The notes beneath the pieces were generated by a model, which was given only the letters and a program-made list of their open reading frames with translations, did no database searches and was not told where the DNA came from. A DNA stretch of 64,000 nt from Rebecca billardiae RCC1528. Lineage: Eukaryota; Protista; Haptophyta. Where the stretch lies: positions 930,001-994,000 of the forward strand of contig OZ251234.1 of NCBI GenBank assembly GCA_965240325.2, given 5' to 3'. Of the stretch, positions 1 to 64,000 are shown in pieces; position 1 is the stretch's first letter, and every line of letters starts with the position of its first letter. Both the position numbers and the translations under genes were made by a program.

Positions 1-690
1 GAGACGATCGGAATCTGACGTCTGACGACTGTGACGTGTGCATGCAGCATGGCCATGCGCTTCGCGGCCGTGTCTGCCCGAGTGCCCGTGACTGAGACTC
101 AGGGCCGAATCCGGAACTTTGGCGGGCATCCGCGGGCCGAGACCCGAACGTGGCGAGTCCAACCCCCGAGACCGACAGAGCAGCGCAGTGGCGGAGTCCG
201 CGTTGGCAACCGTTACCAGCCAGCGGCCCACGGGCTGCTGGCGGCCGGGCAGTTAATATGATTATGTAAATACTATTAATAATATTTACAATAGCACTGT
301 ACCTCAGCTAGTGAACAGTGATGCCTGATGGCATGCCGTACGGCTTACAGTCACTCACTCAGTCAGTAGGGATGACGAGTTACTCCGTAGTCAAACGTGA
401 AACGAGTAACGACCGCCGCGCAAATAGATATAGGTAGGCCGAGTAGTTAGCCGAGGGATTAATCGAGTGAACTCTGATGACTGAGAGCTTGAGACCTCAG
501 TCAGGCGGCGGGCTGCCGCAATTGGCGCAATGACAGCCGCAAATCGCAATGCTATTGCTAATAATGCTTAGACGAGACGGCCCATGATGCAGTCGATCTC
601 ACTAATGATGCGCTTACGACGACGACTGCGGTACTTATTTATGCGGCTCGCGGCAATATGGTTCGTCGTCATTTCGTCGACGCTGCCTCA

Positions 691-942
691 AGGGCGTTCC
701 CGGGTCTTGCCACACGCTCCCGAAAGCAATGCCCCCCCCCCCGGGGGGGGGGGCATTTCTGTACCGGACTGAGGCGGGCCGTAATCAAATGTACCCGCTT
801 TGATATGAATTAGAAGTCTCAGTCTAAGCAGCCTAAGGAGTAAGGAGCTCATCATTTTAATAGGAAGATCCTATTCCTGCGGTTCGATTTAGCCGTTATT
901 AGCGCATGAGCACTCAGATCAGTGCGCGCGGGGAACGCCCCT
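691..942. mobile_element. Degenerate MITE, PIF/Harbinger-like
   Basis: Terminal inverted repeat AGGGCGTTCCC ... GGGAACGCCC(C)T, flanked by TCA on both sides (3-bp TNA target duplication). Internal palindrome aatgc(C)n(G)ngcatt near 728-757. Confidence 0.5.
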
Positions 943-1162
943 TCAGCGGGACAGCTACTGGGCCTAGTGGCTATAGTAATACTATACAGTAGACTCAGTA
1001 GTGATGAGTGAATTCGACGCCCGCCCCTTCAGGGACAGCTAGGGCCTAGTGGCTATATAGTGATGCGTGAATTCGACGCGCGAGTGTAACTGTAAGGCAC
1101 TCTGGGGCCAGCACTTCAACCGACTCAGACGTCACTGAGAGCAGCCCACTCGATGCGCCTCG

Positions 1163-2605
1163 TCATCTGCCGCCGCCGCCGTGGTGCGCGTTGCCGTTGG
1201 GCGCCCCGTTGCCGACGGCGGCACCGTCGGGCGAGGGCGCGCTCGAGACGCGGCCTGCGTTTGAGCCACGCCGAAGCCCGGCTGCGATCGAGCCGAAGCG
1301 GCTTGGCGCGGGCTGCTTGCTCAGCGGCTGCGCGCCGCGCGCGCCGGCGCGCGCCGGGCTGCCGTCCGTGCCCGCCGCCTCCTCGCGCAGCAGCCGCTGG
1401 TGCAGCGCGCGCTTGCCCCAGAACTTCTCGTACTTCTCCGTGTCCGGGTCGCGCTGCCGCAGGATCAGCTCGGTGTCCTCCTCGATGCTCACGCCGAACT
1501 GCTCGAGCGGCAGGTCGTTGGCGTCGGTGCCAAACGGGTTCTCGATCTCGCTCGCGACGGCGTTGATGCCGAGCAGCGCGAACGCGAGCAGCGTCGACAT
1601 GAACGGCGTGAACCCGCCGAACCGCCGCGCGAACGTGAAGGGCGCGGAGAAGACAAAGATGAGCAGCAGGAGGTTGAGCATCTGTACGTACGGGTACGGC
1701 AGCGGCGTGCGCGCGATCCGGTCGGCGGCCATCCACGCGCCGACGAGCTCGTTCAGCCGCTCCTCGACGATGCGCACGTCGTACTTGGTCAGCCGCCCCG
1801 CGCGCACCGACTCGTTCAGCCGGAACGAGAGCCACTGCGCGACGATCGAGACCCGATTCTTGAGCTTGCGCAGCACCTTGACCTCGTTGGGCGTCACCAT
1901 CGACATGTACGGCAGGGAGAGGTCGCGCCGCCGGGGCTCGAGCTCGAGGTGCTGCCGGATCACGGCGTACAGCATGTTGACTAGCCGGCGCAGCTCCGCG
2001 CGCTCGATCTGCGCCGCCTCGTCGTCGCCTGCGCGCGCGACCCCGCCACGCGCGCGGGCCGATCCGTCAGCGGCGGATCGTGCGCGCGAGGAGCGCGCCG
2101 CACCGCGGCACGCGCGCGCGCGCGGAGCACGCACCCTCGCAGTACGAGGCGATGAGGCGCATGATCTCGCGGCATGACTTGACAATCATGCCCACCGCGG
2201 AGCGGCCCTCCCTGCGGGTCAGTCACACGCGCACGGCGCGCACACTCATGAGGGGCGAAGCACAAAGCGACACGCGACGCCTGCGCGGCGCACATCAGGC
2301 GCGCGCGCGCACCAGTATCGTGCGTACGCGTTGTTGCTCCGGAAGATGAGCAGGAAGCCGAGCGGGAAGATGAGCATCGAGTGTATGTGGTTGTCCACAA
2401 CCTCCTCATCCGGGTCGTCCAAGCTCACGAGCGACGCGCCCAGGAAGTCGGCCGCTCGCCTCAGCACGACTCCGCGCACCGCGAGGAAGTAGGCGAAGAA
2501 GCCGAAGCCCACGGCGAGCAGCAGCTCGATGCGAATGGCGGGCACGACGGAGCCGCGCCAGCGGAAGAGGAGCATGAACCATTCCTTTGGGTCGTACACG
2601 ATCAT
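1163..2605 (-). CDS. Bestrophin-family anion channel (bacterial/YneE-like type), 3 exons
   Basis: Motifs MIVYDPKEW..RGSV, GFLLIFRSNNAYARYWEGR, RIARTPLPYPY, EIENPFGTDANDLPL. GT-AG introns at 2212-2312 and 2029-2134 join the ORFs in frame. Confidence 0.92.
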
Positions 2606-2803
2606 CGCTGCCCGCGACGATGGACTGTCTACCCACCGTTGCAAGCAAGCCGCTGCAACGTCCGAAGTCCGAACCGAGGACGATGGCACCCCCTTGATGG
2701 CGGCGCCGTGGCAAATCAAACTGCTGCTTGCTGACGAGACTGGAGACTCGGCGCGAGAAGCCATCATCGGGATGGCAGGCCGCTGCTAGCCCGCCACGAC
2801 GGC

Positions 2804-5800
2804 ATGGGCACTCCGACGGTGCGGTGCGAGTGGGCGCTGGGCGCACACGTGCCCGACCTGCAGCCTCGGACGGGCCACACCGTCGTGCGCCTCGCTGGCG
2901 GCGAGCGCGTGCTCGTGCTCGGCGGCGCGACGCGCGGGCTCTGTCCGACCGATGCGCTGATTGTCGAGCACGCGCACGGCGCGCACTGGCTGGTGCCCGC
3001 CGCAGGCCCATGCCCCGCGCGCCGGATGGCGCACACGGCCAGCCTCATCGAGCGCCGCGACGCCGTCCTCCTCTTCGGCGGCGGCAACGGCAAGCAACTG
3101 TTCGCAGACCTCTGGGCGTTGCAGCTCGCACGCTCGTCCCTCGAGCGCGGCGGGCAGGCGGTGTGGGAGCAGCTCGTCTGCGCGGGCGAGGCGCCGGCCG
3201 CGCGGATGGGGCACACCGCGTGCGTGCTCCCCGGCGAGCGCACGCTCGCCCTCTTCGGCGGCTTCGTCGAGCGCGCCGACAAGCGCGGCGGCGCGTACTC
3301 GGCGCAGCTCGTGCTTCTGCATGTCGAGACTCTCACGTGGTCGGCGCTGCGCGAGGGCGCGGTGGGCTCGGCGATGGGCGTCGGCGCGCACGCGGCCGCG
3401 CCGCTCCGCGGCCGCCTCGGCGCCGCCGCCGCGACGTGCGCCGGCCTCGGCGTCGTCTTTGGCGGCGGCTCAGGCGGGCGGGCGCTTGATGAGCTCCTAC
3501 TGATTCGGCCCATGCCGCCGCCGCCGCCGCCGCCGCCGCCGATGGTGGCAGGGGCGGAGGGCGAGGGCGGCGCGCACGGCGGGGCCGCGCCGTCGACGGC
3601 GTCCTCGCGGGGCGAGAGCGTCGTGCTCGAGCTCGCCCGCGCCTCGGGGGCCGCGCCGCGCGCGCGCATGCACGGCGCGGCCCTCGCGGTCGGCGCACAC
3701 GTGTTGCTGGTGGGCGGCGAGGACGGGCAGACGGCAGTTGGGGGCGTGGACGTGCTGTGTGTGCCCACGCTGGTGTGGAGCACGCCCGCGCACGTCGCGC
3801 TGCCGAGGCCGCCGCCCGCCGGGCTCGCGCTCGTCACGCGCTCCAAGCACGCCCTCGTCGTGCTCCGTAGCAGCGGCGGCGCTGCCGACGCGAGTGCGCT
3901 TTGGTCGGCCGCCGGCGCGGGCGGCGCGTCAGGCGCGGCGGCGGGTTCGCTCCCAGCGGAGGAGGCGGCGGTGAGTCCGGCGGTGAGTCCGGCTGCGGTG
4001 GAGGTCCTCGTGCTGGGCGGCATCGGCTCGGAGAGCGGTGGCGCGCGCGGCGCGACTGCCGCCGCGCCCGCCGCGGCCGGCGCAGTCGGCGGCGGCGAGC
4101 AGCTGCTGAGACTACGGGTGCTGCTGCTGCCGCCGCCGCCTCCGCCGCCGCCCCAGCGTCAGCCGCAGCCGCAGCCGGTGCCACCGCCGCAGCCGGCGGC
4201 AGCGGCGGCGGCGCTTCAGAGCGCGCCACCGCCGCCTCCGCCCGCGCACTCGCCGCCGCCCACGCCGGCCGCCATGCCGGACGCACCGCCGCCATCGCGC
4301 GCCGCGCCGCCACCCCCGCCACCGACTGCATCGGCCGTGCCGTCGTCCCATCTCGTCAGCTCGGATGTGCCGCCGCCGCCGCCGCCGCGCCCTCGGCCTG
4401 CGCCGCAGCACGCGTCGGCCCAGCCGCCCTCCGGCGCGCACACGGCGGGGGCGCCGTCGCCCGACTCGCCCAGCTCGCTCGCCGAGCTCGGCCCGTTGCG
4501 CACGCCCTCGCCGCCGGCCGTCGGCGGCAGGGCGAGCCGCGGCGCTGCCCGGTCACCCGGCGGCGGCTCGGGAGCTGGCGGCTCCGCCGAGCACGATGCC
4601 AGATCCGAGCGCTCTTCGGACGAGAAGATCTCGCGGTGGAGATCGATGCTGGCGGAGGCGAGGTCGGGCGTGACCTCGCCCGGGCCGTCAGAGCACGAGC
4701 GCGCAGAGCCGCGGCCTGTCGGCAGCGGTGCGTCGAGCGCGCCGCTGCCGCGGCCATCGCCACCGCCGATCGCCGCTGGCAGCCGCGCGGTGTCGGCGGA
4801 CGACGAACAGCGCGGCTCCGGCCGGCAGCGCGCGCGCTCGGTGCGGCCGGTGCGCGCGGCAGCAGGCGGCGCGGGTGGCGCGCCCGACTTGGCGGCGCAC
4901 GCGCAGTACCCGCCGATGCCGGCCGCGTGGCCGCTGCCACCGACTGCGCTCGCGTGCGCCACGGCGCCCGGCAGCCATGCTGATGCACCCGGCAGCCATG
5001 CTGATCTCAGCGCGAGAAGCGGCGCGGCGGCGGCGGCGGCGGCGGCGGCCCCGCAGCCGTACCCGCCTCCGCGCCGGCCGCCGGCGTCGGTGAGCTCGGC
5101 GGAGGAGGAGGCGGCGTCGTCGACGGGCGCGGGCTCGGCGCTCGGTGCGCCCTCTGCGTTGAGCGGCCGGTCGCCAAACCACTCCGCCCCCGCGCCCGGC
5201 GGCGCCCGCGCTCGGCTCCAGACCGAGCTCGGCGCCGCGCGCTCCGAGACCTTGGCCGCGCAGGAGGCGGCAGGGACGGCGCACGGCCGCGCGGTGCGCG
5301 CGGCGCAGGAGCTCGCCGAGACTCGCGACGCGCTCCGCCGCGTGCGGCTCGAGCTCGGCGCGGCGAGCTCCGCGCGCGCGCAGGCGGACGCGCGCGCCGC
5401 CGCCGCTGTCGCCGAGCGCGCCGCCGAGCGCGAGCGTATGCAGGCGGCGCTGGCGGAGTTGCGGGCGCAGCTGGCGGGCGCGAAGGCGTCCGCGGCGCGC
5501 GCCAAGGGGCGCGCGGCCGCGGCGGAGCGGGCGTGCGCGGAGCACGCCGCCGCGGCGGAGGCGCGCGAGGCCGAGGCGGCGGAGCTGCGCGGCCGATGCG
5601 CATCGCTTGTGCGGGTGGCCCAGCAGGTGCGTGTGTGCGCGCGCGCGCCACCCATCACACAACGCGCGCGCACACGAGTGCAGACGCGCGCGCGCGCGCC
5701 GCGCCGGCATTGGCGGCGGCGTGCGCCGCGGGCTCGCGCCGTGTGTGCGCCCTTTGCTCACGCCCCGGCCGTTCGGCACTTGCTGGCGCGCCGCGCCGAC

Positions 5801-6714
5801 CCACCGCAGGCGCATGAGGCGGATCAGGCTGCCATCTCCGAGCTGGGTGCCGAGGCCGCGCTGCTGCGCGACACGCTGCGAGAGGTGCGGCGCGTGCGGC
5901 AGGGTGGCGCTCGGCAGAGCGCGCGCGCGGCTGGGCGGGGAGGGCGGGTCCGGCGGTGCTGGGCGCGCGCGCAAGCGCAAGCGCAAGCGATCGCATGGGC
6001 GGGCGGGCGCGATTGCGCGCGCACGCGTGCGGCCGCGTGGCGGGCGCGTGCCTTGCCTGTCGGCCGCTGATGCCGTGTCGCGCCCGCCCCCGCGCCGCGC
6101 CGCCCCCGTCGTGCTGACGAGCGCAGGCGCAGCAGCAGCACGCCCTCGCCGCCTCCGAGCTCGAGTCCGACAACCTCGCACTGCGCGAGGCGCTGTCGCA
6201 GGCGCGCCCGTCCGAGGCGCCTCGCCTCGACATCGACTTGTTGCTGCGCACGCGCGCCGCCGACCGCACGCCGCGCGGCAGTGGCGAGGGCGGGCGGCCG
6301 GGCGGCGTCGGAGGCGGCGCGGGCTCGACGAGCCCCGGCGGCGGCGGCGGCGCGCGCGGCCGCTGGGCGGCCGTGCGCTCGGCCACGCTGCCGCTCGCAA
6401 CCCTCTCCGCCCGCATCGCCGAGCTGAGCGAGCAGCTGCGCACGCAAGGCGCCGAGCGCCGAGCGATCGAGCTCGTGGGCGCGCGCGCGCTCATCGACGC
6501 GGACGCGGAGCTCGGGCGGACGCACGCGCGCTGCGCGGAGCTGAGGAGCAGCGTGGACACGCTCGGCTCCGAAGCGCGCGCCGCGCACGCCGCCGCGAGC
6601 GCGGCGGCCGCCGCGGCCGCCGCGGCCGCCGCCGGCGGCTCGGGCGGAGGCTCGCACAGCCGGCGCTCCCGCTCCCGGTCGCTTAGCGGAGCGGGCGCGG
6701 ACGCGGCGGCGGTG

Positions 6715-6746
<32 letters not shown>

Positions 6747-7737
6747 GCCGCCGCGCGCCGAGCGCTGGGTGCAGACGGATCTGGACCGGGACGAGCGCGA
6801 GGCCGCGGCCGCTGCCGTAGAGGAGGCGGTGGCGCGCGCGGTCGCGGCCGAGCGCACGCTTGGCGCGGTGCAGGCCGCGGGCGGGGGCGCGGCCGCGGTG
6901 GGCGCCGCCATCGCCGCCGCGACGTTGGACGCAGAGGCTGAGATTAGAGACCTCCGGGCGAGCGCGCTGCGCACGCGCGCCGAGCTCGCCGAGGCGCGCG
7001 CGGCGGTGGCGGTGGCGGAGGCGCGCGCGGAGGTGGCCGCCGCGCGCGCGCCGCCGCGCCCGCCGCCCGCCTCGCCGCCCTCCGCCGCCGCGCCGGCCTC
7101 GCCGCCCACGCCGCACGCGCTGCGCGCCGCCGAGCGCCGCGCCGCCGAGGCTGACGGCTTGGTCGCCCATCTCAAGGAGATGTATGTGCGCAAGGCGGCG
7201 GAGGCGGAGCGGCTTCGCGACGCGCTCGCGGCGTCCGCGCGAGCGCGCGCCGAGGAGGCGGCGTCGCCGCCGCGCCGCGACGCCGCGCCGACGCCCGCGC
7301 CGCCCGAGGCGGCGGACGCCGCCACGGACGCGACTGGGGACCAATGGGCATCAGCCAAGAGCGCGCGCCCGCAGCCGCCGCCGGGCGCGCGCGTCGTCCG
7401 CATCCAGCTGAGCGGCGCTCGCTCAGAGTCTGACGGCGCCGACGGCGGCGCCGCGCGGCCGGACGGCTCCCCGGGTGCGCGCGAGGCCGGCGCCGCGGCC
7501 TTCGCCTCGCCGCACCAACCGCCGCCCCTCGAGCTGCGGCTGCAGCTCTCGGCAGATCGGTGCGCGCACGCCGAGGCGCTTGTGCACCGGATGCGAGCCT
7601 TCCTGCGCGCGGAGGCGGACGCGTGGGAGTCGGCGGAGGCGCAGTTCGGCGGCGCGGCGCGCGGGGCGGCCGCGGCTGGCGCGCAGCAGCACCGCTCGCC
7701 GACGAGGAAGCTGCGACAGCCGCCCATGCGCATGTGA
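2804..7737 (+). CDS. Kelch-repeat protein with Pro-rich linker and C-terminal coiled coils, 3 exons
   Basis: Kelch repeats PRTGHT..LVLGG, RMAHTA..LLFGG, RMGHTA..LFGG, RMHGA..LVGG. Introns at 5627-5809 and 5885-6126 link ORF 2804 to ORF 6238-7737 in frame. Confidence 0.8.
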
Positions 7738-7950
7738 GCAGGAGGGCGGAGGGCGGGGCGCGCCAACATCATCGCGCAGCTGCGAGCGCCCATCATGCCG
7801 GCCGATATCGGCATGCTGGCTGCTACTTGCTGACACTGCTGTGATGACTTGGTGAGTATTATTACTCATCAGCGGACTATATATATGTGCGCGCAGCATA
7901 TATGCTATATATATGCGCCGCTTCAATCTTTGTGCAGGAGGACACACATT

Positions 7951-8060
<110 letters not shown>

Positions 8061-8731
8061 GGGTTGTTGGCACTGCTGACAATAACTGATTGTCTTTATA
8101 GTCTTTAGAAGAGGACGGTACGTGGGAGCGCAATGCGCCGTATCAACACCTGCCTGCCATTCGGCCCGAGCCAGGCGGCCGAGCTCAAGTCCGGCTGCCA
8201 TCTTGGCCACCCTCTTCAGTCTTCTCGTGCCACCGGAGGGACTTTCGTCTTTCGAGCCTGCTCTGTGCGCTCGCACAACGACCCTGAACAACCTACTCGC
8301 TGTGATGCTCCTGGGCCTTAGGCAAATAGGCAAGGTTGGCGGCGGCACAGGACAGCCAATTGGTGAACTGGATTTTTTTTCATCAGGCGCCGAGCGAACC
8401 GACGCAGTCCAGTGCCTCTCGCTCACTCGCAGCGAACGCCCTGGCGGAAGTGCCCACTGGCATGATGGCTGCAGCTGTTTCCGGCCCGCATCTTCGCGAT
8501 GCCCTCTGCACGATGGTGCTTCGTGCCTTGCTCTCGTGCGGCTTGGCGGCTTTCGAGCTGCGCCTTCCAAGCTGCTGGCTGCCGCTCGCACTTTGTTTCC
8601 GAGGAACAAAATCCCATATGATACAATGTATAAAGTCTGGTATCTTGCCGCGTGGCTCCGCCCTGCCCGGCGTGTGCCTCGCCTCCTCGCTGCCGATCTG
8701 GATGGCGCAGGCGCTTCGAGGACGGCTAGGC

Positions 8732-8736
<5 letters not shown>

Positions 8737-8829
<93 letters not shown>

Positions 8830-8851
8830 CACGATATATATATATATATAT
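8737..8851. repeat. (TA)n microsatellite, interrupted once
   Basis: Directly visible in the sequence. Confidence 0.98.
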
Positions 8852-8930
8852 TTAATAAATTGATCTGCTGCAGCATGCCGCGTGCAGGCAATGATCTGAG
8901 CCCGACTGAGGTGTGCATTGGAGTCATCAG

Positions 8931-9039
<109 letters not shown>

Positions 9040-9263
9040 CTGATCATCGACGAGATTCGTACGACGACAATTTCAGCGCAGCGACAGCATGAGGCTGAGC
9101 AGTACGGGAACGTGTGAGTCAGTCTCAGATGAGTAGCACGACTATACGACTACTGCTGTCCCATCGTCAGGGCCGGACGATATAGGGGCACGACGACTGC
9201 TGAGACGCGCGCGCGGCTCGTCGTCGTCGTCGTCGACTCGTCGAGTGGCAGTCAGATGTCGCG

Positions 9264-11321
9264 TCACCGCTGATGCTGATACTGATGATGACGGCGGGGA
9301 CGCCCCCAGCGATACTCGTCGATGAAGTGCGCGCACGCGTGCCTGTCCGCGAGGTGCTCGGGCGCGAGCCCGACGCCCGCCCTCGCCGCCAGCCGCATGG
9401 CGAGCAGCAGCTGCGCATCCGACGGTGCACCCGGCCACACACTGCCGCTGCTGGCGGTGGCAGCGGCGCCTGCCATGTGGACTGGCGCGTGGCGCGCCGA
9501 GGCACCGCCGCCCGGCAGATCGGCTGCATGGCCCGCCGGTGCAGCGTGCGCCGCGTGCGTTGCGCCCGCGAGCGCGCCGCGGCGCGCGGCATCGGCGCCG
9601 CCCGTCGGCTCCTCGCCCGCGCACAGCCCCTGCGCGCGCAGTGGACACTCTGCGCAGCGCGGCTCGTGCGCGCACATCGTCTGCCCCAGGCCGACTAGAA
9701 GCGGGTTGAGTGGCGCCCACAGCTTGCGCGGCAGCCACGCCTCGAGGGCGAGGCGCGTCTTCCCGGCGGACGCGCCGCGCGGGGCCCAGCCCAGCCGCTG
9801 CGCCACGCGCTGCACGTGCGTGTCCACGCCGATCCCGTGCACGTCGCCCCATGCCACCTGTGTGTACAGATGGGCCACTTTCGGCCCTACCCCTGGCAGA
9901 GCCTGCACGGCGCTCAGCTCGCGCGGCGGCTCGCCGCCCGCGTCGAGCGCGGCGCGCGCGCACTCGAGGGCGTACCGCGCCTTGTTCCGCCAGAACATCA
10001 CGCCCGCGTCTCGCAGCGCGAGCTCGACGTCCGCGGGCTCGAGCGCGACGAGGGCGGACGCGCTCAGCTCGCCGCCGCACAGCGCAGACAGCGCGGCCAC
10101 GCCGCGCGCCGTGTGCTCGTCCTGAGTGCGCGCCGAGAGCACGAGGGCCACCAGCGTCTGGAAGCGGAAGGTGGGCGGCGGCGCGGTGCGGTCGCCGAGG
10201 GTATGGCAGCCCACCACGTCCACCGGCGCCTGCGTGCGCGCGCGGTACGCTTCGATGGCGTCGAGCTGCGCGCGCCAGCGCGGCGGCGCGCCCGCGCCGG
10301 CCGCGCCCTCCGCTGCCGCGCGCTCGACGGCGGCGCCGCCCGCCGCCGGCGTGGAGACAGCTGCGTCGCCGGCCGCCCCGCCGGCGGCGTCCGGCCGCGG
10401 AGCGGGGGAGTGCTCGCTCGGCGAGGCCACGACCGCGCCACCTGCGCCACTGCCGCCCGCGGCGGCAGCAGCGTCGGCGCGCGGCGCGCGAGGCGTCGGC
10501 GCAGCGCCGCGCAGCACAACAGCCCACGCCACCGGTGCCGCGCCACGCGAGCTGAGGTAATCGTTCGCGCGGCTGAAGTAGCGGCCGCCGAAGAAGCCGC
10601 CGCGGTTGGCGCCGAGCGGCGAGGGGTGCGTGCCCTCGAGCACGAGGTGTGCGGACGCGTCGATCAGCCGCGCCTTCCTCCGCGCCGCCGCGCCCCACAG
10701 GATAAAGACGAGACCGCTGCGCCGCGCAGAGAGCGCGGAGACAGCGGCGTCTGTGAGCGTCTCCCAGCCGCGGCCTGCGTGCGAGGCGGGCGCGCTCGCG
10801 CGCACGCTGAGCACCGTGTTGAGGAGGAGCACGCCGTCGTCCGCCCACGCGCCCAGGTCACCGCCCTGCGCGCCGCCCTCGCCCTCGCCCAGGTCTTCGC
10901 TCAGCTCGCGCAGGATGTTGCGAAGCGACGGCGGCGGCATGACGCCGCGCGGCACCGAGAAGGCGAGGCCATGGGCCTGACCGGGCTGATGGTACGGGTC
11001 CTGGCCGAGGATGACGCAGCGGACACACTCGAACGGCGTGCGAGCGAACGCGGCGAACGTCTGCTCCTCCGGCGGGAACACGGGCGCGCGCGCGCGCTCT
11101 TCGCGCACAAAGGCCTCGAGCGCTTTCAGCTCGGCGCTCTCCAGCTCCGGGCGCAGCGCCGCTGCCCATGACGGCTCGATGGCGCCCTCCCACGCAGCGG
11201 AGGGCGGCGCTGCTGCGGATGCGCGCAGGTGGCGCACGCGTGCGCCGGCCAGCCCCGCCCGCACGTGGGCCACTCGCGCGAGAGGGATGAGCGTGAGGGT
11301 CGCAACCACCGCCATCGTCAT
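9264..11321 (-). CDS. Fusion of family-1 uracil-DNA glycosylase and endonuclease III (Nth, HhH-GPD, 4Fe-4S), with putative organelle presequence
   Basis: Single open frame. UNG motifs GQDPYH, AHGLAFS, PPSLRNI, VLLLN, HPSPL. Nth motifs APVD..GC, RFQTLVALVLS, LPGVGPK, GIGVDTHVQR and a 4-Cys cluster (C..PRCAECPL...LC). Start is ATG 11321 or 11315. Confidence 0.93.
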   Translation of the reverse strand: MTMAVVATLTLIPLARVAHVRAGLAGARVRHLRASAAAPPSAAWEGAIEPSWAAALRPELESAELKALEAFVREERARAPVFPPEEQTFAAFARTPFECVRCVILGQDPYHQPGQAHGLAFSVPRGVMPPPSLRNILRELSEDLGEGEGGAQGGDLGAWADDGVLLLNTVLSVRASAPASHAGRGWETLTDAAVSALSARRSGLVFILWGAAARRKARLIDASAHLVLEGTHPSPLGANRGGFFGGRYFSRANDYLSSRGAAPVAWAVVLRGAAPTPRAPRADAAAAAGGSGAGGAVVASPSEHSPAPRPDAAGGAAGDAAVSTPAAGGAAVERAAAEGAAGAGAPPRWRAQLDAIEAYRARTQAPVDVVGCHTLGDRTAPPPTFRFQTLVALVLSARTQDEHTARGVAALSALCGGELSASALVALEPADVELALRDAGVMFWRNKARYALECARAALDAGGEPPRELSAVQALPGVGPKVAHLYTQVAWGDVHGIGVDTHVQRVAQRLGWAPRGASAGKTRLALEAWLPRKLWAPLNPLLVGLGQTMCAHEPRCAECPLRAQGLCAGEEPTGGADAARRGALAGATHAAHAAPAGHAADLPGGGASARHAPVHMAGAAATASSGSVWPGAPSDAQLLLAMRLAARAGVGLAPEHLADRHACAHFIDEYRWGRPRRHHQYQHQR

Positions 11322-11375
11322 GGTTTTCGCGCGGCCCGTTTGTCTGCACGCTCCGTGCGTTCGTGCAGCAGCGAA

Positions 11376-11975
11376 ATGGCGATGACGTCGCTCACGGCAA
11401 TGCTTGCTATCGGCTTCGCAGGCCACCCGCCGCGGCTGCATCTGGCGCGTGCGCGGACGCTCGGGCAACCCATGGGGACACGTGTGAACGCCATCATGGC
11501 CGATGACGAGCAGGTCTCGCGCGCGAAGGGCTTTGGCGCGGACGCGGAGGCGCGCGCAGCCAAGAAGCTGGACGCGCTGCGCACGCCGGAGCAGCGCAAG
11601 CGGCTGGAGCAGAAGGCAGAGCGCCTGGAGCTCGAGGAAATGGTTCGCGAGGAAGGGCTCGACCAGATCCCGGAGGCCGTCAGCGATCGGATGATGAATC
11701 GCATGCTCACCTTCCTCGGCGTGCCGCTCTTCCTCGGTGTGGCCTCGTTTGTTGGCTTCATCGTTGCCGCACGCGTCTTCGACACGACTGTCCGACCGAC
11801 AACCGTCGCGACGACGACTCAGGCCATCTTCGCGCTCGCACTGATCGGCATCACATACGGCCCGCTCTCCGCCTCTTGGGACGAGGATCGCGAGGGGAGC
11901 TTCTTCGGCTTCGAGGAGGTGAAGAAGAACATCGACAGCCTGTTCGAGTCGATGAAGTCTGATGTGACGAAATGA
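11376..11975 (+). CDS. PAM68: PAM68-like photosystem II assembly factor (DUF3464)
   Basis: IPEAVSDRM..RM, two transmembrane helices, GITYGPLSASWD..REGS.FG.EE...N. N-terminus looks like a plastid-targeting presequence. Confidence 0.9.
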   Translation: MAMTSLTAMLAIGFAGHPPRLHLARARTLGQPMGTRVNAIMADDEQVSRAKGFGADAEARAAKKLDALRTPEQRKRLEQKAERLELEEMVREEGLDQIPEAVSDRMMNRMLTFLGVPLFLGVASFVGFIVAARVFDTTVRPTTVATTTQAIFALALIGITYGPLSASWDEDREGSFFGFEEVKKNIDSLFESMKSDVTK

Positions 11976-12281
11976 CCACTGCTGTTACTACCAATACGCC
12001 ACCATCCGTCTTGGGCGTCTGACTGAGTGTCGCAGAGTGAGCCTGGCTTTCCCAGGAGGGGCGCGCCTGTCGACAGTCCCCTGTACTATGATCTACTGCA
12101 TATATATCTGATGACTTCAGAGATTCAGTAATTAATATAAAAGTGATTAACTGTCTTAACTGATGAGTACGGCTACAAGCAGCTAGCATAGTATGAGTAT
12201 CGTCGTCATACCGTGTCGTACGCAGACTACGACGATTTATATAATCATTAAAAAAACCGACGACGCCTGATAGGCTGAATA

Positions 12282-12624
12282 CAGCGCAGGCAGGTGTTTG
12301 GCGCGGCGGCTGGCACTCTCGAGATGGCTGGGATACGACATCCAGGTGCAGCACCCTCCCCGTGTGGTGTCAGAGCGCGCTCTCGAGCGCGTGCCTCCGA
12401 GCGAGCTCGCGCGCCGGGGCGGCCGCTTGCTGCAATGGCATAACCAATGGCCGCCTCGTCCTCGATGAGGTGCGGCAACGCGCCCCTCACCTGCCTGCGC
12501 CGGTCTGTTTTGAGTCAGGCGGTGTCTTTGTGCAGCCGTTGGTTGGATCATGGATGGCGTCAATCACGCCTTATTCCTTAACCAAGTGTGCACGTTAATA
12601 AAACATATACATAGCAGTAAACTG
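12282..12624 (-). mobile_element. Degenerate end of a CAGTTTACTA-terminated (Tc1/mariner-like) element
   Basis: Reverse-complement homology to 44253-44532 and 49550-49829. Ends in AGTAAACTG followed by TA. Confidence 0.7.
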
Positions 12625-13236
12625 TATATATATATACTCAGAATAATAGTTATTAGTGAATTGACGTCAGACTGGCTTTAGAATTAGAAGTTCCGGCGCC
12701 ACTCGTATGTGTATAACGTCACTCACTGAGTCACCGGCGGCCCTACTGTAACGTGTCTACGTTCGCGTAAGCCTGAGTAAGTCAGAATGGCATCATTTAT
12801 TCATTACAACACCGGTACAATACTGAACTGTATAGCAGTAGTAGAGTCTAAGTACCGCCACGTGTCCGACGTAGTACTAATATTCCGCGGCCGGAGTCCC
12901 GCGGCCCGCGGCCGGCGGGTGCCACTCCTACGCGTCGTCGTCGGTCTCGCAGTCGCAAGCGCCAGCCGGCCGCGACCCGCGTGACCCGCGGTGCCGCCGT
13001 GACGCGCCGTCAGATGAAGCCTCGCCGACCCTCTCGGACTCGCGGACCTCGCTCGATCCCGCGTTCACGACGGCGTGTGCTCGAGCCCGGCGTGGGCATC
13101 ATCGTCGAGTGCGACAGCCGACGTTCGTCATTCAGTCCTGCGGCTGCGTGCTCGCGTGCACGCGCATCGGCCACCCATGGAGGATCGCCTCGCGCGCACT
13201 TCTCGCGCCGTCCGTCCGAGAAGACTGGCCGCGCAA

Positions 13237-14299
13237 TCACGAGGACCGCCGCCCACGCCGCCCACTCGCCTGCGTGCGCGGCTGCGCCTCCGGCGGCTGC
13301 GTGCCCTGCGACGCGGCGAACTGGTCCTTGCACGCCTCGGCGAGCGCGCCCCAAGCGTCCTCGTTCAGCTCGACCGGCGCGCGCGGGCCCTCGATCAGCA
13401 CCTTCTCGTTGTCCGGACCGCCCGCCCTGTGCGCCGCGCGGGGCAGGCGGGGAGGCGGGCGTCGGCGCGGCGGGGGGCGCGCGGCGCGCCGCGCGGCGCG
13501 CGCACTTGGAGTACTGCAGGTACATGTCCTTGACCATGCGCTTGGAGATGACCTCTTCGAGCGGCGGGAAGGGCCGCGCCAGCCGCGTCTGCTCGTTAAG
13601 CCCGATCGTGCGGAGCACGGTGAAGAGCGTCTTCTCGCTGACGCGCTTGTCCGAGTGGCGGATGATGCCGATCGTCACGAGCACGAGCGCGAGGTAGAGC
13701 TCCTCCTCTTTGGGCACCTCCGGCTCCATGCCCCGCGGGTGCTTGAGGGTGTTGACGAGCACAAGGCGCGCGTTGGCCGACTTGGCCGCCTGCGTCTCGA
13801 CCGGCTCGTTCTCCGCGGCGGCGCCGTGCGGGCCCTTCTTCGACTCCTCGTCCATCGCGTGGCTGTCCTTCAGCAGCTGGATGTCCATCCCGAAAGTCTC
13901 CTTGAGCTTCGTCCTCGCGTGCTCGAGCGCATAGTCGAGCATCCGACCGCCCGCATGGCCGCCCTTCTCGCTCAGCACCGCCTTGCGCAGATCGGCGCGT
14001 GTGACACCCCGCTTGCTGTGCTCGTGGAAGAGGAAGTAGCGGCCGATCTCGGCGGCGATGCGGTCACGCTCGTCGTCGGGCATGTTGATTTGCGTGCCCT
14101 GCGTGGGCTGCTCCTCGCGGTCGTCGTCCGACTCCTCCGGCTGGGTGCGTGCAGCCTACGCGAGGCGGGCGCGGTGTGGTGGGTTGATCAGGCAAACGAG
14201 GGCGCCGAGATGCGACGCGCGCGCCACGCGGCCTGGGTGCGGTGGTACCTTCTTTCGCTGCGAGCCGGCGCCCTCCCCGCTCGTGCGCTTTGGGGCCAT
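13237..14299 (-). CDS. NSE3: MAGE-domain protein, NSE3 subunit of SMC5/6, 3 exons
   Basis: RYFLF..SK..VTRADL, A..KL.ETFGM, LVLVNTL, V.E..L...L..IG, V..MYL, GPRA..E. A short exon 1 (MAPKRTSGEGAGSQRKK) and an intron at 13427-13505 restore the frame. Confidence 0.82.
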
Positions 14300-14371
14300 G
14301 ACGCGCCCCCCGAGAGCCTCGCGCGTAAGCGCCGCGGTGCACTGGTCGATCGGCCAACGGTGAAAGGCTTC

Positions 14372-14685
14372 TGCTCTGTCACTCACTGTTCCATGGGTTT
14401 GCATCGTCATCGTGGTCCGGGCGGTGAGCACGGGTTTCCCGAGGGCGGCCGAGGTTCATGCATGGCCGCCGCCGCCATCGGCCAGCCCGCTGCGCCGCGC
14501 GCCGGCTGCTTCGTCGCGAGTGCTCGACGGAGCGCGCTGCTATTACGCGCGCCGGTGCACCGGCGCGGCGCGTGCCGTCGCCAACGGCGCGGCGCGCTCG
14601 TGCTCCGCCCGAGGAGGGGGCCAAAACTTGGTCACCTCCCCACTCTGTTGACTCGTGTGGCTCCTGTGAGGATCCACACGCGTCA
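14372..14685 (+). repeat. Split direct repeat A1
   Basis: Matches 19657-19978 except for an 8-bp insertion in A2. Confidence 0.95.
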
Positions 14686-14781
14686 ACTCCGCGGCGCCTT
14701 CGGCTCCGCGTGACAAGCTACCTCCCCGCCGGCCTCCTGCCGGCGAAGCTCTTCTCTCCGTCGAAGAGGCGCTCGGGGATC

Positions 14782-16128
14782 ATGTCCGCCAAGCGCACCA
14801 CCCCTCCTACTCCTGCCGCTGGCGACGAGCGCGGCGAGAACCAGGAGGAAATGATTGCCGGCGCGCGCGCGACGACGGACGCGCGCGTGCCACCCGCGGG
14901 CCAGGCGCGCCGGAGCGCGCGCCTGGGCACCGGCCCCAAGACCAACGCCGAGACCGGCGACGCCGCGCGCGGCGGCGTCTCCGGCGCTCCTCCGCGCTCC
15001 ACGGCGCGCGCTGCGGCGCGCGCTGCGGGCTCGGCCGCGGCGTGCGACGACGACGACGGCGACGGCGGCGGCGACGACGACGAGGACTGCTCTGGCCTCG
15101 AGGGCGACGAGGGCGGGGACGCGGACGGGGACGGCGATGGCGGTCGGCCGCCGACACCGGACCCACTGCGCCGCGCCGCTCTGCCCGGCGCTTCGCCCCG
15201 GGCCGGCTCCGGCCTTGAGCGTCTCTCCGAGCAGGTTGAGTCGATCGCCACGTCCATGTCGGCCTTTCAGGACGTGATGAGCTCGCTCGTCGAGCGCATG
15301 GACGCGCAGGGCGCCGCGATCGAGGCGCTGCAGACGCGCGAGCAGGACGGCCGCGGCGTCAACTCGGAGGACGAGGCCGGCCGGCGTTACGCCCCGGTCG
15401 CCGACAACAACCCGTTCCTCCGCACCGTCAACATCCCGGGGGGCCAGAAGGTGAAGCCCCAGCTCTTCACCGAGTACGGCAACTGGGCGATCCAGCGTCT
15501 CCACAAGGGTCACGGGGAGCTGCGCCAGCAGTCGGCGGTTTGCCGCAGCGTCGTGCTCAACTCGTCGTGCCTCTTCTCGCTCTTCAACGCGGAGCGGGAG
15601 CTCGAGGCGATCATCGCGGACCTGAACGCGGGCGAGGAGATCACGGGCGACGACGTGCAGCGCGTGCTCAACACGGTCGACGGCGTTTCCAAGATGCTCC
15701 ACCGCGCCTACTCGCTCGACTTGGTGCGCGCGCGCTTCCCGAAGGAGCTCAACGCGGCGCAGCGCGCCGAGCTCGACTTCATCTCCGAGTTCGTCGAGCG
15801 CCGGATCGACGCGGCGGACGGGGTCCCGCTCGACGCCGACGTCGCGCGCGCGCAGGAGGAGTACTTCCGCGCGGCCAAGGCCTCGCACCTGCGCGTGCTG
15901 GCGGCGACGGGCCGCGGCTTGGGCGGCGTCGAGGCCGATGGTGGCTCGGACACGGGCGCGCACTCGGAGCTCGGCGGCGGCGGCGGACGCCACGGCGGCG
16001 GCGGCGCAGGTCGCGGCTCCGGCCTCCGCGGCCGCGGTGGCGGCGGCGGCGGCGGCGGCTCGGGCCGTGGGGCCGGCGGCGGCGGCAGGGGCGCTGCCGC
16101 CGGCGCGCAGCGCGCCTCTCGCAAGTGA
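14782..16128 (+). CDS. Gag-like ORF1 of the YR retrotransposon
   Basis: First ORF after A1. Acidic/coiled-coil N-terminal half, helical core, Gly/Arg-rich tail. Assigned by position. Confidence 0.75.
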   Translation: MSAKRTTPPTPAAGDERGENQEEMIAGARATTDARVPPAGQARRSARLGTGPKTNAETGDAARGGVSGAPPRSTARAAARAAGSAAACDDDDGDGGGDDDEDCSGLEGDEGGDADGDGDGGRPPTPDPLRRAALPGASPRAGSGLERLSEQVESIATSMSAFQDVMSSLVERMDAQGAAIEALQTREQDGRGVNSEDEAGRRYAPVADNNPFLRTVNIPGGQKVKPQLFTEYGNWAIQRLHKGHGELRQQSAVCRSVVLNSSCLFSLFNAERELEAIIADLNAGEEITGDDVQRVLNTVDGVSKMLHRAYSLDLVRARFPKELNAAQRAELDFISEFVERRIDAADGVPLDADVARAQEEYFRAAKASHLRVLAATGRGLGGVEADGGSDTGAHSELGGGGGRHGGGGAGRGSGLRGRGGGGGGGGSGRGAGGGGRGAAAGAQRASRK

Positions 16129-18535
16129 GGCGCGGCGAGGGGGCCCGCCGGCGCGGCGCGGTGGCGGGGGTGGCGGTGGCGATCGCTCGCCGCCGCCTCC
16201 CCCGCTGCCCCGACGTGCGCGCCCACTGGGGCGCGACGCCGGGCCGGCGCCGCCCCCTCGCCACCGGCCGCGCGCGCGCGCGGGCGACTCCCCACTTGGG
16301 AGCGCGCGCGCGCGCGGCCGGTCGCCGACTCCGCGCCCGGCCTTCCGGGCGCGCGAGCGGGCGGACGCGACATCGCGCCCGCCCGACCGGCGGAGCCGGC
16401 CCCCGTCGTCGGGGGCCGGCTCCTGGCCCGCCCGCATGGGCGGGCCGCAGCTCGCCCACGGTGGCGACTCGTCATCCCCGCCGGCGCGGCGCGCCCCGAC
16501 GCCGCCGCCGGCCGTGCGCAGCTCGCCCAAGCTGCGCCACCGCGTCCGCCGGCAGCTGGCCGAATGGCAGCGTGCCGGCGCGTCCCCGCGCGTGCTGCGA
16601 TGGCTGCGCGAGGGCGTGCGCTGCCCGTGGCTTCGCGGGCGGCCGCCTCCGCCCTTCCACTTGGGCGAGAGCCTGACGGACGCGACGCCCGAGCAGCTCG
16701 CTTTCCTCGAGCAGGAGACCGCGCGCTGCCTGGCGACGGGCGCGTGGGAGCCGGCGGAGTGCCGCTCGCACGTGAGCCGGGCCTTCCTCGTGCCCAAGCC
16801 CACCCCGCCCGGGGCGCCACCCAAGTGGCGCCTGGTGGTCGACCTCCGCGCGCTGAACGAGTGGTGCGCGCCGGCCAGCTGCCGCTACGAGTCCCTCCGG
16901 CGGCTGCAGCGGCTCGCGCGTCGAGGCGATTGGATGCTATCCTTCGATCTGCAGGATGGATACCACGCCATCGGGATCCATCCCGAGCACCGGCGCTACT
17001 TCACGTTCAGCCTGCCGGGGCCCGACGGCGCGCCGCGCTACTTCCAGTGCGCGGCGCTGCCCTTCGGCTGGAACCTCAGCCCATACGTCTTCACCAAGGT
17101 GATGCGCGTGATGGTGCAGCAGCTGCGCGCGCCGCGCGCGGCGCCGCGCGTGGCTCAGCGCGCGGGCGCGCTGAGCGCGGCGGCGCGCGCGCTGCTGCGG
17201 CGCGTCCGACGGCGCGACCCGGCGGCGCGCGGGATGCGGGTGCTGCCGTACGTGGACGACTTCCTCATCGTCGCCCCCTCCCGCGACAGCTGCCTCGCGT
17301 GTCGGCGCTTCGTCCAGCAGCTGCTCGACCGGCTCGGCCTTGTCCGCCATCCGGACAAGGGCTTCTGGGAGCCGACGCAGCGGCTCGAGCACCTCGGCAT
17401 CGAGGTGGACACCGCGCGCGGCCTCTTCCTCGTGCCGCCGCGCAAGCAGCAGCAGATCGCAGCCCAGGCTCGCGAGCTGCTCTGCGTCGCCGCGAGCCGC
17501 CGCCGGCTCGTCTCGGCGATCCAGCTGTCCTGCCTGGTGGGCCGCGCTCAGTCGGTGCACCTCGCGTGCCCGGCCGCGCGCTTCTACCTGCGCGAGCTGC
17601 ACACGGTCATCGCGTCCCGCGCGTCGTGGGGCTCGCTCGTGCGGCTCACGCGGCAGGCGCTGCGCGACCTCCGCTGGTGGGCGGCGTTGCCCACCGCGGC
17701 GGTGAGCCGGGCGATCTGGCGCTCGCCGGCCGAGGTCACCTTGCACTGCGACGCGAGCCGCCGCGGCTGGGGCGGCATGCTGGAGGAGACAGTGCCAGCG
17801 CACGGGTTTTGGACGCCGCGCGAGCGAGGCCACCACATCACGTACCTCGAGCTTCTCGCGGTACAGCGCTCGCTCGACGCGTTCATCTCGCGCCTGCGTG
17901 GGCGCGCCGTCCTCCTATGGGAGGACAACCAGGCGGTGCGGCAGATCCTCACGGCGGGCACGTCGCGCTCGCGCGAGTTGATGCGGCTGCTGCGCCGCGT
18001 CTGGTGGCTACTCGACTCGGAGGGCATCGACCTGCGGGTCGAGTACATCCGCTCCGAGGACAACGTCGGGGCGGACTCGCTCAGCCGGCTGCGCGCGGAG
18101 GACGAGACGTCGCTGCGCCCGGCGGCCTTTGCGGCGCTCGAGCGCCGCTGGGGGCCGCACACGATCGATCGCTTCGCGGCGCCGGACAATCGGCTGCTCG
18201 CGCGCTGCAACGCGCTGACTCCGGCGGGCGGCGCGGTCGAGGCGGTGAACGCCTTCTCGCGCGATTGGCGCGGCGAGAACAATTACGTCTTCCCGCCGAC
18301 GCGGCTGCTCGACCAGGTCGCGCAGCTGCTCGAGGAGCAGCGCCCCGACGCGACGGTGGTCGCGCCGTACTGGCCCGCGCAAAGCTGGTTTCAGCGCCTC
18401 TTCGAGCTCTCGGCCGATCTCGTGCTGCTGCCGGCCAGCAGCTCGGTGGACGTGCACCCGGCGGCGTCGCCGCGGGTCATGCGGGCAACGCACCTCGCGC
18501 CGCTTGCGGTTTTCCGCTTGCGGCGGCGCGGGTGA
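15938..18535 (+). CDS. Reverse transcriptase - RNase H - DNA adenine methyltransferase-like polyprotein
   Basis: RT: WRLVVDLR.LN, DLQDGYH, LPFGW..SP..F, YVDD. RH: CDAS..GWG, HITYLELLAV, EDN, N..ADSLSR. MT: IDRFA...N, NAF..W, YVFPP, VAPYWP.QSWF. Confidence 0.95.
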   Translation: MVARTRARTRSSAAAADATAAAAQVAAPASAAAVAAAAAAARAVGPAAAAGALPPARSAPLASEARRGGPPARRGGGGGGGDRSPPPPPLPRRARPLGRDAGPAPPPRHRPRARAGDSPLGSARARGRSPTPRPAFRARERADATSRPPDRRSRPPSSGAGSWPARMGGPQLAHGGDSSSPPARRAPTPPPAVRSSPKLRHRVRRQLAEWQRAGASPRVLRWLREGVRCPWLRGRPPPPFHLGESLTDATPEQLAFLEQETARCLATGAWEPAECRSHVSRAFLVPKPTPPGAPPKWRLVVDLRALNEWCAPASCRYESLRRLQRLARRGDWMLSFDLQDGYHAIGIHPEHRRYFTFSLPGPDGAPRYFQCAALPFGWNLSPYVFTKVMRVMVQQLRAPRAAPRVAQRAGALSAAARALLRRVRRRDPAARGMRVLPYVDDFLIVAPSRDSCLACRRFVQQLLDRLGLVRHPDKGFWEPTQRLEHLGIEVDTARGLFLVPPRKQQQIAAQARELLCVAASRRRLVSAIQLSCLVGRAQSVHLACPAARFYLRELHTVIASRASWGSLVRLTRQALRDLRWWAALPTAAVSRAIWRSPAEVTLHCDASRRGWGGMLEETVPAHGFWTPRERGHHITYLELLAVQRSLDAFISRLRGRAVLLWEDNQAVRQILTAGTSRSRELMRLLRRVWWLLDSEGIDLRVEYIRSEDNVGADSLSRLRAEDETSLRPAAFAALERRWGPHTIDRFAAPDNRLLARCNALTPAGGAVEAVNAFSRDWRGENNYVFPPTRLLDQVAQLLEEQRPDATVVAPYWPAQSWFQRLFELSADLVLLPASSSVDVHPAASPRVMRATHLAPLAVFRLRRRG

Positions 18536-19632
18536 CCCCGCCGCACGTGGCGGGGCCTGCCCCGCGCGTGCCTTGGGCGGCGGCGGCCGCTCGCGCGTGG
18601 GCGGCGCAGCTGGGCGACACGCCGCAAACGGCGTTCGTTCTGGACACGCTCGCGTCCAGCCTACAGTCCAGCTCGGCTCGCGCATACGGCCGTCACTGGG
18701 CGGCCTTTGAGGCGTGGTGCGCGTCGCAGGCGGACTCGCCTGCGGCGCTGCCTGCCTCGACGGCGACGGTGCTGCGCTACCTCGCGCACATTGGCGCGCG
18801 CGGCACTGTCGCGGCGGACAGCCTGCAGCCGTACCTCTCCGCGATCAACGCGGTGCATCGCGACTTGCTGCTCGAGCGGCCCGCGATCGGCCCGGCGGTG
18901 ACCCGCTTTCGGCGGGGCCTCGCCAATCGGCAGCTGCAGGGCGGCCGCGCCGCAGAGCGGGTGTACCTCCCGGCGCGCGTCGTCTCCGAGGCGCTCGACT
19001 GGGCGCTGGGTGCGCGCGTGCGCGTCTCCGCGCGCGATCCGCGGCCTGCGCAGCTTTTCCGCGCTGCGGTCGCGGTGGTGCTCAACTTCGTCTGGTTCGC
19101 GCGCTCGGACACGGGCGCCGCGCTGCGCTGCTCCGACATCGACACGCAGCACGGCGGCATCGCGCTCGTCAACGTGCGCGAGAAGGGGCGCTCGCACCGG
19201 CGGCACTCGCGCGTGATCCGCATTCCGGAGGGCGCGCTGCCGGACGTGCAGCGCCTGCTGCGCAAGTGGGAGCGCTTGCGCGGGCCGGCGGCTCCCGGCG
19301 CGAGCTACTTTGCGCTGCCGTGGGAGCGCGGGCGCCGCTTCCGCGCTCCCGTGCTGGACGAGTGGCTGCAGCTCGTCCTGCACCACCTCGGGGCACGCGC
19401 GCCGCTGGGGCAGAAGTGGACGTCTCACTCGGCGCGCAAGGGCGCGGCGAGCGCGTCGAGCGCGATCAATGTTGTGCTCGACAAGATCTGCCACATGGGT
19501 GGCTGGTCGATCCGCTCGGCTGCGGTGCACGACTACATCGACCCGACGTGCATCGCTGACGACGCGTGCTGGCGGCTCTTCGGCTGGCTGGCACCGGCGC
19601 CGCCCCCGAGGTCTCTTCTTCATGGCAACTGA
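18532..19632 (+). CDS. Tyrosine recombinase
   Basis: Catalytic set R (FARSD), K (EKGR), HSAR, W (GGW), Y (DYID). N-terminal domain Y..HW..F..WC. True start is uncertain: GTG at 18532, and the frame is open from 16564. Confidence 0.92.
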   Translation: MTPPHVAGPAPRVPWAAAAARAWAAQLGDTPQTAFVLDTLASSLQSSSARAYGRHWAAFEAWCASQADSPAALPASTATVLRYLAHIGARGTVAADSLQPYLSAINAVHRDLLLERPAIGPAVTRFRRGLANRQLQGGRAAERVYLPARVVSEALDWALGARVRVSARDPRPAQLFRAAVAVVLNFVWFARSDTGAALRCSDIDTQHGGIALVNVREKGRSHRRHSRVIRIPEGALPDVQRLLRKWERLRGPAAPGASYFALPWERGRRFRAPVLDEWLQLVLHHLGARAPLGQKWTSHSARKGAASASSAINVVLDKICHMGGWSIRSAAVHDYIDPTCIADDACWRLFGWLAPAPPPRSLLHGN

Positions 19633-20121
19633 TGGTCTTAACTGACTGTGGGCAAATGCTCTGTCACTCACTGTTCCATGGGTTTGCATCGTCATCGTGG
19701 TCCAGGCGGTGAGCACGGGTTTCCCGAGGGCGGCCGAGGTTCATGCATGGCCGCCGCCGCCATCGGCCAGCCCGCTGCGCCGCGCGCCGGCTGCTTCGTC
19801 GCGAGTGCTCGACGGAGCGCGCTGCTATTACGCGCGCCGGTGGCCCGGTGCACCGGCGCGGCGCGTGCCGTCGCCAACGGCGCGGCGCGCTCGTGCTCCG
19901 CCCGAGGAGGGGGCCAAAACTTGGTCACCTCCCCACTCTGTTGACTCGTGTGGCTCCTGTGAGGATCCACACGCGTCACCCGGCCTCTCCCACCCCTCTG
20001 TTGGGTCTGTGTGCGCACGCGGGAATAGCCCGCGTGCCGGGGCCATACCTCCCACTGGGAGGGCGTACACTTAAAGAGCGTAGCTTATGGCAACTGATGG
20101 TCTTAACTGACTGTGGGCAAA
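19622..20121 (+). repeat. 3' terminal repeats B1-A2-(unique)-B2
   Basis: The 35-bp ATGGCAACTGATGGTCTTAACTGACTGTGGGCAAA occurs at 19622 and 20087. Confidence 0.95.
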
Positions 20122-20344
20122 CTTGGTATTAAAAGTCCTGCGCATCACCCGGACCCCCTGCGCTTGCTCAGACGCCGCAGCGTGCGCACTGCAGGCGCAG
20201 CGTGGTCGGGAGGGCAGTAGAAGACGAGATCCCGAAGGCGGGCACTCTGTCAGCACGGCCGCAAGCGCAGTGCAGCCGGCGTCACGCGGCCCCCTCACTG
20301 TTACTAGCTAGTGTTAGCGGCTACGCGTTCACTGCATCAGCCGC

Positions 20345-21466
20345 TCAGGCGCTGCGCCCGCGCTGCGAGTGCCGCAGGAGCCTCGGCGGGTATGGGTAGC
20401 CGAGGCACGCGTAATCCTGGCGGTAGTGGCGCGCGAGGCGCAGGAGCAGCTCATCGGGCACGCGCTCGACCGCCTCGTACACCGTCTCGCCACCCTCGTT
20501 CACGTTCCGCTTCCCCGCCTTGCGAGCCGCGATCACGATCGGCTTGCCGCGCGGCCGCAGGAGCTTCCCATGCGCCCTCTCGATCTGCTGCATGTGCTCA
20601 GGCAGGTGCTCGAGGCGCGCGACGCGGCTGATGGGCCAACGGAAGAGCGCGAGGAAGAACGACTGCGAGAACGCGTGCATCGGCAGCGCCACGTTGTACC
20701 CGGGCACGAGCGGCTTCACGTGCCGCCCAAAGAGCGCGGTGTTGTGCACGAGCTTGCCGCTCGTCAGGTGGCGCACGTACATGCTGAACGCGGCGGTGGC
20801 GTTGCGCTCGTACAGCCAAGGCGGGCACGCGAAGCGCGGCAATCGCCCGCCCGCCGAGGGTGCGACGTGTCCGCCCCCGCAGCCCGCCTGGATGAAGCGT
20901 TTCCGCACCGTGCCATACGCCGAGATGGCGCGCTCGAGGGGCTCGCGCACGATGGCGAACGCCGGCATCGGGTCGTTGCGCCGCTTCCAGCGCGTCAAGG
21001 TCGCGCGCGCCTTCGCGGCGGCGAGGGGCGTCAGGTGCATCATCAGCCCGGCGGCCGTCTTGAAGGAGGTGCTCCCCGCCTTCGGGATCTCGACGTACGC
21101 GACGAGCGGCCGCCGCTTGATCCCCTGATGCTGCTTGCCACTGTCGGCCAGCCTGGCGGGCAGGATGCGCCCGTACGGCTGAAAGACGAGGTCGGCCGCG
21201 CGCGGGATGAGATCGACGCCCGCGGCCAGGTCTTCGATGACGGTCATGTCGAGCGGGTGCGATGGTGTCGACAGGTCGATGCTGTAGTTCTCGTGCCTCG
21301 CGAAGAAGTGGCGGCACTCGTCATTCAGCCGAGGGTCACCCCCGATGAGCTCGGTTGGGAGACTGCTCTCGTCTACGGTCGCCTCAAGCGTGGGCGCGGG
21401 GCTCGCCGCCAGGAGGAACGCGAGCGACGCGCCCCACGTGCACCGATGGCGCCAGCCCTGACCCAT
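20345..21466 (-). CDS. Carbohydrate sulfotransferase (Sulfotransfer_2-like)
   Basis: PAPS-binding motifs YVEIPKAGSTS and FAIVREPLER.ISAY, plus H..SQ, RLE and Y..DY..LGY. Hydrophobic N-terminus. Start uncertain. Confidence 0.85.
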   Translation of the reverse strand: MGQGWRHRCTWGASLAFLLAASPAPTLEATVDESSLPTELIGGDPRLNDECRHFFARHENYSIDLSTPSHPLDMTVIEDLAAGVDLIPRAADLVFQPYGRILPARLADSGKQHQGIKRRPLVAYVEIPKAGSTSFKTAAGLMMHLTPLAAAKARATLTRWKRRNDPMPAFAIVREPLERAISAYGTVRKRFIQAGCGGGHVAPSAGGRLPRFACPPWLYERNATAAFSMYVRHLTSGKLVHNTALFGRHVKPLVPGYNVALPMHAFSQSFFLALFRWPISRVARLEHLPEHMQQIERAHGKLLRPRGKPIVIAARKAGKRNVNEGGETVYEAVERVPDELLLRLARHYRQDYACLGYPYPPRLLRHSQRGRSA

Positions 21467-21575
21467 CGCTTCGCTGGGTGCGAAGCACTTCGCGCGCGCG
21501 AATCTGCTCGTGCGTCTACGTATTTTCGGTGGGGTTTCATTTAATCCGCCGAAAATGCTATGAGTGTTTGACCGT

Positions 21576-21674
21576 TGCGCCGGTCTGTTTTGTGGCGCGG
21601 TGTCTTTGTGCAGTGTTGGATGGCGTCGATCACGCCTTAACCAGGACGTGTGCACGTGAAAACAGAGTAAACTG
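21576..21674 (-). mobile_element. Short relic of the CAGTTTACTA-type terminus
   Basis: Homologous to 12496-12624 and to the reverse complement of 44253-44350. Confidence 0.65.
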
Positions 21675-21735
21675 TACTGCCAAAGCTGGTACTGTATGGC
21701 AGTAGCTGGCGACTAGTTGACTCAATGGAGAGAGT

Positions 21736-22989
21736 CTATGCAGTAGTCGTGTGAAGCTCGGCACTGCCAGGGGCAGGATCCCAGCCCACACTTTCTCTCA
21801 AGCTGCCTCCTTTAACGAGCCACCAGGTCCGTGCTGATTTGGTCCGCATGCCTTCTTTGGTTACGTAGGTGGATGGGTCGTAGCCCTGAGACTCGAGCGC
21901 ACTCTCCACAACCCTCATCCAGTAGCCCATGGTCACTCGAGACTTGGCCGCCTGCATGATCGGCGCGAGCAACTCATGACTGGTCGCCAAATGGTCAGGC
22001 CGCGGGTCCTCCCACTCGTCCACCACCACATGCGGAAAACGCCAGTAGAGCGCTTTGCTCAGATGGCTGCGCTTGACGACTGGGATGGTGCCCAGGATGA
22101 TGGACTCGTAGAAGCGATGCGTATCGAGACCGTTGCCCTCGGGGCACAGCTCGAAGGCGTACTTGGCGTGCGCTGCGTACGTATCCGGCCTGGAGAGTCG
22201 GGGCAGGAAGTCGATGTAGCTGCGGTTCTGCAGAGCCAGAACCATGTCCCGCCTGGGAAACAAGCCGAGCGCGGATTTCGAGACAACCGGCTTCCTGCCC
22301 TTGGCCTGCGCTGAGTGGTGCGAGGTCGAGAGCACCCGCGGGCTGCGCTTCGCAGTGGGCGGCAGGGATAGCGCAGCTTGTGCCATTTCTGCGAAGTCCT
22401 TGCTTTGTTTCCAATGGACGGCCCTGGACTCAAGCCCTATGGGCAACACCGTGAGCTTCGGGTGGTTGGCAATCGGGTCGACCCAATCCTCAGCGAAGAG
22501 CTGGACGAGGTCAGGGTCGTCCAGGATTTGTATCGGCCTGCCATTTGGTCCCAGCTTCTTCATCGGCCAGTTGTACGTGGACGCATCTGAGGACTGGTAC
22601 GCATCGTCAATCACGAAGAGGACGTATGGCATCCCAGAGACCGGCTTGGACAGGAAATCGGCGATCTTGCGCTTATCAACCACACGCGTCTGGATGCCAG
22701 GCACGGCCAACGCAGAGAAGACGCGGCGGTAGTAGAATCGAGCCGCGGGGAAGTGCCAGAGCTCAGCACGTAACGTGTTGTACGAGCGGCGCCTTGCTGT
22801 GCCGATGACGGTCTGGGCCAGGGTTCGCTCGGTGCGATTAGGCGTGGGCGAAGCTACCAAAGAAGCAGCGCGCGGCGCGCAGCGCACCAAAGGCGATACG
22901 CCCAGCAGCACCGCCACGACGCCTCCCGTCCAAGCAACCGTCCTCGGCTTCACGAGGCAGGCGCTTCGCGGAGCAGTCGCGGCTGCCAT
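21736..22989 (-). CDS. Exostosin/GT47-like glycosyltransferase-related protein, intronless
   Basis: LPIGL motif, YAFELCPEGNGLDTHRFYESIILGTIPVV, P.VVVDEW. N-terminal membrane anchor. Confidence 0.75.
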   Translation of the reverse strand: MAAATAPRSACLVKPRTVAWTGGVVAVLLGVSPLVRCAPRAASLVASPTPNRTERTLAQTVIGTARRRSYNTLRAELWHFPAARFYYRRVFSALAVPGIQTRVVDKRKIADFLSKPVSGMPYVLFVIDDAYQSSDASTYNWPMKKLGPNGRPIQILDDPDLVQLFAEDWVDPIANHPKLTVLPIGLESRAVHWKQSKDFAEMAQAALSLPPTAKRSPRVLSTSHHSAQAKGRKPVVSKSALGLFPRRDMVLALQNRSYIDFLPRLSRPDTYAAHAKYAFELCPEGNGLDTHRFYESIILGTIPVVKRSHLSKALYWRFPHVVVDEWEDPRPDHLATSHELLAPIMQAAKSRVTMGYWMRVVESALESQGYDPSTYVTKEGMRTKSARTWWLVKGGSLRESVGWDPAPGSAELHTTTA

Positions 22990-23172
22990 CGCAAGCTGTC
23001 CCGCGCCCACTGTTGCCCGGGCGTCCGAAGGCTGCTTGACCGATCAAACAGTGGCAACGTATCCATACAATGCAAAGTGACACCGGAACACGTCATCACT
23101 ACTACCCGGACCGGGGCTGAAGTCGTCTGCTTGCAAGGGGTTTGCAGCTGGCAGCAGTCCTGAGAGCAGGAG

Positions 23173-25398
23173 CAAGGGAGTCAAGGGTGCCCGCGCCCCA
23201 GTGGCGCGCTCGGCGGATGTGAGGATACACCTTTTTGCCCGGCGCCCTGCGGCGGCTGCGGCGAGGGCGTGCTCCGCTGGCGGGGCGAGCGCACGGGGCA
23301 CGGCGCTGCGGGCGCGGATGTGCTCGTGAAGCCGGCGCGTGGGGACGGGCTGTTGTGGGAAAGCACCTGGCGCCCTCCTGCGCCGCGCGACCTGCGCCAC
23401 GCCTCTTTCGCCTCGGCTCAGAGCAGCGCGCACGCACGCGCCGCCTCAAGGCCAGCCTTGCCGCGCCGCAGCCGGTCGCGCGCGCGCCGTGCGCGGCGTG
23501 GTCGGGAAGGAACGGGCGATGCTGCCGGGCGAGATGGCGACATCATGTGCGCACGCCATGCCGCCCCGCGGCGCCTTGATGAGCGTGTCGTCGGTCTGTT
23601 TGCATGCCTCTTCGACTTGTCACAAATGGTGTGCACAGCCTCGCGGTCGTGACCCTTGTCGGGACGATCATTGAGACACAGAACAGTTCCAGACGGCCGC
23701 GCGGGCTACTCTTGCATGGATGTAAATCACTGCGTGGACATGTAGAAGTGCTGGATGCGACGCTTTCCTCGCGCTGATGCTCTTTCATCATCTTCTTCGA
23801 GCTCAGGTCTGGCTCCGGGCACGGCAAGAAATCAGCACTCGTCAACAGCTGTGCGGATCCGTTATCGTGCCCTTTCGCGGCGCCGCGGGGCGGCATGGCG
23901 TGCGCACATGATGTCGCCATCTCGCCCGGCAGCATCGCCCGTTCCTTCCCGACCACGCCGCGCACGCGGCGCGCGCGACCGGCTGCGGCGCGGCAAGGCT
24001 GGCCTTGAGGCGGCGCGTGCGTGCGCGCTGCTCTGAGCCGAGGCGAAAGAGGCGTGGCGCAGGTCGCGCGGCGCAGGAGGGCGCCAGGTGCTTTCCCACA
24101 ACAGCCCGTCCCCACGCGCCGGCTTCACGAGCACATCCGCGCCCGCAGCGCCGTGCCCCGTGCGCTCGCCCCGCCAGCGGAGCACGCCCTCGCCGCAGCC
24201 GCCGCAGGGCGCCGGGCAAAAAGGTGTATCCTCACATCCGCCGAGCGCGCCACTGGGGCAAGGGTAGTAAGGGTGAGCAACTCCGCTGGCGACAGCCGCG
24301 AAGGTCGGGAGCCCTCTGTTTGCCGCGAGCGGAGCGGAGCGAGTGCTATCAGCGGCGGAGGGCGCTGAGGCCGCGCACGGCGTGAGGCGCGGCGTCGGCC
24401 GAGTCGGTCCGCGGAGGATGCGCGGCGCTCGGCCCGCTGCGCAGCGGCAGTGCGCCTCACTTTGCCCCGAGCGCCGTCCTCCGCGTCGCCTCCTGCCCGC
24501 CTTGGAGCAGCACGCATGTGCGCGCCGCCACCTTGAAGGCGGCACGGGCTTGCTCAGACGACCGCGCGCGCGTGGCGCGCGACTTGGTCGGCTGCGCGCG
24601 CGCGCCGCCGCGGTGCAAGGTAGCGCCGCCGCATGCGCGCGCCGTGCCAGCGCGAGAGCGTGTGCGCGGACCTGAGTGCGACCTCACACACATGTCGAAT
24701 GCTGCTTGGCATCCGACTTGCGGACTGACGGGAAGCTGGAAAAGACAGCGGCGTGAGTGTTGGTACCATCGATGCGGAGCCTTAGCGTCCACTTGCATTC
24801 GTGCTGAGAAGAAATAGACAAGACTAGGCCTTCGTCCTGGGTATCCAATGTCACTCAACACCTCGCTGATCGACCCGACGAGTGCCAGCGTGAGGCACAG
24901 CAAATCATTCGTGAGAGCAAGCAGACAAGCGAGCACTACGCTCATGAGATGGCCGTGAGCAAAGGCTCGCGCGGGCACGGCGCGCGCATGCGGTGGCGCT
25001 ACCTTGCACCGCGGCGGCGCGCGCGCGCAGCCGACCAAGTCGCGCGCCACGCGCGCGCGGTCGTCTGAGCAAGCCCGTGCCGCCTTCAAGGTGGCGGCGC
25101 GCACATGCGTGCTGCTCCAAGGCGGGCAGGAGGCGACGCGGAGGACGGCGCTCGGGGCAAAGTGAGGCGCACTGCCGCTGCGCAGCGGGCCGAGCGCCGC
25201 GCATCCTCCGCGGACCGACTCGGCCCACGCCGCGCCTCACGCCGTGCGCGGCCTCAGCGCCCTCCGCCGCTGATACAGTAGCACTCGCTCCGCTCCGCTC
25301 GCGGCAAACAGAGGGCTCCCGACCTTCGCGGCTGTCGCCAGCGGAGTTGCTCACCCTTACTACCCTTGACTGGGGCGCGGGCACCCTTGACTCCCTTG
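23173..25398. mobile_element. Non-autonomous foldback element (P-like termini), interrupted by a nested relative
   Basis: Ends CAAGGGAGTCAAGGGTG...CACCCTTGACTCCCTTG. ~400-bp TIRs around a ~310-bp core. 1109 bp after removing the nested element and one TSD copy. Confidence 0.85.
24259..25368. mobile_element. Nested foldback element, 1110 bp, 7-bp TSD
   Basis: Ends CAAGGGTAGTAAGGGTG...CACCCTTACTACCCTTG. ACTGGGG duplicated at 24252-24258 and 25369-25375. ~395-bp TIRs. Confidence 0.9.
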
Positions 25399-25460
25399 GC
25401 AAAGGAGGGTCCATCCGCCTTGTCCATCCATCCGCCTTCCCCGCCTTCCAGACGAGCGGC

Positions 25461-26390
25461 ATGTCGCACGAGCTCGACGCCGGCTCGAGCGCGTGCGTGC
25501 ACTCGCTCACAGGCCGGACGGAGTTGAACGGAGAACTCGTCACGCTCCTGTCGTACGACGCACCTTCCGCGCGTTGGGTGTGCCGCCTTTCGGACGGCGG
25601 CCGTGTCTCCCTGCGAGGTGCTAACCTGCAGCCAATTCGCTCTGCCGGCGGCGGCGGCGGCCGTGGGAGTGCGGCGCTAGACCGCGGGGCCAGCACGGAC
25701 TGGACCGCGCGCATGGCGTCCTTCCCTTGGGCGCACTTCTTCGGCGGCTTGGCCGTGACGCTGCTCGCTGGCCACTTTGTGCTCGGCGGTGAGACGACAG
25801 CGAACGCCGCACGCCCCAAGCTGCGCCGCGCGAGTGCCAGCCACACTGCTCGCAAGGCGTACGACATCGCCGCCGCCGCATTTGCGGGGACAAGTGGCCC
25901 TGGTCTTTCCTCCTGGGTGCCACTCCTCCTGCTCATCGCGGGCGCTGGCTTTGTGTATGCCAACTTTGTCGACGCCGGCGCGGGCGGCGCTGGCACTGAC
26001 CTGCAGCGCCGCCTTCGCCGCGGCTACGCGGCGCTCGGCGCGCGCGTGGCATCGCTTGCCGCCACCTTCTCCGCCTTCCACATGGTCGTGCTCGCCGTCG
26101 GCGCCATGCTCGTCTGGAGCCTCTACACCGACCAGCTGCAGCTCAACCTCGAAGCGCACCGGCTGATCTTTTTGCCGATTGTCCTGTACGCGCTGTGGAG
26201 CTCACGCGGGCAGTGGCACAACATGTCCCCCTTCCAGATGCTGTGGATCGCGGACATGCTCATGCGCATGTTTCGGCCTGGCGGCGGGCGGGCGTACCCT
26301 CCGCGGCCGCGCTATGGCGGCCACCCACACACCGGCTTTGGGGGCATGCGTTACGGCGGCGGCGGGATGCGTCGGGGTGTCTTCTTCTGA
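25461..26390 (+). CDS. Membrane protein with N-terminal SH3-like protist domain and Gly/Arg-rich tail
   Basis: G....HSL..R.ELNG....L.YD....RW...L..G..V.LR..NL motif, about 4 hydrophobic helices, GGMRYGGG tail. Confidence 0.7.
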   Translation: MSHELDAGSSACVHSLTGRTELNGELVTLLSYDAPSARWVCRLSDGGRVSLRGANLQPIRSAGGGGGRGSAALDRGASTDWTARMASFPWAHFFGGLAVTLLAGHFVLGGETTANAARPKLRRASASHTARKAYDIAAAAFAGTSGPGLSSWVPLLLLIAGAGFVYANFVDAGAGGAGTDLQRRLRRGYAALGARVASLAATFSAFHMVVLAVGAMLVWSLYTDQLQLNLEAHRLIFLPIVLYALWSSRGQWHNMSPFQMLWIADMLMRMFRPGGGRAYPPRPRYGGHPHTGFGGMRYGGGGMRRGVFF

Positions 26391-28585
26391 TCGCCGCCAG
26401 TCGCGGAGCCGTGCTGCGGGGCGTGCCTGCGGCCCGGCGAGCCATCTGTGATCTGACCGTCGCACATCTTGCAGGATTCATCTGGCATAGTCTGCTCAGA
26501 TCCGCCGTAGCATTACCTCGGTGCGAGCCGCAGCGAAGACTGTCCCGCAGGCCCAATAAGCTAGGCCAATAAGCTATGTCGTAAGGCGGTCCGTCCCCCG
26601 GGGGCCCGGGCGGGGGCGGACCATGCCGTGACTATCACAGTCACTGAATCCGTGATGGCTCACAGTAATCCATATATTCACACTTGATGTTGGCAACATG
26701 CAAGGCCGGCGCAGTCACAGTGCTGGCGGGTTGAGACCCCGCCTTTTCTGACGAGCTCCGCGTGCTCCGCGCTGGCGCGGAGCGGCGGGCGCTTTCCAGT
26801 AAAATCTTCCGGCCGTTTCAGCCGAGACAGCATGGCACCTCGGCCCCGCCCGCGCCGCCACGCCCGCACCCCGGTGCCGCCGCCGCCACAGCCGTTCGCA
26901 CTGGATATCGTCCGTCCCCGCCTGCACTGCTAACTGTGCTGATGCCACCCATGTCGACCGCCTCAACACGGCTCGTGCCGCATCATGTGTGCGCATTCTC
27001 GCGGCGACACCCGCGGCCTGCCGCGCCGGCTGCCATTGAGCAATCCCGTGGACGCGCTCGCGCCGACGAGCCAAGCGGCCACGGAATCGGTGGGCTCAGT
27101 AGACAGCCAGCCAGCAGGCTGACGCGGACTGCCATGTGAGGCCCGTGCAAACGCGCGATCGTCACAGTGTGTGCCACCATGATGCGAGCCCGTCCACAGT
27201 GATGCACGCGCTGCAATGGTGATGTTGTGCGCGTCGAACGTCAAGCGCCCAAGCTGCACGGGCTGCTCTGCACGTTCCTGGCAGAAGCAGACAGGTCGAC
27301 TGTCAACAGCTTAGCCCCCTCCCATGCGTCAGAGTGCGTCCCGCCGTTCTATGAGGCTGCATTCTGAGCTGGCACGAGCAGCCGTGATTCTGTGACGAGT
27401 GTGAACGTGCCTTCCCAGCGTCACTCTCCAACTGACCGGAGGCAGATCGAGGCATTATGAGTTCTAAAGCCGTTCCGTGCAGGCACGGCGAGCGTGGCGG
27501 GCATGCAGCGCGTGCAGCGTACGTGCCAGCACGCCGGCTTCGCTCGGCCCATCCTAGCTGATTGGACTGGTGAACGTCGAGCTGATATCAGAAGCTCACC
27601 AGGTTGCCCTTCTGCTTCTGACAGCTCCGCGCGGACAGCGGAGGGCAACAGGAAGGCACCGCACGGCACTTGTAGCTAAGCTACCTGATTGCAGGCTCTC
27701 GCGGCGGCACCACGCCGGATCGCAGGCTGAGATGTCGCTCTGAAGGCTGGCGATGACGCCCGTGACGGTGTCAACGAGCCGGGCAATCACCGACATCGCA
27801 AAGGGGGTCACCACCACCGGGTGCGGGTGTCGAGTGGCCAGCTCATCTTCACGCGCGCGCCGGTATCGTCCTCGTCGTCAACGTCAAGACGAGGGTGCTT
27901 GTCAACTGCGGACGGCGCGACCGGGGTCATACTGGCGGGTGGAACAGACGCGCCTCCACCTGCTGGCTGCGGCTCATCGACTCGCCATGCACGCGCCGAC
28001 AGGCGGCGGCACAACGGGTGCGCACCGCAGGCATGAGATCGGACGGATTGTGATCAAGAAGCACTTGAAGCTCACTGAAGCTCGCCAATTTTGTGTAGGC
28101 CGTGTTCAGTATGACCCCGCCCAGCCCTCCATATGGGTCATTCTGCGTCGTTTTGCGTCGTTTGACCCGTTTTCGACCATTTTGTGCCCGCCACGCCCAA
28201 AACCACCCGGGTGCAAACAAGCAGTGCGCGTGCGGTGAGCGCGGCGCGCACGTGGTGCGCACCTCGCGAGACAGCCGGCCTAGACCCTTCCAGACCGCTA
28301 CGATTCGCGGCGGCGGCGCGCGCGCCGTCATTGGCGCCCCCCGCGCCTCCGTGCGAGGGGCTTCGCTCGACGAGGTTCCGCTTCGTGCGCCGCTTCGCCA
28401 TCGGCACGATGGCGGCCTCTCGGTGGGGGTTGGTCCGGTACGGTCCGGCTGCAGACTGAATTTGTTTTCGCGACACGAAATTCACGGCGGAATAAAAAGG
28501 GGACCGAGTCGTTCGGCTCGGTGCTCGGGAATCTCCTTGATCACGGCCGTCGCCGCGCGGGTAGCGGAAATTAGCACCAGCCGCC

Positions 28586-29326
28586 ATGTCGGCCGTGCTG
28601 CGCTGGCTCGGCCTCGGCGCGAAGAAGACAGAGATCCAGCGATCGACCGTGTTTAAGAGCAACTTTCGACTCAAGAAGCCGGAGTGGGCAAAGTTCGTGG
28701 AGGGCGTCTCCCCGGGCATGTCAACTATCGCGGCTGCGGTTGCTTCCCGAGCGGGCGGCCCACAGGTCGTCGTAAAGCGCGTCTCGGACCTGGAGGTCCT
28801 CGCCTACGTGGTGGCGCCCTCGGGCAGCGAGATGTCATTCTACGAGTCGCTCGCGTCTGCTCCTGAGATGAAGGACGCGCTCGCTCCCCTCGCGACGCAG
28901 GTCGGCGCCACCGAATCACACGATGCTGTGTGGTGGTCATGGGCGGGCACAGGCGCGGGCTTGCAGGAGGTCACCGTGACGAAGACGTGCTTCGATGTGC
29001 GCGCAGGATCATATGACGACTTCATCTCGCAGTTTGAGTCGCAGTCGCACAAAATCCGTCCGCACGCGGAGGAGACGGGCATTCTGTGGCAGGCAGCGTA
29101 CTTCAAGCCACAGGCAGAGGAGAACGTCGACAAGGTGGCCTTGCTCTCTGTCTTCGAGAACGAGGCTGGGCCTCGCAGCATGGGGCCGCGGCTGCCCAAG
29201 CTGTATGCTGATATGGGGCTGTCCCGTTTCATGGCCGCGCAGCCCCAGATCGACACCTCTGCGCACGGCTCATACCTCAACCCGGTGGATTCTCCCGGTT
29301 TCACCTGCACAGCTGAGGCCAAGTAG
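28586..29326 (+). CDS. Hypothetical protein, possible dimeric alpha/beta-barrel (ABM-like) domains
   Basis: 246-aa ORF with normal globular composition and a gccATG context. Pattern F.V..G.YDDF...F ... V..LSVFENE. Confidence 0.65.
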   Translation: MSAVLRWLGLGAKKTEIQRSTVFKSNFRLKKPEWAKFVEGVSPGMSTIAAAVASRAGGPQVVVKRVSDLEVLAYVVAPSGSEMSFYESLASAPEMKDALAPLATQVGATESHDAVWWSWAGTGAGLQEVTVTKTCFDVRAGSYDDFISQFESQSHKIRPHAEETGILWQAAYFKPQAEENVDKVALLSVFENEAGPRSMGPRLPKLYADMGLSRFMAAQPQIDTSAHGSYLNPVDSPGFTCTAEAK

Positions 29327-30532
29327 CGAGTATGAGTGTGAAACGGACCTGGCGACATGGTGCTGCTGATGGCTCTGCATGGTGATGCAGAGTGCGCCAT
29401 GCGGGCGTCCGCTCGTCAATGGCGTCGTGAGGCATCATGCCTGCTGGCCAATGGGACTGGGAGGGAGTGGCCCCGGAACCGCCCGGACTCGCAGTGTCGC
29501 TGCAGGACCCGGAGCAGGTGCTGCGCCGGCTGCCGCCGGGGCAGATGGTGCTGCCAGTTCGGTAGCTGCAGGTCTAAATACTGTGACATTCGTAAAGTTC
29601 TATACATATTCGTCGGTAACGGGGTGCAGCACCGCCGGTTCGACGTCGCCGGCCGGTTGATTTATTATTAATTGATGAGCGCCAGAGTCAAGAGTCAGCC
29701 TCAATGACCGATACCACTGCTAGATATCAGTACATTGTATAATCGGCGGCGGCAATGGTCATTGTCATATTGTATAGTCATTGATCACCATGCTGAATAT
29801 GGCTCTGCGGCGCGGCCGGCGCACGCCAACGGCCGGCGCGGTCCGTCAGCTCGATCTCAGAGACGCCATAGGCCAACTACGGGAAGGAGGCTGACGGTCT
29901 CTGCTCTGTGTGCTCCGAAGCGGTATAGATTAAGTGCCTAGTCCGCGACTAAGTCGATTATTACTCGGCCGACCACTACCAGTCAACCAGACTGCGTGGG
30001 ATATGGCAGTGTGAGTCCGGGTCCCGGACCCGGGCCGAGCGAGCAGTTTGATTATGATGATTATTGACACACCATGACCGCTAAGCTACTGAGTGAATCA
30101 ATGAGCCGGCCGACCCCAGCCTTGAGCCGGCCGACCCGAGCCCCACTGGGATACAAAGGCTGATAGGCCGCGCTGCCTTGGATTTTATTATGCATTACCG
30201 TAACTATGCCTCTGGGATGTCAATTAAGGTGTAGGCCTAAGGCCGTTTAGCGCCTTGCCGGCCGCGTATTGCACTTGGCCTTGGGCGGGCGGATCGGTAT
30301 GCTTGGCCTTGCCGATTGAGCATTCCTCGGCCTGACGGTTCCCGTACGGAAGTAGGGAAGATCAGACCCCCGGGCCGGGCGCCGATGCCCGGGTGCCATG
30401 GCCGAGCCCGATGGCGTGCTCCTAAGTCATCATTTATCAGCACTCGATCAGCGCGGCTCGTCGGGCCGGCGTTGCGGGCCAGTGTCGTCGCCGACTGACG
30501 TCGGGCCGGCGTTGCGGGCCAGTGTCAAGCTA

Positions 30533-30722
30533 TGACATTGCGCGGCTTACACTACCGTGTTTATTAATGTGTTTATTAATGATAATAATAATAATATGAA
30601 TATGAACATGAATATGAATATGAATATGAACATGAATATGAACATGAATATGAACATGAACATGAACATGAACATGAACATGAACATGAACATGAACATG
30701 AACATGAACATGAACATGAATA

Positions 30723-30782
<60 letters not shown>
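30533..30782 (+). repeat. (ATGAAY)n + (TA)n tract flanked by the 10-bp direct repeat TGTCAAGCTA
   Basis: Direct repeats at 30523-30532 and 30783-30792. Confidence 0.85.
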
Positions 30783-30786
<4 letters not shown>

Positions 30787-31447
30787 AAGCTAGTCGATCA
30801 CTATTTCCGCGGCGGCCGCCCCGGCAGCTCGGCAGCCGGCCGGGCCGCCCCGGCGGGGGCTACCGCCGCCGGCCGCCGATTCGGACCGCGTCTGACCGTG
30901 GCGAACCGTAGTAAATCATGCCGCCAGCCTCAGTCGTGCCGACTGACGGGCCGGACGGAGTCAGACGGTAGATCGCTGTCTTCGATCGTCAGCAGCGACT
31001 GGCTGAGCATCCGATCAGCTCGTCCGATGAAGCCCACGAATCATCATCAGCGGCAGCAACTTTTGTAGTGCGCACATTATGGCCCGCGGTGCAGGGCGGA
31101 GCGCGCAGCGTGGAGCCCGCACCAGCGGGCCGGAACCACGTTTCAAAAAGATCTTTGATCAAGAAAAAGGGACGCGGGGGCCGATTTTTAGGGCTGGCGG
31201 AGACCGAGTTTCGAATTTTGAGACCCTCTCTACAGATGCATCACGGAGAAAAAAACCGCGTCCACGACATTCCCCTAATCAATCGTGGACGGCCGGGCGT
31301 GAGAGTTCACTTCTGTGTGAAGTAGGACGGTTACAAGTCCAATACAAGCGTCAGCTTCTTTGAGGCTATTTTTGCACGTCCTTACGGGATCAGCGAAGTA
31401 ACCAACCGATATATATTGGCTTCGTCGGGGTCGTATTCACTACTGGA

Positions 31448-31946
31448 GAACATTTGCACCGCGCTTCGTATTCATATGTATGGTTCACGCAGGCATAAAA
31501 TCGCTTCGTCGGGGTCGTATCCACTATACTGGAGAACATCATTTGCACCGCTTCGTTTTCATACATTATAATGTATATGGTTCATGGACTGCTAGGCGGG
31601 GTCGAGCAGAATATCATCGATATTCATCAGGCGCACGTGTGCGTATTCATCATCAGCCTTCGGGAATTGGGAGTAGCTATTGGCCTTTTGCCCTCTGAAC
31701 ATTTGCACCGCGCTTCGTATTCATATGTATGGTTCACGCAGGCATAAAATCGCTTCGTCGGGGTCGTATCCACTATACTGGAGAACATCATTTGCACCGC
31801 TTCGTTTTCATACATTATAATGTATATGGTTCATGGACTGCTAGGCGGGGTCGAGCAGAATATCATCGATATTCATCAGGCGCACGTGTGCGTATTCATC
31901 ATCAGCCTTCGGGAATTGGGAGTAGCTATTGGCCTTTTGCCCTCTG
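31448..31946 (+). repeat. Perfect 249-bp tandem duplication
   Basis: Units start at 31448 and 31697. An internal sub-repeat GCTTCGTCGGGGTCGTAT.CAC.. also occurs at ~31420. Confidence 0.95.
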
Positions 31947-31991
31947 GCGAGCCAGGAGCAGGCTCGAGGCCACTTTTGCGCTCACGTGGAC

Positions 31992-32507
31992 ATGATGCCG
32001 AGCACGTCAGCTGGCGACGCCGACGAGGACCGCGCTCGCCGCGTATTGAACGTGCTGCTCGAATCCGGGGCAGTGAAGAAGGTGGCTAAGAGCACGCTCC
32101 AGAGCATCGCTGCTGCCATCTCAGTCGTGAGGCACGAGCAGGACGTGCCCTCTGCGGCCGTGAAGTACAACGTGCCCAAATGGTCGATCTACAACTTCGT
32201 TCGCAAGGTCCGCACCGTGCTGGAGGACGAGGGCGCAATCGCCAGGGGGAGCGCGACGCGACTGATCACCGACTTCACCACGCGCCCCGCAGGCCAGCTC
32301 CCTCCCTCCTCCTCACCCGGCCCAACAGCTGGCAGCCGCTTTGCGGCACTCACTCTCGGCCCGCGCCGGCGAGTCTGTCTGCAGCGCTGGACGGGCGGAC
32401 CTAGGAGGACGAGCTGCGGCGCGGGCGACGGTGGTGCGCGACGTCCCCAGAGCTGGCCGTGCCTCTGCGACGCGTGCCGAGCCCGACCGAGGTGTGTCAC
32501 CCCGTGA
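31992..32507 (+). pseudogene. Truncated pogo/Tigger-like transposase N-terminus (psq-type HTH)
   Basis: AAISVVRHEQDVPSAAVKYNVPKWSIYNFV matches the HTH_psq pattern. No DDE domain follows. Upstream region is AT-richer and repetitive. Confidence 0.5.
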
Positions 32508-33116
32508 CCCCGTGCAGTGCACGCGCGGCGCGCGAAATAACGATCACCGGTGCCCTCGCACCTCGGCACACACAGTGCTCCCTCTGGCTGTCAGCTCCGC
32601 GTAGATAGAGTTGCGCTCATGCGTCGATCACGCCTCGCGCCCGCCTGTCGGCCGTCGCGCAGGCGCTGGTCGAACCCTACTCGGACCAGTGCAAATCATC
32701 TACTGACTACTCCTGGCGCTGCCGCGGCGCGGTGTGACGACAGACAGCGCGGTCAGCAGCAGCGGCCCGAACGAATCCGCGGCCCCGCACAGTGTTCCCT
32801 GGCTGTCAGCTCCACGTGGCCTGGCGTGCACGTGGAGTCGCGCTCATTCGTCGATCACGCCTCGTCGCATCCGCCTGTACACAATCCGGGCGCCGCGCCG
32901 GCGGCTGCGATGGGCCCGCGCCCGCGGCGCCGGCGCCGGGGCGCAGCGGCGCGCCGCTGGAGTCTAGTTGTACGGGCATGCAACTGGCTGGTCTGTCAAT
33001 AGACGACTGCGACGGAGGGTGCACCGCCACCGCGGGCCCCGAACTACGTTCGTTCTACGGAAAAGGACCGCGGAACGCGGTCATTCGGCACAACTCGCAA
33101 GTGGATAGTCTCAGAC

Positions 33117-34257
33117 TCACTCACTCACACTGACGGCCGCACCTCCCAGCGGCGATGTGCCGACAATGATGTTCTCGGATGGCTGCGCGTTGAGGGATCG
33201 CAGCTTGACGTACTCCAGGAATTGGCTCGTGGACCAGCCGAGGTGTTCCTTGAGCCGGCGGTACGCAATCGCCTTCGTCGTCTGCTCGAGGATGAGCGCG
33301 TCCATCTGCGCGCGATTTACAACCACGCGCGATTCTGCCGCCGCCTCCGCGTTGATGCGCATGATCGTCGCCTGCGTCTCCGATTGCTTGATGTCGACCG
33401 ATTTGAGCACCTCCGTGACCGTCATGTTGTACCGCTTCGTCGTCTTGAGCTGCTCCTGCAGCTGCACGCGCAGGATGATGTCCTCGTACTTGGACGAGAA
33501 GTCTGCGCGCGCGTGCGGTGCAGCCGCGCAGGGGCCGCGGGCGGTGTGCTCATGGCGTGTGGGCGGTTCGCGTCGCGCGCCAGCAGCGGCACGGGCGCGC
33601 ACCCACGCGCATGAGCTGAAGGTCGTCGACGATCGCGTGGCCCTGGTGCAACAGCGCCTCCGACACGACCTGCTGCATGCGCATCTCGATCTTCGATCGC
33701 TGCTCCCAGAACTCGGCGGGCGTGAACTCCTGCGCCGCATTCGAGATGGCCTGCCTCGCGAACCGGATGAAGCTTGCCTCCCACACGAGCCCAAACATTT
33801 GGTACACGTACGGGATCTGCGAGAAGTCGAAGCGGTACTGGAAGGAGATGGAAAGGTCGAGCGGTTGCCCCCCAGACTCGCCCGACACGTCCGTGGGGTC
33901 TGGGCCTGTGCGAGCCTTGATGGGCGGTGCTGTTATGGGCGCGCTCTGGTCGGTACCGGCGACCCGCGTCCAGTCGCTGAACTGCACCGTCACGCGGGTC
34001 TTTGGGAACTGGATGAACCCATGCCCGAGATAGACGAAGTAGCGCCCCGGGTTGTACACGTTGTCCGTGTCCACGTACCCCGAGAACTTGTTCTGCAGCA
34101 GCCCGAAGCTAGTCGGCGTCACCGTGTCAAACGATAGGGCAAAGAGGATGATGGAGATGACTGCTACGGACGTGCCCATGCAGAGCCCGCACTTCGCCGT
34201 GTCGCGGTCCACGTTGGGACATGCCCGTGCCGCCACGCCGTCGAGCGCGTCCTCCAT
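33117..34257 (-). CDS. SPFH/Band 7 domain membrane protein, 2 exons
   Basis: TM helix, PGRYF..G..FIQFP, L.ISFQY, F..R..I...M, and a coiled coil with AEA. Intron at 33503-33602. Confidence 0.88.
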
Positions 34258-34548
34258 GACGCCTCTGCCTCTAGTCCATCCAAAAGACCTGACTTTGATC
34301 AGGCGGCGAGGACGGCAGCCATCGTCCAGCTGTGCATTCGGATTATTATGGCAGTGGGATGGATCCTCGGATCCCGGACACGCCGCGCTCGGCTTTCGGT
34401 TTTCGTACGTCGTACGAACCCCCTTGGTCGTACCATAAGCTGTTGAGAAGCCGCCGCTTGCGCGCACGCCGCCAAGCCCGTGTGCGACGCGTGCCCAGGC
34501 TGCTTTGAGTCTTTGAGCTTGAGAGTCCGCCCATTGCCGCCGGGATCG

Positions 34549-34887
34549 ATGGCGGGGGCTGACCGCATCGAAGGGGCGAGTGAGGAGGACGTGCCTGACA
34601 CGTATGAGACGCCCAAGCTACCGATGGAGGGGATGCCGGACTGGGCCTTCGTACTCTCCCTGGCGTTTTTCATCTTCGGCTCGTTCGCACTCGCGCTGAC
34701 GTTTGCGTTGCTCATCATCCATGGACTGATTGATCCAATCATGGACGAATACACAAGGACCCACAATATCACGCGCGGCGCTTCAACGGACAAGTTCTTC
34801 GACCTGAGACATCTCGGTTCGAATGGCGTGCCGCAACACCACCAACAGCACGAGCACGCCAACCTCGCCCAACTCTACCACGGCTGA
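34549..34887 (+). CDS. Small single-pass membrane protein (112 aa)
   Basis: Acidic N-terminus, long hydrophobic helix, His-rich tail. Divergent from the SPFH gene. Confidence 0.6.
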   Translation: MAGADRIEGASEEDVPDTYETPKLPMEGMPDWAFVLSLAFFIFGSFALALTFALLIIHGLIDPIMDEYTRTHNITRGASTDKFFDLRHLGSNGVPQHHQQHEHANLAQLYHG

Positions 34888-37204
34888 GCGCTCGCTCTGC
34901 TGGAACAGTTTGGCGCCTCGTCCATCGCCGTGGCTTTGTCTGCACTCTCTCCACGAGCGTTCGTGCCTGCTAGCCTGCGCACCGCCTCCTGCTTTGTTGT
35001 ACTACTATACACGTCAGCGTGGCTGACATTGGCGGTCCCAGCTATCAGGACGCTGCACGAGCGTCGACCGGGGCACCCAGCACTCGGCGGCTCCGGGTTA
35101 GAATTACTCGGCCTTGGCGCTGAAGGGCAATACCGACATCTCGGGCTCTAGCGGGGGTTGCCAGCTGACCGTATCCGTGTCGACGCTCCGTTGACCACGC
35201 TACGAGTGCCTTCGCGGTCCTGCGTGCGCACGCCCGCGGCACTTGCGCACTGCAGACCGAATCCGGGACCCGACTCGGACTGAGTGACTGTGCCCGTGTG
35301 CCGCTACCGCGGGCCGGTCGGACTGTTGACTCCGATGAGTGAGACTGACTGCCCGGCGGCCCGCGGGCCGCGCCGGGGCCAGCCTCTGACGACGCCGACG
35401 GCCGGTCAGCCGCCGGCGTCGCGGGCAACGTCGCGGCGTCTCCGAGCTCGTCAGCAGGGCCAGGCGTAGTGAATCAGGCCACTCACTAAGACTCAGCAGG
35501 CGGCTGCAGGCGCCGGCCGGCTGCAAGTACAGAAGTACTGCTAAGTAGTGCAACCGGTCGCGTCGGTTTGGAAATGAGGCCGCGCGGCCCGCGGCCGCAG
35601 TGAGCGGCGTGTGTGAAGTGCAGACAGTGAGCCACACGCCGGCGGTCTCGGTCCGTCGGACGGCGGCCCGACGGCCGACCGCCGACGTCGACGACGTCGA
35701 CGGCCGGCCGGCCCGGCACGCGACGAGTGAGCCGGCCCCGGCCGCGCGGCGGCCGCCCGCGGCGCGCCGCGTGGCGGCGTGGCGGCGTGGCCGTGGGGTA
35801 GGCGGGCGGCGCAGCTCCGCGATAATACTCATCTAGTCATCATAGTAGCGTACTCTGCAATTAGCGCACGGCCTCGCAGCTCGCTCCCTGCTCAATAGTC
35901 AAGACACTCAAGTGCCGCGCGGAACCCCTTAGGCCTTACACTCCGCTCACTGTTAGTCAGTGTCACTGTGCCGGCCGCGCCGCGGCGCCCGGGCGCCGGT
36001 TGCAGCGGTTTTAACCGTAGTCATCCGGGAAATACTCAGCCGCGGCGCGGCGTCAGTATAATAAACTCGGTCTACCGCACTGTATGATTCAGTTTAATTA
36101 ACATTTTTATAAACTTTTGACATTGGCAGGTGCCGCGACCACCGCGGTGGCGCGCGCGCGTCGACGCCAGACGGTGCGTCGGGCTTCCGCTCGGCGGATC
36201 ACCGCGATGGTGAGTGATGGGCGACTACGAGGGGGGGGGGGGGCGACGGCGAGGAGCGCGGATCCTGGTGTTTGTCCCTGCTGCTCGATCTGCTGCTTCA
36301 CGCCTACAGCTTGCTGGTAACTCTGACGCCTGCGGCCCTCAGCCCGTTTCATGCCACGGCGTCGTTATTAATTAAATATATATATGTATATATGCATTCT
36401 ATGTGTCTGCTGCACTCTGAGCCTGACGCTTGCCCGTTGCATGCCACGTCGTTATATATATATATATATATATAACTATGTGCAGTGATATTTTAAAATT
36501 AAACAAATTATAACTACTTTGTCGCACCGATGACTATTACGCGCACGTGCCCGACGTTCAATAAATGACCGCGTTCCGCGGTCCTTTTCTGCATAGAATC
36601 AACGCAGTTGGGGGCCCGCGGTGGCCGTGCAATCGCGGCTCTCCGCCGTGGCAGTTCGCACGTTCACATTGTCGTCAGGAATTAGTCACTAGTCAGCAGG
36701 CGCAGGCGAGACGCGACGTGACTGTGACGCGGTTATTCGCGGGCCGGTCCGAGTATAACTCGTGACTCTCGTGAGTCGTGACTCGCAACGTGAGTCACGG
36801 ACAGAGTGTGCCATCGCAGTCCGGTCATCAGCCTGTCCCTGATCTAAATTCTAATGCGGCGGCACAGTCTCACGGGCACGCGGTCACGGTGACGGTCAGG
36901 GAGCCTGGTTTAATGGCGGAATGTTATTATAATAATAATTATATATATATATATATATTATGTGGCAATCAAATGCGGCCAGCCGGCCCGCGCCGGCGGC
37001 GGCACGCGGGGTTAGGCCGCGGTGGCCGTCGGTGGCACTGTAACTCAGCAGTCTGGACTCGGTCGCGGCGAGTCGGGGCGGTCCAGTAGGCGCGCCGGCA
37101 CACGGCGGACAGTCGGACACGGCTGGACTTGGAGAGTGCGGTACTTACGTTTCGAAACGCGCCCGGTGCACCACGGCGTCGCCCACTCGATGGATCCTCA
37201 CGGT

Positions 37205-39224
37205 TCACGACATGATGACGCTCTTGGCCCTCTGGATCTTCCCGCGCCTGCCTTTGAGGCGCGGTGATGCGCTGAGCATTCCCTTGCCGCCGAACAGGCG
37301 CGACTGGAGCAGCTTCCCAGAGTCACGTCGGCCGCCGAGCTGGGGGGCGCCCGGATCTGGCGCGCCCTCGAGCGTGTCAAGCTCTGCGTCCACCGCACGT
37401 CCCTTTGCCTGGGTGAGCGCGAGGAGGTGATTCTTCGCGAGCGTCTCGGACTCCAGCTGCGCCTGGCACGCACCCATCATGCTCTTGAAGTAGTCGGACT
37501 GCGGGAAGTCGGCATCATCGAAGCCAAACGGGTTGGAGAGAATGGCTGCCGCAGCATGAGACGGAGAGGGCGCATCGCGTGTGGTCAGACGCAACCGCAC
37601 CACCAGCGGCGCGTGCGCGCGCGCGCGCGCGCCTCGACGTCCCAGCCCGCGCCGTACGCGCTCGGCCACCCAGCCCATGCGCACTGGCGCACTCTGCGCG
37701 CGCGCTCGCGCGCACTGTGCAGATCCAGGCAGGCTTGGTAGAAGACGCTCCAGAGGAGCACTTGGAGGATGACAATGCCATACACAACCCACTCGCCTTG
37801 CTCATGAGCGGCAGCAAGATCAGCAGCAGACTCCATCGTGGCCGTGGCCATGGTGAACTTGACGATGAGAGTGAGAAGTGCCACGTAAGGCAGTGGCAAT
37901 TGCACACCCACATACCTGGCGCCGTGCAGGGGCACAGACAGAGCCGCAGGTGAGCAGCCCGTGATCAGGCGCACGGATGGTGGCGGTCGAGACAGCATGC
38001 ATGAGCAGATTGCGCACACGACTGCTGTTGCACAGCACACGTCGCGGGAGCAACAGCACCAGCATGCCTGCACGTGCCCTTGGTTGCACGGCACGGCTCG
38101 GCTCGGCTGGCTAGTCCGCGGGAGCCCACGCCCGATGGCGCGACTGGGCGCACCCGCCTGGCAGGGACGTCGCTGCAGGGTCGCAGCGACGCAGGCGCGC
38201 ACATGTGCGAGTCTCCAACCATACCCCGCAGCTTGAAGATCTGCTCGAGCAGCAGCTTGCGCTCGTAGTGCTTGCCTCCCCAGCGGCCGCCAGCCATCTC
38301 TGCCGCCGAGTGGAAATGATAGAGGAGCCATCCCGCCACCGATTGCGCCTTGCGCGGCAGCGACTCGAGGATGGTGCGCTCTGCAGGCATCAGCAGCCCG
38401 GCGTCTTCCATCTGGGAGAGATCATTTTCACCGCGCGCCTCGGAGAAGGTGAGCATGAAGATGAGCAGGAGGTAGCGCAGCACGCTGCGTGGAATGGGCG
38501 CCGCATCATGGGGACAGAGTGCGCGTCAGGCAGGTCACGCGCGGCACGAGACGGCACGTGGGCGGGGTGACGCGCCGCTGGACGACACCATGGCGCGACG
38601 GTTCACAGACAGACTGGCGTGACCCGGGGCACACGGCATGCAGTGCATACGGTACCGTCTGCGCATGGCGCGCGCATGGGCATCAGTGCCAGCGAAGACG
38701 TGGCCCGCCATCGTGGAGATGTTACACACGTTGCCAAAGAGCGTCCCTACCACCTGCAGCCGCAGCGTGCTCCAGCGCGAGAGCACGAGGCTCACGAACA
38801 GGCCGAGGAAGAAGGCAGAGAGCCGATGGAGGTCGCCGACGAGCTCGGCAAGCTTCTCCTTGACGTCAAGCATATTCTCGAGCTCCACGGGGGAGTAGTG
38901 CACGATGAAGCCGAGCATGACGGCGATTCCCACCAGCACGAACGCCTGTACCCACAGGAACGGATTCTCCAACAAGGTGCCGCGCAGGATCACCGCAAAG
39001 CCAAGCTTGTGCACGCGGCCAATATCGTAGCGGCTCACATGCCCAGATGCCGAGAAGCGCACGAGCGCCTGCTCCTCGCCCCCGCACACGCCTCGAGTGT
39101 CGTCGTAGCAGGTGCGGCTGCTTCGCCCCAGCTTGTGCTCGGGCGAAGCAGGTGGCTTGCCTTGCGCGGACGAAGGAGCTCCGGGTGCTTCATTGCCCGG
39201 GGGTGGGCCAGTGCCTCCAGACAT
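37205..39224 (-). CDS. Bestrophin-family protein, 4 exons (copy 1)
   Basis: F.LGLFVSLVLSRW, LRY, GLL..AE..L, QLPLPYV, LSNPFGFDDADFP spread over four ORF segments. Exon borders approximate. Confidence 0.85.
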
Positions 39225-39699
39225 TCTGGGACCCTCCACACCGCGACGGCCGCGGACACCGCCTACTTCACGGCAGAATTGCAAAGGTGGTCGCGCGATT
39301 GTTGGGGGCGCCACCCGGGTGGCGGCGGCGGCGAGGGGCCAGGCCGATGAGTATTATTATAATAATAGAAAGGCCTCCGGAACATTCCTGTGATCCTTCG
39401 GACCATAAGATATTCTTGTCGTCAACTTCCCCGCGCTGTGGTTGGTGCAAACTCCTTGATGACTTTACCTGCAATCAAGAGCGGTAAAAATCGTGGGGTC
39501 GTTTAAGTGGCCTGCGTCCAATCAAACCACCGAACGGGCTCGCCGTAACTATGAACCTGCGCGGTATGCCGGCGGGGCAGTTGCCGCGTCGCGGGTGATT
39601 GGAGACGAGCTGTAATGACGCGATATGAAGTGAAGAACTGCATGAACGACTACGAAAATACGAACTGCCATATGACTAATAATGGCGGGCCGTACCGGC

Positions 39700-40038
39700 C
39701 ACAGTGCCTCCCACATGCTCCTCCATGCTGCCATCGAGTGGGCGCCGTACTTGGCGGGCTGCCACGTTCGCCTTTTCACGGACAGCAAGGTGGCCCTCGG
39801 GTGGCTGCGCCGGTGGCGTGTGCCGGGCTCGGCGCTGCTCAATGGCCTCCTGCAGCGCCTCTCGCTGCTGGTGGCGGAGCACGCGATCACGCTCTGGTGC
39901 TGCCATCTACCCGGTGCTCGCAACCGCCTCGCCGACGCCCTCAGCCGGCGCCGGGAGACGTCGGCTGACATGTGGCTCGAGCTCTGCTCGCTCGCGGCCG
40001 AGCCCCGGTTGGCGGGCGAAGCGGCGCTGGCCCTTTGA
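39700..40038 (+). pseudogene. C-terminal RNase H fragment of a YR retrotransposon
   Basis: W...L.G..V..FTDS.VA, HLPG.RN.LADALSR. No upstream RT and no downstream MT domain. Confidence 0.85.
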
Positions 40039-40098
40039 CGCCGGGCGTTCTCGCCGCTCGGCGCGCAGGCTCGCCCCCGGCCATCTCCCCCTTCTTCG

Positions 40099-40470
40099 TT
40101 CAGCGATCCGCGCATCGCTTTCCTGCAATCTCATCTTCCATCAGCGATATGCACATCGCTTGCTTGCAATCTCATCTTTCAGCGATATGCACATCGCTTG
40201 CTTGCAATCTCATCTTTCAGCGATATGCACATCGCTTGCTTGCAATCTCATCTTTCAGCGATATGCACATCGCTTGCTTGCAATCTCATCTTTCAGCGAT
40301 ATGCACATCGCTTTCCTTGCAGTCTCACCTTTCAGCGATGTGCACATCGCTTGCTTGCAGTCTCATCTTCGGTCTGCAATGTGCACATCGCTTGCTTGCC
40401 ATCCCTTATTCTCTCAGCGGTCGATATGCACATCGCGTGCTGTCGCTTCTTGCGATCTCGTCGCTCAGCG
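40099..40470 (+). repeat. 38-bp tandem array with internal hairpin, about 9 units
   Basis: TCAGCGATATGCACATCGCTTGCTTGCAATCTCATCTT is perfect at 40141, 40179, 40217 and 40255, and degenerate at both edges. Confidence 0.95.
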
Positions 40471-40705
40471 GCAGGCGTCTTTCGTCGCTGCCTTCACCAC
40501 GGCAGACCGGGCAGACCTTGCCCCGGCGCCCGTTCCTATCAAAGACCCTGCCAGCGGGCGGGCCTCCGCCCTGCGCTCTCCGCCGGGTGCGATCCGGTCG
40601 GTTTCAGCGTGGGCTTCGGGCGGCCGCTACCCTCCAAGCGCCACTCTGCGCCAGGCGGCCGAGGCCCTTCATGCTGGGCAAACAAGCCGGGAATACCCTG
40701 CGGTG

Positions 40706-41662
40706 ATGGACAACCCCATCGTGGCCGCAGCCGCGGGGTGTGTGGCGCTCGCGGCGGCGGCGGTGGGCTCGGGCCCGAACGCGGCGGGGGTCCGAGCGTA
40801 CGTCGCCTTCTTTCACTCGGGTGGCGTGGCGCCAGTGTGGCCCCCGTCGGCCCTGGCCCTGCGGCTGTTTGCGGCGCACTTGGGGCTGCAGGGGAAAGCT
40901 CCCACGACCATCTCGCAATACGTGTCGGCGGTGCAGGTGGCGGCTCAGGTCCTGGGTGTGCAGGAGGGGCCCATCAGGGACCTCGGACGTCAGCACATCG
41001 TCGCCGCTTTTCGGCGGCTCCCCTCCCGCCAGCCTGCCCCGGCCCCGGCGCTTTCGCTGGATTCGGTCCGCGCGATCGGCGCACGCGTGCGCGATGGTGA
41101 CGCTGCTTTCTGGGCCATGACACTGCTTGTGCAGCTTTTTACGATGTGTCGGGCCGAGTGCGTGGCCGGAGTCGCACGGTACGGGTCCTCCAAGTTCATC
41201 CGGCTCAGGGACCTCGCACCCACCGCCCTCGGCTTCCTGGTGACCCTTTGCAGCGAGAAACACCACGCGGGCCGCTTGGCGGTTGAGCTCCTGCCCCGCC
41301 TACCGGCGGGTGCGCCGCTGTGCCCAGTGGCGGCATTGGGCAGGTACCTCCTTCGCCGCCCCCTGGAGTCCTCGGCCGACGACCCCCTGTTCGTGCTCCC
41401 TTCGGGGGCACCGGTCCCCTACTCGGCTTATTTGGCTTGGCTTCGCAGGGTGGGCGCAGAAGTTGGGCTGCGGCCCGCTGACGTGTCTACCAACTCGGTG
41501 CGCCGGTGCGCCGCTGCCGTGGCTGACCACCTCGGCTTCACGGGGCAGGAACGCGCGCTGGCCGGTCGCTGGAACGCCGCCCCTGCGACGTATTTCCCCC
41601 GCGCGGCGGAGCGCCGGGAGCTGCGCCTTCGGCTGGCTGCCGCCTTTGCGGATCCTGGCTGA
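40706..41662 (+). CDS. Tyrosine recombinase (Ngaro-like)
   Basis: F.AHL...K..TTI..YVSAV; R (MCRAE); K (SEKH); LCPV.AL..YL; PLF; NSVRR in place of HxxR; GRW; Y. Confidence 0.88.
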   Translation: MDNPIVAAAAGCVALAAAAVGSGPNAAGVRAYVAFFHSGGVAPVWPPSALALRLFAAHLGLQGKAPTTISQYVSAVQVAAQVLGVQEGPIRDLGRQHIVAAFRRLPSRQPAPAPALSLDSVRAIGARVRDGDAAFWAMTLLVQLFTMCRAECVAGVARYGSSKFIRLRDLAPTALGFLVTLCSEKHHAGRLAVELLPRLPAGAPLCPVAALGRYLLRRPLESSADDPLFVLPSGAPVPYSAYLAWLRRVGAEVGLRPADVSTNSVRRCAAAVADHLGFTGQERALAGRWNAAPATYFPRAAERRELRLRLAAAFADPG

Positions 41663-42084
41663 CTGACGCCGACCGCCTGTGGCACCGCTGGCACTCGACT
41701 CTCGCGTCTCTTCCCACCCTTCCCCTCTGCGGCGGCGGCCCGGACGGCCTCGAGCCACCGGCCCCCGGGCCACCGGGCCTCCACCTCTCCGAGGTGTGGC
41801 ACCCTTCTACGCGACGGTGGCCGGGAGCCGCCGCCCCTCAGCCAGTCCCCTTGCTGATCAACTGCGACCCTCGTTAGATAGCGCGGGTTGCGGGCAGAGT
41901 CGGGGCGACTGGCAAAGAGGGGGGTCGGCAGGCCCATCGCTACCTTAGCCGCGTAGCCGGAGCGTCGCGCGGAAGGAGGAATAGCAGTCGGGCGCTCCGC
42001 CGCTACTGTCACCCGGCCGCCGCCCCCGCGGCTGCCGCCGGACCGCGGGCCGAGTCCGCCGCGAGGCGGGCCTGGTCCCAGTTA

Positions 42085-43056
42085 TTGTTCTATAACCGTT
42101 CGGTTATAGGGGTATAACTGGGCCAGCCCGCCGCCATGATCGGCTGCTCCTCAATGCTGCTAACCGCTGCTGACCTGCTAGGGCGGCTGACCGGACCGTG
42201 CCTGGGCGGGCAGCAAGCTCCGGGCGTCGGGTGCGCGCCCAGCGAAGCGGTATGATTCCTGGGCGGGCTATATACGGGCAGCCGGTCCCGCCTGTACCGA
42301 ACCGGTAGATTCTACCTCTGAGCGCCGCCGATGCGGGCCGCGGCAGGCCTGCTCTTCGGCAGCCGAGGCAGGGCGGGGCCTGGGCTGATAGCCCCAGCTG
42401 TTCAGCAGCACTTCTGTCCACCGACCGTACCCCGCTCGGTGGCGACTCCTCTGCTAAGGGCGGGCGCAACCCTCGTCGGCTGCGAGCGGGCCGTCGGCTT
42501 ATTCCTCCTCGGGTGCTGGCGGTGGCGTCGCTACTGATTTCGCACCCTGCCCTCCCACCCGGCTCGACTGTGGTGGGCATGGCTTGTTCCGGTTGTGGCG
42601 AAATCAGTAGCGACGCCACCGCCCGCACCCGAGGAGGAATAAGCCGACGGCCCGCTCGCAGCCGACGAGGGTTGCGCCCGCCCTTAGCAGAGGAGTCGCC
42701 ACCGAGCGGGGTACGGTCGGTGGACCGAAGTGCTGCTGAACAGCTGGGGCTATCAGCCCAGGCCCCGCCCTGCCTCGGCTGCCGAAGAGCAGGCCTGCCG
42801 CGGCCCGCATCGGCGGCGCTCAGAGGTAGAATCTACCGGTTCGGTACAGGCGGGACCGGCTGCCCGTATATAGCCCGCCCAGGAATCATACCGCTTCGCT
42901 GGGCGCGCACCCGACGCCCGGAGCTTGCTGCCCGCCCAGGCACGGTCCGGTCAGCCGCCCTAGCAGGTCAGCAGCGGTTAGCAGCATTGAGGAGCAGCCG
43001 ATCATGGCGGCGGGCTGGCCCAGTTATACCCCTATAACCGAACGGTTATAGAACAA
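42085..43056. mobile_element. 972-bp near-perfect palindromic element
   Basis: ~460-bp arms with 1-2 mismatches around a 54-bp spacer (42544-42597). TTA on both sides. Confidence 0.85.
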
Positions 43057-43111
43057 TTATTATAATAATAGAACACGGCCCGCCATTGGTGTAAACTGCA
43101 TACGGTTGGAG

Positions 43112-44222
43112 CAAGGGAGGTCCGGGCCGGTCGGGAGCTCCCAGCGAGCGGCCAGCGCGACGTCACTGCAAAGTTTTCCCTGAGCGCCGGGCGGCGGCAG
43201 CGGCGAGGGCGAGTACTCCGCTGGCGGGGCGCGCACGGGGCACAGCGCTGCGGGCGCGGATGTGCCCGCAGAGCCGGCGCGCGCGGACGGACTGTTGCGG
43301 GAGAGCACTCGGCGCCCTCCTGCGCCGCGCGTCTTGCGCCACGCCTCTTTCGCCTCGGCTCAGGGCAGCGCGCACATGCGCGCCGCGTCAAGGCCAGCCT
43401 TGCCTGCGCCGCAGCCGACCGCGCGCGCGCCGTGCGCGGCGTGGTCGGGAAGGAACGGGCGCTGCCGCGGGGCGAGGTGGCGACACCATGCGCGCACGCC
43501 ATGCCGCCCCGTGATGCCGCGAAAGGGCACGGCAATAGATCTGCACAGCTGTTGACGAGTGCTGATCACTTGTCGTGCCAAGCCACGGACCTGAGCTCGA
43601 AGAAGATGATGAAAGAGCATCAGCGCGAGGAAAGCGTCGCATCCAGCACCTCTACTTGACCATACGGTGATGAATATCCATGTAAGAGTAGCCCGCGCGC
43701 CCGTCTGGCACTGTTCTGCGTCTCAATGATCGTCCTGACAAGGGTCACGACCGCGAGGCCGTGCACACCATTTGTGACAAGTCAAAGAGGCATGCAAACG
43801 GACCGACGACACGCTCGTCAAGGCGTGGCGGGGCGGCATGGCGTGCGCGCATGGTGTCGCCACCTCGCCCCGCGGCAGCGCCCGTTCCTTCCCGACCACG
43901 CCGCGCACGGCGCGCGCGCGGTCGGCTGCGGCGCAGGCAAGGCTGGCCTGGCCTTGACGCGGCGCGCATGTGCGCGCTGCCCTGAGCCGAGGCGAAAGAG
44001 GCGTGGCGCAAGACGCGCGGCGCAGGAGGGCGCCGAGTGCTCTCCCGCAGCAGCCCGTCCGCGCGCGCCGGCTCTGCGGGCACATCCGCGCCCGCAGCGC
44101 TGTCGCGCCCCGCCAGCGGAGTACTCGCCCTCGCCGCTGCCGCCGCCCGGCGCTCAGGGAAAACTTTGCAGTATGATGTCGCGCTGGCCGCTCGCTGGGA
44201 GCTCCCGGCCCGACCTCCCTTG
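43112..44222. mobile_element. Foldback element of the CAAGGG family, 1111 bp
   Basis: CAAGGGAGG...CCTCCCTTG ends. Diverged homologue of the 23173 element, in opposite orientation. No TSD seen. Confidence 0.85.
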
Positions 44223-44252
44223 GCCACCCGATTCCAATCGCTACTACCAGTA

Positions 44253-44840
44253 CAGTTTACTATGTTTTAACGTGCACACTTGGTTAAGGCGTGATTGACG
44301 CCATCCAATGACACTGCACAAAGACACCGCCACAAAACAGACCGGCGCAGGCAGGTGAGGGGCGCGTTGCCGCACCTCATCGAGGTGGCCATTGCAGCAA
44401 GCGGCCGCCCCGCGCCCGGAGGCACGCGCTCGGGAGCGCGCTCTGACACCACACGGGGAGGGTGCTGCACCTGGATGTTGTATCCCAGCCACCTCGAGAG
44501 TGCAGCCGCGCCAAACACCTGCCTGCGCTGTGAGCGACGCCTAACGTCGACTGATCGAGCCCCAGCCGAAGGGAAGAACTGGAAGATGAAGGGTGGGCAG
44601 GTCCACATGCCCGGCGTAAACTGCGCGCTGCTCGCCTGCGGAGGCAAGCAGCGCACCCCCGCCGCCTTCGCAGCAGCGGGGGCGGGGGAAAGCGGCCCCT
44701 CTCGGCTGCCGCCAGCCCCTGTCTGCCCACCTACCCCGGTTGTGGCACAGAGCCTTCGCCTGCCCCGAACACAAACACCTTGTGAACAGGGTCAGGCGCG
44801 GCCCCACGCCCCATCGAGACGAGTGGGCCCGCGAAGAGCG
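44253..44840 (+). mobile_element. Tc1/mariner-like element left end (duplicated at 49550-50137)
   Basis: Begins TA|CAGTTTACTA. Homologous relics at 12.3 kb and 21.6 kb. Confidence 0.6.
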
Positions 44841-44901
44841 CGTTTACTAAGAATAAGAGACGCACACAGCTCAGGCAGGCGAGATCTCAGTTTATTAATA
44901 A

Positions 44902-45760
44902 TCTACTACGCGACCCGGAGATCTCTCGTCCGCATGATTTAATTAATTAAATCAGTGTCGACAGTGATCGCCTGATCGGCGGCAACGCAGGCCGCATTGA
45001 GTTTAAAAATCCATTCTGATTTGTGGCGCACGGCCCCCGGCCCGAAAGCGGGCGAAAGGTCTGAGCGTGAGCGAAAGCCGGGGGGGGGGGGCGGCGCACG
45101 TGCTCTGCAAAATCAAAAAAGAGGATGCGCGCAGGATTTGGGGGATTTTTGTAGGTGGATTTAGGTGTGAAACCGCAGCATGGAGACCCCATATCGCTGG
45201 CTGACATGATTGCGTTTGTACTGCCCCTTAATCTTTGGATAGTAAGTAATAGAAGAAATCGGATGGAATCAAATAGGACGAAGTCATCTCTGATACCTTT
45301 CTGATAGTCAAGATTCGTGTGTTGAACTGACCATAAAAAGGTGAGATATCGAACTAATTCTCTGGATAGCTGTACACTCCTCAGATTCATCAAAGCGTGA
45401 CGCGATATGGTATTGCGCGGGTAGCTTGAATCGACGTTCCCGCGCGCCCTGGTATCATACGGTTATCAAGCTACTCTTGCTGATATACTTTTGTTCATAC
45501 ATCTACTGTAATACGACTTCAATGCGGGTGGCAATCCATTCTTGTGATTGCAAGAATGGATTGCCACCCGCATTGACGGGCCTGAAAATCTCGTCATGAG
45601 CATAAGAATTTCTACCGCTTCACGCACGACCCTTGATTCTCTCCCATTTAATACCGGCGCGTCCGGGAGAGCTTGACGAATATGAACGATAAAATTGAGC
45701 GGACAAATATTCATAATATCTCCCTTCATGATTAATACTATACCATGGTACGTGGCCTAG
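44902..45760 (+). mobile_element. Putative non-autonomous Helitron, internally deleted copy
   Basis: A|TCTACTAC start, CTAG|T end, low GC. Subterminal hairpin is weak. Confidence 0.4.
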
Positions 45761-46208
45761 TTGCGGCTCGTGACTCTCGTGAGTCGTGACTCGCAACGTG
45801 AGTCACGGACAGAGTGTGCCATCGCAGTCCGGTCATCAGCCTGTCCCTGATCTAAATTCTAATGCGGCGGCACAGTCTCACGGGCACGCGGTCACGGTGA
45901 CGGTCAGGGAGCCTGGTTTAATGGCGGAATGTTATTATAATAATAATTATATATATATATATTATGTGGCAATCAAATGCGGCCAGCCGGCCCGCGCCGG
46001 CGGCGGCACGCGGGGTTAGGCCGCGGTGGCCGTCGGTGGCACTGTAACTCAGCAGTCTGGACTCGGTCGCGGCGAGTCGGGGCGGTCCAGTAGGCGCGCC
46101 GGCACACGGCGGACAGTCGGACACGGCTGGACTTGGAGAGTGCGGTACTTACGTTTCGAAACGCGCCCGGTGCACCACGGCGTCGCCCACTCGATGGATC
46201 CTCACGGT

Positions 46209-48228
46209 TCACGACATGATGACGCTCTTGGCCCTCTGGATCTTCCCGCGCCTGCCTTTGAGGCGCGGTGATGCGCTGAGCATTCCCTTGCCGCCGAACA
46301 GGCGCGACTGGAGCAGCTTCCCAGAGTCACGTCGGCCGCCGAGCTGGGGGGCGCCCGGATCTGGCGCGCCCTCGAGCGTGTCAAGCTCTGCGTCCACCGC
46401 ACGTCCCTTTGCCTGGGTGAGCGCGAGGAGGTGATTCTTCGCGAGCGTCTCGGACTCCAGCTGCGCCTGGCACGCACCCATCATGCTCTTGAAGTAGTCG
46501 GACTGCGGGAAGTCGGCATCATCGAAGCCAAACGGGTTGGAGAGAATGGCTGCCGCAGCATGAGACGGAGAGGGCGCATCGCGTGTGGTCAGACGCAACC
46601 GCACCACCAGCGGCGCGTGCGCGCGCGCGCGCGCGCCTCGACGTCCCAGCCCGCGCCGTACGCGCTCGGCCACCCAGCCCATGCGCACTGGCGCACTCTG
46701 CGCGCGCGCTCGCGCGCACTGTGCAGATCCAGGCAGGCTTGGTAGAAGACGCTCCAGAGGAGCACTTGGAGGATGACAATGCCATACACAACCCACTCGC
46801 CTTGCTCATGAGCGGCAGCAAGATCAGCAGCAGACTCCATCGTGGCCGTGGCCATGGTGAACTTGACGATGAGAGTGAGAAGTGCCACGTAAGGCAGTGG
46901 CAATTGCACACCCACATACCTGGCGCCGTGCAGGGGCACAGACAGAGCCGCAGGTGAGCAGCCCGTGATCAGGCGCACGGATGGTGGCGGTCGAGACAGC
47001 ATGCATGAGCAGATTGCGCACACGACTGCTGTTGCACAGCACACGTCGCGGGAGCAACAGCACCAGCATGCCTGCACGTGCCCTTGGTTGCACGGCACGG
47101 CTCGGCTCGGCTGGCTAGTCCGCGGGAGCCCACGCCCGATGGCGCGACTGGGCGCACCCGCCTGGCAGGGACGTCGCGGCAGGGTCGCAGCGACGCAGGC
47201 GCGCACATGTGCGAGTCTCCAACCATACCCCGCAGCTTGAAGATCTGCTCGAGCAGCAGCTTGCGCTCGTAGTGCTTGCCTCCCCAGCGGCCGCCAGCCA
47301 TCTCTGCCGCCGAGTGGAAATGATAGAGGAGCCATCCCGCCACCGATTGCGCCTTGCGCGGCAGCGACTCGAGGATGGTGCGCTCTGCAGGCATCAGCAG
47401 CCCGGCGTCTTCCATCTGGGAGAGATCATTTTCACCGCGCGCCTCGGAGAAGGTGAGCATGAAGATGAGCAGGAGGTAGCGCAGCACGCTGCGTGGAATG
47501 GGCGCCGCATCATGGGGACAGAGTGCGCGTCAGGCAGGTCACGCGCGGCACGAGACGGCACGTGGGCGGGGTGACGCGCCGCTGGACGACACCATGGCGC
47601 GACGGTTCACAGACAGACTGGCGTGACCCGGAGCACACGGCATGCAGTGCATACGGTACCGTCTGCGCATGGCGCGCGCATGGGCATCAGTGCCAGCGAA
47701 GACGTGGCCCGCCATCGTGGAGATGTTACACACGTTGCCAAAGAGCGTCCCTACCACCTGCAGCCGCAGCGTGCTCCAGCGCGAGAGCACGAGGCTCACG
47801 AACAGGCCGAGGAAGAAGGCAGAGAGCCGATGGAGGTCGCCGACGAGCTCGGCAAGCTTCTCCTTGACGTCAAGCATATTCTCGAGCTCCACGGGGGAGT
47901 AGTGCACGATGAAGCCGAGCATGACGGCGATTCCCACCAGCACGAACGCCTGTACCCACAGGAACGGATTCTCCAACAAGGTGCCGCGCAGGATCACCGC
48001 AAAGCCAAGCTTGTGCACGCGGCCAATATCGTAGCGGCTCACATGCCCAGATGCCGAGAAGCGCACGAGCGCCTGCTCCTCGCCCCCGCACACGCCTCGA
48101 GTGTCGTCGTAGCAGGTGCGGCTGCTTCGCCCCAGCTTGTGCTCGGGCGAAGCAGGTGGCTTGCCTTGCGCGGACGAAGGAGCTCCGGGTGCTTCATTGC
48201 CCGGGGGTGGGCCAGTGCCTCCAGACAT
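46209..48228 (-). CDS. Bestrophin-family protein, 4 exons (copy 2)
   Basis: Same protein as 37205-39224. The differences I noticed are intronic. Confidence 0.85.
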
Positions 48229-48412
48229 TCTGGGACCCTCCACACCGCGACGGCCGCGGACACCGCCTACTTCACGGCAGAATTGCAAAGGTGGTCGCGC
48301 GATTGTTGGGGGCGCCACCCGGGTGGCGGCGGCGGCGAGGGGCCAGGCCGATGAGTATTATTATAATAATAGAACACGGCCCGCCATTGGTGTAAACTGC
48401 ATACGGTTGGAG

Positions 48413-49519
48413 CAAGGGAGGTCCGGGCCGGGAGCTCCCAGCGAGCGGCCAGCGCGACGTCACTGCAAAGTTTTCCCTGAGCGCCGGGCGGCGGCAGCGG
48501 CGAGGGCGAGTACTCCGCTGGCGGGGCGCGCACGGGGCACAGCGCTGCGGGCGCGGATGTGCCCGCAGAGCCGGCGCGCGCGGACGGACTGTTGCGGGAG
48601 AGCACTCGGCGCCCTCCTGCGCCGCGCGTCTTGCGCCACGCCTCTTTCGCCTCGGCTCAGGGCAGCGCGCACATGCGCGCCGCGTCAAGGCCAGCCTTGC
48701 CTGCGCCGCAGCCGACCGCGCGCGCGCCGTGCGCGGCGTGGTCGGGAAGGAACGTGCGCTGCCGCGGGGCGAGGTGGCGACACCATGCGCGCACGCCATG
48801 CCGCCCCGTGATGCCGCGAAAGGGCACGGCAATAGATCTGCACAGCTGTTGACGAGTGCTGATCACTTGTCGTGCCAAGCCACGGACCTGAGCTCGAAGA
48901 AGATGATGAAAGAGCATCAGCGCGAGGAAAGCGTCGCATCCAGCACCTCTACTTGACCATACGGTGATGAATATCCATGTAAGAGTAGCCCGCGCGCCCG
49001 TCTGGCACTGTTCTGCGTCTCAATGATCGTCCTGACAAGGGTCACGACCGCGAGGCCGTGCACACCATTTGTGACAAGTCAAAGAGGCATGCAAACGGAC
49101 CGACGACACGCTCGTCAAGGCGTGGCGGGGCGGCATGGCGTGCGCGCATGGTGTCGCCACCTCGCCCCGCGGCAGCGCCCGTTCCTTCCCGACCACGCCG
49201 CGCACGGCGCGCGCGCGGTCGGCTGCGGCGCAGGCAAGGCTGGCCTGGCCTTGACGCGGCGCGCATGTGCGCGCTGCCCTGAGCCGAGGCGAAAGAGGCG
49301 TGGCGCAAGACGCGCGGCGCAGGAGGGCGCCGAGTGCTCTCCCGCAACAGCCCGTCCGCGCGCGCCGGCTCTGCGGGCACATCCGCGCCCGCAGCGCTGT
49401 CGCGCCCCGCCAGCGGAGTACTCGCCCTCGCCGCTGCCGCCGCCCGGCGCTCAGGGAAAACTTTGCAGTATGATGTCGCGCTGGCCGCTCGCTGGGAGCT
49501 CCCGGCCCGACCTCCCTTG
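48413..49519. mobile_element. Foldback element of the CAAGGG family, 1107 bp (duplicate of 43112-44222)
   Basis: Near-identical to 43112-44222. Confidence 0.85.
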
Positions 49520-50198
49520 GCCACCCGATTCCAATCGCTACTACCAGTACAGTTTACTATGTTTTAACGTGCACACTTGGTTAAGGCGTGATTGACGCCA
49601 TCCAATGACACTGCACAAAGACACCGCCACAAAACAGACCGGCGCAGGCAGGTGAGGGGCGCGTTGCCGCACCTCATCGAGGTGGCCATTGCAGCAAGCG
49701 GCCGCCCCGCGCTCGGAGGCACGCGCTCGGGAGCGCGCTCTGACACCACACGGGGAGGGTGCTGCACCTGGATGTTGTATCCCAGCCACCTCGAGAGTGC
49801 AGCCGCGCCAAACACCTGCCTGCGCTGTGAGCGACGCCTAACGTCGACTGATCGAGCCCCAGCCGAAGGGAAGAACTGGAAGATGAAGGGTGGGCAGGTC
49901 CACATGCCCGGCGTAAACTGCGCGCTGCTCGCCTGCGGAGGCAAGCAGCGCACCCCCGCCGCCTTCGCAGCAGCGGGGGCGGGGGAAAGCGGCCCCTCTC
50001 GGCTGCCGCCAGCCCCTGTCTGCCCACCTACCCCGGTTGTGGCACAGAGCCTTCGCCTGCCCCGAACACAAACACCTTGTGAACAGGGTCAGGCGCGGCC
50101 CCACGCCCCATCGAGACGAGTGGGCCCGCGAAGAGCGCGTTTACTAAGAATAAGAGACGCACACAGCTCAGGCAGGCGAGATCTCAGTTTATTAATAA

Positions 50199-53009
50199 TC
50201 TACTACGCGACCCGGAGATCTCTCGTCCGCATGATTTAATTAATTAAATCAGTGTCGACAGTGATCGCCTGATCGGCGGCAACGCAGGCCGCATTGAGTT
50301 TAAAAATCCATTCTGATTTGTGGCGCACGGCCCCCGGCCCGAAAGCGGGCGAAAGGTCTGAGCGTGAGCGAAAGCCGGGGGGGGGGGGCGGCGCACGTGC
50401 TCTGCAAAATCAAAAAAGAGGATGCGCGCAGGATTTGGGGGATTTTTGTAGGTGGATTTAGGTGTGAAACCGCAGCATGGAGACCCCATATCGCTGGCTG
50501 ACATGATTGCGTTTGTACTGCCCCTTAATCTTTGGATAGTAAGTAATAGAAGAAATCGGATGGAATCAAATAGGACGAAGTCATCTCTGATACCTTTCTG
50601 ATAGTCAAGATTCGTGTGTTGAACTGACCATAAAAAGGTGAGATATCGAACTAATTCTCTGGATAGCTGTACACTCCTCAGATTCATCAAAGCGTGACGC
50701 GATATGGTATTGCGCGGGTAGCTTGAATCGACGTTCCCGCGCGCCCTGGTATTAGCCTGGTCCAAACGCACTGGAGCACTTTCGGGGATTTTATCGCCAA
50801 ATGAATGCGGGCCCCTAGGCGCGCGCTCACACCCGGAAACAGCGTAGCAAATGGGCCCAGCCCGGGCGGAGCAAAAGTTTCGGCCTAAAAATCGCATCCG
50901 CGGCCCGTCGTGAGCGTGCGCGCGCGCGCCGCGGACAACTACGGACACATAGAGAATCGTCAGTCTGAATGTGGGTAAGTACTTAGCCGAAATGAGCCCA
51001 AACGCACGAACTTACTTATTGGCGTACGTCGAGGCGAACATGAACCTTGGTACAGGCCATTAGGATGGGCTCTGGTCTGTGCGCAAGTGGCCGTACTCAA
51101 CTACTGCAAGATTGACTATATTACCCATTTGTACCCGCATAATATGGGAAATTTACCCGCATAAATATGCGTTCTGCGTCTGTGTAATTAAATGCCAGTA
51201 TGTCGTTACATATTCGCCATAGGTGGGTAGCTGTCCCAGGCTGCACGATTAGTGCGGCGCTCGGGGTGCAGTGGTCGGACGAGGCTCCGCCTGGCCTTCC
51301 GCGCACTCCTGCAGACAAGAAGAGGGCCGGACTCCCACCCGGCCAGGCGTGCGACAGTCGGTCAGGTGCTGGACCTGGTCTGGAGACCATCTCCTGCGTG
51401 GCGACTGGCCGATGTGCGGCACAACGCGCGCCGCCGTGAGCCACACGGCAGGTTCGCAACGGATCCGGATCGCGTGTCCATGGCGGCGTGCATCGAGTCA
51501 TTCAAGCTGTCAAGTCGCGTGCCACGCCCGCCCTTTCACTTGGGGCATCCGTACTGCCTACAACGACGACATGTGCGTCCTTAGACGAGGCATAATCGCG
51601 GTTCTAGCTGCTCGTCCAAGGGTCAGATCGCACGTCCTTGCTCGCCCGACAGCCTCAACGGCGGACTGATGTGATCCGCGGGTGACGATGCGACCGCTTC
51701 GAGTGCGCCTACGGCCACCACCGGGGTGGGGATCGTTCATGGGCACCCTCCGCGTGCCATGACATGCTCTGGCCGTGCGTGGTGACTTGACCCACCGCAC
51801 GTAAACGGGGAAGACACCCGAGCACGTGCTTCCGAGCCACCCGAATGGCACAATGTGCCACCCATGGACACCAAACACGTGCCAAAGCGCGAGCCTTGCG
51901 TGCTGGAGTAGCCGCACGACACCAAGGAAGACGTACGAGCGCTCTCAACCATCTTCAAGCGACGACTCCGTCGACTCTGCCTCGCAGACCGCGGTACGAT
52001 CCTCGACCTTGTGCTCGCAGCAAAGGCCACGACGGTAAAGCAGCACCCAGGGGATGGGAGTCAGCCGGCAGCCACTACAATGTAACTGTACATACCCAGC
52101 CCCGCAAGGCGAGCCGTCCTGATCGCCCCCAGCCCGTCATACAGCTCCACGAGAAGCACAAATCGACTGCCGCCGCCTTGGGCGACCCATGCGCAAACGT
52201 GACGGGACTGGCCGGATGAAGCGTTGGCGATGCGCAGCGCGCCCAACGCTGGTGGTGGCATCGAGTACATGCTAGGGGTAGGCGGTGCCCCATGCGAGCC
52301 GTCGCGTGCCGCGCATATTCCCGGAGGTGCCCCTTCTCGAAGGCGCAGCGCAACCCAGCAGCTGAGCGTTCGACGCGCGCCGTCGGGCGAGAAGTCGACC
52401 TGGCGACGGACCGCGGGCGGCGGAAGCAACGCAGACATGTCGCTTAAGGTGTGCACGCACACCGCCGGGGCACCCGAACGATGTGTCCAGCACTACACCT
52501 GACATGAGGCGGCGCAGTCGTCCAGTCGAGGCTCTCGAGCCCCTTCCGACCTCGTCGCGGCGAGCCGTCGGACGGCCGGTGGCGATTTTTGACGAGCGCG
52601 ACGAGCTGAGAGCGACGAGAAAAATCGGGAGAAATGAGGCGCCCAAAATCCGAAAAAGGCTTTTTCAGTGGCGAAAATCGGGATGGACCAGGCTACTGGT
52701 ATCATACGGTTATCAAGCTACTCTTGCTGATATACTTTTGTTCATACATCTACTGTAATACGACTTCAATGCGGGTGGCAATCCATTCTTGTGATTGCAA
52801 GAATGGATTGCCACCCGCATTGACGGGCCTGAAAATCTCGTCATGAGCATATAAGAATTTCTACCGCTTCACGCACGACCCTTGATTCTCTCCCATTTAA
52901 TACCGGCGCGTCCGGGAGAGCTTGACGAATATGAACGATAAAATTGAGCGGACAAATATTCATAATATCTCCCTTCATGATTAATACTATACCATGGTAC
53001 GTGGCCTAG
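50199..53009 (+). mobile_element. Putative non-autonomous Helitron, longer copy (2.8 kb)
   Basis: A|TC...CTAG|T ends, no TSD, no recognisable Rep/helicase ORF. Confidence 0.4.
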
Positions 53010-54687
53010 TTGCGGCTCGCGCATTTAGACGGGCGGGCAGCAGGCTCCGAACGAGGCGCAGAAAGCCGCCACTGCCCATGTAGGCCGCCGCCGCACGATC
53101 GTTCAATCCGACAGACTCAGCGCAGGTGCGCGCGGCTGCGGTGGGTCCCAACGGCCGTCGGCATCGCATTCGTGCCTCTTTCCCCCCTCGCGCCCCGCCC
53201 CGGTGCGGGTGCCGGACCCGCGTCCACGCGCGTCGGCGCGCCCGTCGCGCAGTTTAATTGTGCATCAAGCTCTTGGCGGCTGCTGCTGCAACTACGAGTC
53301 GCTCGCAGACGGCAGAGGTGACGCTGCTGGCGGCCAGAGGGCGATATACGATGCCGTGTCTTTGACTGGGCTGTGCCGACCCATTACGGCCACGCGCGCG
53401 GTGCGCGGCGTGTGAGCTAGTCTTGCTTGCGCCAGACGTAACTGCGACAGCCCTCTGCAGTCTGCATCGCCTTGCGAGGGCAGGGCGGGCGAAGATGTGG
53501 TGCAGGCTCGAGGCACACTCGCCCCGTGCCGTGTGTGACGTCCGTGGCTGCTGCATCGTCTGGGAGCGGCGAGCGCACGATCAGCTTGCAGCTGCCGGCA
53601 CTCGCGGGCGACGGCACTGTCTCGTGGTCAAACACAGCGCTCGGCGTGAGTGAGCAGCCCGCGGGAGCGGTGGCAGTGACCGAGCTGCGCCGCACCACCG
53701 GCCGCACGCGCGTGCGCCAGTTGGGTGGCGTCGTGGCCTCGCCTTTCAGCCGTTTCATCCGCCGCGCAGGCCGATTTTACGCTGTCAGCACCCATTTGTC
53801 GACGCGCTACGCGTCAGACGGCTGACGACTGCCGGGTGATCCGCCAGTGTCGGGCCGACGGGTGGTCCGCGGGAGCGCGCGCTTCGCCGTGGTGGCCTGG
53901 TATGGCCCCGGCGGCGGCTGGGCTGGCCAGGGGAGCGTAGACTGTACCAGGGCAGTGCCGCTAGGCGCATGCCAGCGCCGCCGCCGCTTTTCTGGCGCCT
54001 GATATTTTGCTCATAGTTGGCGATTGCCCGCGGGCCTGCTCCCGGCTGCGCGGTCGCCGGCCCGCGGTGTGATTCCAGTGAGCCCGGGCCCGCGTTTACT
54101 GTAACTAATCTGCGTATAACCCGACTGCTCAGCCGCATCACCCAGCGCAGCTTCGCCCGCGACGACGGCTTCGCCTGGCTACCAGCCTACCACTGCTCAT
54201 CAGCCGCGTGCCCGGCTTCGGCTCGGCGGGCGTCCGGTTCGGCCGAGCACGGCTGCAGCGCAGCACGCGAGACCTCGGCTGGAGCGGCCGGCTGTGACGC
54301 GGATGGCGGAGGTGGGCTTTGGGCTCGGGCTGCCCATGAGCCACCACGGGCTGTACCGTCTGCGCAGATCGCGCTTGCGGCCCGGCCGCAGCCCTCCTCG
54401 GAGCGGCGCGCCCGTCAGAGCTGAGACTGATCACGGGCAGGCGCACGAGCGACACTGCCGTGCGGCTGTGTCGAGCCGCCGCGTGTGCTCGCAGGCGCGG
54501 CGCTCGCATGGGCTCAACGCGGGCGCAGCGGGTGCGCGCAGCTGGCGCACGCAGCCACGCGCGGAACTCAGCTAGGGCCGTGCGCCCTCAATAACTTTGA
54601 CGCGTTGTTTACTACCCGAAGATCGGCGTAGCCGATCATAAATAATGATTAATGGGCGCATCCCCTGGCCCGAGTGAGTTACGACTA

Positions 54688-54735
54688 ATCTCGCCTGCCT
54701 GAGCTGTGTGCGTCTGGCTTATTCTTGGTCAACTG
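54688..54735 (-). repeat. Degenerate right TIR (CAGTTTACTAAGAATAAGAGACGCACACAGCTCAGG type)
   Basis: Reverse complement of 50139-50182. Further copies at 55994-56042 (-) and 56227-56260 (+). Confidence 0.7.
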
Positions 54736-54789
54736 TGACCGGGAGAGTTCGGACACTGCCGCGGCCTAGTCGGTACGGTAACTATATCG

Positions 54790-54822
<33 letters not shown>

Positions 54823-54874
54823 GTCATATCAATTTTATTATAAATAATGATACATTTGGCATGGGCCTCAGAGC

Positions 54875-55702
54875 TTATCCCGCGACGGATCCCAAAAGGA
54901 CGCCTCCCAACGCTCGACGCGCGGCTGCCGCGCCGGGCCGCTTTGCGGGATCGACGGTCAGCAGCCGGCGGCAGAAGCGTACGGACGCCGCGCTCGGCGC
55001 CGGAGGCGGCGCATCCGCCAGGTCCAGCACGCCCTGCGTGCTGTACGCAGTGAAGAAGCGGTCGCCAGCGTCGGCGCGCTCGAACGGGAACTGTCCGACG
55101 AACATTGCAAAGGCGCACACGCCGGCCGCCCACACGTCCGCCTTGAACGGGTCGTGCGGCAGCTTGGCGAGCACCTCGGGCGCGGCGTACTCCATCGTCG
55201 CGTACGCGGGGTAGTCCACGTGAACCTCGTTGATCGAGGCGCAGCCAAAGTCGATCAGCTTGATGAGGTTGGTGTCTGGGTCGAGCATCAGATTCTCGAG
55301 CTTGATGTCGCGGTGCGCGATCTTCTTGCTGTGCAGATACACGAGCGCGTCGAGCAGCTGGCCAGTGTACGTGAAGGCGACGCGCCGGCTCGGCTTGGTG
55401 TACTTGACGACATCCGAGACGCTGACGCGCAGCAGCACGGTGAGCATCCATTTGCTGTCCTCCTTCTCCACCAGCTCGATGAATTTGACGATGTTGCGGT
55501 GGCTCAGGTCCTTGATAACGATCTCTGCCGTGATGTCCACACCCGGAGCAAACTCCTTGGCTGCCACCACCTCGCCGTTGTGCCGCGTCATATACACCGA
55601 GGCAAAGTGGCCCGCCCCGAGCTTGCGCGATCGGACGTGCGACATCTCAGGCATCGTCAGCGTCGCCATCCCTCCAGTCGCGCACGAGGTGAAGGCTCCC
55701 AT
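54875..55702 (-). CDS. Ser/Thr protein kinase (CAMK-like), intronless
   Basis: LGAGHFASV, AAK, HRDIKLEN, DFG, YAAPE, DVW..G, DP.KRP. MGAFTS myristoylation-like start. Confidence 0.93.
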   Translation of the reverse strand: MGAFTSCATGGMATLTMPEMSHVRSRKLGAGHFASVYMTRHNGEVVAAKEFAPGVDITAEIVIKDLSHRNIVKFIELVEKEDSKWMLTVLLRVSVSDVVKYTKPSRRVAFTYTGQLLDALVYLHSKKIAHRDIKLENLMLDPDTNLIKLIDFGCASINEVHVDYPAYATMEYAAPEVLAKLPHDPFKADVWAAGVCAFAMFVGQFPFERADAGDRFFTAYSTQGVLDLADAPPPAPSAASVRFCRRLLTVDPAKRPGAAAARRALGGVLLGSVAG

Positions 55703-56322
55703 GGCGGCAGCGCCGCGGTGAATCTGATCGTCGGGCGTTAAGGGGCAACCCGAGAGTTCGAGTGGCCGACGAAGAACTTGCCGCAACCGTACTTGGCAAT
55801 ACCCGCCCTCTCCTATGGAATATGCGTAGGACCGTAATGTGAATCGTTAAACGTGAGTTTGATGAAAGCCCCAAGCCGAGCTGTCTGGTGCGTGCAAGTG
55901 ACGACACCGAGCCTGACCTCTAAGCCGTTTCTATGGGCTTTGGCGTAGAAGAAGTGAAGAACCCCCAAACTTAGATACAGGAAACGTCCTACTGCCTGCC
56001 TGATCATCTGAGCTGTGTGCGTCTCTTATTCTTAGTAAACTGTACTAACTCCAGGTTTGAATGTTGGATGACTCGACGACCGGACGACAGTCAGTGGTTT
56101 GAGGTTGGGTGAGGGTGGTGGTTGGTTGGGGGCTGGCCAGGGTAGGGCTGGAGGCTTCGGCCGCCAGCCTGATCACCCGGAGCCCGTTATAATAAAGGGG
56201 AATTAAAAAAAAAGTCCAGGTGGGTACAGTTTACTAAGCATAAGAGACGCACACAGCTCACCAAAGTGTGCAGGCGAGTAGCTCGAAAAAAACCGAAAGT
56301 CGAATAAAAGACGACACCGCCC

Positions 56323-57327
56323 TCATCCTGATAATCGCGCTGCGCCGAGCCTCGCGTCGGAGACCAGTAGCACGTCGTCGTCGGTGCCGAAGGTGTGCCA
56401 CGCCGCCTCCAGCTGCTCGCAGGGCACGCTGAGCAAGCTCGGTCCGGACGCAGGGTCGAGCACGCGATACGCGTCCCGCGCCGCGCTCAGGCCGACAACG
56501 AGCACGTAGTGGCCCTGGTAGCCGCGCCTTGAAGCGCCGCTGCCGCCGTTGCTGACCGCGGGGCGGCCGGATGTGCCGTCGACGCCGACGTGTGCGCCGC
56601 CGTGCGCGCGAGCATCGCCGTCGGCACAGCCCATGCCGCCAGCATCGGCGCCGCTCTCGATGTGCGCAATGTCGTCTGGCGCGTCCACCCACACGTCCTC
56701 GTGCCCCTCGTCGTTTGCGGCCTCAGCCGGCTTGCGCGCGCGCAGTGGCGGGGGCACGAGTGCCTGCAGTGTGCTCGAGAAGAGCTGCCGCGCGACGAAG
56801 GCGGAGGACGCGGCGGGCGCTGGGCTCGGCGGAGCGGGCGCGCTCGCGTTGCGCTCTGCGCCCGTGCCAGGCGCGGGCAGCAGCAGCCGATCGAGCAGCA
56901 CGATGGCGAGCGTGTGCCCGGCGAGGAGAGCTGCGTGCAGCTCGGCGCGAGACAGCATCGCCTGCTCGACGCGCGGACTGCCGGCACTGGCGGCCTGGTT
57001 GAAGAGCTGCTCCACGCGCGCCCGGTCGTCGCGCAACCGCGCGCTGTAGAAGCCCAGAGTCTCGTACTCCGGGTTGCACCCGATCTGCGATGTGTAGTAG
57101 CGCGTCGCCACGCCGTACGACTCGAGGAGGAACGCGAGGTCGATGGTCCACACGCTGCGCGTCGACGCCTGCTCGCGCAGGTGCGCGGCCGTGCACGGGA
57201 CATCGAGCGCGCGGAGGACCATCTCGACGCACGCCAGCCCGCAGTCCCAGTTGTAGCTCTGGCGCACGTGTGGTACGAGCACCGCCCCTCCATCGCGGAT
57301 TCCTACGTCGCGGGTGGGGGCCTCCAT
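56323..57327 (-). CDS. GUCD1: GUCD1 / plant guanylyl cyclase 1-like protein (peptidase C39-like fold)
   Basis: VPHVRQ.Y.WDCGLAC..M, S.WTIDLA.LL, YQGHY, DP, GTD.D. Confidence 0.88.
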   Translation of the reverse strand: MEAPTRDVGIRDGGAVLVPHVRQSYNWDCGLACVEMVLRALDVPCTAAHLREQASTRSVWTIDLAFLLESYGVATRYYTSQIGCNPEYETLGFYSARLRDDRARVEQLFNQAASAGSPRVEQAMLSRAELHAALLAGHTLAIVLLDRLLLPAPGTGAERNASAPAPPSPAPAASSAFVARQLFSSTLQALVPPPLRARKPAEAANDEGHEDVWVDAPDDIAHIESGADAGGMGCADGDARAHGGAHVGVDGTSGRPAVSNGGSGASRRGYQGHYVLVVGLSAARDAYRVLDPASGPSLLSVPCEQLEAAWHTFGTDDDVLLVSDARLGAARLSG

Positions 57328-57732
57328 CGCGGGTGATTCACTGATTCCTCCAAGCCGCTCCACAGCCAAGGGCCGTTCGCCCCTGATGAGTTCCGCCCAT
57401 TATCAACATTGATCAAGGCCGCCCGCTGTTGATCAGGACCGGAATACACCGAGCAGTCTTTCAACTTTGAACGGCCTTGGTCCGGATCCAGGGTTACTTT
57501 TGTACCGCCCCGGCGCCGGCCCCCGGCCGGGTACTGGGTTGCCTGGTCGACGGGTGCGCCGACTGCGCACTGACCACGCGGCCTTTGATACGGTTCAGGG
57601 CCACTGGTCGACACTCGACAGCGACCGTTGGTATTGCGCGATCGGCGGTCGGCGAGACAAATGGCGAGGACGCGCGCGCAAGGCGAGGAGGAGCGAGCTC
57701 GCGGCGGGGAGCGCGCGCTGCGCCCGCGCGCG

Positions 57733-59407
57733 ATGGTGAAGCCTGCAGGGAGCGAGCTGGCGCAGGGCAAGCGCGCGCGCAGCGGAGCCACCGCCGAGAG
57801 GCGCGGGCCCGTCGGGCGCGTCGTCGACCCGGCCGAGCCGCGCGATCGGGCACACGCGCCCCCGCGCGCGGTGCCCGCGCGCCCGCGGCTGAGCTCGGCG
57901 GGGCAGCGGCTGGCACCCTCGCCGCCACCCGAGCGCCGCGCGTCAAAGCGAGCGCGTGGCGCCCCCGCTGCCGCCGCTGCCGACGCCGCCGACGCCGCCG
58001 ACGCTGCCGACGCCGCCGACGCCTCGCCGCCGTGCTGGCTCGACATTGTGCCGGATGAGCTCCTCGCTGCGCACGTGCTCTCTCGGTTCGGCACGGCGCA
58101 CCTCCTGTACCTCCGGCTGGTCTGCCGAAAGTTCCGCGCGTGCGTGCAGTACACGAGTCACGTGGAGCTCGCGCGCGCGCGCACGCGGCTCAATGCGCCG
58201 CGCGCCCGGCGGCTGCTAGCGCTGTTCCCTGCGGCTACGCACCTCCGGTTTCACGGCTGCCTCAAGGCCGACGCGATCGACGTGCTCACCAGTGCGCGCT
58301 GCGCGACGCGCGCGCGCGGCGAGAGGCGCGGCGCGTGCCGCGGTGTGCGCTCACCTGCGTGCACGCGCGCGCGCGCGTTCGCGCGACGCCCTTCCGCTTC
58401 GCAGCGCGCCCGGCCGCGGCGGTGCGCAGCCTGGCGTTGCGCGGCGCGTGCCTGGGCGGCAGCGAGTGCCTCCAGCTGGGCGTCTGGCTGGGCTCCGCGC
58501 CCTCCGTCGAGCTGCTCGAGCTCGACCTGGCGGAGAACGCGCTGACCGCGGTGTCCGACGCGAGCTCGGCCGCGCACACCAATTTTGCCGGGCTTCGGAC
58601 GCTGCTCAGCGCGTTCGCTCCGGTGCGCTCCTCGCCGCGAAAGCCCGCGCGGCCGAGCGCAGCCGGCGGCGCGGCGGCGTCGCCCCTCGCGTCGCGCGGC
58701 GGCGGCCCGGCGTCGCGCGTGCTGCGCGCGCTCGACCTGTCGAAGAACGAGCTGCTGCCCGAGGGCGCCTCCATCCTCGCCGGCGTGCTGCGCCTCTCGC
58801 GCACGCTGCCGTCCGCCTGGTGTGGCCTGCAGGTGCTCCGACTGCGCGGCACGCTGCTCGGCTCGGAGGGCGCCGAGACGCTGGCGCCCGCGCTGTGCCG
58901 CTGCATGGCGCTGCGCGAGCTCGACGTGGCCTCGTGCTTCCTGTACGACGCCGGGTGGGAGGCGCTCGCCGCGATCCTGCACACGCCCCGCCAGCCCCTC
59001 GAGACGCTCGATATCTCGTGCAACGGGCTCGAGAAGGACGGTGCGCGCCAAGCCGCGCAGCGACGCGCCGAGCGCGGCGCCGCTGCCGCCCGTACGCACG
59101 CCGCGCACCCGCACCTCGCGCGCGCTCGCGCTTGACGTGCGCGCCCGCGTCCACCCGGCCTCGCCCGACCGCAGGCGCGTGCGTGCTCGAGGAGGGCATG
59201 CGCGCAAAGCAGGGCGGCGCGCGCCTGGCGGGCTCGCTCGGCGCGGCGCGCGTCCCGCTCAGGCGGGTGGTGGCGTGCGAGCAGCAGGGCTGGGGCTTCA
59301 ACGAGCGGAGTAGCCTCCAGGCGGTGGCGCTCACGCAGCAGCCGCGCATCGAGCTCGTCCTCGTGGGCAACATGGCGCGCGCGCTTGGCGTCCACGTCAC
59401 GCACTGA
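57733..59407 (+). CDS. F-box / RNI-like leucine-rich-repeat protein, 3 exons
   Basis: F-box VPDELL..VLS....L..LRLVCRKF; LRRs LDLAEN, LDLSKN, LDVASC, LDISCN. Introns at 58292-58404 and 59041-59174. Confidence 0.82.
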
Positions 59408-59856
59408 CGCGCGCCGCACCGGTCGGCGCAGCAGTCCTACCGCCGCCGACAAGCGCGAGCACGAGAGCCCTGCGGCGAGAGCCTGGCAGACCTCTGGGCC
59501 AGCGCGCGCTGTGAAAGCACGCGCCCCAGCCGTCCGTCAGCCTCGGCGAAGTCTAGAATTCGGGATCCGGGGGAGAGCTCACACTGCCGTCAGGCCGAGG
59601 CGGAGATTGACGCCCGTCACAATGATACAGTAGCAGCGACGAGCACTCCTCTAAGGTGAGCTGGCGAAGACGGCTCCTTTCGACTCTGCCCAACCGGTGG
59701 CGACAGGCGAGTGCCGTGCCGGTGGCTCGCCGGCGCGTCGTTGTCGGCGACCATGGAAACCGGACGGTTGGTCACTGGTTTCGCCCGTCTAGCGCGCTAG
59801 CCGTGCAGCGTACTCCATCCAGCGAGCGCAGAAACCGCGTTCCAGCGGGCGCGCGC

Positions 59857-61125
59857 ATGGCGAGCTCAGTCGGGGCAGTTCTCAGCCCGCGGACTCGGGC
59901 TGATGAACAGTCGCCCGGAACGGGCTTGCTATCTCGTGATCTCGGCAGCTCACGGCCGACGTGCGCAGCGCCCGAGATGACCGACTCGCCGCGCGCCTCG
60001 CACACGAGCAGCAGCGCGAGCACGAGTAGCGCCGCGCCCAACGTGTGCGCGGGCCTCTCGTCCACCGCGGCCTACTACCGCACGGCCAACCAGCTCGAGC
60101 CCGCGCGCTCGCCCGTGCGCTACCACGGCAAGGCGCACAAGGGGCCGCAGTCGCCGCGCTCGTCGCCCGACAGGAAGAAGTCGCAGCAGGCGGGCGGCGA
60201 GGCGCCGGCGCCGATCGCCGAGGAGGTGGAGACGGAGAAGCCACCCGTCAAGCATGCCACACATGGCACGCAGACCCTGCCCATGGAGCCGCCCAAGCCC
60301 GTTGAGGACCCCGAAGTCGCGAAGCGGCGCGAGAAGCAGGCGGCCGATACTGCCGCGTTCGCGATCGTGCTGCTGCGGCTGCTGCGCTCCGAGGAGGCGG
60401 ATTTCGACAAGCTGGTGGAGGCGCATTCGAACCAGGAGGCGTGGCACATCTCCGACATGAACGAGCTCAAGCAGCGCGTGCGCGACGCCGAGGACCGCGT
60501 GCTCGAGTACAAGAGCAAGCTGCGCGACGCCGAGACGCGGGCGAGCGAGGCGGACGAGCGCGCGGCCCACTTCTTCGAGCGCAGGGACTCTCCGGAGGAC
60601 GACGAGCGCGCGCTGTTCCAGCGCGACGTGGCGGTCTCGCCCGCCGCGTACGGCGGCACCAGCCCGATGGGGGCCGGGAGCTTCTCGCAGCCGAGCCAGA
60701 AGCCGACGCGCGGCGCGGACATGACGGCGCGGGTGAGCGGGCTGCAGGCGCCGCCCAGCCGCGTGGGCCAGAGCTCGTCGTTCCAGGGCTCGCCATCCGC
60801 CCAGGCCGAGCGGTACATGGACGCCATCTCCAAGCCCCGCTCGCAGACCGGCTCGTTCATCAAGTCCTCGCCCGCGCACTCGCACAAGTCCTCGCAGTCC
60901 AAGGCGTCTGACGCGGCGTTGACGCGCGTGTCGCTCGGCCTGGGCATGCCTGCGGAGGACAAGGCGTCGGCGGCGCTGTCGACCGCGGCGGCGATCAGGC
61001 AGCAGCGCCGCGAGTCCAACGTGCCCGCGTTTGTCGGTGGCGGCGCCGGCCCCGGCCCTCGCCGTAACACGAGCGGCTCGGACGGTGGCTCTTTTCGCAC
61101 CCCCGCCACCAGCTTTCACAAGTAG
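59857..61125 (+). CDS. Hypothetical Ser-rich coiled-coil protein
   Basis: Long ORF with GC-rich third codon positions and a heptad segment ELKQRVRDAEDRVLEYKSKLRDAE. Start may be 59977. Confidence 0.7.
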   Translation: MASSVGAVLSPRTRADEQSPGTGLLSRDLGSSRPTCAAPEMTDSPRASHTSSSASTSSAAPNVCAGLSSTAAYYRTANQLEPARSPVRYHGKAHKGPQSPRSSPDRKKSQQAGGEAPAPIAEEVETEKPPVKHATHGTQTLPMEPPKPVEDPEVAKRREKQAADTAAFAIVLLRLLRSEEADFDKLVEAHSNQEAWHISDMNELKQRVRDAEDRVLEYKSKLRDAETRASEADERAAHFFERRDSPEDDERALFQRDVAVSPAAYGGTSPMGAGSFSQPSQKPTRGADMTARVSGLQAPPSRVGQSSSFQGSPSAQAERYMDAISKPRSQTGSFIKSSPAHSHKSSQSKASDAALTRVSLGLGMPAEDKASAALSTAAAIRQQRRESNVPAFVGGGAGPGPRRNTSGSDGGSFRTPATSFHK

Positions 61126-62065
61126 CGACATCCGGTCTGAGTCGCGCGCAGCAGCGGGGCGCGAGAAGTGCGTGGGCGCTGCGAGCTGCGTGGCACTCGA
61201 CGTCGAGCCGCAGCTCACTGGGGGTCGTAGCGCGCGCCGAGGCGCCAATGGTGGCGCGCTGGCAAGAGCGCCTCAACTCAGCCCCGCCCGTGGCGGCGAG
61301 GCGCTCGCGCTGTGTGACGGCAGCAGCTCCGTGAGCTCGTGGCTGCCGTTGCCAGATGCTTGGCAGCATCGCCGTCGGCCGCATGATGCGGTATCACTAT
61401 TTACACCAACCCGGTATGGCCACGCCGAGGCCTGTGGCCTGGGCCGCTGGGCGCTGAGCACAGAGCAGCCAGCACTAGGTTAAGTAGCCGCAGTCCGGCA
61501 TTGGCGGGGGCGCCGGGCCGAGCGGCACGGACCGGAGCCTCAGCCCGGAGACGAGCCAGTATACTCCGACGCGCCGCGGGGGAGACAGGTCACAGCCGGG
61601 ATCTGTCAGCGCTGACTAGAGGGACAAAGCTAGAGAGTAGAGATCGAGAGTCTTAACAGAGCCGTATCATATCAGCATCACTCATCAGTTATATTTTCAG
61701 TAGTCGTAGCGCATAGATAGCTAACAGTCCGTACGGTCGTCATTGAGCAGAGAATCACGGATCGAGATGACGATGAAGTGAAGATCGGTCGAGAATTAAA
61801 AATACATAATATATATATATAGCTACCGCCGCTAATAAAGTCGTGAGTACTACGACCAAGTAGCACTAGCAGTCTTCATCATCAATAAATTCAGATGATG
61901 AGACATGTCACATGACATTGACAATGCTGCACTGATGCGGCACTCGGGTAGTTTTAAATTATATATATAATAATAAAATACAATAATAATAAATTTTTCA
62001 ACTAATCACTGCCACAATGTGAGTTAATTTATTCACTCGCCATAGTGTATCGGCAGCACAGTATC

Positions 62066-63680
62066 TCACCGCGGGGGCGGTGCCATCGCGTTGCCTGAAG
62101 TGCGCGGCGGCAGCGGCCCGGATGCTCGTACATTGACATCGTCCACGAACGCGCCATGCGCGTTGCGCTGCACCGGATGGGCCGGTGGCGCGGGGCCCGC
62201 GCATGTGCTGCCACCCGGCGCGAAAGCGCTGCCAGCGCGGGCAGACGCCGGTCTCGCCGAAGCGGCGCCCGCCGCGCCCGCTGCCGCCGCTCCGCCCGGC
62301 AGCCCGGCGGCGCCGCCACCGCCCGGCGGTGCGCCCGCGCCCGCAGCGGCTGCGTGCTGCCTTGCCGCGCTCACGTGCGTGTGCCACGCCAGCAGCCACT
62401 TGAGGTCAGTGAGCAGATACTTCATGGCGCGCGTCCACAGCTCCTCGGCGTTGAACTGGAGGCGCACGGAGAGCATCGTGTCGCCACTGCCGATGCGGTC
62501 GTCCTCAATGCGGTACGGCGGCTCGCCAAGCGCGGGCGCGGAGTGCGTGCGCGCGTGCGCGAGCAGCGCGCCCACGCAGCCGAGGAACACGCTTAGCGCA
62601 CGGTCGAAGCGGGTGCCGGAGAAGATGCGGCCGAGCTGCACGCCTCCCGAGCCGTACAGCTCGTACTGCTGCGCGCGCGGCTCGTCGGTGGCGGAGACCT
62701 TGGAGAACGAGCCGAGCGGGTGGATCGCGTGCCGCGGGAACGTGAGGTGGTGGTGCCGCGCGAGCGTGTCTGCGAGCAGGGCCGCGTGGCCGAGGGCGGC
62801 GTTCACCTCAGCCCACTCGACGCGCACGCCGGGCAGCCTGCCGAGCCGCAGCCCGTTGATCGTGCCGAAGGGGCCTTCGAACCAGATGTCGAAGACGTCG
62901 TCGTACGCGGAGGTGCAGCGCAGCCGGCGGAGCTCGCGCGTGCAGTGCGCGAGCAGCTGCGCCGACGCCGTCTCCTCGTCCGCCGCCGCCTGCGCGCCCA
63001 GCTGGGCCTCATCGAGCGCACGCCACGCGCCCTCCTCCTCGCAGCTGAGAGCGCGCGCCGCCCCGCGCACGCGGCCGAGCTCGGCGTCGGCGGCGCTCTG
63101 CTCGCGCTCGAGCGCGTCGAGCTCGTCGGCAAGCCGCTGCTCCTCGAGCGCCAGCCGCGCGCACTCGCGCTCCAGGTCCTGCGCGGCGCGCGCGGGTGGG
63201 CGTACGCGAGCGCCCACTGGCAAGTCAGAAGGAGCAAAGCGGGTGCAGGGCGCATGGCGCAGAGCGCGCGGCGCGCACCTCGCGCGAGAGCGGCTCGCCC
63301 GCGGCACGCCGACGCTCCTCGTCGAGAGCCGACTGGAGCACCTCGTTCTGCGCCGCCATGTCGTCGATGCGCCCCTCGAGATCGTGCAGTACGAACGCGG
63401 CGCACTCGGCGCACAGCGGCAGCTCGCGCTCGCCCTCGCGCGCCTCGCGCCCCAGGGACATGAGGAGGGCCTGCTGCTGCATCTGCTCGTGCGCGTTTGT
63501 GAGCGACTGCATGTCCGAGCGCGCGCCGCCCGCGTGGTGCAGGAGCAGCTGCTGCTGCGGCCCGGGCAGCACGAGGAAGCTGTCGTCGAGACGTGCGCCG
63601 TGGCGCGGAGGCGTGCGCGCGCTCTGCGGGAACGGCGCGCTGCACGACTCGCAGCGCGCAGAGTGGGCGAGCGCCGCCAT
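62066..63680 (-). CDS. ATG6: Beclin-1/Vps30 autophagy protein, 2 exons
   Basis: DDSFLVL, PLCAEC, F.IW..G.FGTINGLRLG, VEW.E.NAALG, WTRAMKYLL.DLKW. Intron at 63179-63278. Confidence 0.95.
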
Positions 63681-63826
63681 CCAGGCGATGCGCGCGCGCG
63701 GGCACGCGGCGGCACGCCCGCTCCGAGGCGAGGACGACGACGAGACACCACGGCCGGGATGGCGGGCGGCCGCCACCGTGAGGTGTCAAGCCGGGCGGCG
63801 GCAGCCGGGCACGAATGCACAGCACG

Positions 63827-64000
63827 ATGGAAGCCGCCGGCCGCGAGTACGTGGTGATGGTGACGGGGGGTTTGGAGGACATTGCACTCGCGGAGATCGA
63901 GCGCACGCTCGAGCTCTGCGCTGCGCCGCGCGTGCTCACGCAAGCGGGCGGCGCCGATGGCGCGGCGGCGTGCGGCAAGCTGCTCGTGTGCACCGCGTCG
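63827..64000 (+). CDS. Probable THUMP-domain RNA methyltransferase N-terminus (truncated by window edge)
   Basis: MEAAGREYVVMVTGGLEDIALAEI...GKL resembles THUMPD2/3 N-termini. Only 58 aa are visible. Confidence 0.45.
   Translation, partial: MEAAGREYVVMVTGGLEDIALAEIERTLELCAAPRVLTQAGGADGAAACGKLLVCTAS

Follow-up and report, generated by a model that had tools for sequence, protein, structure and literature searches.

A single reading frame in the haptophyte Rebecca billardiae predicted to join uracil-DNA glycosylase to an NTHL1-type endonuclease III

In textbook base-excision repair (BER), the abasic site produced by uracil-DNA glycosylase (UNG) is passed on to an AP endonuclease, and it is debated whether this product of UNG is ever processed in vivo by the AP-lyase activity of a bifunctional glycosylase. 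In this study, we explored a locus of Rebecca billardiae within a stretch of 64,000 nt (the window), at which two normally separate DNA-repair enzymes appear in one predicted protein, which would constitute a natural test of the coupling of the first two BER steps. The locus raises the question whether one chain is indeed encoded and, if so, whether the two activities cooperate within it.

On the reverse strand the reading frame is open over 9264..11468, and translation from the ATG at 11321 yields 685 residues (Table 1). The coding frame contains no internal stop, while each of the other five frames contains 1–12. At this ATG the GC content of third codon positions (GC3) climbs from 0.57 to at least 0.80 and then remains at 0.70–1.00 up to the stop codon. 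An upstream in-frame ATG at 11441 was considered as start and rejected, since GC3 is only 0.57 there and the frame would overlap with the opposite-strand coding sequence of PAM68. A Logan contig assembled from run ERR14847148 also encodes the identical protein, and sequence comparison showed the domain-coding parts to be colinear with homologues, with no insertions. A feature search of the whole protein against the ESM Atlas gave no usable match.

Table 1. Positions of the fusion gene, its predicted parts and its neighbour within the window.
Feature	Position	Strand	Residues (aa)	Basis or remark
Fusion coding sequence	9264..11321	-	685 + stop	ORF and translation; stop at 9264-9266
N-terminal presequence	11181..11321	-	1-47	Hydropathy and composition
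Family-1 uracil-DNA glycosylase domain	10518..11180	-	48-268	NCBIfam ung equivalogs, PDB UNG matches
GQDPYH, water-activating loop, catalytic Asp108	10989-11006	-	106-111	Motif read directly
LLLN, uracil-specificity Asn168	10818-10829	-	165-168	Motif read directly
HPSPL, catalytic His232, intercalating Leu236	10614-10628	-	232-236	Motif read directly
Ala/Gly/Pro-rich flexible linker	10293..10517	-	269-343 (~75 aa)	pLDDT, homologue comparison
NTHL1-type endonuclease III domain	9618..10292	-	344-568	Human NTHL1 match, Pfam HhH-GPD
LPGVGPK, HhH with catalytic Lys481	9879-9899	-	475-481	Motif read directly
VDTHV, catalytic Asp500	9813-9827	-	499-503	Motif read directly
[4Fe-4S] Cys cluster	9621-9674	-	C550/C556/C559/C567	Motif read directly
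C-terminal extension	9267..9617	-	569-685	Disordered stretch, then conserved module
Conserved C-terminal module	9321-9425	-	633-667 (~35-45 aa)	Alignment to P0099
PAM68/DUF3464 neighbour, divergent	11376..11975	+		Pfam DUF3464, E 2.8e-36

The initial annotation had claimed complete motifs of UNG and of endonuclease III in one ORF, and all catalytic residues as well as the four Fe-S cysteines could indeed be located. The first domain is recognised by the NCBIfam models NF003589 (264 bits, cut-off 223) and TIGR00628 (236 bits, cut-off 185.75), both over aa 48–268, and by Pfam UDG over aa 100–256 (47.9 bits, cut-off 24.3), and it matches cod and human UNG in the PDB with E values of 1e-61 to 5e-59. 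The LLLN and HPSPL motifs align to cod UNG, a PPPS motif is found at aa 129–132, and G106–Y110, N168 and H232–P235 are invariant in an alignment of the fusion with eight other members of the family (A2). The likeness to family-1 enzymes such as human UNG1/UNG2, E. coli Ung and Arabidopsis AtUNG extends over the full length and includes all four signature loops. The short N-terminal presequence resembles that of human UNG1, whereas the long extension of nuclear UNG2 is absent. UNGs known so far are separate, monofunctional proteins that leave their AP product to an AP endonuclease, whereas here the C-terminus of UNG runs on into a second glycosylase. Judged by its residues, the domain is a catalytically complete family-1 uracil-DNA glycosylase, for which uracil excision is predicted.

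The second domain matches human NTHL1 (7rds) over 224 residues, aa 345–568, with an E value of 9e-47, in comparison to 8e-26 or weaker for bacterial Nth proteins, and Pfam HhH-GPD (PF00730) covers aa 391–531 with 52.7 bits (cut-off 26.2). The bacterial nth equivalog TIGR01083 reaches only 80.2 bits, below its cut-off of 211.7, but this model serves bacterial and archaeal annotation, and the domain here belongs with eukaryotic NTHL1. The motifs of Lys481 and of Asp500, which lies ~19 residues further downstream, align to their counterparts in human NTHL1, and both residues and the four cysteines are invariant in A2. AF2 predicts a helical domain with pLDDT up to ~95. In comparison to endonuclease III enzymes such as human NTHL1, E. 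coli Nth and the AtNTH1/2 of Arabidopsis chloroplast nucleoids, the HhH lysine, the VDTHV aspartate and the four Fe-S cysteines are alike, whereas the canonical cysteine spacing C-x6-C-x2-C-x5-C is replaced by C-x5-C-x2-C-x7-C, the regulatory N-terminal tail of human NTHL1 by the entire UNG domain plus linker, and a conserved C-terminal module is added. The domain is hence a catalytically complete endonuclease III of the eukaryotic NTHL1 type, with glycosylase/AP-lyase activity predicted from its residues.

Between the two folded domains AF2 places a disordered linker, with pLDDT below 50 for aa 273–339, which agrees with the Ala/Gly/Pro linker described in the initial annotation. The same annotation had described one intronless ORF and read it as a single-chain fusion. 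In such a GC-rich gene, however, openness of the ORF is statistically uninformative: at 86% GC the linker contains no stop in any of the six frames, which shuffling showed to be expected by chance (P = 0.73), and ORF continuity alone is therefore no proof of fusion. Tests of individual genomes gave P values of 0.17–0.73, none of them significant, and the open linker was consequently dropped as evidence. It should be noted that this leaves room for a rival explanation, in which the fusion is unreal and the frame runs on through two adjacent genes on the same strand, or through two exons and the in-frame intron between them, owing to the scarcity of stops in GC-rich DNA; the presence of only one stop across the gene in one other same-strand frame fits this explanation as well.

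What decides the matter is comparison. The same UNG-to-NTH order in one ORF was observed in Aureococcus anophagefferens (KAK7239826.1, KAH8071672.1, KAH8083903.1) and in at least 7 further cluster lineages from metagenomes, including Tara Oceans, and from sequencing-run assemblies, all 41–50% identical to the fusion. The frame is maintained across the join in every case while linker sequence and length (35–92 aa) differ, and in relatives of 64–66% GC the coding frame contains no internal stop, in contrast to 7–22 in the other frames. The in-frame join is thus present in at least 8 other lineages, among them these genomes, where scarcity of stops does not account for it. Aureococcus sequences of one 90%-identity cluster range from 574 to 675 aa, with linker length varying in frame, and the linker of P0064, a member of this cluster, includes a 14-aa repeat; such variation in repeat number stays in frame as well. 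Within the R. billardiae protein the interval from aa 128 to aa 442, linker included, is devoid of in-frame Met, leaving the Nth domain without a start codon of its own; an in-frame Met for Nth is lacking in four of the five loci examined first. A linker of 105–276 nt is moreover too short for a terminator and a promoter, and in R. billardiae GC3 stays at 0.73–0.97 all through it. Taking these comparisons into account, we consider it confirmed at the level of sequence that the gene encodes a true single polypeptide, and read-through of separate genes or exons very unlikely. Of the JGI contigs L013 and L014, L014 was read and ends without a 3' poly(A) tail, which fits DNA and RNA origin alike.

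The combination of UDG and HhH-GPD domains thus recurs in other algae, yet it is rare, with three 50%-identity clusters of the UNG-to-NTH architecture among 1.84 billion representatives. The homologue search was restricted to proteins of similar length and is therefore biased toward fused ORFs. The fusion is not universal, since an NTH closely related to it (P0105) stands alone. A scan of metagenome contigs with patterns drawn from the UNG domain of A2 retained 80 loci, 79 of which matched residues of the UNG domain only, while one match (L081) spans ~1.4 kb; the scan contributed nothing further on the fusion. Some of the scanned contigs are labelled as human-gut metagenome assemblies. A full-text literature search found no paper on a UNG–endonuclease III fusion of this kind, in line with the initial annotation, which knew of no characterised example.

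The hydrophobic and then Arg/Ala-rich N-terminus noted in the initial annotation takes the form of an uncharged hydrophobic run of 15 residues, with a maximum Kyte-Doolittle value of 2.23 over 12 aa, followed by a basic stretch (5 R+K, 1 D+E); AF2 predicts a low-confidence helix for aa 2–34. Plastid-targeted proteins of complex-plastid algae carry a bipartite presequence, an ER-type signal peptide ahead of a region like a transit peptide. In ochrophytes, an aromatic residue (or Leu) is usual directly after the cleavage site of the signal peptide; residue 16, right after the hydrophobic run, is Arg. In style the presequence resembles those of PAM68 from the same window and from Diacronema lutheri, the source of the best named homologue of the neighbouring PAM68 (64% identity). 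PAM68, a plastid protein and thylakoid biogenesis factor, is oriented divergently, the two start codons lying only 54 bp apart, and the two genes also occur together on the Logan contig of ERR14847148. The N-termini of homologues are heterogeneous, several being more similar to mitochondrial presequences and some being very short or non-hydrophobic. By analogy with PAM68, targeting to an organelle with import into the plastid is plausible. Plant NTH proteins are organellar; Arabidopsis chloroplasts contain NTH1/NTH2 and the AP endonuclease ARP, while UNG is found in mitochondria (PMC6728418).

We propose a model in which an organelle-targeted fusion hands its abasic site from UNG to Nth in cis, and to this reading as a whole we assign a probability of roughly 0.6. 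Enzymatic activity, hand-off and localisation are inferred as follows. The presequence would direct the protein to an organelle, more likely the plastid than the mitochondrion, where the UNG domain would take uracil out of organellar DNA and leave an abasic site. The tethered Nth domain, present at high local concentration, would then cut this site by beta-elimination via Lys481 and Asp500, so that repair of uracil could begin without waiting for AP endonuclease, and the same domain would separately remove oxidised pyrimidines. The pathway would not be free of other enzymes, as the 3' end produced by beta-elimination is blocked and has yet to be processed by a 3'-phosphodiesterase.

The nearest relative, a fused protein from a public sequencing-run assembly (P0099), bears on this model. 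Its catalytic lysine is replaced by Trp and VDTHV by VDSKV, while the four cysteines are retained at the same spacing as in R. billardiae. Lyase coupling is hence not always kept in the family, which weakens the reading as a direct hand-off. That P0099 nevertheless stays fused would be expected if the fusion were real but its two activities independent, the join serving co-expression, equal stoichiometry and the use of one targeting peptide, with no kinetic hand-off of AP sites. A long, disordered and unconserved linker likewise fits a passive tether, and the related stand-alone NTH is in agreement with such independence. This explanation, which we regard as unlikely but well worth weighing, has to accommodate that UNG was apparently joined three times to glycosylases with AP-lyase activity and not to arbitrary repair proteins, an argument that is itself tempered by the existence of UNG-RNase_T and UNG-UNG fusions.

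The cysteines of P0099 also allow for a different role, in which the fusion is nuclear or dual-targeted and Nth acts mainly as an Fe-S platform for DNA binding and lesion scanning that recruits UNG, instead of as a lyase. The invariance of the four cysteines across the family and the very short or non-hydrophobic N-termini of some homologues are compatible with this role. Nuclear UNG2, however, bears PCNA- and RPA-binding motifs in a long N-terminal extension, and the N-terminus of the fusion features neither an extension of this type nor a basic cluster resembling a nuclear-localisation signal. Considering further that Lys481 and Asp500 are invariant in the fusion and all eight other members of A2, we see only a very slim chance for a scanning platform.

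The three joins are distinguished by partner and order. In diatoms, UNG is fused to Fpg (Skeletonema menzelii KAL7491597.1 and Proboscia alata MMETSP0174, with MMETSP transcripts), so that, as in the R. billardiae protein, UNG shares one chain with a bifunctional glycosylase/AP lyase in an alga with a complex plastid. The UNG domains are 44–47% identical to that of the fusion, but the partner is of the H2TH/Fpg instead of the HhH-GPD type and the order is reversed, with UNG at the C-terminus. In a quick IQ-TREE analysis of UNG domains, those of the diatom fusions group apart, in a clade supported at 98, which indicates an independent origin. Bacterial Nth-UNG and Nth-UNG-UNG proteins (for example MEB3162659.1 from a Prochlorothrix sp. 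MAG; P0001, P0098, P0102) combine the same two Pfam families in a single chain, again in reversed order and with an Nth of bacterial type (36% identity); some of these proteins carry a second UNG in which GQDPY has been lost. Their UNG domains also form a clade of their own in the same quick tree, and neither the diatom nor the bacterial proteins are characterised. From this separate grouping in the tree, UNG was probably joined to an AP-lyase glycosylase on three separate occasions, twice to Nth and once to Fpg, and by analogy the separate Fpg-UNG and Nth-UNG fusions suggest a functional link between UNG and AP lyase. Bacterial Nth-ExoIII fusions (HhH-GPD plus Exo_endo_phos, ~480 aa), which appeared among the matches to the Nth domain, are a further case of consecutive BER steps coupled in a single chain, but they are distant (35–39% identity) and join Nth to an AP endonuclease instead of to the upstream glycosylase.

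Downstream of the Nth domain, the C-terminal extension displays low pLDDT and a GC3 of 0.87–1.00. Its conserved module shares 19 invariant positions with the C-terminus of P0099, while Pfam (E up to 10) and PDB profile searches with the module returned chance-level matches only. A DNA-binding motif of the SAP/HeH type was considered for it and found no support in these searches. The module is absent from the initial annotation.

With two ordinary domains that are each well understood, the finding is an architectural variant which involves no new mechanism. A farther-reaching interpretation would see in the fusion an enzyme of the plastid nucleoid, or of both organelles, that acts in cis to make a strand break straight from uracil, so that uracil repair would be initiated independently of AP endonuclease. 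The three joins, namely UNG-NTH in algae of the haptophyte/pelagophyte type, Fpg-UNG in diatoms and Nth-UNG in bacteria, would then, if this is true, mark a previously unrecognised branch of BER leading from UNG to AP lyase and favoured in organelles and bacteria, which we put forward tentatively as possible but doubtful. A natural, conserved UNG-NTH chain, together with the independent Fpg-UNG and Nth-UNG proteins, constitutes evidence of the 'Rosetta-stone' kind for a functional link between the two steps in some lineages, and the fusion offers a ready-made protein for measuring hand-off against independent action. For haptophyte and pelagophyte algae, groups with bloom-forming species whose organellar DNA repair is almost unknown, it would supply a named component of that machinery.

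The initial annotation had described one reading frame holding the complete motifs of two glycosylases, and this description held in Pfam, NCBIfam, solved structures and residue positions. The minus-strand ORF spans 11468 to 9264, the ATG at 11321 giving 685 residues, and both domains score above the Pfam gathering score (table). Residues 48–268 reach up to 264 bits to NCBIfam uracil-DNA glycosylase (UNG) equivalogs, above cut-off, while the bacterial nth equivalog scored 80 bits and did not reach its cut-off of 211.7. Against solved structures, the first domain matched cod, human and bacterial UNG (E 1e-61 to 5e-59) and the second matched human NTHL1 (7rds, E 9e-47, 224 residues), bacterial endonuclease III structures following at E 8e-26 or weaker, which makes the latter domain an enzyme of the eukaryotic NTHL1 type. 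Signature residues are complete for UNG (GQDPYH with Asp108, LLLN with Asn168, HPSPL with His232 and Leu236) and for Nth (LPGVGPK with Lys481, VDTHV with Asp500, cysteines 550/556/559/567), the cysteines being spaced x5-x2-x7 in contrast to the canonical x6-x2-x5. An AlphaFold2 model computed from a nine-sequence alignment contains two folded domains plus an N-terminal helix, with disorder in the linker (273–339), the start of the C-terminal tail (570–633) and its end (645–665 and 668–685). Within this largely disordered tail of 117 residues, aa 633–667 align to the C-terminus of the nearest relative, P0099, with 19 invariant positions and a GC3 of 0.87–1.00, and are consequently considered coding and conserved; Pfam and PDB searches with this segment returned no match.

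An in-frame ATG at 11441 was rejected as start, since it would fall within the oppositely oriented PAM68 gene and GC3 upstream of 11321 is 0.57, rising to 0.80–1.00 from there to the stop. The start codons of both genes lie 54 bp apart, an extremely compact bidirectional layout, and a Logan contig of run ERR14847148 carries the identical gene pair with the identical 685-aa product called. The best named homologue of the window PAM68 (64% identity) comes from the haptophyte Diacronema lutheri, whose genome has 73% GC and 45% single-exon genes (PMC8379373). Judged by this one gene, the window probably derives from a haptophyte similar to the pavlovophytes. The MAGE-homology, bestrophin-type, Guanylate_cyc_2-like and kinase ORFs confirm a eukaryotic nuclear context.

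Features of the window, the fusion protein and homologous loci
Feature	Sequence	Position	Strand	Remark
UNG-to-NTH fusion gene	window	9264-11321	-	685 aa
UDG domain	fusion protein	aa 100-256		Pfam, above gathering score
HhH-GPD domain	fusion protein	aa 391-531		Pfam, above gathering score
PAM68/DUF3464 thylakoid-biogenesis homologue	window	11376-11975	+	divergent neighbour of fusion gene
Long (TA)n and (GA)n microsatellites	window	8780-9050		~200-480 bp downstream of fusion-gene stop; sharply AT-richer
Bestrophin-type channel fragment	window	1163-1975	-	strong GC3 bias
MAGE-homology (NSE3-like) protein	window	13010-14083	-	strong GC3 bias
Retroelement ORF, reverse transcriptase and RT-RNase H domains	window	15938-18535	+	865 aa; ~4.6 kb from fusion gene
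Protein kinase	window	54875-55702	-	strong GC3 bias
Guanylate_cyc_2/peptidase-C39-like protein	window	56323-57327	-	strong GC3 bias
P0099, nearest relative	L012	5001-6812
P0064, Aureococcus fusion	L013	385-2412
P0001, bacterial Nth-UNG-UNG	L001	2592-4862

The linker, at 86% GC, has no stop in any of the six frames, as would be expected at this composition, and since 73% of shuffles also remain open, this on its own proves nothing and leaves room for a fusion that is an artefact. We consider such an artefact very improbable, however, because the same UNG-to-NTH architecture occurs as continuous ORFs elsewhere. A homologue search scored on the Nth domain and limited to proteins of similar total length, hence biased toward long proteins, returned it from Aureococcus anophagefferens (entries including NCBI KAK7239826.1, KAH8083903.1 and KAH8071672.1) and metagenome clusters P0034–P0037, P0040 and P0041, found on contigs of Tara Oceans and other metagenomes; for P0099 the source is the public Logan assembly of sequencing run SRR30664515. 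The Aureococcus and metagenome proteins align end to end at 41–50% identity, with catalytic residues invariant in both halves and linkers that differ in sequence and length. In homologues of 64–66% GC the coding frame stays open for ~1.8 kb against 7–22 stops in the other frames. The window protein has no in-frame Met between residues 128 and 442 from which Nth could start, and of the five loci inspected first, four likewise give Nth no start of its own. Aureococcus sequences within the 90%-identity cluster of P0035 range from 574 to 675 aa, linker length varying in frame, and the one linker examined, that of P0064, is an array of 14-residue repeats. Conserved order, open frames, the missing Nth Met and in-frame linker variation thus argue for the single chain initially proposed. 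A close stand-alone NTH relative (P0105, 256 aa, without UNG in the 1 kb upstream) indicates that the fusion is lineage-specific, not universal.

Residues 1–15 are uncharged and strongly hydrophobic and residues 16–47 Arg/Ala-rich with one acidic residue, a pattern shared by the PAM68 presequences of the adjoining gene and of D. lutheri, which would fit the signal-peptide-plus-transit-peptide import of complex plastids. The Aureococcus N-terminus, a hydrophobic run followed by Phe, is also plastid-like; other homologues have more mitochondrial-looking N-termini or unreliable starts from a prokaryotic gene finder. From these presequences, organellar targeting appears reasonably likely, plastid ahead of mitochondrion, and an organellar role has precedent in Arabidopsis, whose chloroplasts contain NTH1/2 together with the AP endonuclease ARP and whose mitochondria contain UNG (PMC6728418).

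Searching a fusion profile against 1.84 billion representative proteins recovered UNG-to-NTH proteins in three 50%-identity clusters only (P0041, P0033, P0099). In the same search, bacterial proteins showed the reverse order, either Nth-UNG or, with a second UNG, Nth-UNG-UNG; these are P0098, P0102 and P0103, where P0103 includes a Prochlorothrix MAG. It also gave UNG-UNG proteins and a UNG-RNase_T protein. A whole-protein search additionally found Fpg/H2TH-then-UNG proteins of ~650–715 aa (P0019, P0020, P0024, P0027, P0028, P0031) with a ~120–140-aa N-terminal extension, from the diatoms Skeletonema menzelii and Proboscia alata, where MMETSP transcript models cover them, and from related metagenome sequences. 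A quick maximum-likelihood tree built on UNG domains places each kind of fusion in a group of its own (supports 80, 94, 98), which suggests that on three occasions UNG was joined to a glycosylase that is also an AP lyase; the UNG-NTH group is interspersed with some UNGs that are unfused or partial. That group also contains the UNG of cluster P0108 (~630 aa, 12 members), whose partner is an RNase_T/DEDDh 3'-5' exonuclease domain; here, too, UNG is predicted to be coupled to an enzyme that processes DNA ends, in an undescribed combination. Of the bacterial Nth-UNG-UNG proteins P0001 and P0098, P0001 carries GESPA instead of GQDPY in its second UNG copy, which has probably lost catalysis and would serve to bind uracil or AP sites. 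A sizeable bacterial family (P0042–P0058, ~480 aa) joining HhH-GPD (Nth-like) to Exo_endo_phos (ExoIII-type AP endonuclease) is likewise a putative single-chain coupling of successive base-excision-repair steps. In line with the earlier statement that no characterised example was known, full-text literature searches turned up no paper describing or assaying a UNG-Nth or Fpg-UNG fusion, nor any mention in a review of glycosylase evolution. Both component domains are well-known enzymes; the variation lies in the architecture, which public protein databases contain without comment.

The monofunctional UNG stops at the abasic site, while endonuclease III excises oxidised pyrimidines and cleaves abasic sites by beta-elimination via its Lys. 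The most economical reading of two intact active sites on a flexible tether is a two-step initiator, in which Nth, held on the tether, would nick the abasic sites that the UNG domain creates, and would in parallel act on oxidised pyrimidines independently of UNG. This reading is tempered by the fact that beta-elimination leaves a 3' end that a further enzyme has to trim. P0099, 65% identical in UNG, still has the fused architecture, the C-terminal module and all four Fe-S cysteines at identical spacing, yet has LPGVGPW for LPGVGPK, placing Trp at the catalytic Lys, and VDSKV for VDTHV. Lyase and glycosylase chemistry have thus probably gone from the Nth domain of P0099, and at least one lineage would keep the fusion without the lyase. 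A passive tether serving co-expression and co-import only, to which this nearest relative lends weight, is a serious rival, albeit a less probable one. For the two-step initiator speaks that independent fusions recur, which supports a functional link between UNG and AP lyase.

Follow-up and report, generated by a model that had tools for sequence, protein, structure and literature searches.

A one-off insert carrying Ngaro-like retrotransposon DNA in Rebecca billardiae, probably a patch at a chromosome break

In a 64,000-nt stretch of the genome of Rebecca billardiae RCC1528 (contig OZ251234.1; the window), one of two tandem copies of a 5.3-kb segment carries 3,685 bp (39371–43055) that the other does not have, which raises the question of whether these 3,685 bp are a mobile unit or arrived by another route. 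Against an expectation of zero, the window contains exactly three occurrences of the 18-mer ATTATTATAATAATAGAA: at 39353–39370 and 43056–43073, on either side of the insert in tandem copy 1, and once, undisturbed, at 48357–48374 in tandem copy 2, the intact (empty) site. Comparison of the flanks agrees with the initial annotation, which had described a filled and an empty site. It had also called the insert polymorphic, a term that is justified here only for the two paralogous tandem copies and not at the level of alleles. Three readings had been offered: a mobile unit encoding a tyrosine recombinase (YR) only, cargo moved by another mechanism, or deletion from copy 2 by recombination between the 18-mers.

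The left 18-mer overlaps a perfect, AT-rich 16-bp palindrome, TATTATTA|TAATAATA (39352–39367), and the target site is unique in the genome. The first two nt (AT) of the right 18-mer can be assigned to the end of the inverted repeat unit that closes the insert instead; the target duplication thus measures 16–18 bp. The duplicated stretch spans positions −7 to +11 around the palindrome centre; because of this asymmetry, a symmetric cruciform or recombinase cut was rejected as its source. A copy of a foldback family lies 38 bp from the insertion site. The tandem duplication (copy 1, with the insert, 36759–45766; copy 2, 45767–53019), with a CTCG microhomology at its junction, is recent: identity is 99.77% between 36759–39370 and 45767–48374, and 99.71% between 43056–45455 and 48357–50752, with ~5 differences in 5,012 positions. 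A TIR transposon with a 7-bp duplication was later acquired by copy 2 alone; the copies are hence diverging by private insertions, which fits an insert younger than the duplication. Deletion from copy 2 between the 18-mers is less favoured, as it calls for one more rare event and would not by itself explain how the 18-bp duplication arose.

The insert consists of four pieces, with microhomologies of 2–5 nt (CATG, GCGA, AT) at the joints. Its whole length is matched by the window alone; elsewhere, matches run from its position 343 onward or are confined to the A and B repeats described below. The left 347 bp are unrelated to the retroelement that follows and comprise a 95-bp orphan filler (39371–39465, no strand assigned), which in a genome-wide search matched nothing else in the 72-Mb assembly, and a 252-bp piece (39466–39717, plus strand), which is a 99% copy of a single-copy stretch on another chromosome (G000:C10:1129645–1129896; hereafter C10). 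The source stretch lies on the minus strand there, and the donor is intact. The joint between the C10 piece and the retroelement piece is the CATG common to both.

The retroelement piece corresponds to the 3′ 2.9 kb of an element. A complete element would have both termini (the start of A1 and the end of B2) and a reverse transcriptase (RT), whereas the retroelement part opens within RNase H, at 39713, and the insert is devoid of A1, the gag-like ORF1, RT, the N-terminal part of RNase H and B2. The RNase H stub (39713–40038, plus strand) is the C-terminal part of the RT/RNase H ORF of full-length copies and is without the first two catalytic acidic residues. It is followed, on the same strand, by a 38-bp array of 7.8 units (40099–40403), each with the quasi-palindrome AGCGATATGCACATCGCT; by an open, Cre-like YR ORF of 318 amino acids (40706–41662), the only intact ORF within the insert; by repeat B1 (41811–42085), ending in ...CCCAGTTAT; by repeat A2 (42082–42544); and by a spacer, C, of 57 nt (42545–42601). 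RNase H stub, hairpin array and open YR ORF are all present where the initial annotation had described them, and its observation that gag and RT are absent holds as well. The core of the B|A crossover, TTAT (42082–42085), lies within a 46-bp quasi-palindrome of GTTAT/ATAAC arms.

The fourth piece is a complete A unit in inverted orientation (42598–43057, minus strand) that occupies the place of B2 and ends at the canonical element terminus ...GAACAAT. With it, A2 forms the reported giant palindrome, with arms at 42084–42543 and 42598–43057 and a 54-nt spacer, so that C, which follows A2 in normal copies, here makes the loop (42544–42597). Its 460-bp arms are real, albeit not perfect: by direct comparison, 458 of 460 positions match, with mismatches at 42415 and 42517. 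A private variant is common to both arms, and the junction of C with the inverted A is unique in the genome. The last four bases of C are GCGA, with which B2 of normal copies begins; they pair with TCGC at 42540–42543. The second arm coincides with A to within 1–2 nt at either end, and the direct part halts where B2 would start; three internal breakpoints fall on the unit boundaries of the element itself: one where A starts, which is also the recombinase crossover, one where A ends and one between C and B2. An assembly foldback artefact was considered for the palindrome and is unlikely, given the two arm differences, the stops at element boundaries and the distinct, unique flanks.

These units belong to a family whose normal copies (eight, compared by BLAST) have the order A1-ORF1-RT/RH-array-YR-B1-A2-C-B2, with the ends TTATTGTTC...CCCAGTTAT and without flanking duplication; gag-like, RT and RH ORFs are present in full copies. 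Judged by its RT/RNase H, its YR and its split direct repeats, the source family is an Ngaro-like YR retrotransposon (order DIRS). Split direct repeats were defined after PMC4157794 (A1...B1-A2-B2, with the internal repeats 3′ of the YR), and the family has this arrangement plus the extra 57-nt spacer between A2 and B2. Ngaro elements are distinguished from PAT and DIRS1 by the lack of a methyltransferase domain. RVT_1 was the sole Pfam match with a convincing score (L031:4365–6695; 5.6e-8, over the curated cut-off), in a set that included no dedicated DIRS methyltransferase profile; RT_RNaseH scored weakly (0.023), and the translation of L031 contains YIDD and the RNase H motifs D/E/D/...ADALSR. 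The recombinase is of the tyrosine type, with no DDE integrase. Gag-like ORF1, RT/RNase H, Cre-like YR and split repeats are shared with Ngaro elements, from which the family differs in the spacer C (57–64 nt), in the 38-bp array between RNase H and YR and in an Asn at the position of the catalytic His; the insert itself differs further in its missing 5′ units and in the inverted A that replaces B2. The array is internal to every family copy, with unit numbers that differ between copies, and accounts for most of the 668 bp from the end of RNase H to the start of the YR. YR-less copies have spread, implying that the recombinase acts in trans.

Only a profile search settled the identity of the YR: with the single sequence, searches of Pfam, of PDB by phmmer and of proteins by a word index were blank or sub-threshold. 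The profile search yielded 6,896 relatives, some of which match PF00589 above its cut-off, and a profile of 40 sequences matched Cre over its full length (4e-23). The catalytic positions are R149, K185, N263, R266, W289 and Y296; of these, R, K, R, W and Y do not vary, while N263 is H in most relatives. The cluster of the closest relative includes one MMETSP transcript. An AlphaFold model of the YR, from an alignment of eight sequences, had a pLDDT of 51.7.

The insert is probably a single non-canonical patch at a chromosome break and not a transposable unit; among the readings of the initial annotation, the evidence favours cargo moved by another mechanism. In this scenario, a staggered break within or next to the AT-rich 16-bp palindrome would have been filled with the orphan, the copy of C10, the Ngaro-like 3′ piece and the inverted A, the pieces being joined via their short microhomologies, and fill-in of the stagger would have produced the target duplication. 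The retroelement piece stops precisely at the boundary of C and B2, and the inverted piece runs exactly from the end to the start of A; from this we infer extrachromosomal replication intermediates as donors, among them a linear cDNA ending at C, and not chromosomal copies. Retroviral strong-stop DNA is capable of self-priming, and Ty1 cDNA in yeast is reportedly captured at chromosome breaks. Here, the inverted A may derive from an A-length, strong-stop-like DNA, or from snap-back of the 3′ end (GCGA on TCGC) with synthesis running off at the recombinase cleavage site; the copying enzyme may have been the RT of the element or a host polymerase. Snap-back after the tandem duplication predicts identical arms, and the 2 differences in 460 positions, against ~5 in 5,012 between the tandem copies, therefore count weakly against it (a weak excess; Poisson estimate, P ~0.08). 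Copying with errors, or the use of two A templates that differed, could account for the excess.

Two known kinds of break repair resemble this patch. Class 2 templated insertions at human breaks are RNA- or cDNA-templated patches, typically without target duplication (PMC5110952). Like them, the insert is a one-off combination of retroelement DNA with fragments of unlinked loci, with an intact donor and short microhomologies; unlike them, it has a 16–18-bp duplication, which counts against the assignment, and a 460-bp inverted repeat unit. In foldback synthesis at yeast breaks, 10 nt pair across a 41-nt loop and end joining follows (PMC11724301). On the snap-back reading, a 3′ end would likewise have paired with a short inverted microhomology some tens of nt upstream (4 nt with a 54-nt loop in the insert), and the extended strand would have met the other end through 0–5 nt of homology; however, the tract copied here is ~460 nt, as compared to mostly <14 and up to ~150 nt in yeast, and its end coincides with the crossover site of the element's recombinase.

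Among the alternatives, an autonomous, Crypton-like unit with only a YR, recombining at the AT-rich site, is extremely improbable. A Cre-like YR is indeed the sole gene left open, as in Cryptons, and a short element of a sister family (at C1) combines proper split repeats with the YR as its sole ORF. A Crypton, however, would be a repeated unit with constant ends, encoding a YR only and having no RT-bearing relatives, whereas RT-bearing copies at C5 and C20 carry a YR with 98% identity to the one in the insert; in addition, unrelated single-copy filler forms the left end, and the two ends are without matching terminal sites. The genome-wide search for recurrent boundaries found no second locus with the same ones in the 72-Mb genome, close to the outcome that the initial annotation had itself named as speaking against a mobile module. 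A fully or half-canonical recombinase event, in which the YR recombined the start of A with a pseudo-site within the AT palindrome, while joining of the opposite end failed or its sequence was subsequently rearranged through inversion, deletion and filler, is very unlikely too. Its attraction is the right joint, ...GAACAAT|TATTAT..., which resembles a normal left end and falls inside the natural variation of the family there, together with the TTAT core in the quasi-palindrome of the family and a target that is a TTAT/ATAA-rich perfect palindrome; the earlier proposal that the AT-rich quasi-palindrome could serve as a recombinase site therefore has some merit. Yet conservative recombination leaves no 16–18-bp duplication, and normal copies have none; the duplicated stretch is asymmetric about the palindrome centre, no B2 end occurs within the insert, and several extra breakpoints would be required.

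Target-primed reverse transcription with a non-LTR (LINE) enzyme supplied in trans, i.e., a nick by its endonuclease in the AT-rich target and then end-to-end template jumping by its RT, is unlikely but would account for the 16–18-bp duplication and the AT-rich target. The order of templates would have been A-length minus-strand DNA, the element RNA from its 3′ end, a C10 transcript and a fourth template. Truncation at the 5′ side, inversion of a segment and a chimeric 5′ region are all features that the insert shares with class 1 human insertions (PMC5110952), and the C10 and retroelement pieces are co-oriented relative to a possible ATG that ends the C10 piece. Class 1 insertions have a target duplication together with a poly(A) or LINE tail, and of these, only the duplication is found here: poly(A) and microsatellite tails are absent from both ends of the insert, which are single-copy DNA or A repeat, not a LINE 3′ tail, and the first template, antisense A DNA, would be an unnatural substrate for a LINE. 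We regard DNA-templated replicative repair (microhomology-mediated break-induced replication or fork switching) at the AT palindrome as distinctly improbable. In such a process, a broken or stalled 3′ end would copy, in turn, a first locus, C10, a chromosomal retroelement and its own nascent strand, and return 18 bp upstream, and this would explain several donors, microhomologies of 2–5 nt, an inverted segment and the duplicated return point. Moreover, the foldback family with a copy beside the insertion site has another copy no more than ~250 bp from the C10 donor, and this proximity could indicate a homology-guided, DNA-templated route instead of a patch made from cDNA. Three breakpoints on unit boundaries would, however, be a triple coincidence with chromosomal templates, and no copy in the assembly combines a YR with the A variants of the window. 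As to guidance by the foldback family, copying of C10 by that route was rejected: it would import ~170–245 bp of C10 DNA that are absent from the insert.

If the insert is a patch at a break, it offers a clean natural case, in a GC-rich alga, of a break filled by retroelement sequence together with a piece of a different chromosome, with the empty site preserved 9 kb away. As a mobile element it is minor: a dead, one-off chimera with a fragment of an ordinary Ngaro-like family. Its joints may nonetheless mark real ends of the DNA intermediates of the element. For DIRS-1, linear extrachromosomal cDNA has been described and self-priming by a 3′ hairpin proposed, while priming and strand transfer in the order DIRS are still an open question (PMC7192593). 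It is conceivable, though doubtful, that the insert is a fossil of YR-retrotransposon replication intermediates, in which the breakpoints mark true cDNA ends, namely those of a cDNA begun at the end of C and of a strong-stop or snap-back DNA as long as A. Were this so, they would be the first sequence-level clue to the priming and strand-transfer sites, and joints on repeat-unit boundaries would lead to testable predictions for both steps in YR retrotransposons.

The spacer C was compared with that of the sister family within 3.9-kb loci. Its 5′ half is conserved there; pairing of the 3′ end of C with the end of A is not conserved at the C1 element, and the end of A together with C folds no better than shuffled sequences (z = −1.06 and −0.70), which together lend no support to self-priming through a conserved hairpin. 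Comparison of C with the start of the internal region gives 25 identities in 57 positions, a value reached by ~2% of shuffles, which is only suggestive of C being a diverged copy of that start.

The 18-mer ATTATTATAATAATAGAA is present in the window at three positions (39353, 43056 and 48357), against an expectation of none. In copy 1 of a recent tandem duplication (copy 1, 36759-45766; copy 2, 45767-53019; original unit about 5.3 kb), it borders the insert (39371-43055; 3,685 bp) on the left and on the right, and the flanks align exactly with the site at 48357, where identical flanks surround one single, unfilled 18-mer. The 18-bp target duplication and the empty site in copy 2, both claimed in the initial annotation, are thus present. 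The target site overlaps an AT-rich palindrome (39352-39367) and has no further occurrence in the 72-Mb genome. The tandem copies are 99.77% identical to the left of the insert (36759-39370 versus 45767-48374) and 99.71% identical to its right (43056-45455 versus 48357-50752), differing by five substitutions and two 4-nt gaps over some 5 kb (about 0.1% substitutions). They are joined at a 4-nt microhomology, CTCG.

When the whole genome was searched with the module, its entire 3,685 bp were matched in the window alone; matches at other loci extend from module position 343 (window 39713) onwards or are confined to the terminal repeats. The retroelement part from 39713 recurs, but the boundaries of the module do not. 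The insert is a composite. Its first piece (39371-39465) has no further match in the assembly, and the second (39466-39717) is a 99% copy of an otherwise single-copy sequence in contig C10 (C10:1129645-1129896), with one substitution in about 250 nt plus an indel at the joint. At that joint, CATG is common to this piece and the next, which is the 3′ 2.9 kb of a retroelement (39713-42601), running from mid-RNase H through a 38-bp array, the tyrosine recombinase (YR) and the terminal repeat units B1, A2 and C, and ending exactly at the point where B2 starts in normal copies. The last piece (42598-43057) is one inverted A unit that begins with the final bases of A, finishes with its initial ones and meets the right-hand 18-mer with a 2-nt overlap (AT). 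C gives way to inverted A at GCGA, a tetranucleotide that closes C and opens B and whose complement, TCGC, stands at the A2 end (42540-42543); this junction was not found elsewhere in the genome. Read on the opposite strand, the right-hand joint (...ataAT|TGTTC) is inside the range of the left ends of normal copies.

The source family, defined from BLAST against fourteen fetched loci and inspection of element ends, has the layout A1, ORF1, RT/RNase H ORF, 38-bp array, YR, B1, A2, C, B2, where A1 measures 463 bp, B1 275 bp and C 57 nt. ORF1 (601 aa) is gag-like and begins 2 nt past A1. Reverse transcriptase (RT) is identified by an RVT_1 match (5.6e-8) and a YIDD motif, and RNase H by motifs within the RT ORF, the RT_RNaseH match being weak. 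The family is Ngaro-like by structure, following the definition in PMC4157794. Its termini (TTATTGTTCTATAACC...CCCAGTTAT) and internal B1|A2 junction (CCCAGTTATTGTTC) show a core, TTAT, common to the ends, and no target duplication was seen in the flanks inspected beside normal copies. Older copies in C5 and C20b are A-int-B only and the C12 and C32 loci are solo A-C-B; both forms are the expected leftovers of direct-repeat recombination. Four young copies (L031, C20:384200-394199; L033, C17; L034, C3; L035, C16) lack most of YR through one and the same 851-bp deletion (corresponding to window 40849-41699), and a fifth, L036, carries a different deletion in YR. The spread of these YR-less copies implies that the recombinase acts in trans; its frame is open only in the window, C5 and C20b, and frameshifted in C37. 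The B|A crossover lies in a 46-bp quasi-palindrome (window 42077-42122) with 22-nt arms, 82% complementary, made of four GTTAT/ATAAC-type motifs, a plausible candidate for a lox-like recombinase binding site.

The 38-bp array (40099-40403; 7.8 units) and the open YR frame (40706-41662; 318 aa) were confirmed; folded as RNA, the array scores far better than shuffles (z = -6.4). The giant palindrome is also real, though imperfect: its arms (42084-42543, direct A2; 42598-43057, inverted A), separated by a 54-nt spacer, differ at 42415 and 42517 (2/460 by direct comparison, the 100% printed by the palindrome search being a rounding). One variant common to both arms is absent from every other copy and three occur otherwise only in L036 (C16), while arm 1 alone carries two more private changes, both G-to-T.

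The single YR sequence gave no match against Pfam, in PDB phmmer or in a word-index protein search, and its AlphaFold model was too poor for use. Alignment with within-genome paralogues, 47% and 26% identical, revealed the motif R...K...(H/N)xxR...GRW...Y. Searched with a profile, 1.8 billion representatives yielded 6,896 relatives, several with PF00589 or a SAM-like N-terminal domain above cut-off. Across a 40-sequence alignment, R149, K185, R266, W289 and Y296 are invariant and H263 nearly so; residue 263 is Asn (TNSVRR) in the source family and the 47% sister, versus His in nearly all 40 relatives. The 40-sequence profile matched Cre recombinase over its entire length (4e-23). The 26% identical family has 364-aa open frames in at least six near-identical genomic copies (G000:C19:150517-151347, C25, C23, C1:1703868; L059-L064). 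The sister family is found in locus L053 (reverse strand 658-3230; about G000:C1:41563-44135) as a 2.6-kb element, A1-393 bp-YR-B1-A2-C-B2, with proper split repeats, a TTAT core and no RT: a YR-only derivative, present apparently in a single copy. Its 64-nt spacer C resembles that of the source family in its pyrimidine-rich start, and the core is identical, so that C is a regular part of the terminus in this clade.

On these comparisons, the insert is not a unit that has transposed repeatedly, and the YR-only mobile unit initially proposed is not supported, the module being restricted to the window and its YR stemming from an RT-bearing family. Normal insertions show no duplication and always both termini; the 16-18-bp duplication, the one terminus, the foreign filler and the microhomology joints thus show that the insert arose by a route other than the normal recombinase one. 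A half-canonical recombinase event would agree with the joint on the right and with a target rich in TTAT/ATAA, but not with the duplication and the absent B2 end. The simplest account, which we prefer, is that the AT-rich palindrome (39352-39367) suffered a staggered break, that retroelement DNA and other fragments served to patch it through end joining or template-switch synthesis, and that the stagger was filled in afterwards to give the duplication. On this account, the event would belong to an already known class: RNA- and cDNA-templated patches at breaks have been reviewed (PMC5110952), and PMC11724301 describes foldback synthesis that starts at a short inverted microhomology, leaves a loop of 41 nt and is completed by end joining with 0-5 nt homology. 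Action in trans of a LINE enzyme would likewise account for the duplication and for a target rich in AT, but the insert lacks any kind of tail.

Purely DNA-templated replicative repair, which would account for the multiple donors, is hinted at by a foldback family (about 1.1 kb; some 300 candidate copies genome-wide, including window 43112-44222 and 48413-49519 and L043 about 2465-3576): the C10 donor lies about 170-245 bp from one copy, and the insertion site 38 bp from another. This proximity could be either coincidence or homology-guided template choice, and such repair leaves unexplained that three breakpoints fall 0-4 nt from unit boundaries (A start, A end, C/B2). As a rough estimate gives each coincidence a chance of about 1% for random breaks, we infer that the donors of the patch physically ended or were nicked at these points. 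They may have been a cDNA terminating at C, a strong-stop-like DNA of A length, or a C end snapped back onto that of A2, with run-off at a recombinase nick (TTAT). For DIRS-1, extrachromosomal cDNA is mostly linear, and a 3′ hairpin has been proposed for reverse transcription, the primer of which is unknown (PMC7192593). Conserved C-to-A pairing was not seen in the sister family, and local folds around C/A had no significance.

The insert could also be older than the duplication and have been lost from copy 2 by deletion between the 18-mers. Divergence in the arms (2/460) and in the C10 piece slightly exceeds that of the tandem copies, which could point to this order, but error-prone synthesis, the use of two different A templates or gene conversion among the tandem copies could explain it equally. 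Private insertions in both copies after the duplication are plausible, since copy 2 has one of its own: a 1,943-bp TIR element (50753-52695) with termini TAGCCTGGTCCA...TGGACCAGGCTA and a 7-bp duplication, CTGGTAT.
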